Positions 1-41,399 of a stretch of 41,399 nt of DNA are shown here, one piece after another (position 1 is the first letter of the stretch; each line of letters starts with the position of its first letter). The stretch comes from a virus. Below the pieces are notes generated by a model. The model had not been told where the DNA came from and did not search any database. It worked only from the letters and a program-made list of their open reading frames with translations. The DNA lies in IMG/VR virus record IMGVR_UViG_3300032007_000176, positions 1 to 41,399 of that record, one strand, 5' to 3'. A program made the translations under genes and the position numbers.

Positions 1-317
1 TGCCCTGGATGATGTACTTGCCGTCGAACGGGTGCCTGTCGTAGATGCTTGCGGCAATGGCCGTCAGCAGCTTCTGCTCATGCGTCGGGGGCACACCACG
101 AAAAATTCCGTTATCACCACATCTCACCCCATGCTGCTGATTGGCAGCCAGGTGAATGTCTTGCGGCACGATGAGCGCACGCGTCTCGATGCCCTCACCG
201 GCAATGCGGCTCACGATGGCCTCGATGTCCTCCGCGCTGATCCGCTCGCTCGTTTCCACTTGGATGTTGCACTCGCCGTGACCGATGAGCACCTCACAGG
301 CCACCTTCGGGTTGGCT
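1..317. repeat. Terminal direct repeat, copy 1 of 2 (identical to 41083..41399)
   Basis: Bases 1-317 match 41083-41399 letter for letter in the same orientation. The repeat lies inside one gene, so it is most simply the overlap of a circular or concatemeric assembly. Unique length is 41082 bp. Confidence 0.9.
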
Positions 318-472
318 TGCGCCCACCTCTGTCGCCCCTCGGCAGTGCTCAAATCCAATTTGCCATCATTGCTCCATCGGTTCCTGCTCTTTGTGTAGCA
401 GAGGTCAACGATTGCCCCTGCTATCCTGTCCGCCACCTTGTCAGGGTGGCTTGGGTTCACTTTCTCAAACAT
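1..472 (-). CDS. metK: S-adenosylmethionine synthetase (compact MetK-like), N-terminal part of a gene that wraps the window ends
   Basis: Absent from the ORF track because it runs off the window edge. The minus-strand ATG at 472..470 reads MFEKVNPSHPDKVADRIAGAIVDLCY, which contains the (G/S)HPDK N-terminal MetK motif. It is in frame with track ORF 40604..41386, whose first M is really an internal GTG. The joined protein is 316 aa. Confidence 0.8.
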   Translation of the reverse strand, partial: MFEKVNPSHPDKVADRIAGAIVDLCYTKSRNRWSNDGKLDLSTAEGRQRWAQANPKVACEVLIGHGECNIQVETSERISAEDIEAIVSRIAGEGIETRALIVPQDIHLAANQQHGVRCGDNGIFRGVPPTHEQKLLTAIAASIYDRHPFDGKYIIQG

Positions 473-505
473 GATTTTGTCGTTTTATGGGTTTAACTGA
501 ATTTA

Positions 506-1186
506 CTACCGCACATCGTTCTCGATGAAGTCCGACCATTGCACGGCCATTGCATGTGCGATGCCTTGAAACGTCTTCGATGCGTCCTTTGCTGTGTGAG
601 CCACACCGCGTGACCACTTCTGACCCTTCTTGCGCCCTCCCGTGTTCGATGGCAGGAACGTCTGATGGTCTCCGCAGAAGAGTGTCGGCATGAGTGGCGG
701 CAGGTTCTTCAGCCAAAGGTAGGTAGCCTTGCTGAATGGGTCGCCAAACTCATACGGCTGTACGATGGTGGATGGTTTCGGCAGTCCGACGATGGCAAGC
801 GGTCGGGGGTTCTCGATGGCGATGTACTTGCACTTGGCATCGTGCATCTTGAAGAAAAACGCCTTGGCTTCCATTGCCAGTTTCAAACGTTCCTCTGACA
901 GCTGCCCTGCTTTCGGGTACATCCATCGTGCGCCAGCCTTCGACATGTAGGTGCAAGGCGGGTGTGCCACAAGCAGCTGCCACTCGCCCTGCTGTCGGTG
1001 CCGCTTTCCGTCTTGCGTCGTAAATTCGCAGTCGCCATTCAGCAACGGCAAGCAATCGCCCACGACGTGCCATTCAGGATGACCGCCGCTGCATTCTTGC
1101 AAGTCGGCAGAGAAGGCTCGGTGTCCGAGTGCTCGGAATGCCTTGCAAACCGTCTGGCTTTCCTCGCAGGCTATCAGTACGTTCAT
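506..1186 (-). CDS. DNA (cytosine-5)-methyltransferase, compact phage type
   Basis: 226-aa ORF. It has a catalytic Pro-Cys motif (LLVAHPPCTYMS) and an ENV-like motif (YIAIENPRP). The N-terminal VLIACEESQTV...GH and C-terminal QPYEFGDPFSKATYLWLKNLPPL layout resembles small phage C5-MTases. Confidence 0.75.
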   Translation of the reverse strand: MNVLIACEESQTVCKAFRALGHRAFSADLQECSGGHPEWHVVGDCLPLLNGDCEFTTQDGKRHRQQGEWQLLVAHPPCTYMSKAGARWMYPKAGQLSEERLKLAMEAKAFFFKMHDAKCKYIAIENPRPLAIVGLPKPSTIVQPYEFGDPFSKATYLWLKNLPPLMPTLFCGDHQTFLPSNTGGRKKGQKWSRGVAHTAKDASKTFQGIAHAMAVQWSDFIENDVR

Positions 1187-1188
1187 AA

Positions 1189-1286
1189 ATCTTACATCTT
1201 ACATCTTACATCATACTTGCGCCAATGGGCGCACCAGTCCCCACTCCGCGAACTTCTCGAATCCGCCGAGGGTGTGGATGTAGAGC
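1189..1286. repeat. 98-bp direct repeat, copy A (partner at 40027..40124)
   Basis: Hand alignment gives 95/98 identical bases in the same orientation. The repeat covers the heptamer array, a stop codon and the last 24 codons of a MetK-like C terminus (LYIHTLGGFEKFAEWGLVRPLAQV). Confidence 0.9.
1191..1211 (-). repeat. Heptamer array (ATGTAAG)x3 on the coding strand, site A
   Basis: The plus strand reads cttacat three times in tandem. The array fills the gap between the stop of ORF 1211..1351 and the ATG of the methyltransferase. Confidence 0.9.
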
Positions 1287-1351
1287 ACCGGCGTATCCAG
1301 CTGACTCAGCAGATACTCCTCCATTGTCTGTTGTTCTTCTTGCTTTGCCAT
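1211..1351 (-). CDS. 46-aa chimeric small ORF: unique N terminus plus a MetK-tail remnant
   Basis: Below the track size cut-off. Reads MAKQEEQQTMEEYLLSQLDTPVLYIHTLGGFEKFAEWGLVRPLAQV. The last 24 aa are encoded by repeat copy A. Whether it is expressed is uncertain. Confidence 0.35.
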   Translation of the reverse strand: MAKQEEQQTMEEYLLSQLDTPVLYIHTLGGFEKFAEWGLVRPLAQV

Positions 1352-1394
1352 AGGTCTATTCTTTACTAACATTTCCGAAATTCTTTGCTAAGAA

Positions 1395-3344
1395 TCATTC
1401 TGCCACTTGGCCTTCACTCAGGTCGAAGCAATACAGTGCATCGAAGAGGGCGTGGATGCAATCGACCTTTTGCGTCTGGGTGGTCTTCATCACCTTTCGC
1501 AAGCCGCTTCCGGGTGATTCTTCTATCTTGCAATTTCCGAACATCCACGGCCAAAGGGGACTTTCGCTAAGTTCGAGCCACGGCGCTGGTTCTTGTGTGA
1601 GCAGCATGTGCTCCACCTCGTCCACCAGTCCGTTCATCGTTAGAAACGTCTGCGGGACGCTCACAACGCTGCTGGTGAGTGTCTTCTTGTCGTAACCGAG
1701 CGTCTGTAGCCAAGCCTTCAGCTCGTTTATTGGATTCTTCGACTGAGCTGGGTCGTAGCCAAACATGTAGAGGTTGAGCCGCTCGGCCTTGCTCATGATG
1801 TCGGCTATTGCGTAGCTCGATTCCATGACTTCGCCTTCCACCACGTGCAACCACCCTTGTGCCTCCCACTGCTCGAACAGCTCGCGGTGTGGCGAGGCGT
1901 TCAGAGCCGCACGTGTTATCCATGCTTCGGTGTCGGCGAAGAAGCGGCCTTCGGCGGTAGGTGCGAAGTAGTTCACGCCGAGGTAGCTGACGCCGAAGAG
2001 GTCGTTCGTGCCGCCAAAATCGAGACCTACGAAGATGCGCTTCCACCCCTCCTCGTATCGGCAGTCGGTGATGCGTCGCGGACGCTGATTCGGCCGCACT
2101 TGGTCGGCCTTCAGCCAAGTAGTGACGCGGCCACTCTGATAGACGTTGAAGAGCTTGCTCACCACCTCGTTCATCTTCTCGGGATTCTGCCGTGCCTTGG
2201 CAATCTCATCGTCGTAGAACGAGTGTTGCACGATGATGCCAAGCATCGGGTTCACCTTACGCCGCACCAGCTTCGACGTCAGCAGCGTCTCGGTGTCCTG
2301 CTGTTCCCACTCGTCGGGCTCCAGCAGAAGGCACATCTGTCGGTCTGTGCTCAGCTCGTGCACTGCCTCGGGGTCTGCCTCGCGTTCGAGCTGTATCTTC
2401 ATGCCGGCCAACTTATCAATAAATGGCCCTTGCGTAATGATGCCGGCGGTGGTAGAGATGAAGGTCATAGGCTCACGTCGCGGACCCATACTTGACTCCA
2501 CCACGCTCACCAGCTTACCCATGTCGCTGGCACCGTTCACGTAGGCCGCGCTTCCGTACTCGTCAGCCGAACACAGCTGCGCAAAGAGTCCGTCCTTCGT
2601 CTTGCCTCCGGCAGAGAGTGCCGTGAGCGATGCCGTGCGGAATTGCCCCGGCTTCCAATTTACTTGCGACGCTGTGAAGCGGATGCGCTTCTCGCGCGGG
2701 TCCATCTGGTGGATGAGCTCGCGGGTACGGCTGAAGAGTATCTTTGCCTGGTCGCTGGCGTTGGCGCAGCAGTAGCATTCAGCGTTCTCATCGCCGCTCA
2801 TAAAGTACCAGAACTGAATGAAGGCCGAGAGTTGCGTCTTCGCCGTTTTACGCGGCGTGAAGAATGTGAACTCCGTGCACAGCCGCCGCAGGTCGTAGAT
2901 GTAGCCGTCAGGCTCTGGGCGTTCTGTCCGCAGCATTCCGCGGCTGCCGATTTCGTTCTCGGTATTTATCCACGCTTTCAATAAAAACATGGAGGCAAGC
3001 ACGAACACTTGGAATGGTTGGAGTCGGTAGTGCATCGGCCCCGTGGTGCCTGGGTGTTTCAAGCCGCCCTCCACGTGTTGCCACATGTCATTGGTGAGTT
3101 GCCAGCGGCCCTCGTACTTGAACACCACGTCGCGGAATGTCTCGATGTCCAGCTCGTAGGTGTGCAGCAGCCGAAGCAGCTTCAAGGCGCTCAGCAGCTC
3201 GTAGGCGTTGTGCGCCTCCGGCTCTTCGATGAGACGCGCGTAGTAGAGCGAAAGCCGCGGCTCAATTCCTACCACGTCTATATGCTTCGTTGCGTAGCGC
3301 TCGGCCAAAAGTTCGTGAATGCGTTGTTTGTCTTTCTCTGTCAT
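1395..3344 (-). CDS. terL: Terminase large subunit
   Basis: 649 aa. Walker A-like FFTPRKTAKTQL, Walker B-like LCSADEYGS and a C-terminal nuclease-sized domain. It sits directly after a small terminase gene. Confidence 0.9.
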   Translation of the reverse strand: MTEKDKQRIHELLAERYATKHIDVVGIEPRLSLYYARLIEEPEAHNAYELLSALKLLRLLHTYELDIETFRDVVFKYEGRWQLTNDMWQHVEGGLKHPGTTGPMHYRLQPFQVFVLASMFLLKAWINTENEIGSRGMLRTERPEPDGYIYDLRRLCTEFTFFTPRKTAKTQLSAFIQFWYFMSGDENAECYCCANASDQAKILFSRTRELIHQMDPREKRIRFTASQVNWKPGQFRTASLTALSAGGKTKDGLFAQLCSADEYGSAAYVNGASDMGKLVSVVESSMGPRREPMTFISTTAGIITQGPFIDKLAGMKIQLEREADPEAVHELSTDRQMCLLLEPDEWEQQDTETLLTSKLVRRKVNPMLGIIVQHSFYDDEIAKARQNPEKMNEVVSKLFNVYQSGRVTTWLKADQVRPNQRPRRITDCRYEEGWKRIFVGLDFGGTNDLFGVSYLGVNYFAPTAEGRFFADTEAWITRAALNASPHRELFEQWEAQGWLHVVEGEVMESSYAIADIMSKAERLNLYMFGYDPAQSKNPINELKAWLQTLGYDKKTLTSSVVSVPQTFLTMNGLVDEVEHMLLTQEPAPWLELSESPLWPWMFGNCKIEESPGSGLRKVMKTTQTQKVDCIHALFDALYCFDLSEGQVAE

Positions 3345-3724
3345 AGCTTTTTCTTGTAGTATTCAAGCATCGGGTCGTTATCTGCCACCTTGTCCACTGG
3401 CTCCGTCTTCACTGCTGCCTTTGCCGCAGTCAGTCCGAGCATCTTGGCGTACTGCTGACAGATGGCCTCCTGCTGGTATAGCAAATTGCACAGCGGGTTC
3501 TGCTTCCATGACGGTATGCCATTTGTCAGTCCTGGTTGCATGACCATCGGCTCCTTGATGACCTTCTCGCGGTACACGTCGCGCAGTTCCAACGCCGTCG
3601 CATAGTTGCGAATGGTCAGTTCCAATTCCTTCGGCACTTCGCCGTTGTGTCCAGCCCGCACCTGCGAACGAATCTCCGTCAAATATCCTTTTGCTTTCAT
3701 GTCTTTTTGATTTTCGTTGTCCAC
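3341..3724 (-). CDS. terS: Terminase small subunit (P27-like)
   Basis: 127 aa. The YATALELRD...NPLCNLLYQQEAICQQYAKMLGLTAAKAAV layout resembles P27-family small terminases. It overlaps the terL start by 4 nt. Confidence 0.7.
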   Translation of the reverse strand: MDNENQKDMKAKGYLTEIRSQVRAGHNGEVPKELELTIRNYATALELRDVYREKVIKEPMVMQPGLTNGIPSWKQNPLCNLLYQQEAICQQYAKMLGLTAAKAAVKTEPVDKVADNDPMLEYYKKKL

Positions 3725-4128
3725 GTGTCGTCGTCCACGTAGTAGAATCGAACGCCTTTATACTTGTGGTCGGTGTTGATGATTCCAGTTTGCCGCCCGT
3801 TCGATTTCCGAAGAATGTTGTGCTTCTGGTTGAACTGGCAGCAGCGGCGTATGTTAGCTGCTCGGCAGTTTATCCATTTGGCCGCTGGCTCTGCGTGTGG
3901 AAACACCACCCACTCTCCATCTTCGAATACTGCCACCACCTGCTTTTTTTGTTTTCCAGAAAGCGGCGAGCGATGGTGTGGCCTTCGGTCTGCAGCGTGT
4001 CCCTCTATGCTCATCCACTCCTGCCAGCGGCGTCCTTTATTGTGCGGCGTGTTGCCAATCTGAAACTGGTTAGGTCGCGTCTGTGGCTTCTCGCAGACAA
4101 TACCGAGGTTCAATTCTCCATAGCTCAT
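3697..4128 (-). CDS. Hypothetical protein, possible DNA-binding module
   Basis: 143 aa. The GNTPHNKG and AAKWINCRAANIRRC segments recall DNA-binding modules associated with homing endonucleases. It overlaps terS by 28 nt. The functional call is weak. Confidence 0.4.
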   Translation of the reverse strand: MSYGELNLGIVCEKPQTRPNQFQIGNTPHNKGRRWQEWMSIEGHAADRRPHHRSPLSGKQKKQVVAVFEDGEWVVFPHAEPAAKWINCRAANIRRCCQFNQKHNILRKSNGRQTGIINTDHKYKGVRFYYVDDDTWTTKIKKT

Positions 4129-4529
4129 TCTTCTGCCGGTTGTGTGAATCTCTTCTGTATGTCGAAACTCTCATATTCACCACTCTCGTTCTGTCGGCTC
4201 ACGATGCCGTCGAAGCCTCTGCGCCGCAGCTCGTACAGAATGTTGGTGATGCCAGCATCGGCAAGGTTGCTCGTGGTGTTCGGCTCGTTCTCCTCGATGA
4301 ACTTGTTTATCCGCCCCCACCATTTTGTCTCCAGCTCGATGCGGCGCTGGTGCAGTCCTTGCGCAGACTGTCGCAGCTTGCACACTTCCTTGTGTAGTTC
4401 GTCAATCTGGCGGTGCTTGGCCGCTATCTCTTCCTTTATCTCGGCCGTCATGGTTGCCACCTCGTTCAGTGCCGCATTGCGCGCGGCCTTCATACTTCTC
4501 ACTTCGTTGTCGAATTCAATGCGTGTCAT
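4125..4529 (-). CDS. Hypothetical coiled-coil protein
   Basis: 134-aa ORF, co-oriented with and tightly packed against its neighbours. Confidence 0.5.
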   Translation of the reverse strand: MTRIEFDNEVRSMKAARNAALNEVATMTAEIKEEIAAKHRQIDELHKEVCKLRQSAQGLHQRRIELETKWWGRINKFIEENEPNTTSNLADAGITNILYELRRRGFDGIVSRQNESGEYESFDIQKRFTQPAEE

Positions 4530-4542
4530 GGTTCCTTTGGTT

Positions 4543-4857
4543 TTAATTGGTGAATAATGTTTTGAAAAAATCTTTTGCTTTCTTTGCTACCGACTTAGGC
4601 GGTTCGTACTTGCGCTCTTCGACTTCGTAGCCGACGAAACGCCCGTCACGATACGCCACCATGATGTACTGACCATTCCACACGCAGAAGAGCGGCTGAC
4701 CTTTCGACAGCGTTTCAAGTTCCGCATTGGTGAAGGGTTCGGTCGGTACATTCGGGATTTCTCTCTGCATCCGTCCTGTGTCTATCAGTTCGGATGCCTC
4801 TTCGTCGCTCAGCACCTTCCATCGTGTGAGCGTGTGAACTGGTTTTGGATTTGCCAT
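4543..4857 (-). CDS. Hypothetical protein
   Basis: 104-aa ORF. Its ATG is preceded by the recurrent AAGGAACT context. Confidence 0.55.
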   Translation of the reverse strand: MANPKPVHTLTRWKVLSDEEASELIDTGRMQREIPNVPTEPFTNAELETLSKGQPLFCVWNGQYIMVAYRDGRFVGYEVEERKYEPPKSVAKKAKDFFKTLFTN

Positions 4858-4863
4858 AGTTCC

Positions 4864-5208
4864 TTATTTGTGAAATTTGATTTGTAGTTGCAAGGTGCAT
4901 TCATACGGAATGCGGCAGTCGTTGAACGTCTGCGTCGAGATGCCGAGCTTTCGCTGTGGCAGTTGCATCCACGAATGCCAGCGGTTGTCGCACGGCCTGT
5001 GCAGTGGGTGGTTGCTGTCGCGCTCACTGGCTCGCACCTTGGAGCCGCGTTGTGTGATGGCTTCCATAGTTCCGCAACAGACGTGTGTCTCCTTCGAATT
5101 TTTTGGTCGCGCCACGTATTTCGGCACGAGTCCGAGCAGCGGACACTCGGCGCAGCAGTCAGGTTGCTCTGCCGGCAGCTTCACTTGCACGATGTTTCGT
5201 TTCGGCAT
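4864..5208 (-). CDS. Hypothetical Cys-rich protein
   Basis: The track ORF 4864..5283 is trimmed to the MPKRNIVQ start. It has CCAEC, HVCC and other Cys pairs that suggest metal binding. The start choice is uncertain. Confidence 0.45.
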   Translation of the reverse strand: MPKRNIVQVKLPAEQPDCCAECPLLGLVPKYVARPKNSKETHVCCGTMEAITQRGSKVRASERDSNHPLHRPCDNRWHSWMQLPQRKLGISTQTFNDCRIPYECTLQLQIKFHK

Positions 5209-5380
5209 AATTCTTTTTTCTTTTAAGTGGTAATTTGTCTTTTGCATAGCCAACAGCCTCAAAGGTGGTGGCCTCATTCCCATTCATATTTGTGTAATCC
5301 GTTGGGAAAAAGTACCCTCCCTGAAAGTTCAGATTTTAACTCTAACCTTCGGCTGAGTGGATTTCGGAGTCGTTCGCCCT

Positions 5381-5420
5381 CCAAATAAAACGACCCGCCC
5401 GGGTTTCAGTCTGTGGGCGG
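5381..5420 (-). terminator. Candidate intrinsic terminator after the HNH gene
   Basis: On the minus strand CCGCCC (5420-5415) pairs with GGGCGG (5400-5395) around a 14-nt loop that contains the stop codon. GTCGTTTTATTTGG follows. Confidence 0.45.
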
Positions 5421-5921
5421 TTTTGGGCTTGCGGCTCGCTGCTTCCACGCTTCGAACTCGGCTTTTTGTCGCTCTGTCAGCTCGTCGCGCGTCAGCCAGC
5501 CGAACTTTGTCTTGCGAAGTCCGCGCTTTACTGGTGGCACGTACACGCCGCCTTGCTTCTCGACGAATTGTTTAAGTCGCTGCTGCGGCTCGTTGTTCGT
5601 GATGTCTTGCTTGGGCATGTAGCGCGTGCCTTGTCCGGCGTGGCTCCTAAGTTCTTCGTGCGCTCGGTGGTGGCAGTCGGCGCAGAGCAATTGCAAATTG
5701 TCGTAACGATAGCACAATTCTCGCATTGCTTCCAGCGTTTCGCCTGACTCCACCGGCGTGCGATGGTGCACTGTCTTCGCTGCGGTGATGATGCCTAACT
5801 CTTTGCATCGCTCGCAGAGTCCTTGACAGTCGCGTATCTTGGCGGCTCTGAGCTCTCGCCACTCGCGGCTCTGAAGCAGTTGCATGTAGAGGCGGTGTCG
5901 CTCGTTGCGGTTACTCTTCAT
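5406..5921 (-). CDS. HNH endonuclease (terminase-associated type)
   Basis: 171 aa. CERCKE...VHHRTP...NLQLLCADCHHRAHEE is a CxxC / HH / N / CxxH HNH signature. The gene lies upstream of terS-terL. Confidence 0.85.
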   Translation of the reverse strand: MKSNRNERHRLYMQLLQSREWRELRAAKIRDCQGLCERCKELGIITAAKTVHHRTPVESGETLEAMRELCYRYDNLQLLCADCHHRAHEELRSHAGQGTRYMPKQDITNNEPQQRLKQFVEKQGGVYVPPVKRGLRKTKFGWLTRDELTERQKAEFEAWKQRAASPKPPTD

Positions 5922-6054
5922 CGTCGCGCTTCAGTTTCCAGATTGTCACGTTCGGGCCTTGCACGAACATCTTCTCTGCTCTGCCCTCGCGCACCATCTT
6001 TGCGATGGCACTGGCTTGCACGGCCAGCACGTGCCGGCGTTGTGCGTCAGTCAT
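5911..6054 (-). CDS. 47-aa small ORF
   Basis: Below the track cut-off. Reads MTDAQRRHVLAVQASAIAKMVREGRAEKMFVQGPNVTIWKLKRDDEE. It overlaps both neighbours by a few nt, a translationally coupled layout. Confidence 0.3.
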   Translation of the reverse strand: MTDAQRRHVLAVQASAIAKMVREGRAEKMFVQGPNVTIWKLKRDDEE

Positions 6055-6721
6055 TGGTAGTCTCATTTGTGAAGTTGAATTCATTGCTATACGTGTCTTT
6101 GTGATGTTTACGTTTGTATGGTTGTTCTGCCGGCTTGCGTCCGAATTCGCTCCTATCGGCGTCTTCGAACAGTCGCCTCAGTTCCTCCACGTCTTCCTCG
6201 CGGCTGAAGTGGTCGATGAGTTTGTCGAACAGTTCCAACTGGCTCTCGCATCCCATTTCTGCCGCAAGCAGCCGCAAGCGTCTGTATCGCTCTGGCGTCA
6301 GCAAGCAGAGTGTGCGTTCCAGTATGTGCTGAATGTTCATGTCTTCAGACCAGTTGCCGAAGAATGGTTTCGTTACGTGCACCGCGCGGCAGCCCTTCTG
6401 TTGGCCCGACTCGTCGAACATGTAGTACGTCGCCTCGCCGATTACTTTCTCAACGCTCGGGTCGGCGTGGTTCAGTGCGTCCTTCCAGCCCTCCATGTGT
6501 TCGAAGATGGCCATTGCCTTTTCCATTTCTGGCGTCAAGTTATGGCGATCGTCCATATAGCGGACAATCGTGTCGGCAAACATTTGCATGAGCTTGTAGT
6601 AGCTGATGCCCGTTTTCCTTTCAATCTTCTGAATGCGCGCGTAGGTCTCTGGCCTAACCTTCGTTTGCATCATCATATAATTGTTTCCCTCCATGTTATT
6701 GTAAGTTGAATTTTGCCGCAA
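6047..6721 (-). CDS. Hypothetical protein
   Basis: 224-aa ORF. The true start is probably one of the internal Met codons at 6694-6670, because the first codons overlap the end of the primase gene. Confidence 0.55.
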   Translation of the reverse strand: MRQNSTYNNMEGNNYMMMQTKVRPETYARIQKIERKTGISYYKLMQMFADTIVRYMDDRHNLTPEMEKAMAIFEHMEGWKDALNHADPSVEKVIGEATYYMFDESGQQKGCRAVHVTKPFFGNWSEDMNIQHILERTLCLLTPERYRRLRLLAAEMGCESQLELFDKLIDHFSREEDVEELRRLFEDADRSEFGRKPAEQPYKRKHHKDTYSNEFNFTNETTND

Positions 6722-7847
6722 GCATCGCCACGGCAGGGTTCTTTTCTTTGATTTTCTCCAGCATCGATTTATTGCGCTCGTTGATTATGCGCAGCACCAC
6801 GTCCGCGATGTCGGCCTTTGGCCCATCGCACTCTCGCCACCACTGCTTCACCGCCTGTGTGTTCATATCCACCGCGTAGCCCAGTTGGTTGGCCTTCTGT
6901 GCCCACAGCTGTATGCCGTCTCGGTCGGGGAATAGCACGATGCGGCGCTTGCCCTTGATGAGCGGTGCCAGTCGCTCGGCGTTAAGGTTCTGACTTCCGG
7001 CGCAAGCCGCCCACAGTTGCGTGGCATTGTTGCCGTAGGCCGTGGCCATGATTAGTGCCGTTTTCTCGCTCTCCACCACGTTCACCGTCGCGTCTGGGTA
7101 TCGCGTCAGCAGATGCTCACCGAATAGGCAGTAGCTGGCCGAGTTCACGCGCTCGTCGAACTTGTCGTGGTCGGCGTACTTCATCCGCGCGTGTAGCCAC
7201 GTCTGGTTGTAGTCTGTCGCCTTGTCGCGGTGGCCGTCTTCGCGGTACTTCATCAGGTGGCCGTTGTGGAGGATTCCGTCAGCATCGAGCTGCCAGAAGA
7301 TTGTCCATTCGTGCCACTCGCCTTTCCACGCGAACGACGTGTGGCCGACGCGGTAGTCTGTCAGTACCTCGCGCAGACGTGCTCGTTGCACCTCGTCCCA
7401 CGGCTGTCGGCGTAGCCAGCGCACCAGGTTGTCTGTGTCGAGTGTGGTGTAGTAGTCCACCCAACGCGCCGGCCACAGACGCGGCGGCAAGTCGGGCGGC
7501 AGCCGGTCTTCCAGCGGCACTGGCTTCGAGGCCTTCACGTCGAATTTCTTCTGCTCTTCGTCCACGAAGATGCCGTACTTCTGAGCAAGCCATCGCAGCG
7601 CGTCTGGGTAGGTCATCCCATTGTACTTTATCAAGAACTCGATGGGACCGCCTTTTGCGCCGCAGGAATAGCACACAAAGCAGTTGTGTGACGGAGAAAC
7701 GACGAACGATCCCAACCTCCTATCGTCGTGGAACGGGCACAGCGTCTCATAGTGCGAGCCGCGCTTCTTCAACGTCAAAAAGTCGCTTATCACGTCCACA
7801 ATATTGGCAGCGTCCTTGATTGTCTGTTCGGTTGTTTTGTCTATCAT
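6696..7847 (-). CDS. DNA primase (DnaG-type zinc finger plus Toprim-like region)
   Basis: CPFHDDRRLGSFVVSPSHNCFVCYSCGAKGGPIEFL is a CHC2 zinc finger. VNVVESEKTALIMA and LFPDRDG later in the protein are Toprim-like acidic motifs. Confidence 0.85.
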   Translation of the reverse strand: MIDKTTEQTIKDAANIVDVISDFLTLKKRGSHYETLCPFHDDRRLGSFVVSPSHNCFVCYSCGAKGGPIEFLIKYNGMTYPDALRWLAQKYGIFVDEEQKKFDVKASKPVPLEDRLPPDLPPRLWPARWVDYYTTLDTDNLVRWLRRQPWDEVQRARLREVLTDYRVGHTSFAWKGEWHEWTIFWQLDADGILHNGHLMKYREDGHRDKATDYNQTWLHARMKYADHDKFDERVNSASYCLFGEHLLTRYPDATVNVVESEKTALIMATAYGNNATQLWAACAGSQNLNAERLAPLIKGKRRIVLFPDRDGIQLWAQKANQLGYAVDMNTQAVKQWWRECDGPKADIADVVLRIINERNKSMLEKIKEKNPAVAMLAAKFNLQ

Positions 7848-8046
7848 TTTAAACCTCCTATCTATGCCTTAACGCGCGACGCGCGCGCGAGACCGCGAAC
7901 GGGTGTAACCAGCCCTCTCTGCCCGCGCCCATATCAGCGCAGGGCAGTGGGCTTGTTGCCCCGTGCGGGCTTGTATCTTGACCTTTGGGCAAGTTACTCT
8001 TAATATATATTTTTAATATATATATTAAAATTTTGGGCAAGTTACT
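7848..8046. other. Candidate replication origin between the ATPase and primase genes
   Basis: A GC-rich structured block (7871-7975) is followed by a 34-bp pure A/T core (8001-8034). The core is bracketed by the exact 15-bp direct repeat tttgggcaagttact (7984-7998 and 8032-8046). TAATATATAT occurs twice inside the core and gggcttgt twice at 7949-7973. Confidence 0.4.
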
Positions 8047-9208
8047 AAAATGGGGCATTCTCAGCTGGCCCGAATGGGTCGTCACTTGGAAACTCTTCAG
8101 GGTTCAGTATGTACTTCGGATGCGTCTGTCCTTTCTTCCTTGTCTCTGGTGGTTGCTCAATGATGAAGCGGCGATTCAGCGCCACCTTCAAATTGTCGAG
8201 CAGTGACGGGTTGCTTGTCACACCTCCTCGACTCTTGAAGATGCCCTTTATCTTTTCCTTTGTGGCGGGCCAGTCGATATCAAACCGGCCGACTTGTAGC
8301 CACTCTTTTATCTGTTCGGGCTTCTCGTTCAGGCTTGGCTCTGTGTTCAGTTGCGCAGGTTCACCCCACACCTTTGTGTTTTCGACTTGAAATTTCCAAT
8401 CGGGGACGTCGCGTCCACGTGCTTTTTTTTGACTGACGGTGAACGTAGCAGTGCCTGTGGTTGGGTTCTTCTCTTTCTTCGTCTCGAAAATGTCCGTCAC
8501 CTTGCGCTCAAGCATCGAACCAAGATGTCCCACCAGTTTGTCAGCGCCGGGGTTCTGGTGAACGAGGCACCACAGTGAGATGTTGTAGTGTGTGGCTGCT
8601 TGCATGCACTTGTATATGAGCTCTTGGCACTCGGTGTTGCTATTGAAGTCGTTCACCACGTCAAGCAGTCCGTCTATGAACACTGCTGTGGGGTTGTACT
8701 CGTAGATAGCTTTCAGCGTTAGCCTCCAGCGCATCACGGCCGCACTGACGTCTTTCTTGTCGCTCGTCGCTTCGCGCAGCATCAGCACCACGAAGTCGTC
8801 GTAGTTCTCGCCGATCCGCCTGCCTGCCATGCTCAGCACGCGGTTCTTCATGGCTATGGTGTTTGCCTTTTCCATCTCGGTGTCGATGTAGAGCACGCGC
8901 GGCTCTGGTATCGCCTCCGAGAGGTTGTAGTGTAGGTTGCCGAAGTCGCCGCATAGAATGGCCGCAATGAACTGCGCAATGGTCATTGTCTTACCGTTGC
9001 CGCTTTGGCCTGTTATGGCGTGGATACCTCCCAGTGGTGCGAAGCCTACATCATTCCAAGTCAGCAGGAACTGCGGCGGTTCGTATGGCTCGGTGAAGTC
9101 GAGTCGGTACGGCTCAGGCTCCACGCCGAACCAGTTATCCGACGCCAAGAATGTAGGCACTGGCACTGACGAATCAAGCGGTGGTAGTTTGTCTTTCTCT
9201 TCTTCCAT
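8045..9208 (-). CDS. RecA-fold P-loop ATPase, putative replicative helicase or primase partner
   Basis: 387 aa. Walker A is AITGQSGNGKTMT and Walker B-like is AVFIDGLLD. The gene lies next to the primase. Confidence 0.65.
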   Translation of the reverse strand: MEEEKDKLPPLDSSVPVPTFLASDNWFGVEPEPYRLDFTEPYEPPQFLLTWNDVGFAPLGGIHAITGQSGNGKTMTIAQFIAAILCGDFGNLHYNLSEAIPEPRVLYIDTEMEKANTIAMKNRVLSMAGRRIGENYDDFVVLMLREATSDKKDVSAAVMRWRLTLKAIYEYNPTAVFIDGLLDVVNDFNSNTECQELIYKCMQAATHYNISLWCLVHQNPGADKLVGHLGSMLERKVTDIFETKKEKNPTTGTATFTVSQKKARGRDVPDWKFQVENTKVWGEPAQLNTEPSLNEKPEQIKEWLQVGRFDIDWPATKEKIKGIFKSRGGVTSNPSLLDNLKVALNRRFIIEQPPETRKKGQTHPKYILNPEEFPSDDPFGPAENAPF

Positions 9209-9212
9209 GTGA

Positions 9213-9253
9213 TTAAAAAATTAAACCACAGACGCGAGTGTGCGCCTGTGGTT
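9213..9253 (-). terminator. Candidate intrinsic terminator after the DUF3127 gene
   Basis: An 8-bp stem (AACCACAG 9224-9231 with CTGTGGTT 9246-9253) and a 14-nt loop. On the minus strand TAATTTTTTAATC follows. Confidence 0.5.
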
Positions 9254-9273
9254 ATTTCCATTTTGGAAAATGT

Positions 9274-9678
9274 TCAGAATGGCAGGTCACTGCCGTCTGC
9301 CGGAGTTTCCTTTGGCGTCTCTGGTGTCGGTGCCGGCGACAGCGGCGGCTGTATGGTCGGTTCTTTTGGTTTATCGCCTGGCATACGGATGAGCTCCAAC
9401 TTATACACGCGCAGCTGGTTGTAGTATTGCACCACGCCGTCCTTGTTTGTCCACTCTCGAACACTGTGGCCAAACCCGACGCACACCTCTGCACCTTCCA
9501 CCACCTTGAGCGCCTGCTTAACGTCTAAAGCCTCCAAAAACACCCTGTCCGGATAGCGGTCGTGCTCATGCTCAAAATATTCGAAGATGAACGGCTGAAC
9601 CGTCCATTCCTTTCCTGTCTGTTGGCTGATTCCCGTCCGCGCAGGCAGTACTTGTGAAATTCGTCCATTAAATTCCAT
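9274..9678 (-). CDS. DUF3127-like protein with an SSB-type acidic C-terminal tip
   Basis: The N terminus MEFNGRISQVLPARTGISQQTGKEWTVQPFIFEY resembles Bacteroidota DUF3127. A Pro-rich linker follows, and the protein ends in DGSDLPF, close to the D-D-D-I-P-F tip of bacterial SSB. Confidence 0.6.
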   Translation of the reverse strand: MEFNGRISQVLPARTGISQQTGKEWTVQPFIFEYFEHEHDRYPDRVFLEALDVKQALKVVEGAEVCVGFGHSVREWTNKDGVVQYYNQLRVYKLELIRMPGDKPKEPTIQPPLSPAPTPETPKETPADGSDLPF

Positions 9679-9916
9679 CGTTCTCGTCCTCCTCTTCGTC
9701 TTCGTTATATACGTCTAATTCCTTGCGCACCCACTTTGGAAGCAGAATCTTTAGGCCGCCAAAGCTAAGGAATACAAGCCACATGAAGCCTATCAGGTTG
9801 GGCCACCCAAGGCTTTCTTCTCCGTAAGGTGCGCGCGGGCCACCACTCAACAGCAAAATGCACGGGAAGCAGACCAGCCATGTCAATAACACGGCGAAAA
9901 TTCTCTTTTTTGTCAT
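9668..9916 (-). CDS. Small membrane protein
   Basis: 82 aa with two hydrophobic segments (FAVLLTWLVCFPCILLL and LIGFMWLVFLSFGGL) and an acidic tail. Confidence 0.5.
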   Translation of the reverse strand: MTKKRIFAVLLTWLVCFPCILLLSGGPRAPYGEESLGWPNLIGFMWLVFLSFGGLKILLPKWVRKELDVYNEDEEEDENDGI

Positions 9917-9950
9917 AGCTCTTTCTTTTAAAAAGGTTAAACATACACGT

Positions 9951-10030
9951 GGGAACGGAGGGAATCGAACCCTCGCTCAGTCGAAGCTGGATGTGTTGCT
10001 CGGTTGCTCCATTTACCGGCTTTCGTTCCC
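9951..10030 (-). other. tRNA-like element 1 (T-arm plus 7-bp acceptor stem, no cloverleaf)
   Basis: The minus strand reads GGGAACG...(49 nt)...GAGGG-TTCGATT-CCCTC-CGTTCCC. The T-arm and acceptor pairing are perfect. Every 5-bp/7-nt anticodon-arm register was tested by hand and no D-arm or anticodon arm was found. Confidence 0.4.
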
Positions 10031-10244
10031 AAGTCGCTGGCAGCCACCGCCACCAGCTGATTTCTTTGTGTGTAACTGTCGGCTCACGCTCACGCGCTCC
10101 TGACCGCCGCACGCCGCTGCGTGCTTAAAAAATAAAATATAACGTTATGAATCTGAAAAGATGCTAACAAAACGGCGTGCACGCTCACGCGCTTGGCCGT
10201 CATCAAAAGAAAACGATTAAAAGCATGTGATAACATTTGAAATA

Positions 10245-10304
10245 GCTTGTAGCGCAACAGGGAGTCGAACCCTGCGGCGCTTCCTTTCCACACCGCTGCA
10301 AGCT
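10245..10304 (-). other. tRNA-like element 2 (T-arm hairpin inside an 11-bp stem)
   Basis: The minus strand reads AGCTTGCAGCG...CAGGG-TTCGACT-CCCTG-TTG-CGCTACAAGCT. The T-arm is canonical and the outer stem pairs 10 of 11 positions. There is no anticodon arm. Confidence 0.35.
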
Positions 10305-10516
10305 GTCTTAACGATTTTGCGCGTTTTGCGCATCCCTTCCTCTCGCGGCGGCTATATTTCCACGTGCGGAACCGTCCGCACATTTCATTTCTTTTAGGCC
10401 CGTAATGAGTCCTTTTCGCGTGGTCACGGCGCCCGATGGCGCTGCACGTTACTTTTCTCATTTTCTTGTGTTTGTATGGAAGTCTGTCAAAGAGCGATGT
10501 GCCTTGCGGCTTTATC

Positions 10517-10813
10517 CTAACGAGTGCCCGCTTGGCACTCGCTGAATCTCAACTGGTCGTTGTCAATCATGCGCTGAATTCTGTTGCGGCCGTAGGCCCA
10601 GCCCGTGCGGTGCTCCACGCCGTTCTCGTCCTTCACGACTGCTTGAATGCGCGGAAGCAGATGGCCGTATCGCTTTATCCATGAAGGCGTGAACATCTGG
10701 AACTGCTCGCACACCTCCATGCCCGACAGCCACTTCTCATCGAGAGTGTCAACAGCTTGGCTCACTGCCGTCTTCACGGCTGCCATGATTTCATTTCTTG
10801 TGATCGCGTCCAT
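10517..10813 (-). CDS. Hypothetical DNA-binding protein, excisionase or early-regulator candidate
   Basis: 98 aa. It is the first minus-strand gene leaving the repressor/integrase switch region. KWLSGMEVCEQF...LLPRIQ...WAYGRNRIQRMI loosely resembles HTH_17/Xis-type proteins. Confidence 0.35.
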   Translation of the reverse strand: MDAITRNEIMAAVKTAVSQAVDTLDEKWLSGMEVCEQFQMFTPSWIKRYGHLLPRIQAVVKDENGVEHRTGWAYGRNRIQRMIDNDQLRFSECQAGTR

Positions 10814-10849
10814 TGTTAATATTGCTTAATATTTTAGTCAATCTTAAAA

Positions 10850-11033
10850 GCAAGCGGGCAGAAAGCCTTATATTTGCACGCACCTATTAGCTCGACATCG
10901 CTATGTCGTAGGCCTTCATGGCCCGCTTGCGTTTTTGTCGTTGCAAATATAGGTAAAATGAGGTAAAAAGAGGTAATTCTTGCCAAATTATTAAGATTTA
11001 TTAACATAAAAACGTAAAATCAAGGTAATTTTT
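10850..11033. promoter_or_regulatory. Lysis-lysogeny switch region with opposed -7 boxes, inverted repeats and phased AGGTAA repeats
   Basis: A plus-strand TATATTTG lies at 10869-10876 and a minus-strand TATATTTG at 10951-10944. A 10-bp inverted repeat pairs gcaagcgggc (10850-59) with gcccgcttgc (10921-30). A palindrome CGACAT-cgct-ATGTCG lies at 10893-10908. aggtaaaatg, aggtaaaaag and aggtaattct sit in exact 10-bp phase at 10951-10980, with a fourth aggtaatttt at 11024-11033. Confidence 0.45.
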
Positions 11034-11040
11034 GGGGAAA

Positions 11041-11526
11041 ATGGTACGAAATGAGCGTTTTCGGGTAGCTATTGACTACCTTTACAAGAATGGACTCGTT
11101 GCTGACCAACGAGAACTATCAATTAAGACAGGGATTTCGCAGAAATCAATCTCGCAAATCCTAAATAATCGAGTGAAAAAACCTTCAGACGCAACAATTC
11201 GCAGACTAAACGAAGCATTCGGAAACATCTTCAACCCTGCATATTTCCGATGCGAGTCCGATCGCTTGCTGATGGCAGATGATGAGCCCGTGCAAAAAGT
11301 TCCCGACATTATAGACCTCTGCTCTCGTCTGGTTAGCGAGGTGGAAGAACTGCGCAAGGACGTGCGCAAGCAGTTCGACGAGGTAGCTGAGATGCGCGAC
11401 AGCCTACGCGAAGAGCGTAAGGCCATGACGCAGCTCATCCAGCAGCTCGCCGCCCTCGCTCAACCGCAGAAAGGCTACACCTTCCAACCTGCTAAAAAGC
11501 CCCAGAACATCGCCGAAAAGCCATAA
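11041..11526 (+). CDS. XRE/cI-type HTH repressor
   Basis: The track ORF is trimmed to the ATG at 11041. QRELSIKTGISQKSISQILNN is an HTH segment and the C-terminal half is coiled coil. The gene is on the plus strand upstream of int, opposite to the lytic genes. Confidence 0.7.
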   Translation: MVRNERFRVAIDYLYKNGLVADQRELSIKTGISQKSISQILNNRVKKPSDATIRRLNEAFGNIFNPAYFRCESDRLLMADDEPVQKVPDIIDLCSRLVSEVEELRKDVRKQFDEVAEMRDSLREERKAMTQLIQQLAALAQPQKGYTFQPAKKPQNIAEKP

Positions 11527-11607
11527 TGTTTTCCCACATTTTTGCAACTCTCTGATTCCCACACCCCTTTTCAGCCGATTCAAACCCCAAGCGGGTTACC
11601 TTGGAAA

Positions 11608-11675
11608 GGTGCTGAAAACGCTGAAAAGCCGCATAAATAAAGGGTTTCAGGTGAGTTTCAGCACCTTTTGCATTT
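11608..11675 (+). terminator. Candidate terminator after the repressor gene
   Basis: GGTGCTGAAA (11608-17) pairs with TTTCAGCACC (11656-65), with nested pairing in the loop. TTTTGCATTTTGG follows. Confidence 0.35.
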
Positions 11676-11759
11676 TGGCGAAATTGGGCGAAATCGGTGT
11701 ATTTTAGCTATTTTGTTTTACCTATGTTTTCCCCTTCGAAAAGAGGGGAAAACAAAAAA

Positions 11760-12926
11760 ATGAAGATTATGACAACAGTGAACATTGTTTATGACCGCAA
11801 AAACCTGCGCAGAGAGCTGGCTCCCATTGAGATTCGCATCACGCACGAGCGGCGCTCCTTATATATAAATACAGGCGTGCGCGTGCGGCGCGAGCAATTC
11901 GCCTACGACCGCATCGTAAACCACCCGCAGGCGGAGGAACTGAACGAGCGCATCAATATATTGCTGCAACGCACCATCGAGGCCGTGAATGCACGATTGA
12001 AAGACAAACGGGAAATAAGTGTTTCTGAAATAAAAAGGGAAATAGAGAACGGCACTTCGAACAGCGTGCTGGCGTGGATCAAGACGGAAGCCAAGCAAAT
12101 CAACATCAAGCCAGGCACGGCGAAGCATTACGTGACGTTGCAGACGCGGCTGGATGAATTCGGCGGCATTCAAACGTGGCAGGACGTGACGGTGGCGAAC
12201 ATCTACGCATTCGACGCATGGCTGCGTGAGCTTCCCGGCAAGCGCACGAAGATGAGCGAGGCGGGCCGCTACAATTACCACAAGTGTCTTCGCTCGCTGC
12301 TGAATCGCGCAGTCAAGATGGAGCTGCTGACAGCCAACCCCTACGCAAAGATGCGCGGGGAAATCGGGAAAGGCGAGCGGGAAAACATGGAATATCTCGC
12401 GGACACAGAAATCGAGAAGCTGCTGAAGTTCTCGCCGTGCGAAGGCTCTGAGCTGGCTCACGCCCGAGACCTGTTCGTCTTCCAGATGTACACTGGCCTC
12501 TCGTACTCAGACGCGCAGGCATTCGACTTTTCGGCCTACAAGAAGGTGCGCGGCACTTACCGACTGACAGCCGAACGCATAAAGACGGGCGTGCCTTTCG
12601 TCTCGCAGTTGTTGCCTCCGGCGGTGGAAATTTTGGAAAAATACGGCTGGCGGGTGCCACGAATGAGCAACCAAGCGTACAACCGCGCGCTGAAGCAGGT
12701 GGCCACAGCTGCCGGCCTTTCGGTGCGCCTGCACTCGCATCTTGCACGTCACACGTTTGCCACATACATGCTCAGCAACGGCGTGGCCATCGAGAACCTC
12801 TCGAAGATGCTCGGGCACACTAACATCACACGCACCCAGCGTTACGCCAAGGTGCTGGCCGAGTCGGTGCACAGCGACTTCGAGATGATTGCAAGGAAAA
12901 TGAAAAAGAAAAACGCGAAAGCCTAA
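11760..12926 (+). CDS. int: Tyrosine recombinase / phage integrase
   Basis: The track ORF is trimmed to MKIMTTVNIVYD. The C-terminal catalytic region LHSHLARHTFATYML...LGHTNITRTQRYAKV supplies the HxxR and Tyr motifs. Size and N-terminal arm-binding layout match Bacteroidota phage and ICE integrases. Confidence 0.9.
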   Translation: MKIMTTVNIVYDRKNLRRELAPIEIRITHERRSLYINTGVRVRREQFAYDRIVNHPQAEELNERINILLQRTIEAVNARLKDKREISVSEIKREIENGTSNSVLAWIKTEAKQINIKPGTAKHYVTLQTRLDEFGGIQTWQDVTVANIYAFDAWLRELPGKRTKMSEAGRYNYHKCLRSLLNRAVKMELLTANPYAKMRGEIGKGERENMEYLADTEIEKLLKFSPCEGSELAHARDLFVFQMYTGLSYSDAQAFDFSAYKKVRGTYRLTAERIKTGVPFVSQLLPPAVEILEKYGWRVPRMSNQAYNRALKQVATAAGLSVRLHSHLARHTFATYMLSNGVAIENLSKMLGHTNITRTQRYAKVLAESVHSDFEMIARKMKKKNAKA

Positions 12927-12935
12927 GCCTTCGCG
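12903..12935 (-). terminator. Candidate terminator ending the late operon, embedded in the 3' end of int
   Basis: On the minus strand CGCGAA (12935-30) pairs with TTCGCG (12919-14) around a 10-nt loop. TTTTTCTTTTTC follows. Confidence 0.45.
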
Positions 12936-13605
12936 TTCAGGTCGCTCATCATCCGCACGAGGTCGTCTGCTTCCTCCTCAGTGATGGGCGGTTCATCATC
13001 ATCTTCAAACAGCCCAGGGAATAGGTCTGCCGCTGTTTTTCCTTGCGGGTCGCGCATCGCGAAGATGCTGGCGTGAGCGCATTGCGCAAGCAGTTGCTGC
13101 GTGAGCCTGTTGCGCTTTCGGTATCCGCGTATGATGCGTCGAATTTCCCAAAACGACACGTCGTAGAGGAATTCGCGACGTGTGATGCCAATCTCGCCTA
13201 CGAGCAGCTGATAGAGGTCGTAGGCGGTTAGGCGTTTTTTCCTTTTCTGCCTTTTGTGGGTTTGTCTGCAGGCTCATCGGCAGGCACGGCGTAGAATTCG
13301 CCACGCAGCCGCATCACGGTGCCAAGCGCCGTGCCCAGTTCCGTCGGCGTAGCCTCGTTCATCAGGTCCTTATCCGTTACCGGTGCTTGCTCTTCGAGGC
13401 TGTTGTAGTAGGCCGTAATGCTGGCCAACAGCAGGTAGATGGTCTGCCGCACGTCGGGCATTCGTTGCTCGCGAAGCTGTGGTACGGCTTCGAGCCAGAA
13501 GTCGTTGATGTCGCGCTCTGCCAATTGCTTGAACGCGATTTCTGTGGCGTAGCAGTAGCACAGCGTCACTGCTTTGCCTGCAATTTTGATTTCCGATTTT
13601 TTCAT
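12923..13605 (-). CDS. Tail assembly chaperone G-T fusion by programmed -1 frameshift (T part is 12923..13240)
   Basis: The slippery heptamer A AAA AAC lies at 13240-13234, three codons before the G stop. The -1 frame is open from 13273 through track ORF 12923..13159, whose listed M is a GTG. Confidence 0.5.
13228..13605 (-). CDS. Tail assembly chaperone (gpG-like)
   Basis: The track ORF is trimmed to MKKSEIKIAGKAVTL, which has the GGAACT context. 125 aa with an acidic and basic tail. It lies directly after the tail tube genes. Confidence 0.55.
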   Translation of the reverse strand: MKKSEIKIAGKAVTLCYCYATEIAFKQLAERDINDFWLEAVPQLREQRMPDVRQTIYLLLASITAYYNSLEEQAPVTDKDLMNEATPTELGTALGTVMRLRGEFYAVPADEPADKPTKGRKGKNA

Positions 13606-13622
13606 AGTTCCGCTTTTAGAAG

Positions 13623-13679
13623 ATAAAAAAGCCGGCCACTCGCCATCAACCATTAAACCCATGTGTGATGCAAGCGGCC
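13623..13679 (-). terminator. Candidate attenuating terminator after the tube genes
   Basis: On the minus strand GGCCGCTTGC pairs with GCGAGTGGCC (10 bp including 2 G-U pairs) around a 26-nt loop. GGCTTTTTTATC follows. Confidence 0.35.
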
Positions 13680-13696
13680 AGCCCGTGTGTGTGTGA

Positions 13697-14155
13697 TTAG
13701 TCCGACCCCGGCACGATGGCACCGTAGCCGGCCAACGTGAAGTTGTACGTGGCGTTCGATTTGTTCTGAGCCGAGATTTGCAAGTTGGTGATTTTGCACT
13801 GGCCGCTTGCAATGGTCGAGACCACTTCGCGCTGGTTGTCACCCTCCATGACGCAAATCTTCCAGTAGAGCACCTTGTCCACGTTCTCCGGCATAGCTAC
13901 CCAGTCCTCGAAGCTGTTCAGACCCACGGCGCCAGTAAGCAGATCGTCGTTGTCCGTCAGCACGAGGCCGCTGCCGGTTATCTCATAGCTCTGTCCAACG
14001 ACTTCGAATTCCTGTGCGTCGCCAGTCGTATCTTTCGTTGAGCTCTCTTCCGTCTGAGCCGAAAGATGTAGGCTCATCTGCTTGGCAGCTGCAATCACCG
14101 TTGCGGGATTAGCAGTCGTCGAAAGCAGCAATCTGATGTATTGACCTCTTGTCAT
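13697..14155 (-). CDS. Tail tube-like protein, paralogue 2
   Basis: Trimmed to the ATG at 14155. It shares the S/T-STKDTTG motif and overall layout with the upstream ORF. Confidence 0.55.
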   Translation of the reverse strand: MTRGQYIRLLLSTTANPATVIAAAKQMSLHLSAQTEESSTKDTTGDAQEFEVVGQSYEITGSGLVLTDNDDLLTGAVGLNSFEDWVAMPENVDKVLYWKICVMEGDNQREVVSTIASGQCKITNLQISAQNKSNATYNFTLAGYGAIVPGSD

Positions 14156-14156
14156 A

Positions 14157-14570
14157 TTACTGTCCACTTACCGCTCCTGTACCGGTGAATTGTAGGGACG
14201 TTTGCACCGTCTCCCTGTCGTTAAATGTCATGTTCACATCCGTCAGCAGCGCCTCACCTTCGCGAGCGAAAGACGACTGCTGCGCCACAGCGTTGTTGGC
14301 GCCGCGCGTCTCGTCCCAGCCTACACCTACGGCGGCGGCAGCGATGAACATCGAGATGACTGCTCGCAGCTGCGCATCGGTGCTCTGGTAGGTGTCCACC
14401 TGTGCGCTCCACGAAGTCGAAACGATTGTGTCCTTGGAGAACATTCCCGTCGTGTCCTTCGTCGAAGTGTCTTCGGCGTTGCCCGTCAGCGTGATTGAGC
14501 AGTTGGTCGCCTCGTCAAACACCGAGCCGTTCTTCAAAAATCGGAAGTTCTGACCTTTGATTTTACTCAT
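14157..14570 (-). CDS. Major tail (tube) protein candidate
   Basis: 137 aa. ITLTGNAEDTSTKDTTGMFSKDTIVSTSWSAQVD resembles the idvT..d..w.e...g..sws segment of siphovirus tube proteins. Confidence 0.55.
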   Translation of the reverse strand: MSKIKGQNFRFLKNGSVFDEATNCSITLTGNAEDTSTKDTTGMFSKDTIVSTSWSAQVDTYQSTDAQLRAVISMFIAAAAVGVGWDETRGANNAVAQQSSFAREGEALLTDVNMTFNDRETVQTSLQFTGTGAVSGQ

Positions 14571-15000
14571 ATTCGTTCTCTATTATACAGTTGTACGTCA
14601 GCATCGTGTGGTAGCATGGCTTCATCCAGTCCCACGCCACTCCGTTCCCTTGCAAGCTTTCCAGTTGCGGAACAGGGTCCCCGTCGTCTGCCATCGCTAT
14701 GACATAAGCGGCAACAGCCCGGCGCACAAGGCGTGACAGCTCTTTCACCTCGCGCGGGCTCCTTCCGTCCACTTCCACGCTCGCCTGTATGCGGTCTTCC
14801 TCGGCCTCCCAGTCGCAGTCCTTGTCGGTGGGCTGGTTTGTCAGCCCGTCGTCAGTAACGATAATACACGGCAACTGTGTGTTGTCTTGTTCATCGGGCG
14901 CGACTTCAAAACACGTTGAAACGACACGGCCGCCTACGGCTTGCATCAGGTCTGCATCGGCCTTGATAGCGTTGTAGAGGATTTCGTCAAGTTCTACCAT
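14563..15000 (-). CDS. DUF3168-like neck / tail terminator protein
   Basis: 145 aa. The LYNAIKADADLMQAVGGRV...LPCIIV... layout and the position between the capsid and tube genes support the call. Confidence 0.45.
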   Translation of the reverse strand: MVELDEILYNAIKADADLMQAVGGRVVSTCFEVAPDEQDNTQLPCIIVTDDGLTNQPTDKDCDWEAEEDRIQASVEVDGRSPREVKELSRLVRRAVAAYVIAMADDGDPVPQLESLQGNGVAWDWMKPCYHTMLTYNCIIENEYE

Positions 15001-15034
15001 ATCTCTGCTGTGTTCTTACGCATTACTTCTTTGT

Positions 15035-15092
15035 GAAGAAAAGCCTCCGGCGACCTGCTTACCTTTGCGTTGCAGCGGCGAGGCCGCCGGAG
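15035..15092 (-). terminator. Candidate terminator/attenuator after the capsid gene
   Basis: On the minus strand CTCCGGCG (15092-85) pairs with CGCCGGAG (15052-45), with further internal pairing. GCTTTTCTTC follows. Confidence 0.35.
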
Positions 15093-15138
15093 TGCGGAAC
15101 CATGAACTGGTTATCACGAAGAAGAGTGAGTGAGTGTG

Positions 15139-16404
15139 TTAGACGGTGGTAGGCTCGGGCTCAACGAGTTTGATGAGCTTGAAGGCCTGGGGCCTGTTGC
15201 TGTCATTGCCGTTGACCTTGCTCGAAAGTTCGGTCATAGAGAGTTCTGTGTTGAGCACCAGGACTGTGGAATTCCTCTTTGCAACTTCAGCAGATTGGGC
15301 ATCTACCGTGAAGCGAACCTCTCCGTGCTGCTCGTAAGCGAGGTAACCCCAATGGCCGATACCGATGTAGAGGTTGCCGTCGGGAGCGGGAACACCGGAG
15401 CTGAGAGCATAGTTCACATAGGGGCTGACCTTGTAGCGATAGCCAAGGCAGCGGCCATTCTCGATGATTGTGCGGTCGCCAATCTGTCCGGGAATCTTCT
15501 TGGTGAAGAGCAGCTCGGTCTCAACCTCCTTGCTCATTACCATTTCAGGCTCGCCCTCGAAGCCGAGGTCCCACATAGCGGCAACCTTCTTGGCGAGGTT
15601 CTTGCCCAGCTCGTCGTCCATAGCAACTTCTTCAACGACAACATTGGCAAACGGAGACTTCAAGGTATTGCCGAAGTTGCAATGGCTATAAACGTGGAGA
15701 GCAGCAAACTTGGCGAGGCCCTTCTGGAACTTGTAGGTCACGAAGCCAAGCAGGTCGAATGCTGCGTTGTCGATTGCGCGGTTGGACACTGCGATTGAAG
15801 CGGCAACACGAGCAGGAGAAGCGTTGAGCTTGTCGAAGTTGATGGCTTGCTCGCCAATAGGCTCTACCTCACCTGCAACGGTGAATTCCACGTCGTCGAT
15901 GGCATAGGGCCATACCTCGTTACCTACGACACCGGTCAGGAGCCGGAGATCGTCGGGCAATTCGAGTCCTGGCACCTTGGTGTCAATGAGTTCGTGGATA
16001 GTCAAAGGCACTGCGCCGGCTGCTTCGATGTTGGCAGTGCTGTTCTGATAAGTGCCAGAGGTGATGGCATCCTTCAGCACGGTGGTGCTGTTGTTGGGGC
16101 CTTGCTCGCGCACGGTCAGTTCCTCACTGTAGGACTCGCGATTATCCTTGACCTTCTTCAGAAGCTCACGGAGTTTCTGGCTCTTTGTCTTTTGCTCGCG
16201 GAACTGCTCGAGCTGCTCGCCGCTTGCCATAGCTTCAGCGCGTGCGCTCAGTCCTTTACTCTCGCGGATGAGGGCTTCGTACTCCTTGGCCTCTGCATCG
16301 TTGAATTCACGATTCTCTCTCTTGACCAACTCGTCGAGCTGATCCATGCGCTCCCAGATGGCAGCCTGACGCTGCTGGAGCTGAGTCTTTGTCATTTTCT
16401 CCAT
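15139..16404 (-). CDS. Major capsid protein, HK97 fold
   Basis: 421 aa. The N-terminal ~100 aa form a coiled-coil delta-domain-like region (MEKMTKTQLQQRQAAIWERMDQLDEL...). The gene follows a prohead protease. Confidence 0.85.
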   Translation of the reverse strand: MEKMTKTQLQQRQAAIWERMDQLDELVKRENREFNDAEAKEYEALIRESKGLSARAEAMASGEQLEQFREQKTKSQKLRELLKKVKDNRESYSEELTVREQGPNNSTTVLKDAITSGTYQNSTANIEAAGAVPLTIHELIDTKVPGLELPDDLRLLTGVVGNEVWPYAIDDVEFTVAGEVEPIGEQAINFDKLNASPARVAASIAVSNRAIDNAAFDLLGFVTYKFQKGLAKFAALHVYSHCNFGNTLKSPFANVVVEEVAMDDELGKNLAKKVAAMWDLGFEGEPEMVMSKEVETELLFTKKIPGQIGDRTIIENGRCLGYRYKVSPYVNYALSSGVPAPDGNLYIGIGHWGYLAYEQHGEVRFTVDAQSAEVAKRNSTVLVLNTELSMTELSSKVNGNDSNRPQAFKLIKLVEPEPTTV

Positions 16405-16446
16405 TTTTCTTAAAACAGTTTTAAGTTGGTTAATAATTAAGTGACT

Positions 16447-17136
16447 TTATATCTTCTCTGTTCTCATTCTCTGAGCTTGGAGGCGCATCATGCGCTGCTT
16501 GCGCTCGCGTTGCTCCTTCTCTTGGGCCTCGCGCTGTGCCTGCTCTGCGGCTGCTTTCTCGGCCTTTCCTTCGGCGGTCATTCCGTCCATCTCGCGCGCG
16601 TTCACGCTCGTCTGGCGATAGGCGGGGTCCATGCCGATTGTGAGTGCAGAAAGGAATTCAAAGCTCTTGTGGCGAATCAGCACCTCGTCCTTGCCGTCTG
16701 CTCCCTTGGTGCGCTGCACCTCGTAGTCCTTCGGGTAGAACTCGAAACTGCAACCCGAGTAATCGCCACGGCGTACCATTTCCAAGCAGCGGTCGCCGAT
16801 GTCACACTTCGGGGCTTCGAACTCGAATGTCACGCCCTGTTCGTCCACTGCCATGCGCAAAGAACCTACGCCCTTGTTGCAACGTGCAACAGTTAGCTCT
16901 CGCTCGTGCAGCATGTTCATCTTCACGTCCTGTGTGTTCAGGAACTCCATAGTGACGGCCTCCGGCAATATCACTTCGCGGAACCTTTCTCCCCAATCGT
17001 CGAGTACTTCGCTTTCAGCATTGAAAACGATGGCACGCCCCGTGATGGTGCGAGACTCGCCCGCCTGACTGCCTTCCGCTTCTCTAACGGCCAGCTGGCA
17101 GTCAATGGTTCTGATTTCTCTTTTTTTGGCATCCAT
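16447..17136 (-). CDS. Prohead protease (HK97 / S78 family)
   Basis: ITGRAIVFNAESEVLDDWGERFREVILPEAV...NMLHERE matches the family layout. The C-terminal tail is charged coiled coil. Confidence 0.8.
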   Translation of the reverse strand: MDAKKREIRTIDCQLAVREAEGSQAGESRTITGRAIVFNAESEVLDDWGERFREVILPEAVTMEFLNTQDVKMNMLHERELTVARCNKGVGSLRMAVDEQGVTFEFEAPKCDIGDRCLEMVRRGDYSGCSFEFYPKDYEVQRTKGADGKDEVLIRHKSFEFLSALTIGMDPAYRQTSVNAREMDGMTAEGKAEKAAAEQAQREAQEKEQRERKQRMMRLQAQRMRTEKI

Positions 17137-17186
17137 ATTTTTCTTTTGTTGTTCGTTTACTTAGCTGCGCAAAGCGTGTGTCAGGG

Positions 17187-17678
17187 TTACCCTTCCATTT
17201 CGCCGCCGCCGGTGTTGTTGCCGCCACCTTCGCCGCCCGTCACGTCATCGTCGCCGGTCGGTGTCTCGGTGCCTTCCTTTTCGTCCTTCTCTGTCGCCCA
17301 AGAGAGGCTGGCAGCACTGATGGCGCTCTCGATGCCTTCCGACGGCTTGTAGTTTACTTTCGGCTTCATGTCCGTCAGCTTCAGCTCTTCGGCGTCCAGC
17401 TCCCACTTCGATTTCACGGCCGGGTAGAGCGTTCCGAGCGGACCGAGGTCCACGATGATGCCCTGCTTGATTTCCTCGCAGATGCCCTCCAGCAACAGTT
17501 CTGCCGCAAGGCTGGCTTCCTTGGGGTGCAGGGTGGTGTTCTTGGCACTCTGACGTGCTATCTCGTCGAACGACTTTTTACCGTTGGTAATGACGCGGCC
17601 AAAATAGCCTGTTACTTTCTGCCCTTCAACTTTCCTGACGAGGGCAAGTTTCTTGATTTTCAATTTTAGGTCTGCCAT
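17187..17678 (-). CDS. HU-HIG-like (Bacteroidota histone-like) protein with a Gly-rich acidic tail
   Basis: 163 aa. The N-terminal ...YFGRVITNGKKSFDEIARQSAKNTTLHPKEASLAAELLLEGICEEIKQG... layout supports the call. The tail is GGEGGGNNTGGGEMEG. It is a paralogue of ORF 38292..38696. Confidence 0.5.
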   Translation of the reverse strand: MADLKLKIKKLALVRKVEGQKVTGYFGRVITNGKKSFDEIARQSAKNTTLHPKEASLAAELLLEGICEEIKQGIIVDLGPLGTLYPAVKSKWELDAEELKLTDMKPKVNYKPSEGIESAISAASLSWATEKDEKEGTETPTGDDDVTGGEGGGNNTGGGEMEG

Positions 17679-17681
17679 AGC

Positions 17682-17747
17682 TTTCTGCTGATAGTTTGTG
17701 AATTTTCTGCTGATAGTTTCGGAATTTTCTACTGATAGTTATTTTCC
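17682..17747. repeat. 22-bp tandem repeat x3 just upstream of the HU-like gene
   Basis: The units start at 17682, 17704 and 17726: tttctgctgatagttt(gtgaat), tttctgctgatagttt(cggaat) and tttctactgatagtta(ttttcc). Confidence 0.85.
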
Positions 17748-17772
17748 GTTCAATCCGTTGTCGAAAAAGTCT

Positions 17773-19104
17773 CTATTCTCCGTTGCCCTGTTCGCCTTCC
17801 CCTACGGTGTAGTTCACGGGCTTCAGCTGTGTGCTTGCGTCGCTCTTGGCGATGAGTGCTTTCAGTGTCATCAGGTTGGCACTTGCCAATGGTTCGTCAC
17901 CATCCTTTACGGCTGGCATGTCGAAGTCGCGGCGTGCCTCGTTCACGGTGCAGAGTCCCGACTGCATCTTCAGCTGTGCCACCTTCGCGCGGCGTTCCGG
18001 GTCCATCACCATCAGCGGGTCTTCGCAGATGTGGATGTCGCGGAATCCATAGTCGCTGAAGCCTATCAGCTTGCGGGCAATTTCTTTCTCGTTGCCAGTC
18101 TTCTGTGGCAGGATGGTTCGCGTGTGGAACTCCATCGTCGCGTTCTGGTAGTCGTTGTAGTGCGAGTTCGTATCGAGCATCAGCAGGGGGCGAGGAACGC
18201 CGAAGAACCTTGCTACGTCGTCGTTGGATGCACCCAGTTGCTCAAACATCTGCATCTCGGTAGCGGACATCGAAATGTTCTGCACTTTGTCGAGTCCGCG
18301 AATTGCGAGAACGTCGTGGCCGTTATACATCTTTGTCTGGAGTTCCAGTGCATAGCGGTCCATCTCATCTTTGTTAAGCAATCCAGCTGCTAATGTGCCT
18401 TGTGCAGTGCTCGGCTTTTCCTCGCCGATGATGAGTTTCACCCTGCCACCCTTCGCAGCAGTTTCAAGGCCTTGCGCTTTCAGTGTACGGTTGAGCGAAA
18501 GCGTCTCAATGGCATATTGTAGGGTAGGAAGCCCCCAAAGTCCGTCCAATCTGCGGAACGTGTTCGGGAAGTGCAGGACATTCTCGCGCAGCACGTTGAC
18601 GAGCTCCACATAGCCGTGGTCGCTCAGATACACAATGTTTGCATATCTGCCTGTCACGGTGTTGTAACCGCCCTCACGCACAAGCCACAAGTGACGGGGG
18701 AATCCGAATTCGTCGCGCTCGATATACACGAAGCCGTTTCCGTAAAATAGGCGGTTGATTTCGACCAGCTTCCAAAGGTCTGTTGCCGACATTATTGGGT
18801 TCGGTTCTTCTTGCAGCATGTAGTTGATGCGCTTGCCCAATCCCCTCATGTCTTGCGTGAAGTTGCCCTTCTCGCTGTCCTTCTTGCGATACTGCACGGG
18901 CATGACACTCATTGTGTCAGCGCGAAGATTGACGGCGCGATACACTGCACCGACAAGCAAAGCCTGCTCAGGGTTGCGGGTATAGGAGATGCGCTTCTGG
19001 TAGTCACTACCGACCACCATGTCCGGCTTCTTCTCGTCCGTCGATGTCGGTACCCCTGGCGTCGGTGCTTCGCGCTTGAAAAAGTTCATTCCGAATAGTC
19101 CCAT
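17773..19104 (-). CDS. Portal protein (HK97 family)
   Basis: 443 aa. PEQALLVGAVYRAVNLRADTMSVMPVQYRKK resembles the conserved N-terminal portal segment. The gene lies upstream of the protease and capsid genes. Confidence 0.85.
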   Translation of the reverse strand: MGLFGMNFFKREAPTPGVPTSTDEKKPDMVVGSDYQKRISYTRNPEQALLVGAVYRAVNLRADTMSVMPVQYRKKDSEKGNFTQDMRGLGKRINYMLQEEPNPIMSATDLWKLVEINRLFYGNGFVYIERDEFGFPRHLWLVREGGYNTVTGRYANIVYLSDHGYVELVNVLRENVLHFPNTFRRLDGLWGLPTLQYAIETLSLNRTLKAQGLETAAKGGRVKLIIGEEKPSTAQGTLAAGLLNKDEMDRYALELQTKMYNGHDVLAIRGLDKVQNISMSATEMQMFEQLGASNDDVARFFGVPRPLLMLDTNSHYNDYQNATMEFHTRTILPQKTGNEKEIARKLIGFSDYGFRDIHICEDPLMVMDPERRAKVAQLKMQSGLCTVNEARRDFDMPAVKDGDEPLASANLMTLKALIAKSDASTQLKPVNYTVGEGEQGNGE

Positions 19105-19107
19105 AAC

Positions 19108-20604
19108 TTACTTTCCTTTTTTATTCGCGCGTTTTTTGGCTGTGGGCTTACTTTCCGTCTCGAACGGGATTTCAATCTTGTCGCGCGTAACCTTTAGCGG
19201 GAACTCGTAGGCGTTCGGGAATTTCCAGTCAATCCATGCCGAATTGATGCGCTCGGCAAACTGACCGCCCACGCGGATTTCGTGGGTGAGGGTAAAGAAT
19301 GGCTGTTCGCCGATGTGGTATGCCTTGGGGTTTTCGGTCACGCGCTTCACGATGTCGCCACCGATGCGCTTCAGATATTCTTGCGCAACATCCCACATGA
19401 CGGCCAGCATTTCTTTCCAATCTTCGGTGCGCATGATGCTCAGCGTGCCTAATCGCATTTGTTTGCTTTCGAGCGACTTGTTCCATGCCTTTGCAAAGTC
19501 GGGATATTTATCGTTTATGATCTGCGTGCAGATGTCAAGGTCTTCGGGGTTGCCCCAAGTTGCATATTGTTCGCGCATGGTCATCTGCAGGTCGGCGGGC
19601 TTCGTCGTGATGGCTCCGCGTTCCTCGATGAGTTTCCCTATGTTTGGCACTGCATCCATAAAGCCGAAATAGCGGCGATAGTGGCAGAAGCCGATATACT
19701 TTGGTAACGTCTTCCTTTCGCTCACTTTTTTCATCTGCCACAGCTCGGAATAGTAGAGGTCAGGCACCTTGCATCCCTTCAACTTGCGGCTGTCGATGGT
19801 TTCATATACTTCGTTTTGCACAACCGGCTCAAAGTCGGTATGTGAGCAAATGAATATCTTTGCGTCCGAGTTGTCCTCCGGCTTCCAGTACGCTTCGTTC
19901 TTGCTGAGCCATTCGACCTGCTGTTCGATGTCGTTGCCGCGCCACGAGCCACCGCAATAGTGGATGTAATACTTGTCAATGTCCGGGTAGAGGCGCGCCG
20001 TCAGTTGCGGCTTCGTCTTGATGATGTCCTCCAAGAGTGTCGCACCCGTGTCGTACCAGTTATTGGGGTTATTCATACCCCCTGGCTGTAATGCCCAGCA
20101 TCGCTCTGGGTCATAATACCTTGCGCCGTTTTTGACAAGCAGTGGAACGTTTATATAGCACAGGAACGGCAGCAGTCTGTCCTTTTCGATGCAACGACCA
20201 CGGAACCACTGCACCTTTCCTACTGCTGCGAATTCTTCTTGCCACATGAAGCCGATGTCGTCCTTCAGCAAGATGTCCGACTCCATAAGAATAAAGCCAC
20301 CGGGCAAGAGCTCCCACAGCTTCTGCACACTCATTATGTGCTTTGCGCTGCCGTAGTTGCTCTTTTTTGCCAAATCCCAGCACTTGTTTGGGAATTTTGC
20401 CAGCTCGGCCTCAAAGTCGATGTATTTACCTTTGGTGTTGTCGATGACTTTCACACCTTGCATCTTCGCCTTGAACGGACGCTTGTCCGAATTGTCGAAC
20501 ACCGTTACGTCATAGCGCGTTCCTGTATGCTTGCGCAGGCTCAGGATGGCCGCCTCTGTCAGCTCGGGCGTGTTGTAGTGTACGATTGCGATTTGTTTCT
20601 TCAT
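19108..20604 (-). CDS. Two-domain glycosyltransferase (GT2-like N domain plus DUF4422-like C domain)
   Basis: The N domain has IAIVHYNTPELTEAAILSLRKH...VTVFDNSD and an acidic ILMESDILL motif. The C domain has IFICSHTDFEPV and FCHYRRYF, the HYRRY signature of DUF4422. Confidence 0.7.
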   Translation of the reverse strand: MKKQIAIVHYNTPELTEAAILSLRKHTGTRYDVTVFDNSDKRPFKAKMQGVKVIDNTKGKYIDFEAELAKFPNKCWDLAKKSNYGSAKHIMSVQKLWELLPGGFILMESDILLKDDIGFMWQEEFAAVGKVQWFRGRCIEKDRLLPFLCYINVPLLVKNGARYYDPERCWALQPGGMNNPNNWYDTGATLLEDIIKTKPQLTARLYPDIDKYYIHYCGGSWRGNDIEQQVEWLSKNEAYWKPEDNSDAKIFICSHTDFEPVVQNEVYETIDSRKLKGCKVPDLYYSELWQMKKVSERKTLPKYIGFCHYRRYFGFMDAVPNIGKLIEERGAITTKPADLQMTMREQYATWGNPEDLDICTQIINDKYPDFAKAWNKSLESKQMRLGTLSIMRTEDWKEMLAVMWDVAQEYLKRIGGDIVKRVTENPKAYHIGEQPFFTLTHEIRVGGQFAERINSAWIDWKFPNAYEFPLKVTRDKIEIPFETESKPTAKKRANKKGK

Positions 20605-20610
20605 AGTTCC

Positions 20611-20925
20611 TTATATTATTTCCGTTGCTGTTATCTGTACGATATTGCTCTGGTAGTCGCGGTGGAGGCTCTGTATCTGATATGTCACGCCGTCGTGCTG
20701 GAGTCGGCTGTCGCGCGTTACCGTTGGCGTCCAGCGCATGCGTATCATCACGGTGTCGTAGGCGTCCAGCGCACCCTCGCGCAGGCTCTTCACGCCCTTG
20801 CTCCATGTGAGGTCTGCCCAAACCGTCTCCGCCAGCACGTAGTCGGTGGTGGCTCCGAATTCGGTGGCCACCTGCTTGTTCAGAATGCCGACGCGATACT
20901 TCAAAAGTCCTGCTGCGTATGCCAT
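20611..20925 (-). CDS. Head closure / head-tail adaptor protein
   Basis: 104 aa. The KYRVGILNKQ...WADLTW...IRMRW...RLQHDGVTYQIQSL pattern resembles the SPP1 gp16 / HK97 gp9 class. Confidence 0.6.
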   Translation of the reverse strand: MAYAAGLLKYRVGILNKQVATEFGATTDYVLAETVWADLTWSKGVKSLREGALDAYDTVMIRMRWTPTVTRDSRLQHDGVTYQIQSLHRDYQSNIVQITATEII

Positions 20926-20964
20926 AATTCCTCTTTTTGTGTCGGGCGAAAGTGTGCTGCGGTA

Positions 20965-21357
20965 TTACTGCGGAATGGCGAGCTCGCCGTCGCCGACGAA
21001 AGAAAAAGCACCCGTGGCAAGGTTGCCGCGCGTGGCAGTCACTTTGGCCTGTGTGCAGAGTGCCGAGCCGGTGAGCAACAGCGTATTGCTGCTGCCACGT
21101 TCGTAGATGCGCACGGTATACGTCTGACCGATGCGCAGAAGGTCGCGCAACTTGGTGCCAGACACGCCATTCGGCATAACGAGCCACGAGGTGCTGAAGC
21201 TCCAACCCTTGCGGCCTGCAATATGCTGCTTCCACACGCCAGTCAGCGGAGACGTCACCTCGATGGCCTCGCACTCCGTCTGTATCTCGTTGCTCTTCGT
21301 CCCGGCCAGTGGCGTGCTGGTTCCGTCGAGAGAAATAAAAATCTTGTTTCCGTTCAT
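20965..21357 (-). CDS. Tail tube-like protein, third paralogue
   Basis: 130 aa. CEAIEVTSPLTGVWKQHIAGRKGWSFSTSWLV is the tube-protein segment. Confidence 0.45.
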   Translation of the reverse strand: MNGNKIFISLDGTSTPLAGTKSNEIQTECEAIEVTSPLTGVWKQHIAGRKGWSFSTSWLVMPNGVSGTKLRDLLRIGQTYTVRIYERGSSNTLLLTGSALCTQAKVTATRGNLATGAFSFVGDGELAIPQ

Positions 21358-23516
21358 GTTACTTCGATGAATTTAAGTTTTTCGGTGTCCCTTGCCCAGT
21401 CGCGCTGAAACGTGATGCCAAAGAATTTCCGATTCAGATACGTGAATCTCTGCGTGAATATGTTCACACCGTCACGCACAACACCTATAAATGTGCGACG
21501 CACCTCTCCGTACATTGCCACCATGCGGTCGAGAAGGTTCAGCTCTGGGCGCTGCGTCTTTGTGGTGCCTTGGTCGGTGTTGTAGGTGACTTCGGTCAGA
21601 TATTCGTTAGCGCTTTTTTTCAGGAACACAGCGCTCGGCACGTTGTTATTGATAGTCCCGACGCCAACGTTTATCATCTTATCCTCACTAAATCCGCTTG
21701 CGATGATCTGCTTGCGGTATGTATTGCTGCCGCGCTCGCTGGCTACAATTGAGATTGGGCGGACGTGTGTGATTGAAAGGTCGTGAAGTATGTGTGAGTA
21801 GCAATACCTGTACACCGAGTCCGTGGTCGTTACAGGAATGTAGTTGAGGATGTAGAACGACACCGAGCCTTCGAGGTTCTCGGACACAGGAATGAAGAAT
21901 CCGTCCGTCTCGTTGATGTTCATGTCGGGTGTCTTGTTCGTCTGTGGAGCATTGTTGATGATATTGAACCAAAATCCAGTATCTGGTGCAGAGCCACCCG
22001 TCACCCAGTTTGTCCCGTTCCACCACTTTTCGCCAACGCGAATGCACATGCGCATCTCGGCTCTAACATCCTTTCCAAAAACTGCGCTTGCATCATCAAA
22101 AAGATAAGGTCTTCCGCTCACCCCGTCGTACCAGATGATGTTGTGCCATGTGAAGTTGATTCTTATCCATCCGTCCTGAGCCACGAGTCCAATAGCACTG
22201 TCGATGCGATAAATGACCGCTTGGTCTGCATTTCCGCTTGGGTGTGTAGCAGAGGTGCGATATTGCGTGTTGAGATATAGGCCATTCCGCAACACCACAC
22301 GCTCCGATCCGGACTGATATGCCCACCTAATAGGGAATGCGCCTGAAAACAGCGGCACGTTGTTTTCGGCGTAGGGGTTTGACGAATATCCTTTGAACAA
22401 CGTACCGGCAAGCGTGGCGGCATAGTTGCTCATGCCTTGCAAATCGTATAGCAAATAATATGGATAAATAAAATCCTCTATCTGATGGCGTGGAGGGTGT
22501 GGCTGTATGTATAGCAGGCCTGTGTGCAACGCGAATTGTACGGGCGTGTCCTCGCTTTCCGTGGCCAGCGGCAGTTCTATCTTGAACTGTAGGCCGTGCA
22601 GAGCAAGCTCCACTTTTGCATTTCTGCCTCCCTGGATGTAGCTCGCTTCGTTATCAGACCCAGCGAAGTCCAATACGTTGAGCATATCCACATCCGCAAC
22701 CGCTACAGGACTATTGCCGTAATTTGAGCCGTTGGCAATGTAGCCGTCGAAATAGTCCCAAGCGATAGAATTGCGATAAAGCGCACCATTCTCTTTGTCG
22801 TAGGATGCAACTTCCAACGTGCTGCCATTCTCTCGCATGCATACACCATACAGACGCATGATGCCTTCCAGTACCTCGGCGTATGACTTGCCGACAATCT
22901 GCGTGAAAACGTCGCCCTCATTGTCCACATTTTCCTCGCTGAAGAATGCCGCGCACCGCACGAAGATATGAAACACGTCTGCCACCATGTCCGCGATGCT
23001 CGACTGCCAGCTGATACGCTCAGGCGTGACCTGCAAGGCGTCAAATGCATTGCAAATGACGCGGGCGATGCGAAGTTCAAGACTTGCATTCGCATCTTCG
23101 ATTGGCACGTCATCCAGTGCACCAAGCAGCGATTTTACAGGGATTTCTATCATTTTGGCGTTTCCGTCCCACGCTTGTGTGAACGCCTCTGCGCAGACAA
23201 AGCCCTGCCACCTTATCGTTCCGTCCACGAAAGTGTCGCCGTTGTACGTGCCAGAATACAACCGCACCAACTTCTCGGTGTTGTTCGACGGCACTATCTG
23301 TTCGAGTAAGCTTCCAGATTCGTCGATTATGCGCAGGTAGCCAGTCTGCGAACGTATCGGAGTGAATACGTCTTCAGATTGTTCTTCTTGCGTCTCGAAA
23401 GGGTCGGCCGCTCCCGTCAGCGTTGTGACGGTTCCGCTGGTGTGCTCATAGATATACACCATATATTGTGTACCTCCGAGCGACTGAAATGGCACTCTGT
23501 ATCTTTTATACCACAT
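21354..23516 (-). CDS. Large tail / distal tail-hub protein
   Basis: 720-aa ORF immediately after the tape measure gene. No motif was recognised, so the call rests on position alone. Confidence 0.5.
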   Translation of the reverse strand: MWYKRYRVPFQSLGGTQYMVYIYEHTSGTVTTLTGAADPFETQEEQSEDVFTPIRSQTGYLRIIDESGSLLEQIVPSNNTEKLVRLYSGTYNGDTFVDGTIRWQGFVCAEAFTQAWDGNAKMIEIPVKSLLGALDDVPIEDANASLELRIARVICNAFDALQVTPERISWQSSIADMVADVFHIFVRCAAFFSEENVDNEGDVFTQIVGKSYAEVLEGIMRLYGVCMRENGSTLEVASYDKENGALYRNSIAWDYFDGYIANGSNYGNSPVAVADVDMLNVLDFAGSDNEASYIQGGRNAKVELALHGLQFKIELPLATESEDTPVQFALHTGLLYIQPHPPRHQIEDFIYPYYLLYDLQGMSNYAATLAGTLFKGYSSNPYAENNVPLFSGAFPIRWAYQSGSERVVLRNGLYLNTQYRTSATHPSGNADQAVIYRIDSAIGLVAQDGWIRINFTWHNIIWYDGVSGRPYLFDDASAVFGKDVRAEMRMCIRVGEKWWNGTNWVTGGSAPDTGFWFNIINNAPQTNKTPDMNINETDGFFIPVSENLEGSVSFYILNYIPVTTTDSVYRYCYSHILHDLSITHVRPISIVASERGSNTYRKQIIASGFSEDKMINVGVGTINNNVPSAVFLKKSANEYLTEVTYNTDQGTTKTQRPELNLLDRMVAMYGEVRRTFIGVVRDGVNIFTQRFTYLNRKFFGITFQRDWARDTEKLKFIEVT

Positions 23517-25688
23517 TTATCTTGCTGTTATTAGTTCTCCGCGCCCTGTCCTACGCAGGTAGTTGCTCAAGCCCATATATATCTGCTCTCCTGTGACGTA
23601 TGGTGTACCTCCGCCGCTCTGCTGACTGCCACCACCCTGCAAGATGGATGCTATCGTGTTGGCTTGCGCAACCGATAGGATGACTTCGCCACTGTTAACG
23701 TTGGCCGTCAGGTTATCACCGCTGAACGACCGCCCCGGCACGATGCCACCCTCTGCATAGCTTCCAGCCGTTGCCGACTTGATAGCGGCAATGCTGCTTA
23801 TCATGGTGGCGGCACCAGTGGCGGCAAACGCAACCCATCCCCAACCTGCATTGGCTGGATTCTTAGCGGCCATACTTGATGCCTGTGCGTAAGAGAGGGC
23901 GATGGTGGCGATTGCTTGCGCGATAATGCTCATAACCTTTGCAGCTGGGTCTTGGATGCTGCCAAGCGCAGACCCTACGGACTGAATAGCAGACGCGGCG
24001 GCACGCCAACTTTCCGTTGCATCTTCGCCAGCCTTGACCACGGTCTCGCCTTTGAATTTGTTCATCTTCTCTACGACGGCCGAGAGCTCTGCGTTGAGTT
24101 GCTGATATTGTTCGGGAGAGGCAGCGTCAGCCATAGCCTCTTTCAGTCGCGCAGCCTCTGCCTCCATTTCGCGCAACGGAGACAACGGCTTTTCGATGGC
24201 TGCGTAATAGTCTTCCCACTTCTTCAGGTCGCCTGGCTTTACGACGCCTTGCGGCACCTTGGTGCTAATAGGTCCGTAGAGCGAGGCATTCGGGTCGCCA
24301 CGATTGACTGCCTTCCAAAAGTCGCTCACTGGGTCGGACTGGCCTCCGTGCAAGGATGCGACGATTTCCTTCTGACGTGCGAGCTCTTGGTCGAGCAGAT
24401 GAATAGTAGCACGTATTTCATTCTGTCGCTTTGCGGTTGCTGTCAAGGCCTCACGCTCCAGCGCCGCAATCTGCTGCTGTATGGTGACTTCTTTCGAACC
24501 GCCACCACTGCCGCCAGTGCCGCCACCGGCACCACCTTGTCTGCCGTTCAGCACACGAACAAGTTGGCGGTCCACCTGTGCAATTTCGTTGCCTGTGCGC
24601 TCTGCCTGTGCACCAAGAGCCTGAAGAGACTGAAGTTCTGTATCGTTCAGGTTGCGCAGGGCCTCACCGAGTTTTTCTCGACGAGTCACAGCAACGGGAA
24701 CTTGTGTAATGCTTGGAGCCATTCCAGGGCCGAGGAATGTGGACTCTAAGCGCGTTCCGCTCGGCTGCACCTTTTTCAGTTCTGTATAGTTCCCGTAAGA
24801 TCCGCTCATTGCATCGAGCAGGTCTTGATAGTTGATGCCCCTCTCCGTTGCTATTTTCCTTACGGCCGTCAAATAGGCTTCTTTTTCTAATTTGCGGCGT
24901 TTTTCAAGTTCTTTTTTGTATGCGTCACCTGCTGCGCGTACAGACTCCTTTGAACCATTTCCCTCGCGGTAGTCCACGATGGCCTCAGTCATACCAGTGC
25001 GAGTCTTTTCGACGTTCACCTGATTGAAGGCGTTGAACGTATTCAGCTCGTCGAGGGCGTTATAAGCATTGCGCGCAGCTTGTACTATGTTTCCGATATT
25101 TGTCAGATAGCCGCTGATGTCGCCTGTATTGAGTGCATTCAGGAAACCTCTGTAAAGGCTTTCTGAAGAATCGACTATACGTCCCCACTCGTCGAGGTTC
25201 TGTTCACTGGCAAAGAATGCGTCCTTTGCAACGTTCAGTGCACCTTTCACTGCCGAAAGACCAACGTTGAACAACTTCATCGCGTCGATATTGACGACAA
25301 ACTTGTCAGCTAATTGTGAGAGCACTCCGCCGGTAGAGTTCAGTTCATTCTTTGTCTGCGTGATGCGTCCCTGCAACTGCTGGAGGCTTTCGGCCATTGC
25401 CTTTCCGAAGTCGCCTTTCTTTTGTTCTTCGGTCAGCGCATTGTAGGCGTTGGCCACATCGTTGTATGCCTTAACGAGCACCTTCAGGCTCTGTGCGGCG
25501 TTGTCGGTGCCGGTCGAGAGCTGGCCAAGTGCACGGGCGGATTCCACGCTGTTGTCGGCAAACTTGTTGAAGTCGTTGCCGGCCAGTTGTAGGTGCTTGG
25601 TGAGGTCGGTCAGTCGGCGCGACTCATCGCGCAGCTTGCTGTCGAATTGTGTGGTTTCGAGCTTAAATCTTGTAATTACGTCTGCCAT
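23517..25688 (-). CDS. Tape measure protein
   Basis: 723 aa. Long helical regions, a Gly-rich GGAGGGTGGSGGGS linker and a hydrophobic block (NAGWGWVAFAATGAATMISSIAAI) are followed by YAEGGIVPG...GDNLTANVNSGEVIL. Confidence 0.85.
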   Translation of the reverse strand: MADVITRFKLETTQFDSKLRDESRRLTDLTKHLQLAGNDFNKFADNSVESARALGQLSTGTDNAAQSLKVLVKAYNDVANAYNALTEEQKKGDFGKAMAESLQQLQGRITQTKNELNSTGGVLSQLADKFVVNIDAMKLFNVGLSAVKGALNVAKDAFFASEQNLDEWGRIVDSSESLYRGFLNALNTGDISGYLTNIGNIVQAARNAYNALDELNTFNAFNQVNVEKTRTGMTEAIVDYREGNGSKESVRAAGDAYKKELEKRRKLEKEAYLTAVRKIATERGINYQDLLDAMSGSYGNYTELKKVQPSGTRLESTFLGPGMAPSITQVPVAVTRREKLGEALRNLNDTELQSLQALGAQAERTGNEIAQVDRQLVRVLNGRQGGAGGGTGGSGGGSKEVTIQQQIAALEREALTATAKRQNEIRATIHLLDQELARQKEIVASLHGGQSDPVSDFWKAVNRGDPNASLYGPISTKVPQGVVKPGDLKKWEDYYAAIEKPLSPLREMEAEAARLKEAMADAASPEQYQQLNAELSAVVEKMNKFKGETVVKAGEDATESWRAAASAIQSVGSALGSIQDPAAKVMSIIAQAIATIALSYAQASSMAAKNPANAGWGWVAFAATGAATMISSIAAIKSATAGSYAEGGIVPGRSFSGDNLTANVNSGEVILSVAQANTIASILQGGGSQQSGGGTPYVTGEQIYMGLSNYLRRTGRGELITAR

Positions 25689-25692
25689 ATTG

Positions 25693-26328
25693 TCAGAACA
25701 TTATGCCTTGAATTATTTCGTCGATTTTCTGATCTATCTGTCGGGATGCTATTTCCATTTCCTGCTGGCTGCGTTGCCCGAACCAGTTGCGCGGTGCGAT
25801 GGCTCCGCGATACCCTGTATTGATGGTCTTGCCGTACTTGTTCACGTCACCGCCTTGGCTGCCACGATGCACGTCCTCGCGGCTCGGGTCTGCCTTGAAG
25901 CGGATGTGGCGCTCTTTCGTGCCTGCATTCAGGAAGCGAAGGATGAATCCGCGGTCTTTTCCGCTGTAGCTCATCAGGTCGATGGTACGCATAGAGCGCG
26001 GACGGCGGTTGCCACCTCGTCCATTGCTTCCCTTGCGCTTCGGTTCCACGAGTGTCATGGCACCGGCACGCCGAGACTGCAATATGTTTACCTGTCCTCC
26101 GAAGATGCGGCGATACACAGCGTAGCGCACGGCCTTGTACGCATTGCGCAGGTCTGTCTTCATGTCGAGGCCGCTGCGTGCATCGTCCTGCAACACCTTA
26201 CGGAGGGCCGCCATCGTCTGACGGATGACCTGCCGGATGCGCTGCTGCATGAGTGGGTTCTTGGTGGAGAGCTTACCAAGCTGCGCGATGCGCTCGTCGA
26301 GTCCCTGTATTTCGATTGTGCTTGCCAT
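25693..26328 (-). CDS. HK97 gp10-like tail completion protein
   Basis: 211 aa. The RFLNAGTKER segment resembles the leyGT motif of the gp10 family. Confidence 0.5.
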   Translation of the reverse strand: MASTIEIQGLDERIAQLGKLSTKNPLMQQRIRQVIRQTMAALRKVLQDDARSGLDMKTDLRNAYKAVRYAVYRRIFGGQVNILQSRRAGAMTLVEPKRKGSNGRGGNRRPRSMRTIDLMSYSGKDRGFILRFLNAGTKERHIRFKADPSREDVHRGSQGGDVNKYGKTINTGYRGAIAPRNWFGQRSQQEMEIASRQIDQKIDEIIQGIMF

Positions 26329-26363
26329 ACACCAAGCCGCCGCAAGTGAGTGTGAGGCTTACT

Positions 26364-26395
26364 CTTGCACATATCGCCGAAAAGCCGTAACTTTG
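26364..26395 (+). promoter_or_regulatory. Bacteroidota-type promoter of the lipoprotein moron
   Basis: The -7 box TAACTTTG (26388-26395) matches TAnnTTTG exactly. A -33-like CTTG lies at 26364-26367 with a 20-nt spacer. The ATG follows 27 nt after the box. Confidence 0.6.
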
Positions 26396-26421
26396 CGGCT
26401 CACAAACACAAAAAAAACGTT

Positions 26422-27288
26422 ATGAAAAAACTCATCTTGGCAGTGGCGGCCTGCCTTTCTCTTGCCGCATGCACGCAGAATGAGCTCGGCAGCGAGCCGC
26501 AGCAAATCAAAACAAAGAAGTTCACGTTCACGCTGAAGGGCGACTTCTCCGACCAGTGGAAACCCGTCACACGCGGCTACCTATCGGCCGACGGCAAGGA
26601 CCTCACCGACGTGTGGGTGCTCGACTATGACGCGGACGGGAACCTCTTGCAACAGCTACACCAGGCAGACGCGACGGCTGACGACTTCGGCCGGCCGGTG
26701 ATGCAACTTGCCTACGGTCAGCACCGTGTCTATTTCGTGGCCTCGCGCGGTCTTTCGCCAGTGCTCGACACCTCAGCAAAGACACTGACATTCGGCTCCG
26801 TGCGCGACACGTTTTGGAAGCGTTACGACGTGACGGTGGTGGCAACCTCCAACGGCAACCGCGCCGTGACGCTCGACCGCCTTGTCACGAAGCTACGCCT
26901 GACGTTCACTGACGAGATACCAGCTGAGGCAGCCACTATCCTGCTGACGCCCGCGACGTGGTACTACGGCCTCGACTACACGACCGGGCAACCCGTGAGC
27001 GAGACGGCGAACCGCACGACGGAAATCAGCATCCCAGATGCGAACAAGGGACAGACGGGCGCGCAGGCCAGCATCTTCGGCTTCTCCACCGCCGACGAGT
27101 GGACCACCGACGTAGCGATCAGCAGCAAAACGGCCAGCGGCGAAGTGCTCGGCTCTACCACCCTCTCGGCAGTTCCTTTCAAGTCCAACCGCGTCACCGA
27201 CTTCTCCGGCCCACTTTTTAGTGCTGGCGGTAGCATGTCGCTATCGCTGAATGGTGAATGGGAGGATAGTTACCATGGATCATGGTAG
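26422..27288 (+). CDS. Lipoprotein, Mfa2/FimB-like fimbrillin family (moron)
   Basis: Trimmed to MKKLILAVAACLSLAAC, a signal peptide with a lipobox Cys. DLTDVWVLDYD, RDTFWKRYD and LDRLVTKLRLTF resemble Bacteroidales fimbrial anchor subunits. The gene is on the opposite strand to all its neighbours. Confidence 0.65.
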   Translation: MKKLILAVAACLSLAACTQNELGSEPQQIKTKKFTFTLKGDFSDQWKPVTRGYLSADGKDLTDVWVLDYDADGNLLQQLHQADATADDFGRPVMQLAYGQHRVYFVASRGLSPVLDTSAKTLTFGSVRDTFWKRYDVTVVATSNGNRAVTLDRLVTKLRLTFTDEIPAEAATILLTPATWYYGLDYTTGQPVSETANRTTEISIPDANKGQTGAQASIFGFSTADEWTTDVAISSKTASGEVLGSTTLSAVPFKSNRVTDFSGPLFSAGGSMSLSLNGEWEDSYHGSW

Positions 27289-27289
27289 A

Positions 27290-27330
27290 AAAAATAAGGA
27301 GCCTCACGAACGGGGCTCCTTATTTTTATT
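27290..27330. terminator. Bidirectional intrinsic terminator between convergent genes
   Basis: AAGGAGCC (27296-27303) pairs with GGCTCCTT (27314-27321). ATTTTTATT lies on the plus side and an A-run (a T-run on the minus strand) on the other side. Confidence 0.7.
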
Positions 27331-27583
27331 CTCCACCTTCAGGTATAGGAGGCTCTTCCGGCTCCGGCTCGATAGCCCTCAGTCGCTCAATTTCTGCGTT
27401 GGCCGCATTGATGTCGTCGCGCCACTGCTGACGCTCGGCTATCTTGTCGGCATATTCCGTCTTGGTGGCCTTACCTTCCGCAATCTTGGCGGCGATATAA
27501 TCGGTGGATGACAGTTTGCCCTCGCGGTCGAGGATGATACTCTCCTGGGCGTTGATAGCCTCGTTGATTTCTGCTTGTTTCAT
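27326..27583 (-). CDS. Hypothetical coiled-coil protein
   Basis: 85-aa ORF that overlaps the RT stop by 4 nt. Confidence 0.5.
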   Translation of the reverse strand: MKQAEINEAINAQESIILDREGKLSSTDYIAAKIAEGKATKTEYADKIAERQQWRDDINAANAEIERLRAIEPEPEEPPIPEGGE

Positions 27584-28815
27584 ATTCGCTTCAATTTTAG
27601 TTTGTACTTCTTACATAATCTCTGGCGAAATGTGTGCTGGGGTTTACTGACGACGCATTGACGGCGGGTGTCCCAGTCCAACCACTGCCACCAATCATCA
27701 GCGATAGTGTCTTTCAGTTGCATGATACGCTTGTATGATGTGCGGTTCTTCAGTAGTCCTGTGTATGAGTTTACGGTCGAAATAAAACGGTCGAGTTCTC
27801 TGTATTTCTCGACCGTTGTCAGTTGGTTGTATTCTTTTATTCTCGCCAAACATCGTGCCCACGTTACATCATTCAATATCACGCTCCAGGGATGGATGTG
27901 CGAGCCGAGAAATTCCAGTCCCTTCCAGTGTTGCTGACAATAGAATTTCTTATCATTCATCCTTACGCCTTTTACAGCCAGTCTTCTGCGCAGTTCAGGC
28001 AACAGACTGAGTGCATAAGGCTTCAATCTATCGGGTACCACCATCACGCCATCGTCCATGAATACCGTGGTACGGATACCGCAATCTTCGTTGAGCCAAA
28101 TAACTTCGTCATTAATGTATAGACCCATGCCTGTTTGCGATGACATACGACCAATCGGCACACCTACGCCATCGGGTTTGTTCAGAATAGACTTTTCGGG
28201 TTTGATATGCGCATCCCAAAGATACTTGGGTGTGCGCCTCTCATAGTGCTTTGCAGGGTAACAATGAATTGCTATCATTGCCAGCCATTTCAGGAACGCC
28301 GGCATGAATACTCCATATTTTTCGGCTATCTCATCATGGAAGCGGTCTATCACGCGAATGAAGCACGACTCCATATAGTCGCAGTCGGCATTCGGGAAGA
28401 ATCCCGCCAAGTCCCACTTGATAATCCATGTCGTTTCGGTGTAGCCGTTGCTCACCTCGCAGATGTCTTCTATCACCTGGTTAATAGCTGCCTGCGAACC
28501 CATACCCTCGCGGTTGTTGAAGGTGCGCGGGTGTAGCGTCTGTTCTATCCACGGCTTCAGAATGTCACAAAGGATATGGTCAATCATACGACCGGCGAAC
28601 TCAGTGGCGAATATCTCGCGCCACTTAGGAATGGAAACGAGGAAGGTGTAGTTGTGGAGTATGCGGAACGTCCTTGCATTGAGCTCGCGCATCAAGCGAA
28701 CAAGTAGTGGTGGCCAGTTCATCTCAAAGGCCATCGAATCACGCCCGTAACGCTTGTTTTTCCGCGTGGAAAACATCACGCTGAGCAACAGCGCGAAGAA
28801 CAAAACCTCAGTCAT
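27580..28815 (-). CDS. DGR reverse transcriptase
   Basis: IPKWREIFATEFAGRMIDHIL, the PIGRMSSQ (IGxxxSQ) motif typical of DGR RTs, and an FMDD catalytic box. The gene starts 23 nt after the TR. The exact start Met is uncertain. Confidence 0.9.
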   Translation of the reverse strand: MTEVLFFALLLSVMFSTRKNKRYGRDSMAFEMNWPPLLVRLMRELNARTFRILHNYTFLVSIPKWREIFATEFAGRMIDHILCDILKPWIEQTLHPRTFNNREGMGSQAAINQVIEDICEVSNGYTETTWIIKWDLAGFFPNADCDYMESCFIRVIDRFHDEIAEKYGVFMPAFLKWLAMIAIHCYPAKHYERRTPKYLWDAHIKPEKSILNKPDGVGVPIGRMSSQTGMGLYINDEVIWLNEDCGIRTTVFMDDGVMVVPDRLKPYALSLLPELRRRLAVKGVRMNDKKFYCQQHWKGLEFLGSHIHPWSVILNDVTWARCLARIKEYNQLTTVEKYRELDRFISTVNSYTGLLKNRTSYKRIMQLKDTIADDWWQWLDWDTRRQCVVSKPQHTFRQRLCKKYKLKLKRI

Positions 28816-28837
28816 AAAAGTAAAAGCTAAATATCGA

Positions 28838-28964
28838 TAAAATCGCGACCGCCTGACAACGATTCGTGTTGTTGATGTTGTTGTTGTTGAGATTGCCGTT
28901 GTTGCCGTTGAAATTCCACGCGTTGTTGACGTTGTACCTCTGAGCGAACCAACGGTTCGTGCTG
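28838..28964 (-). repeat. DGR template repeat (TR)
   Basis: It aligns without gaps to 29545-29671 over 127 bp. All 27 differences fall at TR adenines on the coding strand. In the VR frame it encodes about 16 AAY codons. Confidence 0.9.
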
Positions 28965-29046
28965 GTCGGAGTCACATCTGATGCTGCTATACATGATAGC
29001 CGGGCTCCCTTTTACCTTATTCATATCTGACAGCCACCTCTTGTCA

Positions 29047-29460
29047 TTACTGACCGACCTGCGGCTGATCCTGACGTTTAAGCGACCGGCTCGCATTTCT
29101 CCATTTCCTTACACCTTCCTCGACACGTTCCAACTGCACGGCGATACGCAGTTTATCGCTATCAGTCAGCAGTCCCTGCGCGATACACAATTCAAAGTTA
29201 GCTAACAATATACCGAACTCACCTATCATCTCACGGATGTGTTCCTGCCTCGCCTCCTGGCATTCCTTGGCGATAGAGAAATGTCGGATGATATTCTGTA
29301 CCGCCCGCTTCATCTCTACCGGTGCGCCTTCGATGCGTTCTATCTTCGGCATCCGTTGGATGGCGGGATGTAATATATAAAGCAAGTTCTTTGCGTCAGC
29401 GAGAATGGAGTCCTTGTCATTCTTCGCCTTGTTGCCGCGCGGTTTCTTGTGTTCATTCAT
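29047..29460 (-). CDS. avd: Avd-like DGR accessory protein
   Basis: Trimmed to MNEHKKPRGNK. 137 aa, basic and predicted helical. It sits between the target gene and the TR. Confidence 0.7.
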   Translation of the reverse strand: MNEHKKPRGNKAKNDKDSILADAKNLLYILHPAIQRMPKIERIEGAPVEMKRAVQNIIRHFSIAKECQEARQEHIREMIGEFGILLANFELCIAQGLLTDSDKLRIAVQLERVEEGVRKWRNASRSLKRQDQPQVGQ

Positions 29461-29491
29461 TGTTCTAAAGAAGGATAGATTGATAGTAAGC

Positions 29492-29520
29492 CTCACGCCA
29501 CGCTGTCGCGATGGCGTGAG
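29492..29520 (-). promoter_or_regulatory. Hairpin/cruciform immediately 3' of the VR
   Basis: A perfect 9-bp inverted repeat (CTCACGCCA with TGGCGTGAG) and an 11-nt loop. It starts 13 nt after the target stop codon. No U-tract follows and there is no counterpart after the TR. Confidence 0.55.
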
Positions 29521-29532
29521 AGCATTTAGTTT

Positions 29533-30852
29533 CTAATCAATTTCTAAAAGCGCGACCGCCCGACAACGAAACGTGCCGGAGATGTAGCTGGTGCTGAGAG
29601 AGCCGTAGGAGCCGCGGAAAAACCACGCGGCGTAGACGGTGGACCTCTGAGCGAACCAACGGTACGTGCTGTTGTTCACTGCGGTAGTTCCCATCTTACT
29701 GATACTTGGCGCAAGGGCAGTGAGGGTTTCATCCTTCATCAGCATGGTGCCCTCGGCGACGCCTGGCAGATACCAGTCACCAAAGTCGAGACCATCCACA
29801 CCGAACGACTTGGTGTAGCCGTAATAGAGTGCTGGGTACTTGTACTTCGTGCCGCCTGCCTTAGTGGGAGCCGTCATGCGGGCATATTTCTCAGCCATAG
29901 CCTTGCCGCTGGGCAGTGAGAAGCATCCATACTTCTGAGGATATACCACCATGTAACACTTCTCCAGATATTCCTCGTAGGTGGCATAAGCAGCACGCAG
30001 GTTGGCGCAGAACTCGCTTGTCTCGAACTCTGACGGCTTCACGGGCACATCATTACCGGCACGTGGACCTACGGGTTCTTGCGCTGTTGGCACACGACCG
30101 CTACCTGTAGCCCATGCCTTGGTTCTGGCGATGTTCATCACACCCCAGTAGTTGGTGTAGCAGCCTCGCTCGCCGCGCCAGTACGTCGAATTTTCTGGCA
30201 TGTCACCCCATGTGATATGAGCGATAGTGCAACCTGTTGCGCTGACAATATAGAAGCGATAGTCAACACACTGATCACACTGGATGATAATCTGAGTACC
30301 GTCACTCTCCACTTTGTTTCCGTTGGCATCAGCCAGATATGCCCACCATGCCTTTATGTCGCCTACCTGCGTGGCCTTCGCAGCAACAGCGGCTGAAATT
30401 TCAGCAGCGCTTGTGGCGTTGATGGCAGCTGACGTCAGTGTTACATCTACGGTGGTATCTACGGCATAGTCAGGAGACATACGCAACTTAATAGCCAGTG
30501 TGGTGCTGCTGATAGCAGTAATGGCATACTGACAAACGTCGAGCCACTTCTGGTCGGCACCATCCTTGTGGATAATACCCACCTGTCGACCCTTACGGAA
30601 ATAGACATAACCGACGTGCGTCCATGCAGCGGGGATGTTTGCCTTCTGAATCCACACACCACCCTTCACGTAGATGATCTTGTTCTGGTCGTCAAGGAAC
30701 ACCACATCGCCAACGGTAGGCTGTGTGGTAACGACATTCACACCGTCCACGATGATTTCGCGGGTTGTCTCAATCATGCTCACCTGACTCTCGGTGATGG
30801 GCTTCACGGCTGCATCGTAGTCAGCCTTGCTGTTGTATGATTTGATAGCCAT
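29533..30852 (-). CDS. DGR target protein, putative receptor-binding tail protein
   Basis: 439 aa. The C-terminal ~42 codons are the VR (...STYRWFAQRSTVYAAWFFRGSYGSLSTSYISGTFRCRAVALLEID). The gene directly follows two fibre-like genes. Confidence 0.85.
   Translation of the reverse strand: MAIKSYNSKADYDAAVKPITESQVSMIETTREIIVDGVNVVTTQPTVGDVVFLDDQNKIIYVKGGVWIQKANIPAAWTHVGYVYFRKGRQVGIIHKDGADQKWLDVCQYAITAISSTTLAIKLRMSPDYAVDTTVDVTLTSAAINATSAAEISAAVAAKATQVGDIKAWWAYLADANGNKVESDGTQIIIQCDQCVDYRFYIVSATGCTIAHITWGDMPENSTYWRGERGCYTNYWGVMNIARTKAWATGSGRVPTAQEPVGPRAGNDVPVKPSEFETSEFCANLRAAYATYEEYLEKCYMVVYPQKYGCFSLPSGKAMAEKYARMTAPTKAGGTKYKYPALYYGYTKSFGVDGLDFGDWYLPGVAEGTMLMKDETLTALAPSISKMGTTAVNNSTYRWFAQRSTVYAAWFFRGSYGSLSTSYISGTFRCRAVALLEID
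29545..29671 (-). repeat. DGR variable repeat (VR)
   Basis: See the TR entry. The VR lies inside the 3' end of ORF 29533..30852. Confidence 0.9.
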
Positions 30853-30873
30853 AACTTTATCCTTTCTTTGTTA

Positions 30874-32547
30874 TTAATTCAACAATACCCAGTCACTGAC
30901 GGAATTTGTCACGCTGAATGCCTTGTAACACTTCTTGTTGGTTATATCCAGGTATTCCTGACCGACCATTGTGGGAACGTTTGGAGAGGCTGGCGCACCT
31001 TCACCGGTAAGGTGCATGTCCTGTCCGCACAGCTTCGGCTGTTCCTCGAAGTCGATACTTACAGCCTTGGTATTTCCGAGATTCTCCAGTTGTGCCTTCA
31101 GTCCGTCAATAGCAGCGAAGAGTACGGCGAAAGCCTGTGCCAACACCGACTGTCCTGGAGCACCGACGAAGTTGGTGGTGATATTCTTGAAGATACCCCA
31201 GCCGACTACCAATGCCGTACCTCCGCTGACAGTGGCAGTCAGTCCAGAAACGACTACCGTCATGGCTGTAGGACTCAGATAGATGTAGTAGCCTGTCGAT
31301 GGCATAGCACTCACAGCCTGACGTACCAGTGGCTCGTAGAACTGCTCACTCACCTCACGGGTGGCAGGTAGTGTGGTGTAGGTCTGTCCGGCTCTCGTCC
31401 ATCCTGTCAGCACGGGTGTGTCTCCACTCTCGTCATATACGGCGGTATAGACTAACGTCGAGTCGTAGTCAGCCGTAGCCGTTGCAGGCAGTTCAGGGTA
31501 GTCCTCGCGGTATGTGTAGATGTAGGCAATCACCTTCTGATAAGTGCGGTCCACCATTCGTGCCACCACGCTCACCGATGCCGGTACAGCCTGTGCACTC
31601 GGAATGAGCAGGATGTCGCCGGCGTTCAGTGTGATTGGTGCGCTGATGCCATAGCCGCTGGCAGATGTCTCGCCTCCGTCGGTGTTCACGTATTTATCAG
31701 CTTTCGCCTGCTGGAGCGTGATTTCACGCTCACCGTCGTACTTGCCGAACGATTTGTTGATGAATGCTACGAGGTCCTGAAGGTTGGTGATGTCAGCCAC
31801 CTTTGCGTCCACAATAGCGTCGCGCTGTTGCTCGTGCTCGTTGAAGGTGGTGTTACGTGCTGCCTCTGCCTGCTCGTAGGCTTCCTGACGTGCTGCCTGA
31901 CTCTGTACAAAGGTCTGCTGACGCTCCGCCTCCTTGGTCTCACGCTGCTGCTCCTGGTTGATGCGGGTTTGTTCGTTAGCGATGCGCTGCTGTTCAGCGG
32001 CATTGCGGTTGATTTCTGCTGATGCCCGTGCGTCTTCGGCATTTGTACGAAGCGTTTCAGCCAGTACACGAGCTTGCTCTGCTGTGACGCGGGCACTCTC
32101 GGCACTCACGCGACCTTGCTCAGCCGTAATACGCTGTTGCTCCTTGGTCTCGCGCTGACTTTCCTTCGTCACGCGCTGCTGCTCGGCACTGATGCGAGCC
32201 TGCTCTGCTTCGTTGCGCTGGTTCTCGGCTGCCATGCGCTCTGCCTCCTTCTGCTGGCGCAGTTCTTCGGCTGCCACACGCAAGGCTTCATCATTGGCAA
32301 TGGCATCGTTGAGGGCCTTGATGCGGTCGCTCTCGGCCTTAATAGATGAAAGGTCAATAATGCGGAACCACCATGCGCTGTCGCTGACGGGATGGCCTAC
32401 GTTGCCGCTCTTCAGCGAGCGATAGATGCTCAGGCCAGTAGCGTCTTGCACCACGTTGGCTAGTCCGTAGGCTGTGCTGGAAGAATAGACACCCTTCCAT
32501 GCTTCACCCACCTGGAACTTCAATTCTTGGATGTTTTCGTTTTCCAT
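30874..32547 (-). CDS. Tail fibre protein with a long repetitive coiled coil
   Basis: 557 aa. Degenerate repeats run AEQARISAEQQRVTKESQRETKEQQRITAEQGRVSAESARVTAEQARV. Confidence 0.65.
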   Translation of the reverse strand: MENENIQELKFQVGEAWKGVYSSSTAYGLANVVQDATGLSIYRSLKSGNVGHPVSDSAWWFRIIDLSSIKAESDRIKALNDAIANDEALRVAAEELRQQKEAERMAAENQRNEAEQARISAEQQRVTKESQRETKEQQRITAEQGRVSAESARVTAEQARVLAETLRTNAEDARASAEINRNAAEQQRIANEQTRINQEQQRETKEAERQQTFVQSQAARQEAYEQAEAARNTTFNEHEQQRDAIVDAKVADITNLQDLVAFINKSFGKYDGEREITLQQAKADKYVNTDGGETSASGYGISAPITLNAGDILLIPSAQAVPASVSVVARMVDRTYQKVIAYIYTYREDYPELPATATADYDSTLVYTAVYDESGDTPVLTGWTRAGQTYTTLPATREVSEQFYEPLVRQAVSAMPSTGYYIYLSPTAMTVVVSGLTATVSGGTALVVGWGIFKNITTNFVGAPGQSVLAQAFAVLFAAIDGLKAQLENLGNTKAVSIDFEEQPKLCGQDMHLTGEGAPASPNVPTMVGQEYLDITNKKCYKAFSVTNSVSDWVLLN

Positions 32548-32567
32548 ATCTTTTCGTTTTTATTGGT

Positions 32568-33242
32568 TTACAATCTGATGATCAACTCAGCCGTTTCCTC
32601 GTCGTAAATGATGCGCTGCACCTCTTGCTGAAGTCCGCGCACGGTCAGGATGCCTGTCTCTGGGTTAAACGACATCGTAGGGAACAGCATGCCACCACTC
32701 GGACCTTCGGGGCCTTGTTCGCCCTGTTCTCCTTGCGGGCCTTGTTCACCCTGTGGGCCTTGCGGACCGACGGGGCCTTGTTCACCCTGCGGGCCTTGTG
32801 GACCGACGGGGCCTGGGTCGCCCTTGTCACCCTTCGTCCAGTACGGAGGTATCTCACTCGTTACGGTGGGAGCGGTGCAACCGTCGAAGCCCAGCACCAC
32901 GTTCATCTCCACTTCCACGCCATCCACCTCTTCCTTGATGATGACCGACGTTGGCTCAATCACCTCGTCACAGATGCCGCTCTGGTAATGCTCATCGGTG
33001 AGGTAGTAGCGACGCTCCACCATGAGCGTACCGACACCAAGCTTGTGGTCGTCAAAACCGACACACAACCTTCCGTCACCATCCACCTCGCAGTTCGTGT
33101 ACTCGTGGCCGTCAAAGGTAGCCACCCATGCTTGCTTGGGGTTCGCCGTGTAGTACGTGAACTTAAACGGCACCCCGAATCCGGCATCGCTCTGTTCTAC
33201 GAGCCGGAAATCACTCTGATAGAATATCTTCTTTGTTTCCAT
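32568..33242 (-). CDS. Collagen-like repeat tail fibre protein
   Basis: A Gly-X-Y run reads [48 protein letters not shown]. It is encoded partly by a 36-bp tandem duplication at 32737-32808. Confidence 0.7.
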
Positions 33243-33252
33243 ATTCGTTCTG

Positions 33253-33561
33253 TTAAGTGGTCAGCTTGATGTACGGCTTCAGCAGGAGGTCGAAGGCGTA
33301 GGGCACAGTGTAGAGGTTCTGCGGACTGGCTGGCTCACGGTGCTGGTACGACTGTGCCACAAGCATCAGTCCTGCCTGCACCAATGCCTTCGGCACCGTG
33401 CCGTACTGTTCGAAGATGTCGGTGATGGTGCGATTGCATGTGTTCAGCACCATATCCTCAGCAGCCTCGCCGTACAACTCCAGCAGCGTTCGTTCCATCT
33501 CCACCTGATCGTCAGTGAGTCGCAGCTGCGCCTGAATCTTCTCAATCGTAAGATATTTCAT
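33253..33561 (-). CDS. gp6-like head-tail connector protein
   Basis: 102 aa. MKYLTIEKIQAQLRLTDDQVEMERTLLELYGEAAEDMV...ALVQAGLMLVAQSYQHRE matches the layout of that family. Confidence 0.65.
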   Translation of the reverse strand: MKYLTIEKIQAQLRLTDDQVEMERTLLELYGEAAEDMVLNTCNRTITDIFEQYGTVPKALVQAGLMLVAQSYQHREPASPQNLYTVPYAFDLLLKPYIKLTT

Positions 33562-33618
33562 ATTTCGATTTTTATATTTCTACATTTCGCCCGAAATTCT
33601 CCCGCAGGCTTACTGCCA

Positions 33619-33645
33619 ACAAAAAGGCCGCCAAGCGGCGGCCCC
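33619..33645 (-). terminator. Intrinsic terminator after the lysis genes
   Basis: The minus strand reads GGCCGCC-GCTT-GGCGGCC followed by TTTTTG. Confidence 0.7.
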
Positions 33646-33715
33646 AGACAAACGTTTAATTAACCTAAAAACCTAATACAAACACAAAAAACAAAGTGCG
33701 ACCCTCGCGGGCAGC

Positions 33716-34150
33716 TTATTTCTTCAGCATCTCATTGATGACCTGCCGGCGGTTCCGCCCGTCTGCGCGAAACGATACGTGCACCCAATACGAGCCTTTG
33801 GCGTTGTGCTCCCAGATGAGCTGGTCGAATTCGCAGTGCGACTGAATCCATGTGAACCACCTCCGGCCTTTCACCTTGTCGCCGTCGATGCAGAGGTCTG
33901 CAGCCTCTCCCTTCGTGTGCTGGCTACCGGCAACGCCGCCCACGGCCGCATTCAGCTTCTCGCAGCGGAACCCACTGCCTATTTTCACCTCGTGCTGCAT
34001 CGCGTCGCGCAGCGGCTGCAATACGTGGTGGCACAGAGCGCAGAGGTTCGCCACCTGCTGCGTGTTCGGCACATTCTTGATGCCGCGAGCCTTCGCCGTA
34101 TTGCTGGCCGTCAGTTCTTCCAGCGTGAAATTCTTACTCAGCATTGTCAT
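33716..34150 (-). CDS. Endolysin, peptidase M15 (zinc D-Ala-D-Ala / L-Ala-D-Glu peptidase) family
   Basis: FTLEELTASNTAKARGIKNVP...IGSGFRCEKLNAAVGGVAGSQHTKGEAADL matches the SG(F/Y)R...N...GG...S.H..G.A.D signature. Confidence 0.85.
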   Translation of the reverse strand: MTMLSKNFTLEELTASNTAKARGIKNVPNTQQVANLCALCHHVLQPLRDAMQHEVKIGSGFRCEKLNAAVGGVAGSQHTKGEAADLCIDGDKVKGRRWFTWIQSHCEFDQLIWEHNAKGSYWVHVSFRADGRNRRQVINEMLKK

Positions 34151-34568
34151 GTTTCGCTCCTTTTTTCGACTTAATTTCCCCGTCGGCAGATATGGTCACG
34201 GCCTCGCGGTCTTTGCATCCGCGACGGCCGCAGAGCAAAGGGCGCATGGCTTCCATCATACTTGTGTTTCGCGCAACCTCGCGCTGCAAGTTTCTCACTG
34301 TCTCTTCCAGCTTGTCTTGTCTGTCGCGAAGTTCCTCACGTTCCTGCCGCAAGTGCTTGCGGTCGTCCTTCAACTCTGCGATGTACTGCTTCTGTTCCTC
34401 GCGGTCTGCCTTCACATCCGCCACCATCTGCTGATAGACGTCTTGCACGTCCTTGGCCGCGTCCGCCTCAGCCTTCTTACGCTGCCATCTCCATGTAAAA
34501 AAAGCGCCTCCACCGCCTCCGATGAAGAGGCCAGCCAGCGCAATAATTGAATCGAGTGATATGTCCAT
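34134..34568 (-). CDS. Holin / spanin-like membrane protein
   Basis: Trimmed to MDISLDSIIALAGLFIGGGGGAFFTWRWQRKK, a single N-terminal TM segment, followed by a long charged coiled coil. It overlaps the endolysin start. Confidence 0.5.
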   Translation of the reverse strand: MDISLDSIIALAGLFIGGGGGAFFTWRWQRKKAEADAAKDVQDVYQQMVADVKADREEQKQYIAELKDDRKHLRQEREELRDRQDKLEETVRNLQREVARNTSMMEAMRPLLCGRRGCKDREAVTISADGEIKSKKGAKHDNAE

Positions 34569-34652
34569 TCCTTTTAGATTAAGTTCTACCCTTCGCGCGG
34601 AATGGCTGCGCGGGATTACCACAAGAAAAAGGCGAGCCGAAGCCCGCCCGCC

Positions 34653-34868
34653 TTACTTCTCCACGAAGTCAATTTTCCGTCCCAACGCATCCGCGATCCG
34701 TTGCAGCGTGTCGAGCCCGACGCTGTACCTGCCCTTCTCAATTCTCGCAATGTGAGAATCCTGTAGGCCGCACCGCTCGCCCAGTTCCTTCTGCGTCAGG
34801 TGCTGCTGCTTCCGCAGCTCTGCGATGCGCAGACCGATGCGCACACGCTCTTGCTCGTTCTTTATCAT
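34653..34868 (-). CDS. XRE-family HTH regulator (Cro-like)
   Basis: 71 aa containing LRKQQHLTQKELGERCGLQDSHIARIEKG. Confidence 0.8.
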   Translation of the reverse strand: MIKNEQERVRIGLRIAELRKQQHLTQKELGERCGLQDSHIARIEKGRYSVGLDTLQRIADALGRKIDFVEK

Positions 34869-34870
34869 AA

Positions 34871-35131
34871 TTAGTAAATCAATAAATACATATAACCGCC
34901 ACCGTCACAGAAAACTCCGCAATCGAGCTTCGATGCCTTGCACATTTCGTTAGTCTTTTTGTCGGCATGATTCTTGATTATGTCAAACTCCTCATCTGTC
35001 CATTCTCCGAGGTTCTTTTTACTCATCCGAGCCTCCCATCCTGGCACAAGGTATTTGTCGGTGTTCTTGTAAGGATGCTCCTCGCACTCGGCAATAACCT
35101 CTGCAAGTTTTTTATAAAATTCTTCGCTCAT
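34871..35131 (-). CDS. Hypothetical protein
   Basis: 86-aa ORF ending 3 nt upstream of the HTH gene start. Confidence 0.5.
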   Translation of the reverse strand: MSEEFYKKLAEVIAECEEHPYKNTDKYLVPGWEARMSKKNLGEWTDEEFDIIKNHADKKTNEMCKASKLDCGVFCDGGGYMYLLIY

Positions 35132-35137
35132 GGCTCT

Positions 35138-35290
35138 TTATTCGTATGATTGTAAGTATATGTAGTTACGCTCTCCATTCTTGTTGTGCTGATAGCATAT
35201 AAGCCTTGCACTTATCTCCTTTGTCACCGTCTGGATGAACACACCGTCACCGCTGCTGATGTCGTAGATGTTAAAAACTCGCTTTGCCAT
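35138..35290 (-). CDS. 50-aa small ORF
   Basis: Below the track cut-off. Reads MAKRVFNIYDISSGDGVFIQTVTKEISARLICYQHNKNGERNYIYLQSYE. It fills an otherwise empty gap. Confidence 0.3.
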   Translation of the reverse strand: MAKRVFNIYDISSGDGVFIQTVTKEISARLICYQHNKNGERNYIYLQSYE

Positions 35291-35303
35291 CGTTCCCTAT
35301 GAT

Positions 35304-35549
35304 TTACAATGTAATGTTATTGATGTCGTTGATGTCTTCCACGGATGAGATAACGAACCGCTGGGAAGTGTAGACGATTTCGTCTGTGATGAAGTCTGAG
35401 ATGAAGAACTCCACGGAGTTGAACATTGATGCGGTCACGCTGGCGTTCTTGGTCAGTTTCTCGATGATGGCCTTGCCTTCTTCGATGGTGTCGCAGCTGA
35501 TGATGGGGGCCGTGACGTTTGTGCGGTAGTTTAATTGATACTGTTTCAT
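35304..35549 (-). CDS. Hypothetical protein
   Basis: The track ORF is trimmed to MKQYQLNY at 35549. This start has the GGAACTATG context and does not overlap the upstream gene. Confidence 0.5.
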   Translation of the reverse strand: MKQYQLNYRTNVTAPIISCDTIEEGKAIIEKLTKNASVTASMFNSVEFFISDFITDEIVYTSQRFVISSVEDINDINNITL

Positions 35550-35562
35550 AGTTCCTTGTGAT

Positions 35563-35754
35563 TTATGCTTCCACGTAGTCAATTTCCGGGAAACGAGTGA
35601 TTAACTTGTCAAAGTCTTCCTCCGATGATATAACTTGCATCTTCTCATTACAAGTGAATGACAAGCAATTCTCCATGATAAAGTCTTCCACCTCCTGAAT
35701 GTCGAGATCAATCGAATCGAATACCTTCATGGTTTGCTTTTTCTCTTGTTTCAT
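35563..35754 (-). CDS. Hypothetical acidic protein, first gene after the early promoter
   Basis: 63-aa ORF about 50 nt downstream of the predicted transcription start. Confidence 0.5.
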   Translation of the reverse strand: MKQEKKQTMKVFDSIDLDIQEVEDFIMENCLSFTCNEKMQVISSEEDFDKLITRFPEIDYVEA

Positions 35755-35813
35755 TTTGCCGTTGCCCTTCCGGGTCTTGTGGTTTTAGTTGTTTTTTTGT
35801 TTGTTTGTCGATG

Positions 35814-35845
35814 CAAAGATATAACTTTTTTTAAATACTACCAAA
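35814..35845 (-). promoter_or_regulatory. Bacteroidota-type promoter (-33 TTTG / -7 TATCTTTG)
   Basis: On the minus strand TTTG (35845-35842) is followed by a 20-nt spacer and TATCTTTG (35821-35814). An 11-bp inverted repeat (TACCAAATATT with AATATTTGGTA, about 35839-35876) overlaps the -33 box. Confidence 0.6.
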
Positions 35846-35892
35846 TATTTAAGGAATTATTTTGCAATATTTGGTAATTTTTTCGTGAAAGC

Positions 35893-35919
35893 ACAAAAAA
35901 AGGTGCACGAAAGCACCTT
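35893..35919 (-). terminator. Intrinsic terminator (usable in both directions)
   Basis: The minus strand reads AAGGTGC-TTTCGT-GCACCTT followed by TTTTTG. On the plus strand the same hairpin is followed by ATTTTATT. Confidence 0.7.
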
Positions 35920-35922
35920 ATT

Positions 35923-36414
35923 TTATTCTACGAATATGTCGAATTGCTTCAGCAGACGTTCACAGTCGGCCTTCGTTGGTTTAACGCTCCACGGGTCTGG
36001 TATCTCAGTCTCTCGGTGTTCACTGATAATGCGCTCCAGTTCCTTGATGCGCGCGGCCTGACTGTGGTTCACCTCCATAACAGCGTCCAGCAGTTCGCGC
36101 AGGCGTGCGGTCTCGTCATTGTCGCGATATATCACCTTCTCCCTGTCGCGGTACTTCCATTTTACCACCTCTTTCTCCACTACACGGTCACGATAGACCA
36201 CGCGGTCACGGTAAATGACTCCCGTCTGTGTCTGCTGCTGACGTTGTGAACAGCCGTAATTGATGCCTCCGTTCTGGTGAATGTCGTCCACGTGGCCGTA
36301 GTTATACACCACACCGCCGTTCATGTGCAAATCCTCTACATGTCCGTTTATGTAAACAATGCCACCCGTAATGTGGAGGTCTTCAATGTGACCGTTGATA
36401 GTTCGCGATTCCAT
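35923..36414 (-). CDS. Hypothetical repeat protein
   Basis: Trimmed to MESRTING. It has three copies of NGH(I/V)(E/D)D(L/I)Hx(T/N)GG(I/V)xY, then repeated (V/I)(V/I)YRDR motifs, then a coiled coil. Confidence 0.5.
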   Translation of the reverse strand: MESRTINGHIEDLHITGGIVYINGHVEDLHMNGGVVYNYGHVDDIHQNGGINYGCSQRQQQTQTGVIYRDRVVYRDRVVEKEVVKWKYRDREKVIYRDNDETARLRELLDAVMEVNHSQAARIKELERIISEHRETEIPDPWSVKPTKADCERLLKQFDIFVE

Positions 36415-36427
36415 AATCTTACTCCTT

Positions 36428-36922
36428 TTATATTCGTGCGCGAACGAGTCGCCACACCACGCCACCGGCCAACAGCAGCAGCAGAGCTCCGCCAAGTTGC
36501 ATCCGCAACCGTTGCCACCACGTCAGCTCCGCCGGCACCTCAACCTCCACGGGATAGGGCTGCGGCACCGTGTCATGCGTCGCAACGTAGCAAGTGTCGT
36601 GCACCTGACGCTCCACATACTTCGTCTTCCAACGGTCGCGCAGCACGTACACCGTGTCGCCGGACATGAATTCCTTTACGTGCACAGAGTCGTGCAACCA
36701 AATCGAGTCCCGCTGCTGCCGCGTGATGTAGCAAGTGTCCGTCCTGACGGTCTCCACCTCCACCACTTTCGGCGTGGTGCATCCAGTCAATAATATCAAC
36801 GCCCACAACGCAATCAGTCGCGTGTCGATGCTGTTGAGCCTGTTCACATAGTCGGGCAGTGCCTCGGTGATGTCCCGCAGGCACTGCGCCTTGGTTTGTT
36901 TTAATTCGTCGAAATCTTGCAT
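36428..36922 (-). CDS. Membrane lipoprotein-like protein, unimolecular-spanin candidate
   Basis: A hydrophobic segment ends in the lipobox-like LLTGC. A second TM segment (LGGALLLLLAGGVVWRLV) sits at the extreme C terminus. Confidence 0.4.
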   Translation of the reverse strand: MQDFDELKQTKAQCLRDITEALPDYVNRLNSIDTRLIALWALILLTGCTTPKVVEVETVRTDTCYITRQQRDSIWLHDSVHVKEFMSGDTVYVLRDRWKTKYVERQVHDTCYVATHDTVPQPYPVEVEVPAELTWWQRLRMQLGGALLLLLAGGVVWRLVRARI

Positions 36923-36927
36923 AGATT

Positions 36928-37170
36928 TTACGGGTTGTAGTCCTTGATTGCTTCGAGGAATTTCTTCTTCGATTTATACACTTTGCCGTCTATCATGAAG
37001 TGGCGGACGGCACGACCGCCCTTCTTCACCATGCCATACTTGTCGCGTGGCACATGGTCGCAGAAGCCCAGCCGTCCGTCCTTGCTCATGTACGTCGTTG
37101 TGTATTCGCCTTCCATAGCCATGTGGCATGTCTCACGGAATGGTACTTTCTTCAGTTCTTCGATGGTCAT
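36928..37170 (-). CDS. Hypothetical protein
   Basis: 80-aa ORF. Confidence 0.5.
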   Translation of the reverse strand: MTIEELKKVPFRETCHMAMEGEYTTTYMSKDGRLGFCDHVPRDKYGMVKKGGRAVRHFMIDGKVYKSKKKFLEAIKDYNP

Positions 37171-37697
37171 ACGTCCGCCTCCATGTCTATTTGTCTGATG
37201 CGTTCCTCGCAGATGTGGATAATCTTCTCATAGTCCAGTCGGCGGCTGTCGCCCTGCTTGGTGCGCAGGATGCGCTTCACGATGTCAGCGTCCCACGGGT
37301 TCAGGTTGTAGTCCTGCCATATCGTCCACGGCTGGATGATGTGGCGCGAGTAGTCGCTTGCCCCACGATTGTATGAGCGTACCGACGTGTCGAGAATGCC
37401 CAGCCTGCTGAATGCGTTGTAGGTGTCCTCGTCGAGCAGTCGGCTGTTCACGGTGTCGGGGACTTGTGCCTCTTCGGGTGCTGCCTCTTGCAATTCTGCG
37501 TTATCTTCAATGATGAACATTGTGATGCCGTCCTCAGCTGTTACGACATATACGTTTTGTTTGCCGTCCCAAAATTGGAACACTACCCGCAGCGAGTGGG
37601 TGTAGTGTTTGTCTGGGTCGGCTGGTGTTGTGATGTAATCGATGGTGCCTGGCTTGATTCTCAGCAGGTCGCCAATGTTAAATGCGTATCCGTGCAT
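37167..37697 (-). CDS. DUF3310-domain protein
   Basis: Trimmed to MHGYAFNIG, which has the GGAACTATG context. The C-terminal DYSRHIIQPWTIWQDYNLNPWDADIVKRILRTKQGDSRRLDYEKIIHICEERI resembles DUF3310. Confidence 0.55.
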   Translation of the reverse strand: MHGYAFNIGDLLRIKPGTIDYITTPADPDKHYTHSLRVVFQFWDGKQNVYVVTAEDGITMFIIEDNAELQEAAPEEAQVPDTVNSRLLDEDTYNAFSRLGILDTSVRSYNRGASDYSRHIIQPWTIWQDYNLNPWDADIVKRILRTKQGDSRRLDYEKIIHICEERIRQIDMEADV

Positions 37698-37720
37698 AGT
37701 TCCTTTAATTTTCTTCGTTG

Positions 37721-37761
37721 ATAAAAAAGCGGAGAGGCACCCCGATAGATGATGCCTCTCC
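37721..37761 (-). terminator. Intrinsic terminator
   Basis: On the minus strand GGAGAGGCA pairs with TGCCTCTCC (9 bp, 13-nt loop). GCTTTTTTATC follows. Confidence 0.65.
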
Positions 37762-37830
37762 AGTGATGCGCCAGTATGCAAGGGACAAAGCCTTGCAAGT
37801 GACGACTTGGGATGCGTCCATCCCCGCGTT

Positions 37831-38184
37831 TCAATAGTTCTCGTTATGGCTGCCGTCCTCGTTGTAGCTGCTTTCAAAACTTGAAGCACTGAATGGTCGG
37901 TAGGTCAGTTCCAGTTGTCCGTCGTTGAATGCTTCGGCAAACATGTGGTACTTCCCGCAGCCGTTATATTCGGGGTCTGCCTTGTGCTTGTCGTATGCCT
38001 CGGTCAGGATCTCGCGTGACACGGCGATGATTTCATCCACCGAAGGCGTGTGGCGTTCGTCTCCGCCTTTCAGCCCGTACCACTTAACGCCCATCAATAC
38101 CATGATGGCTTGCACTCTCTCAAAGTCGAAGTCGCAAAGGATTTCATTTACCATTGCGTCTCTTTTTCTGTTGTCTTCGTTCAT
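37831..38184 (-). CDS. Hypothetical protein
   Basis: 117-aa ORF with the GGAACTATG start context. Confidence 0.55.
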   Translation of the reverse strand: MNEDNRKRDAMVNEILCDFDFERVQAIMVLMGVKWYGLKGGDERHTPSVDEIIAVSREILTEAYDKHKADPEYNGCGKYHMFAEAFNDGQLELTYRPFSASSFESSYNEDGSHNENY

Positions 38185-38223
38185 AGTTCCTTATAAATTC
38201 GTTCAATTCGTTCAATTCGTGTT

Positions 38224-38256
38224 CAAAACGAAGAGAGCCGACACCCGTCAGCCCTC
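38224..38256 (-). terminator. Intrinsic terminator abutting heptamer array C
   Basis: The minus strand reads GAGGGCUGAC-GGGU-GUCGGCUCUC (10 bp including 2 G-U pairs) followed by UUCGUUUUG. Confidence 0.55.
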
Positions 38257-38283
38257 TTACATCTTACATCTTACATCTTACAT
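38256..38283 (-). repeat. Heptamer array (ATGTAAG)x4, site C
   Basis: The plus strand reads cttacat four times in tandem. The array begins 8 nt after the stop of the HU-like gene. Confidence 0.9.
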
Positions 38284-38291
38284 CCCGAAGG

Positions 38292-38696
38292 TCATCCCTC
38301 CAGCTCTCCGCCAGTCGTACCGCCGCCCTGGTTGCCACCTTGGCCAGCGCCACCCTCGGTGATGTCCTCCTCGCCAGATGCAGCGGCAGCAGCCGTCGGG
38401 TCAACCTTCTGCCAACTCACCTCGTCGGAGAACTGGCGGCTGAACTTGGCGGCTACGGTGCAACCCAGTCGGCTCCGTCCGTTGGCAGCGTTCAGCATCT
38501 CGGCGGTTGCCACGATCGGCGCATGAGTCTCGGGGTCTTCGGTGTCCTTCACGCTCAACTGGATGTTGGGATAGACGGTCAGGAAGTTGTCGCCCAGCTG
38601 ACAGCGGAAGCCTTTCAGCACGTTGCGCTTCACGGCCTTCATGAACTCCGTCACGCAAGCCTTGGCGATTGATGGTTCAACACTCTTGCCGTCCAT
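38292..38696 (-). CDS. HU-HIG-like protein, paralogue 2 (probably extends to about 38810)
   Basis: The track ORF starts at an internal Met. The same frame is open back to 38813 and encodes (EIA)KVKYYAKENSTIGTHSFYAVPIPNGTLTFDELLDEA, a typical HU-HIG N terminus with no in-frame ATG, GTG or TTG. The tail is GGAGQGGNQGGGTTGGELEG. Confidence 0.55.
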   Translation of the reverse strand: MDGKSVEPSIAKACVTEFMKAVKRNVLKGFRCQLGDNFLTVYPNIQLSVKDTEDPETHAPIVATAEMLNAANGRSRLGCTVAAKFSRQFSDEVSWQKVDPTAAAAASGEEDITEGGAGQGGNQGGGTTGGELEG

Positions 38697-38843
38697 AGCC
38701 TCGTCCAGCAGCTCGTCAAACGTGAGCGTGCCGTTGGGGATGGGTACGGCATAGAAGGAATGAGTTCCGATAGTGGAATTCTCCTTGGCATAATACTTAA
38801 CTTTTGCTATTTCTTATCCGATTTAAAGGGTTTAACGAAATAG

Positions 38844-38902
38844 TTTACTATACTAAACCGCAGCGGTTTTGTATAGCAAACCGCAGGGCTTTACTATACT
38901 AA
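38844..38902. promoter_or_regulatory. Operator-like triple repeat
   Basis: tttactatactaaaccg (38844-60) is followed by its imperfect inverted copy cggttttgtatagcaaa (38864-80, 15 of 17 bases). A third direct copy, tttactatactaa, lies at 38890-38902. Confidence 0.45.
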
Positions 38903-38957
38903 CGTAATGCGGTCGGGGGTTTACTCGGTTGCGATGGCTGATGGATGAGGGATGGGG

Positions 38958-39362
38958 TCAGAGGTCTGCGACCATCTCTTTGACGTAGGCTTCCATCATG
39001 TCGTGGAATGAGCCAGCGAACTGCTCTTTGAACTTGATGGTGCCACCGCTTATCTCCATGTCAACGTAGCTGTTGAGAAAGCCGATGCCGTACTTCTTGC
39101 AGATGGGTCGCATTTCGTCACGGAAGGCTTGGATGCGTTCCTGAATGTTGAACACCTTGGCACGTTCCTCACGCTTGCCGTAGTCGTAGCCTTTCTTAAA
39201 ACCTTCTTTGGCAAAATGGGCTGATACACTTTCAAGCGTTGCATCGTATGGGTCACGGAAGTAACGTCTGCATCCACTCTTTATTTCTTCGCCATACTGA
39301 TTCATGGCATTCTTTGCGCCTTCAGTCATGCCGATATTGCGCTTCTTTCTTTTCTTGCTCAT
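38958..39362 (-). CDS. Hypothetical protein
   Basis: 134-aa ORF with the GGAACTATG context. Confidence 0.55.
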   Translation of the reverse strand: MSKKRKKRNIGMTEGAKNAMNQYGEEIKSGCRRYFRDPYDATLESVSAHFAKEGFKKGYDYGKREERAKVFNIQERIQAFRDEMRPICKKYGIGFLNSYVDMEISGGTIKFKEQFAGSFHDMMEAYVKEMVADL

Positions 39363-39754
39363 AGTTCCTGTAATTGTTTAAGTAAATCTTTCGTTTCCTT
39401 GATGCACCAATCGCGGTCGAGGTGCGGCCCGTCATCGAAGTGCATGGTGTCGAAACCGAACACCCAATAGCCCTTGGGTATTTCGTCGAAGTTGTCGAAG
39501 TCGATGCACTCCGTATCGTTGCGCCATCCGTCGGCCTTGATTTCCTCAATCGGCTCACCAAACGTCAGCCCGCCGTGAATGTCTATCACGTTGTTGGCTT
39601 CGTCGTAGTGCTTGCCATGAAGCGGATGCTCTGGCGGTACTGCGACGTAGCCGTTAGCATAACCCACACCGATTGAGCATCGGTGCAAAACGTCGGACTC
39701 AGCGAAACGCTTGTTTACTGAGTTGTTCAAAAATGCAAATAATCTCTTCTTCAT
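39359..39754 (-). CDS. Hypothetical protein
   Basis: 131-aa ORF with the GGAACTATG context. It contains a GYVAVPPEHPLHG...IHGGLTF...WVFGFDTMH motif block of unknown function. Confidence 0.55.
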   Translation of the reverse strand: MKKRLFAFLNNSVNKRFAESDVLHRCSIGVGYANGYVAVPPEHPLHGKHYDEANNVIDIHGGLTFGEPIEEIKADGWRNDTECIDFDNFDEIPKGYWVFGFDTMHFDDGPHLDRDWCIKETKDLLKQLQEL

Positions 39755-39760
39755 AGTTCC

Positions 39761-40024
39761 TTATTCGTATTGCTTAATCAGTCTTTGTAACTCTTGCACC
39801 CGATTCGACGTGATTGCTTGCACGAACTTGATGATTTCGTTTGGGTCGTCGTCAGGTCGGATGCGGTACTCTTCGGCAGTCCCGTCCATGAACTCAATGC
39901 GCAAACAGCCCTGCTTGAATGGCTTACTCTGCATCTTATCCATGAGGTTGGCGTGCCGTTGCATTTCCTCGACGTGCATCCGTCTGAGGAATGGCGGTAT
40001 CTCTTTTCTCTCTTCGTCAGTCAT
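39761..40024 (-). CDS. Hypothetical protein
   Basis: The track ORF is trimmed to MTDEERKEIPP. The first six track codons are the heptamer array itself. Confidence 0.5.
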   Translation of the reverse strand: MTDEERKEIPPFLRRMHVEEMQRHANLMDKMQSKPFKQGCLRIEFMDGTAEEYRIRPDDDPNEIIKFVQAITSNRVQELQRLIKQYE

Positions 40025-40026
40025 AC

Positions 40027-40124
40027 ATCTTACATCTTCCATCTTACATCATACTTGCGCCAATGGGCGCACCAGTCCCCACTCAGCGAACTTCTCGAAG
40101 CCGCCGAGGGTGTGGATGTAGAGC
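40027..40124. repeat. 98-bp direct repeat, copy B (partner at 1189..1286); includes heptamer array site B
   Basis: 95 of 98 bases match copy A. The array at 40022-40049 reads catacat, cttacat, cttccat, cttacat. Confidence 0.9.
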
Positions 40125-40234
40125 CTTGCCTGTTCCACGATGTCCTTATACGGGATGCCGTTCACGGTTTCATCACCGATGGAACACGATGCGGTCACCT
40201 GATGACCCGTGCGGATGCTCTCCAAGTAGCACCT
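40049..40234 (-). pseudogene. Remnant 3' end of a second metK-like gene
   Basis: A 61-codon open frame with no ATG reads ...IRTGHQVTASCSIGDETVNGIPYKDIVEQARLYIHTLGGFEKFAEWGLVRPLAQV. It parallels the intact MetK C terminus ...VQSGQTVTACCSIGDEHVTFQ...FADVVEMARLYILTDCNGSFETFSEWGLIRPKE. Confidence 0.6.
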
Positions 40235-40239
40235 TTAGA

Positions 40240-40260
40240 GTCCCCCGCAAATCGGGGGAC
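40240..40260. other. GC hairpin
   Basis: GTCCCCCG-caaat-CGGGGGAC, a perfect 8-bp stem with no flanking U-tract. It lies between ORF 40278..40574 and the metK remnant. Confidence 0.5.
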
Positions 40261-40277
40261 GGCTATAATGCAGGGGG

Positions 40278-40574
40278 CTAAAGTTCGATGTATTCGTGAT
40301 TAGAAATCCATTCCTGCGCCTTGGTCGTTGACTTAAAACGCTTTTGAATCTCATGCCGTTTTCCGTTGCATGTGACAACGACAAAGAAGTGTCCTTTCTC
40401 CAATTTCTTGATTTCGGCACTTTCGACCTTCATGCCTTTTGGCTTTGTCACAACCTTAACGGGTTCAACTACTGGAGCAGGCTTTGGAGCCGGTGCTGGT
40501 TTTGACTTGTACGATGCAACGTACTTTCTTGCTTCCGCTAACTTTGCGTCGGCCTTTCTCATTGATTTCTTCAT
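40278..40574 (-). CDS. Hypothetical basic protein
   Basis: 98-aa ORF with a Lys/Pro-rich N half. Confidence 0.5.
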   Translation of the reverse strand: MKKSMRKADAKLAEARKYVASYKSKPAPAPKPAPVVEPVKVVTKPKGMKVESAEIKKLEKGHFFVVVTCNGKRHEIQKRFKSTTKAQEWISNHEYIEL

Positions 40575-40603
40575 AATTCGTTTAATTAGTTAAATTCGTG
40601 TTC

Positions 40604-41399
40604 TTATTCTTTCGGTCTAATTAAGCCCCATTCGCTGAAGGTTTCAAACGAGCCGTTGCAATCGGTCAAAATGTAAAGTCTTGCCATTTCCACCACGTCG
40701 GCAAACGTCTCGGTCTCGGTCTTGCCGCTGGCATATTGGAACGTCACATGTTCGTCACCAATCGAACAGCAAGCCGTCACCGTCTGCCCAGATTGCACAG
40801 CCTTCAGGAATGCGACGATATTGATAGAAACATCTCCCTTTGAGAGATCCTTTCCCATCAAGCCACCTCCTGTTACTCCCTCGCCAAGGTCGCTTCCAAG
40901 TTTCCTGTTAGTCGCTCCGCTGTCCGTGTTCGGTCCGCCCGTCCACTCGCCCAGGGGATTGATGATGGGCAGGTGGATGCCGTAGGCGTTCTTCAGATGC
41001 TCACGCAGTTCCGGTTCCTGCTCACGGCTCAGATGGCTTTGGCAGATGGTGACGTCGAACTCCGGCGCAGCCAGTCGGCCTTTGCCCTGGATGATGTACT
41101 TGCCGTCGAACGGGTGCCTGTCGTAGATGCTTGCGGCAATGGCCGTCAGCAGCTTCTGCTCATGCGTCGGGGGCACACCACGAAAAATTCCGTTATCACC
41201 ACATCTCACCCCATGCTGCTGATTGGCAGCCAGGTGAATGTCTTGCGGCACGATGAGCGCACGCGTCTCGATGCCCTCACCGGCAATGCGGCTCACGATG
41301 GCCTCGATGTCCTCCGCGCTGATCCGCTCGCTCGTTTCCACTTGGATGTTGCACTCGCCGTGACCGATGAGCACCTCACAGGCCACCTTCGGGTTGGCT
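40604..41399 (-). CDS. metK: S-adenosylmethionine synthetase (compact MetK-like), C-terminal part, continuing into 472..1
   Basis: INPLGEWTGGPNTDSGATNRKLGSDLGEGVTGGGLMGKDLSKGDVS parallels E. coli MetK [30 protein letters not shown]...GGGAFSGKDPSKVDRS. Confidence 0.8.
   Translation of the reverse strand, partial: ANPKVACEVLIGHGECNIQVETSERISAEDIEAIVSRIAGEGIETRALIVPQDIHLAANQQHGVRCGDNGIFRGVPPTHEQKLLTAIAASIYDRHPFDGKYIIQGKGRLAAPEFDVTICQSHLSREQEPELREHLKNAYGIHLPIINPLGEWTGGPNTDSGATNRKLGSDLGEGVTGGGLMGKDLSKGDVSINIVAFLKAVQSGQTVTACCSIGDEHVTFQYASGKTETETFADVVEMARLYILTDCNGSFETFSEWGLIRPKE
41083..41399. repeat. Terminal direct repeat, copy 2 of 2
   Basis: Identical to 1..317. Confidence 0.9.

Follow-up and report, generated by a model that had tools for sequence, protein, structure and literature searches.

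A compact MetK-like gene and a C5-methyltransferase-like gene as exchangeable neighbours in a temperate phage genome

Genome and gene order

The window, i.e. the whole stretch of 41,399 nt that was analysed (IMG/VR record IMGVR_UViG_3300032007_000176), is a circular or terminally redundant phage genome with a unit length of 41,082 nt. A 317-nt direct repeat forms its ends, with an exact match between positions 1–317 and positions 41083–41399. The genome is that of a complete temperate tailed phage. Its host is probably one of the rumen Prevotellaceae, and the host phylum is likely Bacteroidota.

On the minus strand, the gene for the terminase small subunit (3341–3724; phrog_83, E 0.001; PF05119, E 5.8e-5, with 23.9 bits just missing the cut-off of 24.7) is followed by that for the large subunit TerL (1395–3344; phrog_9, E 1e-72; PF20441 and PF03354). 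Directly after them and on the same strand come two genes that are the subject of this study. The first, 3' of the terL gene, encodes a stand-alone C5-methyltransferase (MTase)-like protein of 226 aa that belongs to phrog_757 (506–1186, minus strand; E 2.2e-49). An A-rich spacer of 33 nt (473–505, minus strand), in which no Shine-Dalgarno sequence was found, separates its stop codon from the start codon (472–470) of the second gene, which is MetK-like. This gene runs from 472 to 1, continues from 41082 and ends at 40604 (stop codon 40604–40606), all on the minus strand. Its 5' part (1–472, codons 1–157) matches the family HMM with an E value of 1.4e-81, its 3' part (40604–41399, where 41083–41399 duplicates 1–317) with 2.3e-160. 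Since the gene crosses the junction of the 317-nt terminal repeat, the complete protein of 316 aa (951 nt) is obtained only after joining the ends. The initial annotation had placed both genes in 1–1186. This is correct for the MTase-like gene, but of the MetK-like gene the interval holds only codons 1–157, and the rest lies at 41082 to 40604. The gap of 33 nt between the genes was given correctly, but their order was inverted: on the minus strand, the MTase-like gene is the upstream one. Downstream of the MetK-like gene follows a 98-aa ORF (ORF98; 40278–40574, minus strand) of unassigned function, for which no significant family match was found, and then the remnant of a further metK gene (see below).

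No predicted terminator separates the pair from the terminase genes, and scans for sigma-70 promoters and intrinsic terminators yielded no promoter-like or terminator-like site on the minus strand from terL to the metK stop codon. A search for a Bacteroides-type promoter pattern around the pair gave nothing useful. As the promoter scan is not built for promoters of Bacteroidota, co-transcription of both genes can only be presumed. The last ~17–23 nt of the spacer move along with the MetK gene in relatives: in four of them (L169, L171, L172 and L173) homology begins at 486–495.

The MetK-like protein belongs to a large phage family

Both genes have more than 8000 homologues in databases and low dN/dS values, 0.11–0.17 for the MetK-like gene, indicating purifying selection, and 0.15–0.20 for the MTase-like gene. 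Therefore, they are not chance ORFs. Sequence comparison identifies the MetK-like protein as a homologue of methionine adenosyltransferases (MATs). Among its 53 PDB matches, the best 45 are MATs (phmmer, best E 1.8e-6), and an hhalign comparison with E. coli MetK gave a probability of 96.1% and an E value of ~3e-9 over 216 aligned columns (residues 8–276). The two proteins share ~27% identity. The MetK-like protein is 68 aa shorter (316 vs. 384 aa), in good agreement with the ~70 aa estimated initially, and has deletions at E. coli positions ~75–95 and ~125–160 and in the C-terminal tail. It also scores below the curated thresholds of the classical families: 31.4 bits for PF00438 (cut-off 33.1) and 33.8 bits for TIGR01034 (cut-off 309.4). 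For the central and C-terminal MAT domains (PF02772 and PF02773), no Pfam match was found.

The phage family profile phrog_1569 is matched over the full length of the protein (E 8.3e-54). Among phage sequences, 25 records are 44–51% identical to it, and 24 of these cover at least 80% of the protein. IMG/VR holds at least 570 mini-MetK loci, and database sources label the family members S-adenosylmethionine synthetase. Typical members comprise ~260 aa, which makes them ~125 aa shorter than E. coli MetK. Judged by these sequence matches, the protein is a member of a very large and already annotated phage and prophage mini-MetK family. Viral metK with intact motifs and its co-occurrence with dcm have also been published: the available text of one survey describes viral metK genes as having conserved motifs and a dN/dS below 1, as being expressed and as co-occurring with dcm (Kieft et al., bioRxiv 10.1101/2021.01.05.425418).

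All MetK motifs listed in the initial annotation are present, namely SHPDK (8–12), VACE (57–60), GGPNTDSGATNRK (206–218) and GGGLMGKDLSKGDVS (229–243). The family alignment reveals as invariant HPDK (9–12), acE (58–60), vET (72–74), GDnG (119–122) and DgK (150–152), furthermore W204, D211, RK (217–218), GKD (234–236), K239 and D241. As catalytic and substrate-binding residues of E. coli MetK we take H15, D17, K18, E43, E56, Q99, D119, K166, F231, D239, R245, K246, K266, K270 and D272 (numbered from Met1). In an alignment of 34 family sequences, their counterparts in the phage protein are, in the same order, H9, D11, K12, E60, E73, Q104, D120, K152, W204, D211, R217, K218, K235, K239 and D241. 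The catalytic and substrate-binding residues are thus conserved position for position. The catalytic counterparts are invariant across these 34 sequences with the sole exception of D11, whose conservation reaches 90% or more. Whether a proper alignment would reveal a loss of key substrate-binding residues had been left to later analysis; no such loss was found, and all eight MAT substrate-binding motifs are kept. The motif list used for assigning residue roles is also quoted in the available text of Kieft et al. (bioRxiv 10.1101/2021.01.05.425418).

A structure prediction had been proposed, too. While the alignment maps the active-site residues, the AlphaFold2 (AF2) monomer, calculated from the 34-sequence alignment enriched in the 260-aa subfamily, is too poor for three-dimensional geometry (pLDDT 57.9, pTM 0.49). 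Its secondary structure consists of three helix/strand repeats. The best 50 Foldseek matches of this model are all MATs, yet with a TM score of ~0.27 and an rmsd of ~18–19 Å. From the alignment, the protein appears to be a minimal MAT (mini-MAT) that would have lost peripheral parts of all three domains and retained the residues binding ATP/triphosphate, Mg2+/K+ and methionine. In the literature that was searched, phage-encoded MetK is covered by genomic surveys and one genetic study, and no biochemical work on it was found.

The MTase-like protein

The initial annotation described a C5-MTase with PPC and ENP motifs. The motifs (HPPCTY, 75–80; IENP, 124–127) and the fold are there, but the FxGxG motif and a match to PF00145 are not. 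No substitution in HPPCTY (with C78) or IENP (with E125) occurs among 47 sequences, and both motifs are almost invariant in 84 representatives that are 38–57% identical, in which most of the other motif residues are at least 90% conserved as well. At the position of motif I, VLIACEESQ lacks a glycine-rich loop: ACEESQ replaces the SAM-binding FxGxG loop of C5 MTases, and C7, E8, S10 and Q11 are conserved family-wide. According to our reading of the alignment, the acidic residues D28 and D44 may occupy the expected sites of the adenosine-binding motifs II and III.

The AF2 model (pLDDT 82.9, pTM 0.81) has lower values at residues 171–210 (pLDDT 52–69). The region in which a target-recognition domain would be expected, residues ~128–200, is short and partly of low confidence. 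Foldseek yielded 48 PDB matches with E values of at most 0.001 (best 1.5e-5) and modest TM scores of 0.39–0.49. Those listed are all C5 DNA MTases, among them DNMT3A/3B, DNMT1, M.HaeIII and the CP-933R MTase. The BFVD matches of the model are cytosine MTases, too. The predicted structure thus has the fold of a C5-MTase catalytic domain.

Sequence searches with the protein and two family profiles, including phmmer, gave no significant Pfam, NCBIfam or PDB match. PF00145 was touched by two of the 84 representatives (best E 0.0031). A profile search among representatives matched 5026 clusters, of which the best 150 all belong to the same short family. In comparisons with two bona fide C5 MTases, motifs IV to VI could be aligned, with HPPCTY opposite FPCQ and IENP opposite EN, at an hhalign probability of ~1%. 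An attempt to build a sequence bridge to PF00145 and the C5 MTases did not succeed, so that the fold search and the motifs are what connects them. The designation C5-MTase is therefore deduced from fold and motifs. In one member of the family, the protein carries a fused PAPS-reductase-like domain. In the literature, no experimental test of the activity of the phrog_757 family was found.

The phrog_757 family, too, is large and already annotated, as phage DNA (cytosine) methyltransferases. Relatives of this protein from Prochlorococcus phage P-SSP7 (gp12), Acinetobacter phage Ab105-2phi and Pelagibacter phage HTVC111P resemble it in their full-length identity of 30–50%, their size of ~200–230 aa and their stand-alone organization. 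They differ from it in their surroundings: in 80 of 80 sampled family loci, no MetK-like gene is located within 4 kb.

The two genes are independently mobile

The pair had been interpreted as a methylation cassette. This interpretation could not be upheld. Not one of 80 MetK-like loci contains the 226-aa MTase family, and in none of 80 MTase-like loci is there a MetK-like gene at a distance of up to 4 kb, so the pair is missing from all 160 related loci. For both genes, the closest alleles are flanked by different neighbours. MetK alleles with 94% DNA identity are preceded by the gene of an N6/N4 methylase, of an ADP-ribosyltransferase or of a radical SAM enzyme instead. The radical SAM gene is found upstream of the close alleles in L169 and L171; the ADP-ribosyltransferase is NAD-dependent and not a SAM user. 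The MTase-like gene, in turn, shares 93.5% nucleotide identity with locus L089, confined to 1186 to 505. Since DNA homology ends at the gene borders, both genes represent mosaic modules of their own. Conservation of the pair in close relatives was considered and rejected after inspection of the closest alleles. The 212-aa and 283-aa genes upstream of metK in two relatives (L004 and L005, respectively) were examined as possible diverged MTase copies, which they are not. As the pair is not conserved, its adjacency here could be incidental. The MetK-like and the MTase-like gene are two independently mobile neighbours, one of many interchangeable combinations at a metK locus prone to recombination, and do not constitute a co-evolved cassette.

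The surroundings contain traces of further metK genes. A direct repeat of 104 nt, R, occurs in two copies with 96% identity on the minus strand. Copy A (1183–1286), immediately upstream of the MTase-like start codon, comprises the terminal 24 codons of another metK allele (...LYIHTLGGFEKFAEWGLVRPLAQV*) and an array of ATGTAAG heptamers. With the 3' end of the metK gene of L169/L171, which is intact there, it shares 95% identity. Copy B (40021–40124) is located where the metK remnant that follows ORF98 ends. This remnant (40049–40225, minus strand) consists of 58 C-terminal codons of a second metK-like allele (MetK-family HMM E 3.5e-20, positions 225–292/293). Copy A overlaps a chimeric ORF of 53 codons (1211–1372, minus strand), whose last 24 codons are the metK C-terminal remnant (HMM E 5e-6, positions 267–292) and whose N-terminal part has its homologue in an ORF of 67 aa in relatives (1365 to 1286 matches ORF67 of L004/L005). 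The remnant in copy A suggests that the MTase-like gene also adjoined a metK in an earlier arrangement.

Mini-MetK genes and SAM-using neighbours

The combination described here is one instance of a wider pattern. In raw counts, 31 of 72 IMG/VR loci have a DNA methylase gene directly downstream of mini-MetK (30 N6_N4/ParB_N and one Dam), and 32 of 60 genome loci have an N6_N4/ParB_N methylase gene there. Upstream, a methylase was found in 11 of 74 loci and a radical SAM enzyme in one of 74, to which L169 and L171 have to be added. One locus (L001) combines a MetK-like gene, a DNA MTase and a radical SAM gene in this order. By these raw counts, mini-MetK genes in phages are strongly associated with DNA methylases and other SAM-using enzymes. 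The common arrangement, a mini-MetK followed by a ParB_N-N6/N4 methylase, likewise places a SAM synthetase-like gene beside a DNA methylase near the terminase. It differs in that the methylase in our phage is C5-like (phrog_757) and located upstream instead of downstream, a combination absent from the 160 related loci.

The proposal that the phage makes its own methyl donor thus fares differently at the two levels: because mini-MetK and methylase genes are often adjacent and this pair is not conserved, self-supplied SAM is plausible as a general theme, supported by the neighbour counts, but not for this pair as a fixed unit. Resistance to host defences that deplete SAM had also been suggested; we know of no such defence.

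Possible function of the pair

We favour, with modest confidence, an explanation in which the mini-MAT makes SAM for SAM-using enzymes of the phage, here for the MTase-like protein that would methylate phage DNA as a protection against restriction, in an interchangeable pairing. The scheme that we infer comprises SAM synthesis, DNA C5 methylation, their functional coupling and an anti-restriction benefit. The mini-MAT would convert ATP and methionine to SAM in the infected or lysogenic cell. This SAM would sustain phage-encoded SAM-consuming enzymes, in the present case the cytosine-methylase-like protein. The latter, with a presumed Cys nucleophile in PPC and with ENP, would methylate the phage genome at about the time when it is packaged, which would shield it from restriction in the next host.

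A real, albeit lesser, possibility is that both genes are independent morons in a hypervariable slot. The mini-MAT would then be a general auxiliary gene that alters SAM-dependent host physiology, affecting polyamines, quorum signals or the cell surface, also in lysogens, and it would not serve the adjacent methylase specifically. The absence of the pair from 160 related loci, the four different genes, including one for an NAD-dependent enzyme, that precede near-identical MetK alleles, and the end of DNA homology at the gene borders are in accordance with this explanation. In addition, the MetK of an S. agalactiae prophage alters host aggregation and glycocalyx (PMC8223999), and metK is treated as an organosulfur auxiliary gene in the available text of Kieft et al. 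(bioRxiv 10.1101/2021.01.05.425418). However, a DNA methylase gene comes directly after about half of the mini-MetK genes in two independent samples, and others adjoin radical SAM genes; such neighbours would hardly be expected if mini-MetK had nothing to do with SAM consumption. Moreover, the remnant in copy A suggests that the MTase-like gene had a metK neighbour before.

Another alternative, which we consider improbable, concerns the MTase-like protein itself. It might not be a SAM-dependent DNA 5mC methylase and instead use another substrate (RNA or a nucleotide) or cofactor or form another C5 adduct, and the mini-MAT might provide a special cofactor in place of bulk SAM. ACEESQ instead of FxGxG throughout the family, the missing PF00145 match, the short would-be target-recognition region with low pLDDT and the fusion of one family member to a PAPS-reductase-like domain would fit such a role. 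Against it, the PC and ENV-type motifs with standard spacing fit the classic C5 chemistry, and the best structural matches are all DNA cytosine MTases. Furthermore, the MetK-like protein keeps all MAT residues that bind methionine and ATP, which argues for ordinary SAM as its product. The least probable alternative, a catalytically dead MetK-like protein that acts by binding, e.g. in hetero-oligomers with host MetK or by SAM sequestration, could account for the shortening by 68 aa (~125 aa in typical family members), the scores below family cut-offs and the poorly predicted monomer and has a parallel in the phage T3 SAMase, which according to the part of the literature available to us acts partly via heteropolymers with MetK, but a pure binder is not expected to keep catalytic residues, and here all of them are invariant across a family of thousands under purifying selection.

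A further scenario must be regarded as quite doubtful. The metK locus of this phage group may be a dedicated exchange site in which the conserved mini-MAT anchors the slot, and SAM-dependent or other DNA-modifying or anti-defence enzymes are swapped through recombination at short boundary elements, namely the ATGTAAG arrays and metK 3' ends. At the same time, the ACEESQ enzyme may make a cytosine modification other than 5mC with a locally provided cofactor.

Comparison with known systems and significance

The nearest known systems include those of streptococcal prophages. The MetK of S. agalactiae prophage 12/111phiA is truncated by 135 aa and retains its catalytic part, and a genetic study demonstrated that this truncated protein confers a phenotype (PMC8223999). 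MetK proteins of the Streptococcus Javan prophages belong to the same family as the protein described here, with 44–49% full-length identity, the same set of motifs and a neighbourhood of packaging genes. By contrast, our protein comprises 316 instead of ~260 aa and has an insertion of 23 aa behind helix 1 as well as additional central and C-terminal segments. Its gene follows TerL and the C5-like MTase, whereas the streptococcal genes are located between TerS and a ParB-N6/N4 methylase, and the likely host belongs to the Bacteroidota instead of Streptococcus.

In Heliusvirales genomes, K00789, the KEGG identifier under which viral metK is annotated, is found in 58.9% and K00558 in 67%, as stated in the available text of de Jonge et al. 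(PMC11283538). Both this survey and that of Kieft et al. (bioRxiv 10.1101/2021.01.05.425418) read metK as a part of sulfur and methionine metabolism, as far as their available text goes. Neighbour statistics, mosaic exchange of single genes and metK remnants, as observed here, are not among the results reported in that text. The SAM lyase (SAMase) of phage T3, in the accounts available to us, likewise interferes with the SAM pool of its host, in connection with restriction-modification and BREX. It does the opposite, however: T3 destroys SAM and inhibits MetK, while the phage studied here would make SAM, and the proteins are unrelated.

Taken by itself, the locus represents ordinary biology, a known viral auxiliary gene beside a common orphan methylase-like gene in a mosaic region. 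The neighbour counts provide a firmer genomic basis for the hypothesis that phages supply their own methyl donor. If the mini-MAT is active, it would be among the smallest natural SAM synthetases and useful for defining a minimal MAT core and for enzyme engineering. In that case, many phages would secure their own methyl donor for DNA modification, a strategy opposite to that of T3.

Genome organization and gene order

The first and last 317 nt of the window are identical (1-317 = 41083-41399), so the genome is circular or terminally redundant, with a length of 41,082 nt. This exact terminal repeat falls within the MetK-like coding sequence, a position compatible with a circular assembly or with circular permutation of the genome rather than with a fixed physical end. 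The related contigs L004 and L005 likewise terminate within ~1.3 kb 3' of metK, perhaps because repeated metK 3' ends and heptamers broke the assembly. Nearly all genes are located on the minus strand. The genome has integrase, primase, HNH endonuclease, portal, major head protein, collagen-like tail fibre and reverse transcriptase genes of a tailed phage, which is temperate, since it carries a tyrosine integrase (11697-12926, phrog_1, E 2e-37), one of the few plus-strand genes. Among genomes, the MetK-like protein matches a Prevotellaceae MAG most closely (79% identity), and the A-rich spacer 5' of its gene, which lacks a Shine-Dalgarno sequence, would be compatible with a Bacteroidota host. 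The samples of related contigs, whose names start with STEW19, are read as rumen metagenomes.

A diversity-generating retroelement occupies 27580-30852 on the minus strand. It consists of a reverse transcriptase (27580-28815, phrog_1423, E 4e-38), a template repeat (28838-28964) and a variable repeat (29545-29671) at the 3' end of a 439-aa gene (29533-30852). All 27 differences between the two 127-nt repeats are at template adenines.

On the coding (minus) strand, TerS (3724→3341) is followed by TerL (3344→1395), a 53-codon ORF, the MTase-like gene (226 aa, 1186→506), a 33-nt spacer, the MetK-like gene and a 98-codon ORF (ORF98). The MetK-like gene (951 nt) starts at 472, with codons 1-157 at 472→1, resumes at 41082 and stops at 40604. 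This means, the 316-aa protein of the initial annotation is real but exists only across the terminal-repeat junction and not within 1-1186 alone. Similarly, the 33-nt gap was right, but the order had been reversed: The MTase-like gene is upstream. According to the most likely reading, which we favour slightly, both genes would be transcribed together with the terminase genes, the MetK-like protein (mini-MAT) would produce SAM, and the C5-like enzyme would spend this SAM on methylating the phage DNA, thus protecting it from restriction. From TerL to the MetK stop, neither promoter-like nor terminator-like sites were found on the minus strand by a scan that does not model Bacteroidota promoters.

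Neighbours of the two genes

In 80 IMG/VR loci, the downstream neighbour of mini-MetK is a ParB_N–N6/N4 methylase in 30/72 and a Dam methylase in 1/72 cases, and the upstream neighbour is TerS (37/74) or a methylase (11/74). In bacterial and MAG contigs, sampled independently, the downstream gene is a ParB_N–N6/N4 methylase in 32/60 cases. Annotated phages with a like pattern are Gardnerella vB_Gva_AB1, Javan105 and NatCom_21982, the last with a methylase followed by a radical SAM gene. Hence, mini-MetK genes in general are strongly linked to SAM users.

The particular pair, which had been proposed as a self-supplied SAM and methylation cassette, is not conserved. None of the 80 MetK-like loci contains the 226-aa MTase-like family, and none of the 80 MTase-like loci, among them L089 with a 95% identical MTase, contains a MetK-like gene. 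Other genes lie directly 5' of metK alleles with 94% DNA identity: a 258-aa radical SAM protein in L169 (1640-2416) and L171 (1706-2482), a 196-aa ADP-ribosyltransferase (ADPrib_exo_Tox) preceded by a ParB_N-DUF4417 protein in L172 (2249-2839), and a 248-aa N6/N4 methylase in L173 (1518-2264). The slot 5' of metK is variable and mostly occupied by SAM-dependent enzymes; next to near-identical alleles it is hypervariable, with anti-defence genes as possible cargo. MetK DNA homology begins 14-23 nt 5' of the start codon and stops near the stop codon, and MTase homology to L089 covers exactly 1186→505. The lack of the pair in these loci together with homology ending at the gene borders marks the two genes as independent mosaic modules.

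It is conceivable, albeit rather unlikely, that both genes are morons acting independently of each other and that MetK reprogrammes the host in a general way. Besides the missing conservation of the pair, the phenotype of a Streptococcus agalactiae prophage MetK, which is truncated by 135 aa and was deleted and complemented, speaks for this alternative (PMC8223999). Traces of an earlier neighbourhood of MTase-like gene and metK weigh against it.

Recombination scars, repeats and hairpins

The MTase–MetK–ORF98 block is flanked by a 104-nt direct repeat (1183-1286 and 40021-40124, 96% identical) composed of the last 24 codons of another metK allele (…LYIHTLGGFEKFAEWGLVRPLAQV*) and an ATGTAAG heptamer array. 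In L169 and L171, the intact metK terminates in this sequence. The downstream copy belongs to a 58-codon C-terminal metK remnant (40049-40225, family HMM E 3.5e-20), and the upstream copy is joined to the N-terminal part of an unrelated small ORF (1211-1372, family HMM E 5e-6). Foreign 3' ends in both copies indicate that one or more other metK alleles once occupied the locus and suggest that the MTase-like gene formerly lay directly 3' of a metK 3' end. This past adjacency modestly strengthens a functional link and at the same time illustrates the fluidity of the region. Recombination between both copies would remove the entire block.

Tandem intergenic ATGTAAG arrays of 2-5 copies are present on the minus strand of the window (1190-1211, 38256-38283, 40022-40049) as well as in relatives (L005:6964-6984, L169:3433-3446 and 5220-5254, L171:3493-3506). 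The array pattern matches 8 times in the window vs 0 expected, and in 1.9 Mb of analysed loci it is confined to close relatives of this phage. The arrays are located at mosaic junctions. Each unit comprises a start and a stop codon, and three units provide a stop in all frames. A hairpin (AGGGCTGACGGGTGTCGGCTCT) and a T-run come after the array at 38284 of the window, as they do in relatives. The arrays might serve as terminators, as insulators or as boundaries for recombination. A perfect 8-bp GC-rich hairpin (GTCCCCCG-ATTTG-CGGGGGAC, 40241-40261, minus strand) between ORF98 and the metK remnant may be a module end or a terminator; it has no T-run and is absent from the terminator-scan results.

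The MTase-like protein

Neither the MTase-like protein nor profiles from 47 or 84 family members match Pfam, NCBIfam or PDB sequences, and only 2/84 family representatives touch PF00145 (best E = 0.003). In PHROGs, the protein belongs to phrog_757 'DNA methyltransferase' (E 2e-49). Its AF2 model is good (pLDDT 82.9, pTM 0.81) and matches, among the hits listed, exclusively C5 DNA methyltransferases in PDB (DNMT3A/3B, DNMT1, M.HaeIII, CP-933R prophage MTase; E ~1e-5, TM 0.39-0.49) and viral cytosine methylases in BFVD. HPPCTY (C78) and IENP (E125) are invariant in a 47-sequence alignment, and in hhalign comparisons with bona fide enzymes they fall on FPCQ and EN at the normal spacing. Family-wide, ACEESQ stands in place of the glycine-rich motif I. 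Of the C5 methyltransferase originally annotated, fold, PPC and ENP are thus retained, but motif I and sequence matches to PDB and Pfam are not. A SAM-dependent DNA C5 methylase is a moderately likely identity. A non-canonical activity or cofactor of the ACEESQ enzyme, which the replaced motif would accommodate, is improbable.

With 5026 clusters at 50% identity, the family is large. Its 160 phage records include P-SSP7 gp12 and Pelagibacter, Cellulophaga, Flavobacterium, Vibrio and Acinetobacter phages, and their usual annotation is DNA (cytosine) methyltransferase. In the literature, an experimental test of this family was not found. One member in the family alignment A7 carries a fused PAPS-reductase-like domain (PF01507, E 8.5e-15), which hints that some members may act inside larger DNA-modification pathways. 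On a 293 kb contig (GCA_045531735.1, loci L006 / L007), a family gene lies ~2 kb upstream of a canonical PF00145 C5 methylase, so both C5-fold kinds can share one genome; ThyX, a dUTPase/DCD-like gene and a sigma factor are encoded in the same region.

The MetK-like protein

Among curated models, PF00438 reaches 31.4 bits (cut-off 33.1), the central and C-terminal MAT domains are unmatched in Pfam, and TIGR01034 scores 33.8 (cut-off 309.4). The protein belongs to phrog_1569 (E 8e-54), labelled 'unknown function'. Despite the missed cut-offs, the protein is homologous to MATs by sequence comparison: The 45 best phmmer matches among PDB sequences are MATs (best E 1.8e-6), aligned over the HPDK helix and the GGPxxDxGxTxRK / GGxxxGKDxxKxDxS loops, and the family profile aligns with E. 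coli MetK residues 8-276 (probability 96.1%, E 3e-9). All motifs initially quoted for both proteins were recovered in translations and alignments.

With Met1 counted in E. coli MetK, H15, D17 and K18 correspond to H9, D11 and K12 of the window protein, E43 to E60, E56 to E73, Q99 to Q104, D119 to D120, D164 and K166 to D150 and K152, F231 to W204, D239 to D211, R245 and K246 to R217 and K218, K266 and D267 to K235 and D236, K270 to K239, and D272 to D241. Loss of substrate-binding residues was looked for in a 34-sequence alignment (56-98% identity), and none is lost; all are invariant except D11, which is at least 90% conserved. They match the eight viral-MetK substrate-binding motifs described by Kieft et al. 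(bioRxiv 10.1101/2021.01.05.425418). Compared to E. coli MetK, the missing parts are peripheral (about residues 75-95, 125-160 and the C-terminal tail).

After the first helix, residues 29-51 (window about 320-388, minus strand) form a 23-aa insert, SRNRWSNDGKLDLSTAEGRQRWAQA. It is missing in the homologues P0104, P0112 and P0012 (88-90% identity); judging by their lengths of 318-320 aa, the closest alleles probably contain it. In the poor AF2 monomer (pLDDT 57.9), the insert is predicted to lengthen helix 1 and add a short helix. The top 50 Foldseek PDB matches are all MATs, with a TM of only ~0.27. MetK-like dN/dS is 0.11-0.17 (vs six alleles). Motif conservation and selection make an active SAM synthetase quite probable, and a catalytically dead protein that only binds is highly improbable.

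Implications

Viral metK is already known. Kieft et al. report viral metK genes with intact motifs, purifying selection, expression and dcm co-occurrence, and according to de Jonge et al. (PMC11283538), 58.9% of Heliusvirales genomes have K00789 and 67% have K00558. The 260-aa form is already called S-adenosylmethionine synthetase in databases. The present analysis adds neighbour statistics and recombination scars and shows the pair to be a chance-like combination at a variable slot. The worthwhile issue is a biochemical one: the activity of minimal MATs.

Follow-up and report, generated by a model that had tools for sequence, protein, structure and literature searches.

A tailed phage of gut or rumen Bacteroidales very probably carries a complete, intact diversity-generating retroelement (DGR; target, avd, TR, and RT, all on the minus strand) that acts as in the mechanism proposed below. 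The analyzed window (41,399 nucleotides, IMG/VR record IMGVR_UViG_3300032007_000176) is a complete 41-kb tailed-phage genome with a 317-nt exact terminal repeat, in which TerL, portal, protease, MCP, TMP-like, connector, and lysin genes were found; related loci come from ruminant-gut and other animal-gut Bacteroidales. Definitions of DGR components were taken from published work (PMC5758913, PMC8144416, bioRxiv 10.1101/2023.10.23.563531). The target-avd-TR-RT architecture is the commonest among DGRs, and the element is canonical and of a kind already known. The earlier note had described a complete DGR in this order; each component was tested, and each held. By analogy with Bordetella phage BPP-1, on which the mechanism is modeled, the RT would alter the tip of a single virion protein wherever the template has an adenine, probably varying what the phage binds.

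A repeat search of the window recovered the TR (28838-28964, minus strand; 127 nt, non-coding in function) and the VR (29545-29671, minus strand) as a gap-free 127-nt alignment with 79% identity, reproducing the one in the earlier note. A base-by-base count gave 27 mismatches, every one at an adenine of the TR coding (minus) strand, that is, a T on the plus strand, and none at a non-adenine position, in agreement with that note's hand count; its quoted TR and VR translations were also exact, and all three replacements that it listed occur (11 A>T, 9 A>C, and 7 A>G). Adenines account for 42 of the 127 TR nucleotides, and the chance of all 27 mismatches landing on them is P = 3e-17 (hypergeometric). 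All differences within this repeat pair thus correspond to TR adenines.

The VR covers codons 395-436 of the 439-aa target, inside the C terminus, and ends 9 nt short of the TAG stop. Read in the target frame, all mismatches (27/27) and 41 of the 42 TR adenines fall at codon position 1 or 2, and the roughly 16 AAY codons claimed for the TR number exactly 16 (13 AAC and 3 AAT). Codon analysis showed that a stop codon is unreachable from any mutable TR codon. Because the adenines are packed into AAY codons at positions 1 and 2, about 20 target residues can vary without ever producing a stop (~10^23 possible proteins). Adenine-templated substitutions span 29561-29664 of the VR (minus strand; TR positions 8-111). 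The first two repeat positions carry non-A differences in most relatives, which leaves a functional repeat of about 125 nt. A window-wide search found no second VR in the 41 kb.

The RT gene (411 aa; 27580-28815, minus strand) begins 22 nt after the TR; the IGRMSSQ (28135-28155, minus strand) and FMDD (28051-28062, minus strand) motifs and the 439-aa and 137-aa ORFs were likewise found as previously claimed. The protein matched Pfam RVT_1 (1.5e-9) and PHROG 1423 (4e-38). Its phage matches (tblastn) were DGR RTs only, Bordetella phage Brt included, and its sole PDB match was 8UB7, a 328-aa "Reverse transcriptase" of the same length as Brt. In the motif alignment, GVGVPIGRMSSQ and FMDD align with GVGIPIGSLTSQ and YMDD of Brt, and IGRMSSQ and FMDD are in register with both Brt and the RT of phage F2. 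By its [I/L/V]GxxxSQ and xMDD motifs and its relatives, which are DGR-type and not retron or group II, the RT is of the DGR type.

A chance or duplicated repeat beside an unrelated RT, be it of a retron, a group II intron, or a defence system, could draw on the weak partial matches of this protein to generic RT and DRT models (the defence-RT models gave nothing stronger) and on a weak match to the group II maturase model. However, the phage matches of the RT were DGR RTs only, and the group II model scored it at 32 bits, below its cutoff of 300; searches of the locus for introns, retrons, and other RNA families came back empty. The SQ motif is present, and Brt-type proteins are the only structural and sequence relatives of the RT. 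Above all, the adenine bias, found independently as the same pattern in 15 other loci, effectively refutes a non-DGR origin, whose probability we put at practically nil.

Between TR and VR lies a basic 137-aa ORF (pI 9.6; 29047-29460, minus strand), earlier called Avd-like, an assignment supported only through profile bridging, the direct signal being weak. It matched PHROG 3206 "Avd protein of DGR" over its full length (E, 1e-6) and NCBIfam DivGenRetAVD (E, 0.013), and it is collinear with bAvd of phage F2; an orthologous ORF occupies the same position, one per locus, in 55 loci. Pfam and PDB searches gave no direct match for Avd, and profile bridging was needed: hhalign against the canonical bAvd subgroup gave a probability of 84.6% (E, 6.8e-6; 110 columns). 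These matches support a divergent accessory variability determinant, the accessory protein of architecture B (avd-TR-RT). We infer by analogy that the RT and the basic Avd would copy the TR to cDNA, with random bases inserted opposite template adenines.

A GC-rich IMH (as defined in PMC5758913) lies at the 3' end of the VR (GGCGGTCGCGCTTTTA; 29545-29560, minus strand), and its non-identical counterpart at the TR 3' end, IMH* (GGCGGTCGCGATTTTA; 28838-28853, minus strand), bounds mutagenesis. The IMH has a C at nt 29550 where the TR has an A (TR position 122, nt 28843). This A>C change is the same in 16 of 16 related loci and is therefore a fixed IMH/IMH* difference rather than a product of mutagenesis; comparison of loci placed the last mutagenic position at TR 111. 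Past the VR by 22 to 55 nt, a GC-rich inverted repeat (29490-29523, minus strand) could form a hairpin or cruciform with 9-bp arms (29512-29520 and 29492-29500), an inner 3-bp stem, and a GACA loop (DNA fold z = -4.85; compensatory changes in 12 of 14 pairs among 19 loci). It is a candidate target-site recognition element. In BPP-1 and Legionella, an IMH-adjacent GC-rich stem with a 4-nt loop is needed for efficient homing (PMC5758913), and the position, GC-rich stem, and loop length seen here match that element.

The hairpin adjoins the stop codon of the target gene, where a conserved hairpin is compatible with an RNA role, and GC-rich repeats past the IMH are known from only 34% of DGRs and are not universal (PMC5758913); it could accordingly be a mere transcription terminator or mRNA-stabilizing stem of the target gene with no part in DGR recognition. 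We consider this unlikely, however: the hairpin has no T-tract and was not flagged in a terminator scan, the same-strand avd, TR, and RT downstream would need read-through or a promoter of their own, and no counterpart hairpin was found at equal distance beyond IMH*. In the proposed mechanism, the cDNA would take the place of its homologue, the VR at the 3' end of the target gene, and, as these sequence features suggest, the GC-rich IMH and the hairpin downstream would single out the VR, not the TR, as recipient.

Two covarying RNA elements were identified around the TR. The first is a hairpin, GCUAU-CAUGU-AUAGC (28986-29000, minus strand), within the 82-nt avd-TR spacer (5 pairs, 4 with compensatory changes, and 100% paired in 22 loci). 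The second is a predicted long-range duplex enclosing the TR, in which GGUAAA (29011-29016, minus strand) pairs with UUUAUC (28836-28841, minus strand; the last 4 nt of the TR and 2 nt beyond); it comprises 6 pairs, 3 of them with compensatory changes, is 95% paired in the comparison of loci, and reaches about 12 bp among close relatives. On the basis of this hairpin upstream of the TR and this duplex between spacer and TR 3' end, a transcript of the avd-TR spacer, TR, and start of the RT gene would fold into a structured RNA. A further hairpin lies past the TR, within the RT ORF, and its conservation is limited to close relatives. The comparison yielded no assignable priming site.

The conserved TR-flanking RNA elements sit upstream of the TR and not downstream, and the pairing partner of the TR 3' end is an invariant GUAAAAGG in the avd-TR spacer, upstream of the TR like the conserved hairpin. 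The RT start codon follows the TR by only about 20 to 45 nt in this RT lineage. In the Avd-type DGR RNA described by Handa et al., the stem-loop that binds Avd comes right after the TR, sequences upstream and downstream pair as the "cPRT Stop" duplex, and TR and Sp form the primer duplex (bioRxiv 10.1101/2023.10.23.563531). A tentative and rather improbable reading is that the DGR RNA of this lineage is arranged differently from that of BPP-1. Were the upstream duplex to serve as the template:primer duplex rather than as a cPRT-Stop-like clamp, an adenosine located upstream of the template would prime cDNA synthesis in cis, a permuted ribonucleoprotein topology not described for DGRs.

Activity was assessed by comparing 16 related loci. 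Across these, 322 of 634 TR-adenine sites (51%) differed from the VR, as did 6 of 1,366 non-adenine sites (0.4%). TRs are conserved between loci, and each VR is different. In the 24 non-A TR columns showing variation between loci, each VR agreed with its own TR in 2,078 of 2,110 comparisons (98.5%); because lineage-specific non-A TR changes reappear in the cognate VR, the comparison of sequences shows that TR-to-VR information flow continued after the related lineages diverged. The earlier suggestion that the element has been active is thus strongly supported at the level of the lineage. The cassette in the window could instead be a relic, its VR recording past activity of the lineage while diversification of this copy has ceased: public relatives included no near-clonal sibling whose VR differed, and even the closest of them show about 7% difference outside the VR. 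This is very unlikely, since all ORFs are intact, the catalytic FMDD and the SQ motif are kept, and conservation under compensatory change extends to the TR, IMH, hairpin, and RNA elements; a decaying pair would also gather non-A TR/VR mismatches, and here there are zero.

The target gene (439 aa; 29533-30852, minus strand) carries the VR in its C-terminal domain. The N-terminal ~270 aa have no assignable fold. The C-terminal ~110 to 170 aa were modeled (pLDDT, 89.4) as an Lcl_C/DUF1566-like C-type-lectin-fold domain, as predicted earlier, and the variable residues would lie within it. The top Foldseek match was 8Q4E, the Legionella Lcl C-terminal domain (probability, 0.99; E, 0.02), and classical C-type lectins ranked after it. 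Phage DUF1566 and tail-fibre proteins, one of them an annotated tail fibre, matched with probabilities of 0.96 to 1.0 (BFVD phage DUF1566 proteins: E, 4e-4 to 7e-2; TMq, 0.4 to 0.5), and structural scores for Lcl_C were modest overall (TMq, 0.25 to 0.5). The target itself had no match in Pfam (E ≤ 0.01), PHROG, or NCBIfam, and so missed the Pfam Lcl_C/DUF1566 model (PF07603). That model was matched by 4 of 59 close relatives, with E values of at least 0.05, and by 4 of 84 distant relatives (best E, 1.5e-5). We therefore file the domain as an Lcl_C-like fold and not as a family member, the suggested link being transitive and structural, with modest scores. DUF1566/CLec2 targets, such as Legionella LdtA, form category "d" of Wu et al. 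(PMC5758913). The window's VR-bearing domain resembles that class and Legionella Lcl in its best structural matches, in a VR at the extreme C terminus, and in distant relatives that match Pfam Lcl_C; it differs in falling below the Pfam model and, unlike LdtA and Lcl, in belonging to a phage protein with an unassigned N terminus rather than to a cellular surface lipoprotein. The target family has 377 representatives at 50% clustering. Sequence entropy among 120 homologues peaks (2.5 to 3.2 bits) only at residues 397-428, and the closest homologues, with few residue differences outside the VR (~7%), differ at about 50% of residues inside it.

The earlier note placed the target in a tail-fibre locus as a receptor-binding protein. 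The location in the virion module stood, downstream of a gene for a gp6-like head-tail connector and five genes before a tape-measure-like one, as did the DUF1566/tail-fibre-like C terminus; the support drawn from neighboring fibre genes was weaker, their matches to tail-fibre families arising only from collagen repeats or coiled coil. Together with the N-terminal region lacking an assignable fold and the atypical gene order around the DGR, those matches leave some room for a real DGR whose target is a different surface-exposed protein of the virion (an adhesin, or a decoration of head or neck) or no virion protein at all, which we regard as somewhat unlikely. Against it stand the position between the connector and tape-measure-like genes, the C-terminal half of the 557-aa neighbor, which in relatives always immediately precedes the target, the structural matches to phage DUF1566 proteins and an annotated tail fibre, and surveys that place viral DGR targets mostly among tail proteins (PMC8144416). 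We infer that the element diversifies a receptor- or ligand-binding protein of the virion; its identity as a tail fibre or receptor-binding protein is plausible but unproven. The order of genes runs connector, fibre-like genes, DGR, and TMP-like gene, then portal, protease, and MCP.

Compared with BPP-1 (mtd-avd-TR-brt), the element has the same gene order and strand, a VR at the target 3' end, strictly adenine-specific TR/VR differences, an AAY-rich TR, a GC-rich IMH against a slightly different IMH* with a GC-rich inverted repeat past the IMH, and an Avd together with an RT bearing IGxxxSQ and xMDD. Its RT shares only 24.5% identity with Brt and exceeds it in length by 83 aa, carrying an insertion ahead of the SQ motif as well as a C-terminal extension; its Avd is very divergent, and its target domain is of the Lcl_C/DUF1566-like rather than the Mtd type. 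Between avd and TR lie 82 nt (0 in BPP-1) and between TR and RT 22 nt (144 in BPP-1), so the priming site is not simply transferable from BPP-1, in which the priming Sp region lies downstream of the TR, whereas the conserved RNA elements here lie upstream. The closest RTs from isolated phages are those of Bacteroides uniformis phages F1, F2, and F4 (27 to 29% identity over 95% of the length; PMC8143477), which share the insertion and C-terminal extension relative to Brt, a Bacteroidales host, and an avd upstream of the RT. Identity to these is nevertheless low, with no nucleotide similarity to the window; their Avd belongs to the canonical, Pfam-recognized bAvd subgroup, and an extra small ORF is annotated between their avd and RT.

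An 85-aa ORF (27326-27583, minus strand) follows the RT gene, its start overlapping the RT stop (ATGA). Pfam, NCBIfam, PHROG, and defence-model searches gave no family match for it. In 41 of 48 loci of the RT lineage (at least 49% RT identity), a homologue lies directly next to the RT, and the ORF, coupled to it in this way, could conceivably encode an accessory factor particular to the lineage.

The cassette of target gene, avd, template repeat (TR) and reverse transcriptase (RT) gene, all on the minus strand, is very probably a functional diversity-generating retroelement (DGR). A repeat finder run on the window paired 28838-28964 (TR) with 29545-29671 (variable repeat [VR]), without gaps, over 127 nt at 79% identity. 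Read on the minus strand, the coding strand for every gene involved in the DGR, the two copies had 27 mismatches, 27 of which fell on an A of the TR copy (A>T, n = 11; A>C, n = 9; A>G, n = 7); the TR copy has 42 A per 127 nt, giving P = 3e-17. This base count reproduced the ungapped 127-bp alignment with 27 differences, every one at a TR adenine, that had been counted by hand in an earlier note, whose translations of both repeats were exact. All 27 mismatches were at codon position 1 or 2 of the 439-amino-acid (aa) target open reading frame (ORF; 29533-30852), as were 41 of the 42 TR adenines; the TR contains exactly 16 AAY codons, and none of its mutable codons can turn into a stop. With ~40 mutable adenines, the computed capacity was ~10^24 DNA variants and ~10^23 protein variants. 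The window held no further VR-like copy, second VR or second target.

The window and 15 further loci, taken from viral, genome and NCBI collections, were compared, each of the 16 having its own TR/VR pair. The TRs were conserved and the VRs all different. In total, VR and TR disagreed at 322 of the 634 sites with a TR adenine and at 6 of the remaining 1366. Among the non-adenine TR columns, 24 differ from locus to locus, and there the VR agreed with its own TR in 2078 of 2110 informative comparisons, which indicates repeated TR-to-VR copying after the lineages split and rules out independent decay of the two repeats. The proposal that the element has been active is thus strongly supported at the level of lineages; no near-clonal sibling of the window genome with a different VR was found. 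Column entropy in 120 homologous proteins reached 2.5 to 3.2 bits only at residues 397 to 428, and the closest target homologues differed at ~7% of residues outside the VR and ~50% inside. The adenine at TR position 26 (window nt 28939; codon pair CAG AGG) was unchanged in the VR of 16/16 loci, though inside the mutagenised span, presumably through purifying selection on a scaffold arginine.

The RT (27580-28815; 411 aa) matched Pfam RVT_1 and PHROG 1423. Its relatives among 50,697 phage records were only RTs of DGR-bearing phages, all at <30% identity (Bacteroides phages F1, F2, and F4, 27 to 29%; Bordetella phages BPP-1, BIP-1, and BMP-1, 24.5%), and whole-cassette megablast against 50,697 phage records gave 0 matches. 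The sole PDB sequence match was 8UB7 (“Reverse transcriptase,” 328 aa), equal in length to the brt gene product, and motifs GVGVPIGRMSSQ and FMDD aligned in register with GVGIPIGSLTSQ and YMDD of Brt, the BPP-1 RT. The group II maturase model scored 32 bits (cutoff, 300), and defence-system RT models gave weak, partial matches only. The RT is of the DGR type, as first read from its motifs. An 85-aa ORF follows (27326-27583, minus strand), its ATG overlapping the RT stop codon (ATGA), with no family match in any library searched. Of the 48 loci in the lineage with at least 49% RT identity, 41 have a homologue adjoining the RT, and none of the ~30% group does; its identity does not follow that of the RT (e.g., 93% with the RT at 66%). 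The ORF could be an accessory gene specific to this lineage or merely the next backbone gene.

The 137-aa ORF between VR and TR (29047-29460; pI 9.6) matched the PHROG “Avd protein of DGR” over its full length (E value, 1e-6) and NCBIfam DivGenRetAVD at an E value of 0.013. Direct searches (Pfam, PDB, and BLASTP; pairwise/shallow hhalign to BPP-1 and F2 Avd) were all negative, and a homologue search returned unannotated close relatives only, so bridging via divergent loci was needed. Iterative profile search of the ORFs of 59 related DGR loci (L046 to L104) found exactly one Avd-type ORF each in 55 of the 59, always in the same position upstream of TR and RT. The combined alignment and the bAvd annotated in phage F2 were collinear, and 10 members of the alignment matched Pfam bAvd (to an E value of 4.7e-36) and 11 NCBIfam DivGenRetAVD. 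Profile-profile comparison of the window-type and canonical subgroups gave a probability of 84.6% (E value, 6.8e-6; 110 columns). We conclude from these sequence profiles that the protein, called Avd-like in the earlier note, is a divergent Avd.

The target matched no Pfam, PHROG, or NCBIfam model, nor any PDB entry in sequence and profile searches; its family is large, clustering into 547 groups at the 90% identity level and 377 representatives at the 50% level. A homologue search with the C-terminal 135 aa found fragments of the same family only. The full-length AlphaFold model was dropped (pLDDT, 55), Foldseek on that model being meaningless. The last 170 residues, modelled on a diverse alignment, reached a mean pLDDT of 89.4, with the Legionella Lcl C-terminal domain 8Q4E as best PDB match (probability, 0.99; E value, 0.02); a Bacteroides fimbrial protein, Bd2740, and classical C-type lectins ranked next. 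The best viral matches were phage DUF1566-domain proteins and one annotated tail fibre (probability, 0.96 to 1.0; TMq, 0.4 to 0.5), and four distant target relatives reached Pfam Lcl_C (best E value, 1.5e-5). On this model, which agrees with the C-type-lectin-type fold predicted earlier for the C terminus, the VR sits within an Lcl_C/DUF1566-like C-type-lectin fold; we call the target Lcl_C-like rather than a member because it fails the Pfam Lcl_C model.

Mutagenised positions extend as far as TR 111. Starting at position 112, TR and VR share GGCGGTCGCG, then C (VR) or A (TR), a difference identical in 16/16 loci, then TTTTA; DGRs have a GC-rich IMH and a non-identical IMH* (PMC5758913), and this shared GC-rich end with its C/A difference is that pair, IMH at the 3′ end of the VR and IMH* at that of the TR. 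A hairpin (29490-29523) lies 22 to 55 nt beyond the VR (fold z-score, −4.85). Its arms are GC rich and 9 bp long, its inner stem has 3 bp, and its loop reads GACA; 12 of its 14 pairs are maintained by compensatory changes in 19 loci. By analogy, it appears to correspond to the GC-rich inverted repeat needed for efficient homing in BPP-1 and Legionella (PMC5758913). The same stem could possibly act as a terminator; it was not flagged as terminator-like because it has no T-tract. VR-to-TR distances fall into two main classes (~701 to 707 and ~763 to 803 nt; one locus at 845 nt), because some loci (L004, L006, L010, and others) have another sequence in the stretch from the VR hairpin to the start of avd (window 29461-29532).

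BPP-1 has no gap between avd and the TR and 144 nt between the TR and brt. The priming adenosine and protein-binding stem-loops are provided by that 144-nt spacer (bioRxiv 10.1101/2023.10.23.563531). The window has 82 nt between avd and TR and 22 nt between TR and RT. Almost every locus examined across the lineage, down to RT identities of 50%, has ~20 to 45 nt between the TR 3′ end and the RT start. Across 22 loci (50 to 93% RT identity), two helices were conserved, namely, an upstream hairpin (28986-29000; GCUAU-CAUGU-AUAGC; 5 pairs, 4 compensatory) and a long-range duplex (6 pairs, 3 compensatory) joining GGUAAA in the upstream spacer (29011-29016, within GGUAAAAG at 29009-29016) to UUUAUC (28836-28841), which comprises the last 4 nt of the TR and the 2 nt beyond it. 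Jointly they were 97.5% paired versus 26 to 44% with the partner slid, with a covariation score of 0.369 versus 0.173 in shuffles (0 of 500 reaching 0.369). In most Avd-type DGRs, the two flanks of the TR pair in a “cPRT Stop” duplex (bioRxiv 10.1101/2023.10.23.563531), and by analogy the long-range duplex may be its equivalent; a template:primer duplex with an upstream primer is less likely than the cPRT Stop reading. An RT-ORF hairpin (28758-28773) that covaries in close relatives was rejected as a general element, not being conserved at 50 to 69% RT identity. An Rfam scan of 27000-31000 found no family, and a sigma-70 promoter scan was set aside as uninformative for Bacteroidales.

The avd-TR-RT order with an upstream target is B1, the commonest DGR architecture (PMC5758913), which the window cassette shares. 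DGRs whose target has a DUF1566-type lectin fold, and DGRs of gut Bacteroidetes phages, are both already well catalogued (PMC5758913, PMC8144416). Less usual, to a modest degree, are an Avd divergent enough to evade standard models, a target family (377 clusters at 50% identity) without annotation in Pfam, PHROGs, or NCBIfam, and the conserved TR-flanking RNA upstream of the TR. The cassette leaves the general understanding of DGRs unchanged; it contributes an intact, well-documented example from phages of gut and rumen Bacteroidales. Its Avd-subgroup and target-family alignments could seed improved profiles, and the lineage, with the downstream spacer nearly missing, offers a natural test of whether the BPP-1 rules for TR-flanking RNA apply generally.

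An exact 317-nt direct repeat at 1-317 and 41083-41399 indicates a complete genome of ~41.1 kb, circularly assembled (or terminally redundant). It codes for TerL, primase, major capsid protein (MCP), prohead protease, portal, a tape-measure-like protein, a gp6-like head-tail connector, and an M15 lysin, nearly all on the minus strand. The module order (1395-34150, minus strand) is unusual: lysin, head-tail connector, fibre-like genes, DGR, tape-measure-like gene, two large unknown proteins, portal, protease, MCP, replication genes, and TerL. A 498-aa DUF4422-domain protein (19108-20604) is encoded directly upstream of the portal gene.

The target comes after the connector gene, a gene with collagen repeats, and the gene of a 557-aa coiled-coil protein, and lies five genes ahead of the tape-measure-like gene. 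In relatives, the segment immediately upstream of the target always encodes the C-terminal half of this 557-aa protein. The neighbours’ tail-fibre matches were due to collagen repeats only. This neighbourhood makes a tail-fibre or receptor-binding role plausible, surveys of viral DGR targets fit it (PMC8144416), and we consider the target probably a receptor- or ligand-binding virion protein. In the closest relative, L014, one gene of 719 aa (7825-9984) replaces the collagen-repeat and coiled-coil genes of the window (30874-33242, minus strand), and only the C-terminal ~100 to 300 aa adjoining the target are conserved across loci, which suggests that the N-terminal fibre shaft is swapped as a module. 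The only sizeable opposite-strand gene near the DGR (26365-27288, plus strand) encodes a lipoprotein-like product (MKKLILAVAACLSLAAC...) with no Pfam match; it occurs in seven related loci and is missing from others, including L014, a distribution that suggests a moron inserted between DGR and tail genes. The window has 0 tRNA genes (a possible integration target). Relatives were found in Paludibacteraceae, Prevotella, Alloprevotella, Bacteroidaceae, and other Bacteroidales metagenome-assembled genomes, several from sheep, buffalo, or roe-deer gut or rumen, and two are embedded in 110- and 270-kb contigs, which suggests that they are prophages.

Follow-up and report, generated by a model that had tools for sequence, protein, structure and literature searches.

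The window analysed here is a stretch of 41,399 nt (positions 1 to 41,399 of IMG/VR virus record IMGVR_UViG_3300032007_000176), and it raises the question of what a tandemly repeated heptamer, ATGTAAG, does at the ends of phage genes. Every unit of this heptamer is an AUG with a stop codon directly after it. An earlier note on this DNA had located arrays of the heptamer at three gene junctions, and all three were confirmed by exact matches and by TRF, which called a period of 7 with at least three head-to-tail units at arrays A, B, and C (Table 1). The exact heptamer occurs ten times in the window, always on the minus strand, against an expected 2.9, and none of 100 dinucleotide-preserving shuffles gave ten copies. 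Nine of the ten belong to the arrays (those of array C are at 40029-35 and 40043-49). The tenth is a singleton at 27610-27616, within a reverse-transcriptase gene; it had been missed when the motif was said to occur nowhere else, but arrays are indeed confined to the three sites. Inverted copies of the array were absent from the window. The window is circularly redundant (1-300 equals 41083-41382) and corresponds to a genome of about 41,082 bp. Read along the coding strand, array A comes first, then C, then B, all within about 4 kb.

Each array lies just after a stop codon, as had been noticed before. Arrays A and C each share one base with the upstream TGA (1213-1211 and 40051-40049, respectively), the final base of the stop being the first of the array. 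Array A is preceded by a degenerate unit, AAGTATG (1212-1218), that contains this TGA. At array B, 8 nt separate the TGA from the first unit, and the array then runs into an 11-bp hairpin. The other two arrays adjoin the next ATG: array A is followed by ATTT and, after this gap of 4 nt, by the ATG (1186) of a DNA methyltransferase gene that matches phrog_757, and the ORF downstream of array C has its ATG within the array, at 40024 or 40042. The proposal that start and stop codons occur in all reading frames holds for arrays A and B, where TAA and ATG are found in three of three frames, but not for array C, where TAA is found in two; in the third, the junction TGA provides the stop, and beyond it this frame stays open and is that of the downstream ORF. 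In addition, AAG recurs every 7 nt in the arrays, with the triplets 4 nt apart. Folding predicts that the arrays are less paired than the sequence beside them, with mean unpaired probabilities of 0.56-0.65 versus 0.38-0.43 (0.56 versus 0.40 for array B and the region around it).

Table 1. Positions of the arrays and of the elements associated with them in the window.
Feature	Position	Strand	Basis or remark
Array A: (ATGTAAG)x3	1191..1211	-	exact matches, TRF
104-nt direct repeat, copy 1, including array A	1183..1286	-	repeat search, translations
9-mer tandem repeat (GAACGAATT x2.8)	38196..38220	-	TRF; between the terminator and the gene start at 38184
T-rich terminator tail (TCGTTTT)	38225..38231	-	sequence
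Terminator-like hairpin, AGAGGGCUGAC-GGGU-GUCGGCUCUCU	38232..38257	-	fold; 11 bp including 2 G-U pairs
Array B: (ATGTAAG)x4	38256..38283	-	exact matches, TRF
Cassette left flank, CTGGAGG-GATGA-CCTTCGG-G	38284..38303	-	conserved; predicted to fold into a small hairpin whose loop holds the upstream TGA (38294-38292)
Array C: ATGTAAG ATGGAAG ATGTAAG ATGTATG	40022..40049 (reads 40049-40022)	-	exact matches, TRF
104-nt direct repeat, copy 2, including array C	40021..40124	-	96% identical to copy 1

The three junctions had been counted as separate. However, a single 104-nt direct repeat has array A at the 3' end of one copy and array C at the 3' end of the other, which means that the window contains only two independent occurrences of the array. 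The repeat encodes the final 25 or so codons of an allele of a SAM-synthetase-like gene (...LYIHTLGGFEKFAEWGLVRPLAQV*) plus the array. Since the last residues of this gene are encoded in the repeat, the short ORFs upstream of array A (53 aa) and array C (58 aa) are, judging from their translations, relic 3' fragments of the gene. Between the two copies there is a diverged paralogue, a 260-aa ORF (40604-41386) that matches phrog_1569. Its similarity to SAM synthetases is weak and consistent (PDB, E of about 0.004; Pfam S-AdoMet_synt_C, E of 0.09); among the ten flanking ORFs, the Pfam search gave nothing at E <= 0.01 and, at E <= 10, only the weak S-AdoMet_synt_C match. In four relatives (L016, L163, L236, and L256), full-length genes have the same 3' end followed by the array and the hairpin. 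A further relative (L266) has the homologues of 41262-40818 and 40233-40053 directly next to each other. This means that the gene in the window has been interrupted by about 585 nt, and that copy 2 of the repeat is the displaced original 3' end. A distant blastn search with the 3.3-kb region found no relatives among the phage genomes deposited in INPHARED; the matches, of about 110-310 nt and 68-75% identity, were to the SAM-synthetase-like gene only, in Oscillospiraceae and Ruminococcus phages.

Array B is part of a more complete element. The hairpin that follows it overlaps the array by the last 2 nt only, so that its GC core is outside the array. Its predicted energy is -18.8 kcal/mol for the sense strand versus -11.2 kcal/mol for the antisense strand, and the 113-nt region around the array has a predicted minimum free energy of -39.8 kcal/mol (z = -3.3). 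The conserved stem-loop of the cassette is a terminator by prediction. The T-rich tail differs among relatives (TTCGTTTT, TTGTTTTT, TTCTTTTT), and ACGAATT-type 9-mers are found 3' of the hairpin in most of them, as an optional 3' part of the cassette. On the other side, 77 of 141 arrays have the left flank of about 24 nt, 'GGAGCTGGAGGGATGACCTTCGGG', more than any other left class. This flank also occurs where it is non-coding (L017 and L023); its pairing is poorly conserved in variants such as CCGAAGGG and CCCATCGGG. An antiterminator pairing of the left flank with the 3' arm of the hairpin, drawn by eye, differs from the predicted fold and was discarded. A sigma-70 promoter scan gave no site adjoining any array, and no Bacteroidota-type promoter motif (TAnnTTTG or TTTG) was seen by eye in the cassette. 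The Rfam search of 37600-41399 returned sub-threshold miRNA noise only, the tRNA/tmRNA scan had no matches, and nothing credible came from comparing the 134-aa ORF that precedes array B with PDB sequences.

Related loci were fetched by exact match to the hairpin or to the array. Three exact ATGTAAG units are present in 21 IMG/VR stretches, 14 of which are relatives with the same cassette. A scan for the 23-nt core of the hairpin, in which the array was not required, gave 19 matching stretches from IMG/VR and at least 119 from metagenomes; most of the hairpin-bearing metagenome contigs come from few sample series. In 109 of the 114 distinct hairpin contexts listed, 3-8 heptamer units are present 5' of the hairpin. 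Counted from the hairpin, four of these 114 contexts have no unit, one has a single unit, and none has two, against 26 with three, 57 with four, 15 with five, 8 with six, one with seven, and two with eight. The smallest array, when one is present, is therefore of three units, except in the one-unit context. The units counted in the listed hairpin contexts are ATGTAAG (378), ATGGAAG (43), AAGTAAG (10), ATGTATG (9), AAGTATG (8), AGGGAAG (8), and others that are fewer; the exact ATGTAAG accounts for 80% and ATGGAAG for 9%, and the ATG is lost in 7%. Variation is mostly at positions 2, 4, and 6, whereas A1, G3, A5, and G7 are near invariant. The copy number differs between loci that have the same flanks: 8 in L175 versus 7 in L278, 5 in L171 versus 4 in L257, and 4 in L234 versus 6 in L260. 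Such differences at identical flanks are the signature of slippage.

The array had also been interpreted as an all-frame translational stop made of minimal start-stop units. Stops are present in all three frames inside 76 of the 109 arrays and ATG in all three frames of 97 of the 109 family arrays. ORFs do end inside the arrays, in agreement with the interpretation, but 33 of the 109 lack a stop in at least one frame and the unit ATGGAAG is common. The hairpin follows 124 of the 141 family arrays, and arrays lie a few nt before a start codon in six cases (arrays A and C, L013, L158, L168, and L213). In about 570 kb of family loci, 188 heptamer arrays were found versus three of 8-mers and one of 10-mers, a comparison that is biased by the way in which the loci were fetched. 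It should be mentioned that the heptamer is replaceable. In two relatives (L150 and L155), 9-mers instead of heptamers lie after the 134-aa gene and before a different hairpin. Other relatives with the same left flank have (AGTGAAG)3-4, in which TGA is present in all frames and ATG is absent; this sister unit is found in the arrangement (AGTGAAG)n-AATTTGCTNCCGC.

The flanks of the arrays are mosaic. The 141 distinct arrays have about 36 classes of left flank (24 nt) and 18 classes of right flank. There are two main left flanks, '...GGELEG* CCTTCGGG' and '...WGLVRPLAQV*', and two main right flanks, the hairpin and 'ATTT-ATG...'; all four combinations of these main types are observed, in array B of the window, in arrays A and C of the window, in L016, and in L013. 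For several unrelated upstream ORFs the stop codon lies within an array, at offset 3, 5, 10, or 17 and thus in all three frames, as in 'GGC GGG GGT AAG ATG TAA' (L175/L278) or in the SAM-synthetase-like gene, whose TGA is within AAGTATG-ATG. BLAST blocks between the window and its relatives end at 1182-1197, 40015-40035, and about 38180-38311. Other breakpoints lie left of the 24-nt flank or at the cassette's right edge, which means that joining is not limited to the array. In longer contigs of the relatives, two to three cassettes are found per 2-4 kb, always co-oriented with the genes, and they recur beside groups of one to five small genes; the window has one full cassette and two partial copies. 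Two of the suggestions made earlier, that the arrays mark cassette boundaries and that they are linked to recombination, are borne out here: the many left and right flank classes are joined via arrays, homology blocks end at arrays, and arrays A and C flank relic gene fragments. Erf-, RecT-, and Sak-type recombinases were not recognised among the ORFs scanned. Phase variation by frameshift was rejected, since the array is never within a sense-orientation ORF and a change of copy number leaves the upstream stop and the downstream start unaltered.

The heptamer arrays are not restricted to the phage family. (ATGTAAG)3 was found in at least 120 bacterial genome stretches, and about 89 of those listed, or about three quarters, are from Bacteroidota by their record titles. 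About 85% of the listed bacterial arrays are intergenic according to a crude ORF caller. The upstream long ORF at the listed arrays is co-directional in 71 cases and opposite in 40; a co-directional stop lies within about 13 nt before the array start at about 37 of the 120 loci listed. A strict terminator-like hairpin follows the array at 8 of the 113 bacterial loci listed, and on this count the idea that arrays generally precede terminators in bacteria was abandoned. The earlier note had suggested a search for arrays at intergenic junctions of related phages and Bacteroidota. In the phages they recur at gene junctions; the bacterial arrays are in varied contexts and in both orientations. Control heptamers were scanned in IMG/VR. 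(AATAGTG)3, which has the base composition of ATGTAAG, is present in 35 stretches and (AGTGAAG)3 in 70, versus 21 for (ATGTAAG)3; the stop-free (ATATGGA)3, in 6 stretches, is the rarest unit. As all controls are far above the chance expectation for a 21-mer, heptamer arrays are common as a class, and ATGTAAG cannot be considered a specially favoured heptamer. Nor is the motif unique, given the abundance of heptanucleotide repeats in Bacteroidota genomes and phage contigs.

The phage itself is a 41-kb temperate phage with an integrase and a DGR; the T4-like gene set is absent. A Bacteroidota host had been assumed, and the data fit such a host as far as sequence can tell: SD sequences are practically unused, an SD-like motif at proper spacing precedes 10 of 50 genes versus a background of 14.5%, the leaders are A-rich, and a rumen Bacteroidales MAG (L108) has the same left flank and array. 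SD use had been considered from the recurrent AAGGAACT-ATG; this was discarded, as the AGGA is only 3 nt from the ATG and SD motifs are at background. Ribosomes of Bacteroidia are SD-blind, and the stretch before start codons (-21 to -1) is normally depleted of AUG in Bacteroidetes (PMC6847099). Accessible AUGs should therefore matter in Bacteroidota, where translation starts without an SD.

Among known elements, the TAACTGA heptamer repeats of marine Beggiatoaceae, Cyanobacteria, and a few Bacteroidetes are the closest in form (MacGregor 2015, PMC4679880). These are intergenic, with 2-6 copies and up to 43 in some genomes, and post-transcriptional regulation has been proposed as their function, which is unproven (PMC4679880). 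As in the arrays described here, a 7-nt unit in tandem and in forward orientation gives stops in all frames at ORF ends. Most TAACTGA copies are a few nt upstream of a start codon, as are arrays A and C of the window, whereas most arrays of the phage family precede the hairpin. The statement that no described element has this form can no longer be maintained, since all-frame-stop repeats upstream of starts have been published (PMC4679880). The differences are also clear: the TAACTGA unit has no ATG and two stops per unit, whereas the unit here is ATGTAAG; TAACTGA is spread over the chromosome as a network of about 170 sites and is not part of a phage cassette; and neither a terminator hairpin nor mosaic-joint evidence is known for it. 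Heptanucleotides are described as the commonest class of long simple-sequence repeats and ascribed to polymerase slippage (Mrazek 2007, as cited in PMC4679880). The arrays resemble these repeats and the cyanobacterial STRR heptamers in their period of 7, intergenic bias, unstable copy number, and many units per genome, and they show the three marks of the class, namely at least three head-to-tail units, copy-number polymorphism, and wide spread. However, that class is a generic mutational one, whereas the array here is tied to a conserved hairpin at gene-cassette boundaries.

The hairpin part of the cassette is most closely comparable to the PeSL (promoter-early stem-loop) cassettes of T4-type phages. 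These small conserved elements contain a terminator stem-loop, recur many times in variable regions, and mark the places where close relatives differ by an insertion, deletion, or replacement; they have been proposed to shuffle modules through recombination at short homologies (PMC2839356, PMC4122927). A predicted stem-loop, multiple copies in a variable-gene region, and a position at replacement boundaries are all found here. In contrast, PeSLs consist of a terminator and a recognisable early promoter without a microsatellite, and no promoter was recognised here; PeSLs occur in large T4-like myoviruses of Proteobacteria, and the phage here is a 41-kb temperate one. As the unit differs from TAACTGA, no promoter is recognised, and the phage is of another type, the cassette is in neither the TAACTGA nor the PeSL family; it combines features of both.

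The best-supported explanation is that a slippage-prone heptamer repeat has two roles in a portable terminator cassette: it would be a structure-poor linker with a stop in every frame, and it would be the joint at which recombination takes place. This builds on what was directly observed, namely the repeat and its variable copy number, the hairpin linked to it, the breakpoints of the mosaic, and the ORFs that end in arrays. We give this explanation about an even chance of being correct. (ATGTAAG)n would be a slippage-generated repeat, of a kind often seen among Bacteroidota and the phages that infect them. Within this temperate rumen phage lineage it would have come to form the 5' portion of a 'gene-end' cassette (about 60-110 nt), in which the array is followed by a sense-strand-specific terminator hairpin, the T-run, and optional 9-mers, and which would punctuate the accessory-gene region every 0.6-1.9 kb. 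Unrelated upstream genes would be joined to the cassette at the array. Three or more units would close every incoming frame, because 7 is not a multiple of 3. It should be noted that the all-frame stop is usually redundant, because most cassettes follow an ORF with its own stop. The C-free array, which is predicted to be more open, might keep the terminating ribosome apart from the hairpin. At the same time, a perfect repeat of 21-56 bp could provide short homology for exchange between phages and between sites, with the change of copy number as a by-product of exchange. Arrays A and C seem to be scars of such exchange, which retained the array with about 80 nt from the end of the former gene but put the beginning of a new gene in place of the terminator half. 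We infer both the exchange through the array and the stop or spacer role that would keep arrays at three units or more. The three-unit minimum and the ATG-free AGTGAAG point in favour of the stop-and-linker function over a reading based on the ATG.

If this explanation is correct, a microsatellite would have a structural role in phage genome evolution: a terminator cassette would be made frame-proof, and short homology would be supplied for the swapping of accessory genes. It would also give a sequence-level handle on mosaicism in the abundant, little-studied phages of Prevotella and Bacteroidales. If the arrays are neutral products of slippage, in contrast, they would be an ordinary microsatellite.

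The neutral explanation, in which replication stalls at the hairpin and slips, so that 7-nt and 9-nt duplications hitch-hike with it and the codons are incidental, is considered unlikely. It would account for tandem repeats on both sides of the hairpin (7-mers before it, 9-mers after it), for the replacement of the heptamers by 9-mers 5' of the different hairpin in L150 and L155, and for the free variation of both copy number and unit sequence. The equal or higher frequency of arbitrary heptamers in IMG/VR and the bacterial arrays, with their varied contexts, both orientations, and rare terminator-like hairpins, are also consistent with it. The sharp lower cut-off of array length is difficult to reconcile with free slippage, as are the exact sequence of four fifths of the units and the presence of an array in nearly all of the hairpin contexts listed. 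Likewise, the co-directional stop close before about 37 of the 120 bacterial arrays listed and the rarity of the sole stop-free control argue against it. The related loci may, however, be recent descendants of one four-unit ancestor, which would explain the narrow copy range and the apparent conservation without selection. At the other extreme, the array and hairpin, together with the sister arrangement of AGTGAAG, might be the recombination site of a dedicated cassette-exchange system of rumen Bacteroidota phages. By analogy with integron attC sites or PeSLs, single accessory genes would be swapped and the array would guarantee a stop; such a system seems fairly improbable.

Two further alternatives assign a regulatory function to the array. 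The regulatory effect suggested in the earlier note, and the binding of a protein or sRNA, are not supported by these data. In the ribosome-based alternative, each AUG-UAA would capture a ribosome as a minimal ORF in the Bacteroidia, whose SD-blind ribosomes initiate on accessible AUGs. At A- and C-type sites the array would be a decoy that tunes the gene 0-4 nt downstream, or a relay for re-initiation, and at B-type sites it would park a ribosome over the 5' arm of the terminator. In E. coli, single start-stops bind ribosomes and slightly lower the translation of the gene in which they lie (Meydan et al., bioRxiv 10.1101/520783), and the AUG followed directly by a stop in every ATGTAAG unit is alike; the E. 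coli ones differ in that they are intragenic, have an SD-like sequence upstream, and are neither tandem nor all-frame. The high proportion of arrays with ATG in all three frames, the SD use near background, and the A at -3/-2 of the array AUGs, where the methyltransferase start has U, agree with this alternative. An AUG-rich leader is unusual given the AUG depletion in Bacteroidetes (PMC6847099), and immediate stops would make spurious initiation least harmful (bioRxiv 10.1101/520783). In addition, when the last unit is ATGGAAG, a short ORF ends in the 5' arm of the hairpin (ATG GAA GAG GGC TGA). The alternative is nevertheless improbable: (AGTGAAG)n occupies the equivalent junction without any ATG, a minority of ATGTAAG-type units have lost theirs, and serial initiation and termination would probably be too slow for co-transcriptional folding. 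In the protein-based alternative, an oligomeric host or phage protein would bind the unpaired (AAG-N4)n. Binding to B-type sites would modulate the terminator, and binding to sites of the A and C type would modulate the start of translation. HutP sites have three NAG triplets 4 nt apart, that is, a period of 7, and sites of HutP and TRAP consist of at least three short purine triplets at fixed spacing, by a terminator or over a start codon. The period of the array, its AAG in every unit directly 5' of a terminator, its minimum of three triplets, its pattern of near-invariant and variable positions, and its predicted unpaired state between two hairpins all resemble such sites. Serial terminators in co-directional clusters with no recognisable promoter after them also imply regulated or partial read-through. 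Against this stand the lack of recognised HutP, TRAP, or other RNA-binding families among about 50 window ORFs scanned with PHROGs or Pfam, the replacement of the unit, and even of the period, at the same position in relatives, and the same array in many unrelated bacteria without terminators. Furthermore, only 2 nt of the array are in the stem, so that binding outside the GC core would not obviously block folding. Such a switch is improbable.

Beyond the linker function preferred here for the phage cassette, the comparison flags a broader, barely described feature, heptamer arrays at gene junctions across Bacteroidota. The listed bacterial carriers include many rumen Prevotella, Bacteroidales MAGs, Saprospiraceae, and Flavobacterium. 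The arrays reach 18 exact copies, and runs of related heptamers, such as ATGCAAG, ATGTGAG, AAGTAAG, and ATGTCTG, are their neighbours. Some of the arrays are followed by reverse-complement arrays, with which they form long hairpins.

One bacterial sequence matching the window, locus L108, comes from a rumen Bacteroidales metagenome-assembled genome and shares 78% identity over 86 nt with positions 38255-38339. In this contig, the end of a glycine-rich ORF is followed by TAACCTTCG and (ATGTAAG)x4, with a start codon placed immediately after the array. The first residues of the ORF beginning there look like a lipoprotein signal peptide. This match may reflect a connection between the phage and a host or prophage.

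Downstream of the (ATGTAAG)x4 array and the terminator-like hairpin in the window, a 9-mer is repeated in tandem. ACGAATT-type 9-mers, which vary in sequence, are found 3' of the hairpin in most of the related loci (L001-L280). In L150 and L155, CACGGATTT 9-mers are located 5' of a different hairpin. A second heptamer module was also observed in the relatives, consisting of (AGTGAAG)3-4 and then AATTTGCT[A/T]CCGC. It occurs in either orientation relative to the genes, and (AGTGAAG)3 is present in 70 IMG/VR stretches.

The 260-nt intergenic region at 38697-38957 contains a 123-nt block that may be a conserved non-coding element. This block is found in many related contigs at 88-99% identity, mostly 94-99%, and twice per contig in some of them. 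In addition, a sigma-70-like promoter match accompanies the 23-bp repeat of this region.

Features of the window and of related loci
Feature	Position	Strand	Remark
23-bp repeat, x2.6	38844-38902		inside intergenic region
123-nt block	38714-38836		inside intergenic region
9-mer tandem repeat GAACGAATT, x2.8	38196-38220		between terminator and next start codon
(AGTGAAG)3-4 examples	L021 1717-1745; L275 1075; L236 3631; L152 5752-5773		related loci
Bacteroidales match	L108 128-230		rumen MAG RUG14814 contig
Tyrosine integrase gene	11697-12926	+	phrog_1
Reverse transcriptase ORF	27580-28815	-	phrog_1423
Template repeat	28838-28964	-	retroelement
Variable repeat	29545-29671	-	retroelement; 3' end of ORF 29533-30852
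Collagen-like Gly-X-Y repeats	32700-32840	-	ORF 32568-33242, 224 aa
Relic 3' ends	40049-40225; 1211-1372		other SAM-synthetase-like allele

The context AAGGAACT-ATG recurs at the starts of window genes, for example at 38184, 39362, 39754, 4857 and 20604. The AGGA within it is separated from the ATG by only 3 nt. No overall Shine-Dalgarno usage was detected among the window genes (10 of 50, against a background of 14.5%). Its recurrence suggests that the phage has an initiation context of its own, or a Kozak-like one, in a host that is blind to SD sequences.

Positions 1-317 are identical to 41083-41399; therefore, the genome is circular or terminally redundant, with a length of about 41,082 bp. 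The sole long gene on the + strand encodes a tyrosine integrase, which makes a temperate lifestyle probable for the phage.

The SAM-synthetase-like gene (40604-41386), whose similarity to MetK is weak, adjoins a DNA methyltransferase gene. It is interrupted, and the 3' end of another allele is left as two relic copies. The ORF with collagen-like repeats, which show 9-, 18- and 36-nt periodicity, adjoins structural genes. A diversity-generating retroelement, to which the reverse transcriptase ORF belongs, is located at 27580-30852 on the - strand; its template and variable repeats differ at 27 positions, all 27 of which are adenines in the template repeat.

Follow-up and report, generated by a model that had tools for sequence, protein, structure and literature searches.

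The stretch of DNA analysed here (the window) comprises the 41,399 nucleotides of the IMG/VR virus record IMGVR_UViG_3300032007_000176. Its two ends overlap by 317 nt (1-317 = 41083-41399), so that the molecule is a 41,082-bp circle. A repeat search of the window found two copies of a direct repeat, A and B, which lie 2,244 bp apart across the circle junction, with a methyltransferase gene, a divergent metK and a small gene, orf98, between them; the preliminary description of this DNA had put the enclosed distance at about 2.2 kb. The features of the locus, in the order in which they are read, are as follows.

1395..3344, minus strand: terminase large subunit gene, the upstream neighbour of orfA
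1211..1351, minus strand: orfA, a chimeric 46-aa ORF (codons 1-22, geneX 5' end; codons 23-46, metK tail)
1183..1286, minus strand: repeat copy A (B-type metK codons at 1214-1285, TGA at 1211-1213, array into the methyltransferase ATG)
1189..1216, minus strand: array after copy A, (ATGTAAG)x4, then ATTT-ATG of the methyltransferase gene
506..1186, minus strand: putative DNA methyltransferase, 226 aa (phrog_757, E = 2e-49)
1..472, minus strand: intact divergent metK, 5' part (start codon 470-472)
40604..41082, minus strand: intact divergent metK, 3' part; the gene crosses the circle junction and encodes 316 aa in all
40604..40913, minus strand: A-type 3' third of the intact metK (~codons 215-316), ~60-70% identical to B-type
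40278..40574, minus strand: orf98, a conserved small protein family (65 clusters, 46-99% identity)
40234..40281, minus strand: RE hairpin element, AGCCCCCTGCATTATAGCC-GTCCCCCGATTTGCGGGGGAC-TCTAAAG (hairpin 40240-40260)
40049..40233, minus strand: displaced B-type metK 3' end, 60 codons and a stop, start codon absent
40021..40124, minus strand: repeat copy B (24 codons, stop at 40049-40051, array into the orf87 ATG)
40024..40054, minus strand: array after copy B, ATGTAAG-type with one ATGGAAG unit, then ATGT-ATG of orf87
39761..40024, minus strand: orf87 (MTDEERK...), the next gene downstream after copy B; a single-gene module of very wide distribution
38224..38284, minus strand: third array (38255-38284) with a terminator-like hairpin, AGGGCTGACGGGTGTCGGCTCTCTT-CGTTTT, after an HU-like gene

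Copies A (1183-1286) and B (40021-40124) are identical at 100 of their 104 positions (96%), and base-by-base comparison places the 98-bp direct repeats reported earlier as a 98-nt core within this longer unit. A repeat of such length and identity is far beyond chance in 41 kb. On the minus strand both copies read ...LYIHTLGGFEKFAEWGLVRPLAQV, then TGA, then ATGTAAG-type heptamers; each thus carries the end of a “B-type” metK (the final 24 codons and the stop codon), followed by an (ATGTAAG)n array. Of the four mismatches, two affect the heptamers, and the other two are synonymous changes at third codon positions of metK (on the plus strand A/C, A/C, C/A and T/G). A diversity-generating (VR/TR) arrangement was rejected, since the mismatches are not adenine-specific in either direction and no reverse transcriptase was found in 30 ORFs searched with PHROGs or in ten searched with Pfam.

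Metagenome assemblers can mis-join at repeats, and the copy-A junction lacks an independent contig; even so, it is extremely improbable that the circular contig was mis-joined via the repeat and that the copies do not lie on one molecule. The copies differ at four sites, and the longest exact stretch common to them is 45 nt, shorter than usual final k-mers; the sequences that meet where geneX joins the metK tail have next to nothing in common, so that the reads themselves must contain the join; and the copy-B side and circle junction are confirmed by three independent assemblies. Both are spanned in full by independent contigs (L145/L165, 99.8% identical over window 165..38378; L192/L199, 99.0%), and copy B is confirmed in these and in L170. 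The comparative evidence given below comes largely from short metagenomic contigs (L numbers), which may themselves be chimeric at such repeats; several of the junctions recur independently. These contigs derive from rumen and gut samples, and the phage group probably infects Bacteroidales. Searches of GenBank phages by blastn with both window ends returned no close relative, only short matches to metK and the methyltransferase gene at 68-82% identity.

Judged by its sequence, the enclosed metK encodes a clear, divergent MetK homologue, of 316 aa versus about 384. It was previously called an intact metK, and the homology stands, with an E-value of 1.8e-6 against SAM synthetases in the PDB and the motifs HPDKxADRI and GGPxxDxGxTxRK...GKDxxKxDxS aligned; the divergence is such that it scores below the cut-offs of PF00438 (31.4 bits; cut-off 33.1) and TIGR01034 (33.8 bits; cut-off 309). 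The label “dcm” for the neighbouring gene can be kept only as far as the PHROG annotation “DNA methyltransferase”, as Pfam, NCBIfam and PDB gave no match. This gene is a single-gene module, with homology to other contigs running from its start codon to just past its stop, or on into metK. The orf98 product has an N-terminal helix, a Pro/Lys linker and a beta-beta-beta-alpha domain; no sequence match was found in Pfam, PHROG, NCBIfam or PDB, and a Foldseek search of its AlphaFold model (pLDDT 75) against the PDB gave nothing below E = 0.09, with a weak dsRBD-like resemblance only. A PHROG scan of 20 upstream ORFs identified, among others, HNH endonuclease, primase, SSB, head maturation protease, major head and major tail genes, and no single-strand annealing protein. 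The window has a single HNH gene (5406-5921), separated from the terminase genes downstream by a few genes; it may be associated with packaging.

Copy B forms the end of a longer piece of metK. The 61-codon ATG-less remnant noticed earlier is indeed present (40049-40231), with homology to intact B-type genes resuming at window 40233, directly after RE. It is not, as had been thought, a paralogue that arose here; rather, it is a B-type allele found intact in other rumen/gut phage contigs (L020/L101, L133, L154 and L194/L205). The remnant is 96-98% identical to the ends of the intact metK genes in L020/L101, L133 and L154; intact B-type genes with exactly its end, followed by the array, occur in L020/L101, L019/L133, L154, L153 and L135, and L194/L205 has the uninterrupted order metK(B tail)-array-orf87. 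Substitutions are few, the remnants having slightly more amino-acid changes (E11Q, Q34R, E50L) than the intact genes (only L42I).

An identity profile of the window metK against B-type genes gives 95-100% identity up to nt 641 and 60-70% thereafter; the change is abrupt and marks a homologous crossover, at metK nt ~641 (window ~40914), as the left edge of the A-type segment. On this profile, a B-type metK was evidently overwritten from nt ~641 onwards by a foreign block (window 40913-40234) consisting of the A-type metK 3' third, orf98 and the RE hairpin arm. The block was joined on the left by homologous crossover within the conserved GEWTGGPNTDSGA core and on the right, at B-type codon 246, without homology (RE|GGTGCTA); about 31 B-type codons were lost. 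The last 61 B-type codons and the array were thereby pushed downstream as a dead remnant. BLAST HSP ends had suggested a clean 584-bp insertion between adjacent nucleotides, which the identity profile excludes.

Copies of the stretch 40966..40020 (90-97% identical) stand behind differing metK 5' parts in L167, L170 and L173, and in L166 the block reaches window 40077 and no further. L199, in other respects an unrelated contig, matches the window at 99% identity over 2.6 kb, and has a NUMOD4/HNH_3 gene in place of the window's methyltransferase gene. As the whole block, including remnant and array, is common to otherwise different phages (90-99%), it appears to move as a unit. A like architecture on a smaller scale, with a substitute 3' end, cargo and a displaced 3' end, is found in L152/L166, and a related layout exists at the HU-like gene of L135/L153, where an intact gene and cargo are followed by an element-interrupted copy with the 3' part and array.

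Copy A has a different left edge. The 46-aa ORF at 1211-1351 was described as having an unrelated 22-aa N terminus, as it has, and we could trace that N terminus to geneX, a conserved 76-aa gene with a weak DUF5681 match. In L012 and L015 this gene is intact and follows terL directly, and in L005 (at the contig end) and L124 it lacks its 3' end; the remainder of geneX was not found in the window. The junction, CCGGTG|CTCTAC, has microhomology of at most 3-5 nt, and the alignments indicate that geneX codon 22 was joined to the final 24 B-type metK codons by illegitimate recombination. The string GGTGCT stands at both left junctions by coincidence, since in each case it is native to its own source gene. 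Relatives show the order geneX ... HNH endonuclease gene - metK(B tail) - array - orf87, a plausible ancestor of copy A. No exact match to orfA, in its 46-aa or 53-aa form, is on record, its junction 24-mer was not found in IMG/VR, and the only exact match to TerL is a 3.3-kb contig ending 41 nt short of the copy-A junction. With the geneX::tail junction seen only in this window, the history of copy A is reconstructed from more distant relatives (TerL 40-74% identity). The two copies thus differ in history: B is a displaced end inside a mobile block, and A a deletion or an illegitimate fusion.

This difference bears on whether the repeats arose in situ, by unequal crossing-over or slippage between arrays that doubled a metK-array unit, with subsequent decay of one copy, leaving the 24-codon stub (A), and partial overwriting of the other. 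Two metK-derived segments do lie in tandem in L124 and L139, the orf87 module is tandemly duplicated in L198, and arrays at several sites could misalign. Nevertheless, we regard such an origin as rather unlikely. The copies, differing at 4/104 positions, are distinct alleles, and both alleles occur in other contigs next to other partners (the copy-A allele, GGA/GCG, in L146 with a different downstream gene; the copy-B allele in L140/L145), so that simple duplication is not favoured; moreover, copy B lies inside a block common to unrelated phages and so was probably imported with the remnant, and the fusion of copy A to another gene is not explained by duplication.

Tandem Repeats Finder located three arrays in the window, of which the third, with its hairpin, represents the canonical form that the junction element takes in these phages; only this array is followed by the hairpin, which has a fold z of -3.5 and fails the T-tract rule of a simple terminator scan. 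All 79 array instances in the fetched loci lie directly after a stop codon or gene end, and the copy-A array supplies TAA and ATG in all three frames. No promoter-like site was detected at any array by a scan whose models do not extend to Bacteroidetes-type promoters.

Across about 60 related contigs, the tail and array unit has at least 11 different right-hand partners, and the array with terminator has eight different left-hand partners. In L170, L167, L161, L132 and L146 the array is the point at which homology with the window changes; the array-to-methyltransferase junction recurs in L161 behind the end of an HU-like gene, and L139 has a second cassette bracketed by direct repeats. The B-type tails carried by different metK bodies measure 10, 24, 28, 38 or 61 codons. 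Relatives are therefore abundantly polymorphic for cassettes at exactly these junctions, and the short ORFs are not conserved as genes, orfA being unique to the window with its N-terminal 22 aa taken from geneX. The preliminary description had read the locus as the scar of cassette replacement or duplication at a recombination hotspot; replacement and hotspot are supported by this polymorphism, and it is simple duplication that we do not favour.

Selection on the repeat itself would be another way to account for its conservation. The 104-bp unit, or at least its terminal hairpin TGCGCC-CATT-GGCGCA with the array, could be kept as a signal for RNA stability or termination and for translation (re)initiation, in which case orfA and the remnant could be real genes. 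The arrays are strongly conserved; each is preceded by a stop codon and followed by a hairpin or the next ATG, and they remain unpaired in folds. Stubs with only the last 10 codons and the array exist in L149 and L152. However, arrays occupy like positions behind the HU-like gene end with no metK tail, the fold of the 108-nt unit is no stabler than that of shuffled sequences (z = -1.0, -0.7), the remnant has no start codon and orfA is found nowhere else, while the varying tail lengths are as expected of recombination tracts. A functional role for the unit is on balance quite improbable.

The right-hand boundary of the block was found to be a recurrent one. In relatives, RE pairs with an inverted left arm, LE; the two are imperfect inverted repeats of ~48 nt (duplex -60.7 kcal/mol) with fixed outer ends, GTTTTGAG... 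and ...CTCTAAA, and they bracket five different cargos or none, one of the cargos being an HNH endonuclease (L137). RE is the right-hand edge of inserted cargo again and again, follows orf98 in every copy traced through to its 3' side, and is present in the window as a solo arm. Its right flank shows a weak preference for (G/C)(G/T)(T/G)G. Neither the arrays nor RE/LE gave an Rfam match at gathering score in the window, L101, L124, L106 or L135 (chance-level matches only, E up to 5), and no tRNA was found. A group I intron or ribozyme was rejected for RE/LE on the lack of an Rfam match and because the flanking “exons” are non-contiguous, with the middle of the gene missing.

The inverted repeats, fixed ends, exchangeable cargos (including the endonuclease of L137) and flank preference are what one might expect of a dedicated mobile cassette, whether a transposon-like element bounded by LE/RE or an integron-like site-specific system that uses the arrays, and not of general recombination. 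Yet there is no transposase or integrase beside any copy examined; the window has only the solo RE; LE/RE replace gene middles with neither clean insertion nor target duplication; and the direct repeats here are metK tail, not element ends. We consider this explanation very unlikely, and an integron was rejected. A broader proposal, that Bacteroidales phages possess a dedicated system of cassette exchange made up of the arrays and the LE/RE arms, in which new endonuclease-mobilised, hairpin-ended cassettes use displaced 3' ends as homology arms and leave the 104-bp repeats as footprints, is speculative and seems to us unlikely.

In relatives, NUMOD4/HNH_3 homing-endonuclease genes are found at the junctions (L137, L149/L152, L166, L192/L199 and L194/L205); the proteins encoded in L199 and L149 are 197 and 180 aa long. 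None is found in the window, and the involvement of such endonucleases is therefore suggested by association in the relatives.

Taken together, these observations lead us to conclude that the 104-bp repeats are probably two independently derived leftovers of a portable B-type metK 3' end and array, a heavily reused module junction. Exchange would proceed by homologous recombination anchored on one side in the conserved tail and array or in the metK core, and on the other by an illegitimate or array-level join, that is, by one-sided, homology-facilitated illegitimate recombination, probably stimulated by double-strand breaks made by the NUMOD4/HNH_3 homing endonucleases at the relatives' junctions. 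Arrays with stops and starts in all three frames would let modules join at gene boundaries without polar damage. Recombination between copies A and B could also excise the 2,244-bp block of methyltransferase gene, metK and orf98, as had been proposed earlier in the form of a clean deletion; the prediction is a reasonable one, although no deletion variant was found. The product geneX'::tail-array-orf87 was absent from 10 orf87 contexts, 23 tail and array metagenome loci and a junction scan of IMG/VR, and no circle junction of an excised block was found.

The locus is a case of ordinary phage mosaicism in unusually clear detail, and it resembles the linker shuffling known from PeSLs (promoter-early stem-loops). 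These are mobile regulatory cassettes of T4-type phages, from which small circles were shown to arise by recombination between nearby copies (Arbiol et al. 2010, PMC2839356; Comeau et al. 2014, PMC4122927). As with PeSLs, short conserved motifs lie between a stop and the next start and are repeated in a plastic part of the genome (here as three arrays), and the end-points of indels and replacements between related phages lie in the motif. Whereas a PeSL consists of a strong sigma-70 promoter and a stem-loop terminator, the element here is a tandem array of 7-nt units, accompanied by a hairpin in some cases, in which no sigma-70-type promoter was detected; the repeat includes 72 nt of coding sequence, and the setting is a 41-kb siphovirus-like genome with a probable Bacteroidales host. 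To our knowledge, PeSL-type promoter/terminator cassettes have not been described in Bacteroidales phages.

Homology-facilitated illegitimate recombination, with one homologous anchor and one microhomology join, was reportedly described in natural transformation by de Vries and Wackernagel in 2002. Copy B likewise combines a homologous crossover (metK nt 641) with a non-homologous join (RE|GGTGCTA), and copy A a join with ~3 nt of microhomology with tail and array homology available on the other side; here, however, the exchange would be between co-infecting phage genomes, not with transforming DNA. Free-standing homing endonuclease genes that bring about co-conversion of their flanks include the seg and mob genes of T-even phages and the I-HmuI family. 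The resemblance lies in the NUMOD4/HNH_3 (I-HmuI-like) genes that adjoin metK or its tail in relatives, in the spread of a near-identical tail into divergent metK genes with variable tract lengths, and in the comparison of L199, which contains the endonuclease gene, with the window, which lacks it and is otherwise 99% identical; it differs in that the window has no such gene and its cargo is the methyltransferase gene, metK and orf98.

A substitute 3' end and a displaced pseudo-3' end are also features of E. coli icd after integration of e14 or phage 21. There, as in the window, the interrupted gene stays intact through the incoming 3' end and the original end becomes a dead downstream remnant, but the icd system is integrase-driven with att cores at both ends, whereas the substitute end here is only ~60-70% identical. 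An icd-type integration was rejected, as no recombinase was found in the ten ORFs of 1..3344 and 38292..41082 (Pfam, PHROGs) and the A- and B-type ends have no identical core.

The locus gives a base-pair view of how anti-restriction or epigenetic cargo, a DNA methyltransferase with a SAM synthetase, is swapped among gut and rumen phages, with a coding tail and seven-base array as portable junction and one-sided homologous recombination leaving displaced gene ends behind. Three predictions follow: the 2,244-bp block should be excised as a circle, the B-type metK tail should be cut by homing endonucleases, and the arrays should serve as frame-independent stop/start linkers. If the arrays turn out to be linkers of general use, they would partly explain how modules are shuffled in Bacteroidales phages. 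It also points to an uncharacterised hairpin-armed cassette, LE/RE. Among the genes whose middle is repeatedly replaced by LE/RE are metK, an HU-like gene and a beta-clamp-like gene.

The first 317 bases of the window recur at its end, and the assembly is therefore circular, with a unit length of 41,082 bp. The direct repeats with metK 3' ends and an ATGTAAG array that the preliminary description had reported were confirmed by a repeat search of the window, as two copies of 104 nt and 96% identity at 1183-1286 (copy A) and 40021-40124 (copy B), spaced by 2,244 bp over the circle junction. Both copies encode LYIHTLGGFEKFAEWGLVRPLAQV, followed by TGA and ATGTAAG-type heptamers; their longest common exact run is 45 nt; of the four mismatches, the heptamer array holds two, and the others are at synonymous third positions. 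All genes near the repeats lie on the minus strand, and are listed here in that order, followed by the sequence elements of the locus:

1395-3344, minus strand: terL, which follows terS; the two come first
1211-1351, minus strand: orfA, a 46-aa chimeric ORF downstream of terL, carrying copy A, with an array after it
506-1186, minus strand: methyltransferase gene, after the copy-A array
472..1 joined to 41082..40604, minus strand: metK, after the methyltransferase gene
40278-40574, minus strand: orf98, downstream of metK, with a hairpin after it
40049-40233, minus strand: metK remnant, following orf98 and the hairpin, carrying copy B, with an array after it
39761-40024, minus strand: orf87, after the copy-B array
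40913-40234, minus strand: foreign block of A-type metK 3' third, orf98 and RE (from the identity profile)
40234-40281, minus strand: RE, a solo arm and hairpin element whose LE partner is present in relatives only
1189-1216, 40024-40054 and 38255-38284, minus strand: (ATGTAAG)n arrays (Tandem Repeats Finder)
38224-38284, minus strand: window example of the canonical array element (fold z = -3.5)

Independent contigs (L145/L165, 99.8% identity to window 165..38378; L192/L199, 99.0%) confirm the continuity of the window ends and the whole of the copy-B side.

A 30-mer from the repeat matches IMG/VR contigs (L020/L101, L019) that carry a full-length metK whose end is exactly that of the remnant, with the array behind it. 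Further intact genes of this B type, the allele whose 3' end matches both repeat copies, are present in L133, L154, L153 and L135, and the unbroken order metK (B tail)-array-orf87 is found in L194/L205. The window metK is 95-100% identical to the B-type genes up to nt 641 (window ~40914), where identity falls sharply to 60-70%, and B-type homology restarts at window 40233, directly past RE; a foreign block thus overwrote a B-type gene from nt 641, at the cost of ~31 codons, and pushed the last 61 B-type codons and their array downstream. Copy B thus shows a sharp homologous crossover on one side and a join without homology on the other. A clean 584-bp insertion, as drawn from BLAST end-points, was withdrawn, given that the identity profile places the left breakpoint at metK nt 641.

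Block and remnant together (40966..40020) are also found at 90-97% identity in L167, L170 and L173, where different metK 5' parts precede them, and in L166 the block is present only up to window 40077. In L199 (ENA ERZ27256887 k141_2899601), an otherwise unrelated phage, positions 8770-11367 match window 41255..38658 over 2.6 kb at 99% identity, which by sequence comparison indicates a recent horizontal exchange. Remnant and block therefore move together, and the remnant can act as the right-hand homology arm of the block. Remnants retain an open frame and, with changes E11Q, Q34R and E50L versus L42I only in intact genes, are slightly richer in amino-acid changes, the counts being too small to be decisive.

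RE is one arm of an element seen with both LE and RE in L124, L132, L139, L007 and L180. The two arms, of ~48 nt, are inverted and imperfect copies of one another (duplex -60.7 kcal/mol); each contains a GC hairpin, and their outer ends are fixed, GTTTTGAG... and ...CTCTAAA. Between them lie orf98, ORF90, a Dam methyltransferase, ORF84 or no cargo at all, and they take the place of the middle of metK, of an HU-like gene or of a beta-clamp-like gene. An HNH endonuclease gene in L137 also ends in RE, with no LE found there. Neither an Rfam family match nor a linked transposase was found for LE/RE.

Copy A has a different history. orfA begins with the N-terminal 22 residues of geneX, a gene of 76 aa that is conserved in relatives and gives a weak DUF5681 match. 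geneX is whole in L012 and L015, in the latter after terL as in the window; its 5' part is present in L005, where the contig end cuts it, and in L124, with an altered C-terminus. The window lacks the remainder of geneX. At the orfA join, where ...GATACGCCGGTG meets CTCTACATC..., microhomology is at most 3-5 nt, so this was an illegitimate fusion. No independent assembly of the geneX-to-tail junction was found; a join made by the assembler is excluded because its two sides share almost no sequence. The array-to-methyltransferase junction is seen independently in L161, behind the end of an HU-like gene. The order in L205, geneX ... NUMOD4/HNH_3 gene - metK (B tail) - array - orf87, is a plausible ancestor of the copy-A arrangement. 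The copy A allele (GGA, GCG) also occurs in L146, with another gene downstream, and the copy B allele (GGC, GCT) in L140/L145; the copies thus probably came from different members of the population pool, and not from duplication in place.

The earlier reading of the repeats as a scar at a recombination hotspot finds support in its core, and is refined in that the two copies differ in history; partners switch extensively at the array. At least 11 different sequences come after the metK tail plus array, as counted over 23 metagenome loci and about 20 IMG/VR loci; among them are a terminator-like hairpin, orf87, several ORFs and two further methyltransferase genes. The relatives compared are metagenomic, many of them short contigs and possibly chimeric at repeats, although the key junctions recur in independent assemblies. 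Upstream of the array are full metK genes, 61-codon remnants, or stubs of 38, 28, 24 and 10 codons. Other contigs match the methyltransferase module from the start codon to just past the stop codon, or on into metK, and match orf87 from the start codon (within a few bases) or the preceding array to just past the stop codon; both genes behave as single-gene modules. Public assemblies list the exact orf87 protein in 300 index blocks. The orf87-70aa-162aa module is duplicated in tandem in L198 (7297-9690), a further sign of unequal recombination in the orf87 region.

Similar arrangements are found with other cargo: L139 has two tail-plus-array copies, 1,066 bp apart; L135 and L153 have an intact HU-like gene, cargo, and a second HU-like copy broken by an LE'/RE element, with the same 3' part and array at the end; and L152/L166 repeat the pattern at the scale of 10 codons, with an HNH endonuclease as the cargo between the substitute and the displaced end. 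Genes of the NUMOD4/HNH_3 (I-HmuI-like) type are found at or beside junctions in L137, L149/L152, L166, L192/L199 and L194/L205, and there is none in the window. The one in L199 is immediately upstream of metK, the position of the window's methyltransferase gene.

Arrays in relatives hold 2 to 6 heptamers (further examples at L021:655-700 and L135 2310-2350), and (GTGAAGA)n replaces ATGTAAG at the same position in some. The canonical element of the phage group is a gene stop, (ATGTAAG)2-6 and AGGGCTGACGGGTGTCGGCTCTCTT-CGTTTT, mostly after the HU-like gene. The arrays directly follow stop codons and, because they supply TAA and ATG in every reading frame, may serve as a tolerant linker at gene boundaries. 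Co-infecting phages would exchange DNA by way of an anchor on one side, either the conserved metK core or the tail and array, with the other side closed by an array-level or microhomology join, that is, by homology-facilitated illegitimate recombination, probably stimulated by homing-endonuclease breaks. Recombination between copies A and B (104 bp, 96%) should excise the 2,244-bp block; this excision was not observed.

The locus is phage mosaicism of an already known sort, in a new variant. Its closest analogue is the PeSL cassette of T4-type phages, a conserved intergenic promoter and stem-loop that serves as a site of module swapping and forms mini-circles (PMC2839356, PMC4122927). Both elements sit at gene boundaries and localise breakpoints there, whereas the promoter part was not found at the window arrays, whose motif is a heptamer array with a coding tail. 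Site-specific 3'-end replacement of the icd/e14 type, a DGR VR/TR pair, integron attC sites and introns were each rejected on their defining features.

By its sequence, the 316-aa metK product is a MetK homologue, short and divergent. Its scores are 31.4 bits with PF00438 (cut-off 33.1) and 33.8 bits with TIGR01034; it matches phrog_1569, and aligns with PDB SAM synthetases (E = 1.8e-6) including the HPDKxADRI and GGPxxDxGxTxRK...GKDxxKxD motifs. The family is widespread among phages, with at least 592 loci in IMG/VR. The gene called dcm encodes a 226-aa putative methyltransferase, which matches phrog_757 "DNA methyltransferase" (E = 2e-49) and has no match in Pfam, NCBIfam or PDB. orf98 belongs to a conserved small-protein family (65 clusters), with a predicted structure (pLDDT 75) of a helix, a linker and a beta-beta-beta-alpha domain, for which no significant structural neighbour was found.

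A Bacteroidales/Alistipes host is probable on the basis of two short MAG contigs, the HU-HIG-type gene and the lack of Shine-Dalgarno-like sequences ahead of those gene starts that were examined, a lack that fits a Bacteroidota host. An AATTCGTTC / CACGAATTGAACGAATT motif is repeated at 38196-38220 and 40575-40596, just upstream of two gene starts, and an AAGGAACTATG context is conserved at many gene starts in the relatives examined. For the HU-HIG-like gene (38292-38830, minus strand), the true start is probably further upstream than the listed ATG (AKVKYYAKENS...), with ATA in the window at about 38812 versus ATG in relatives. Positions 38844-38902 hold a 23-nt x2.6 repeat, and the non-coding stretch that directly follows it (window 38836..38814) is common to relatives. 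Elsewhere, 32568-33242 encodes a 224-aa protein whose collagen-like Gly-X-Y tract accounts for the 9/18/27/36-nt repeats at 32700-32840, an intergenic 22-nt x2.7 tandem repeat lies at 17682-17740, and two neighbouring ORFs of the 28.8-30.9 kb region share a 127-nt direct repeat of 79% identity (28838-28964 and 29545-29671).
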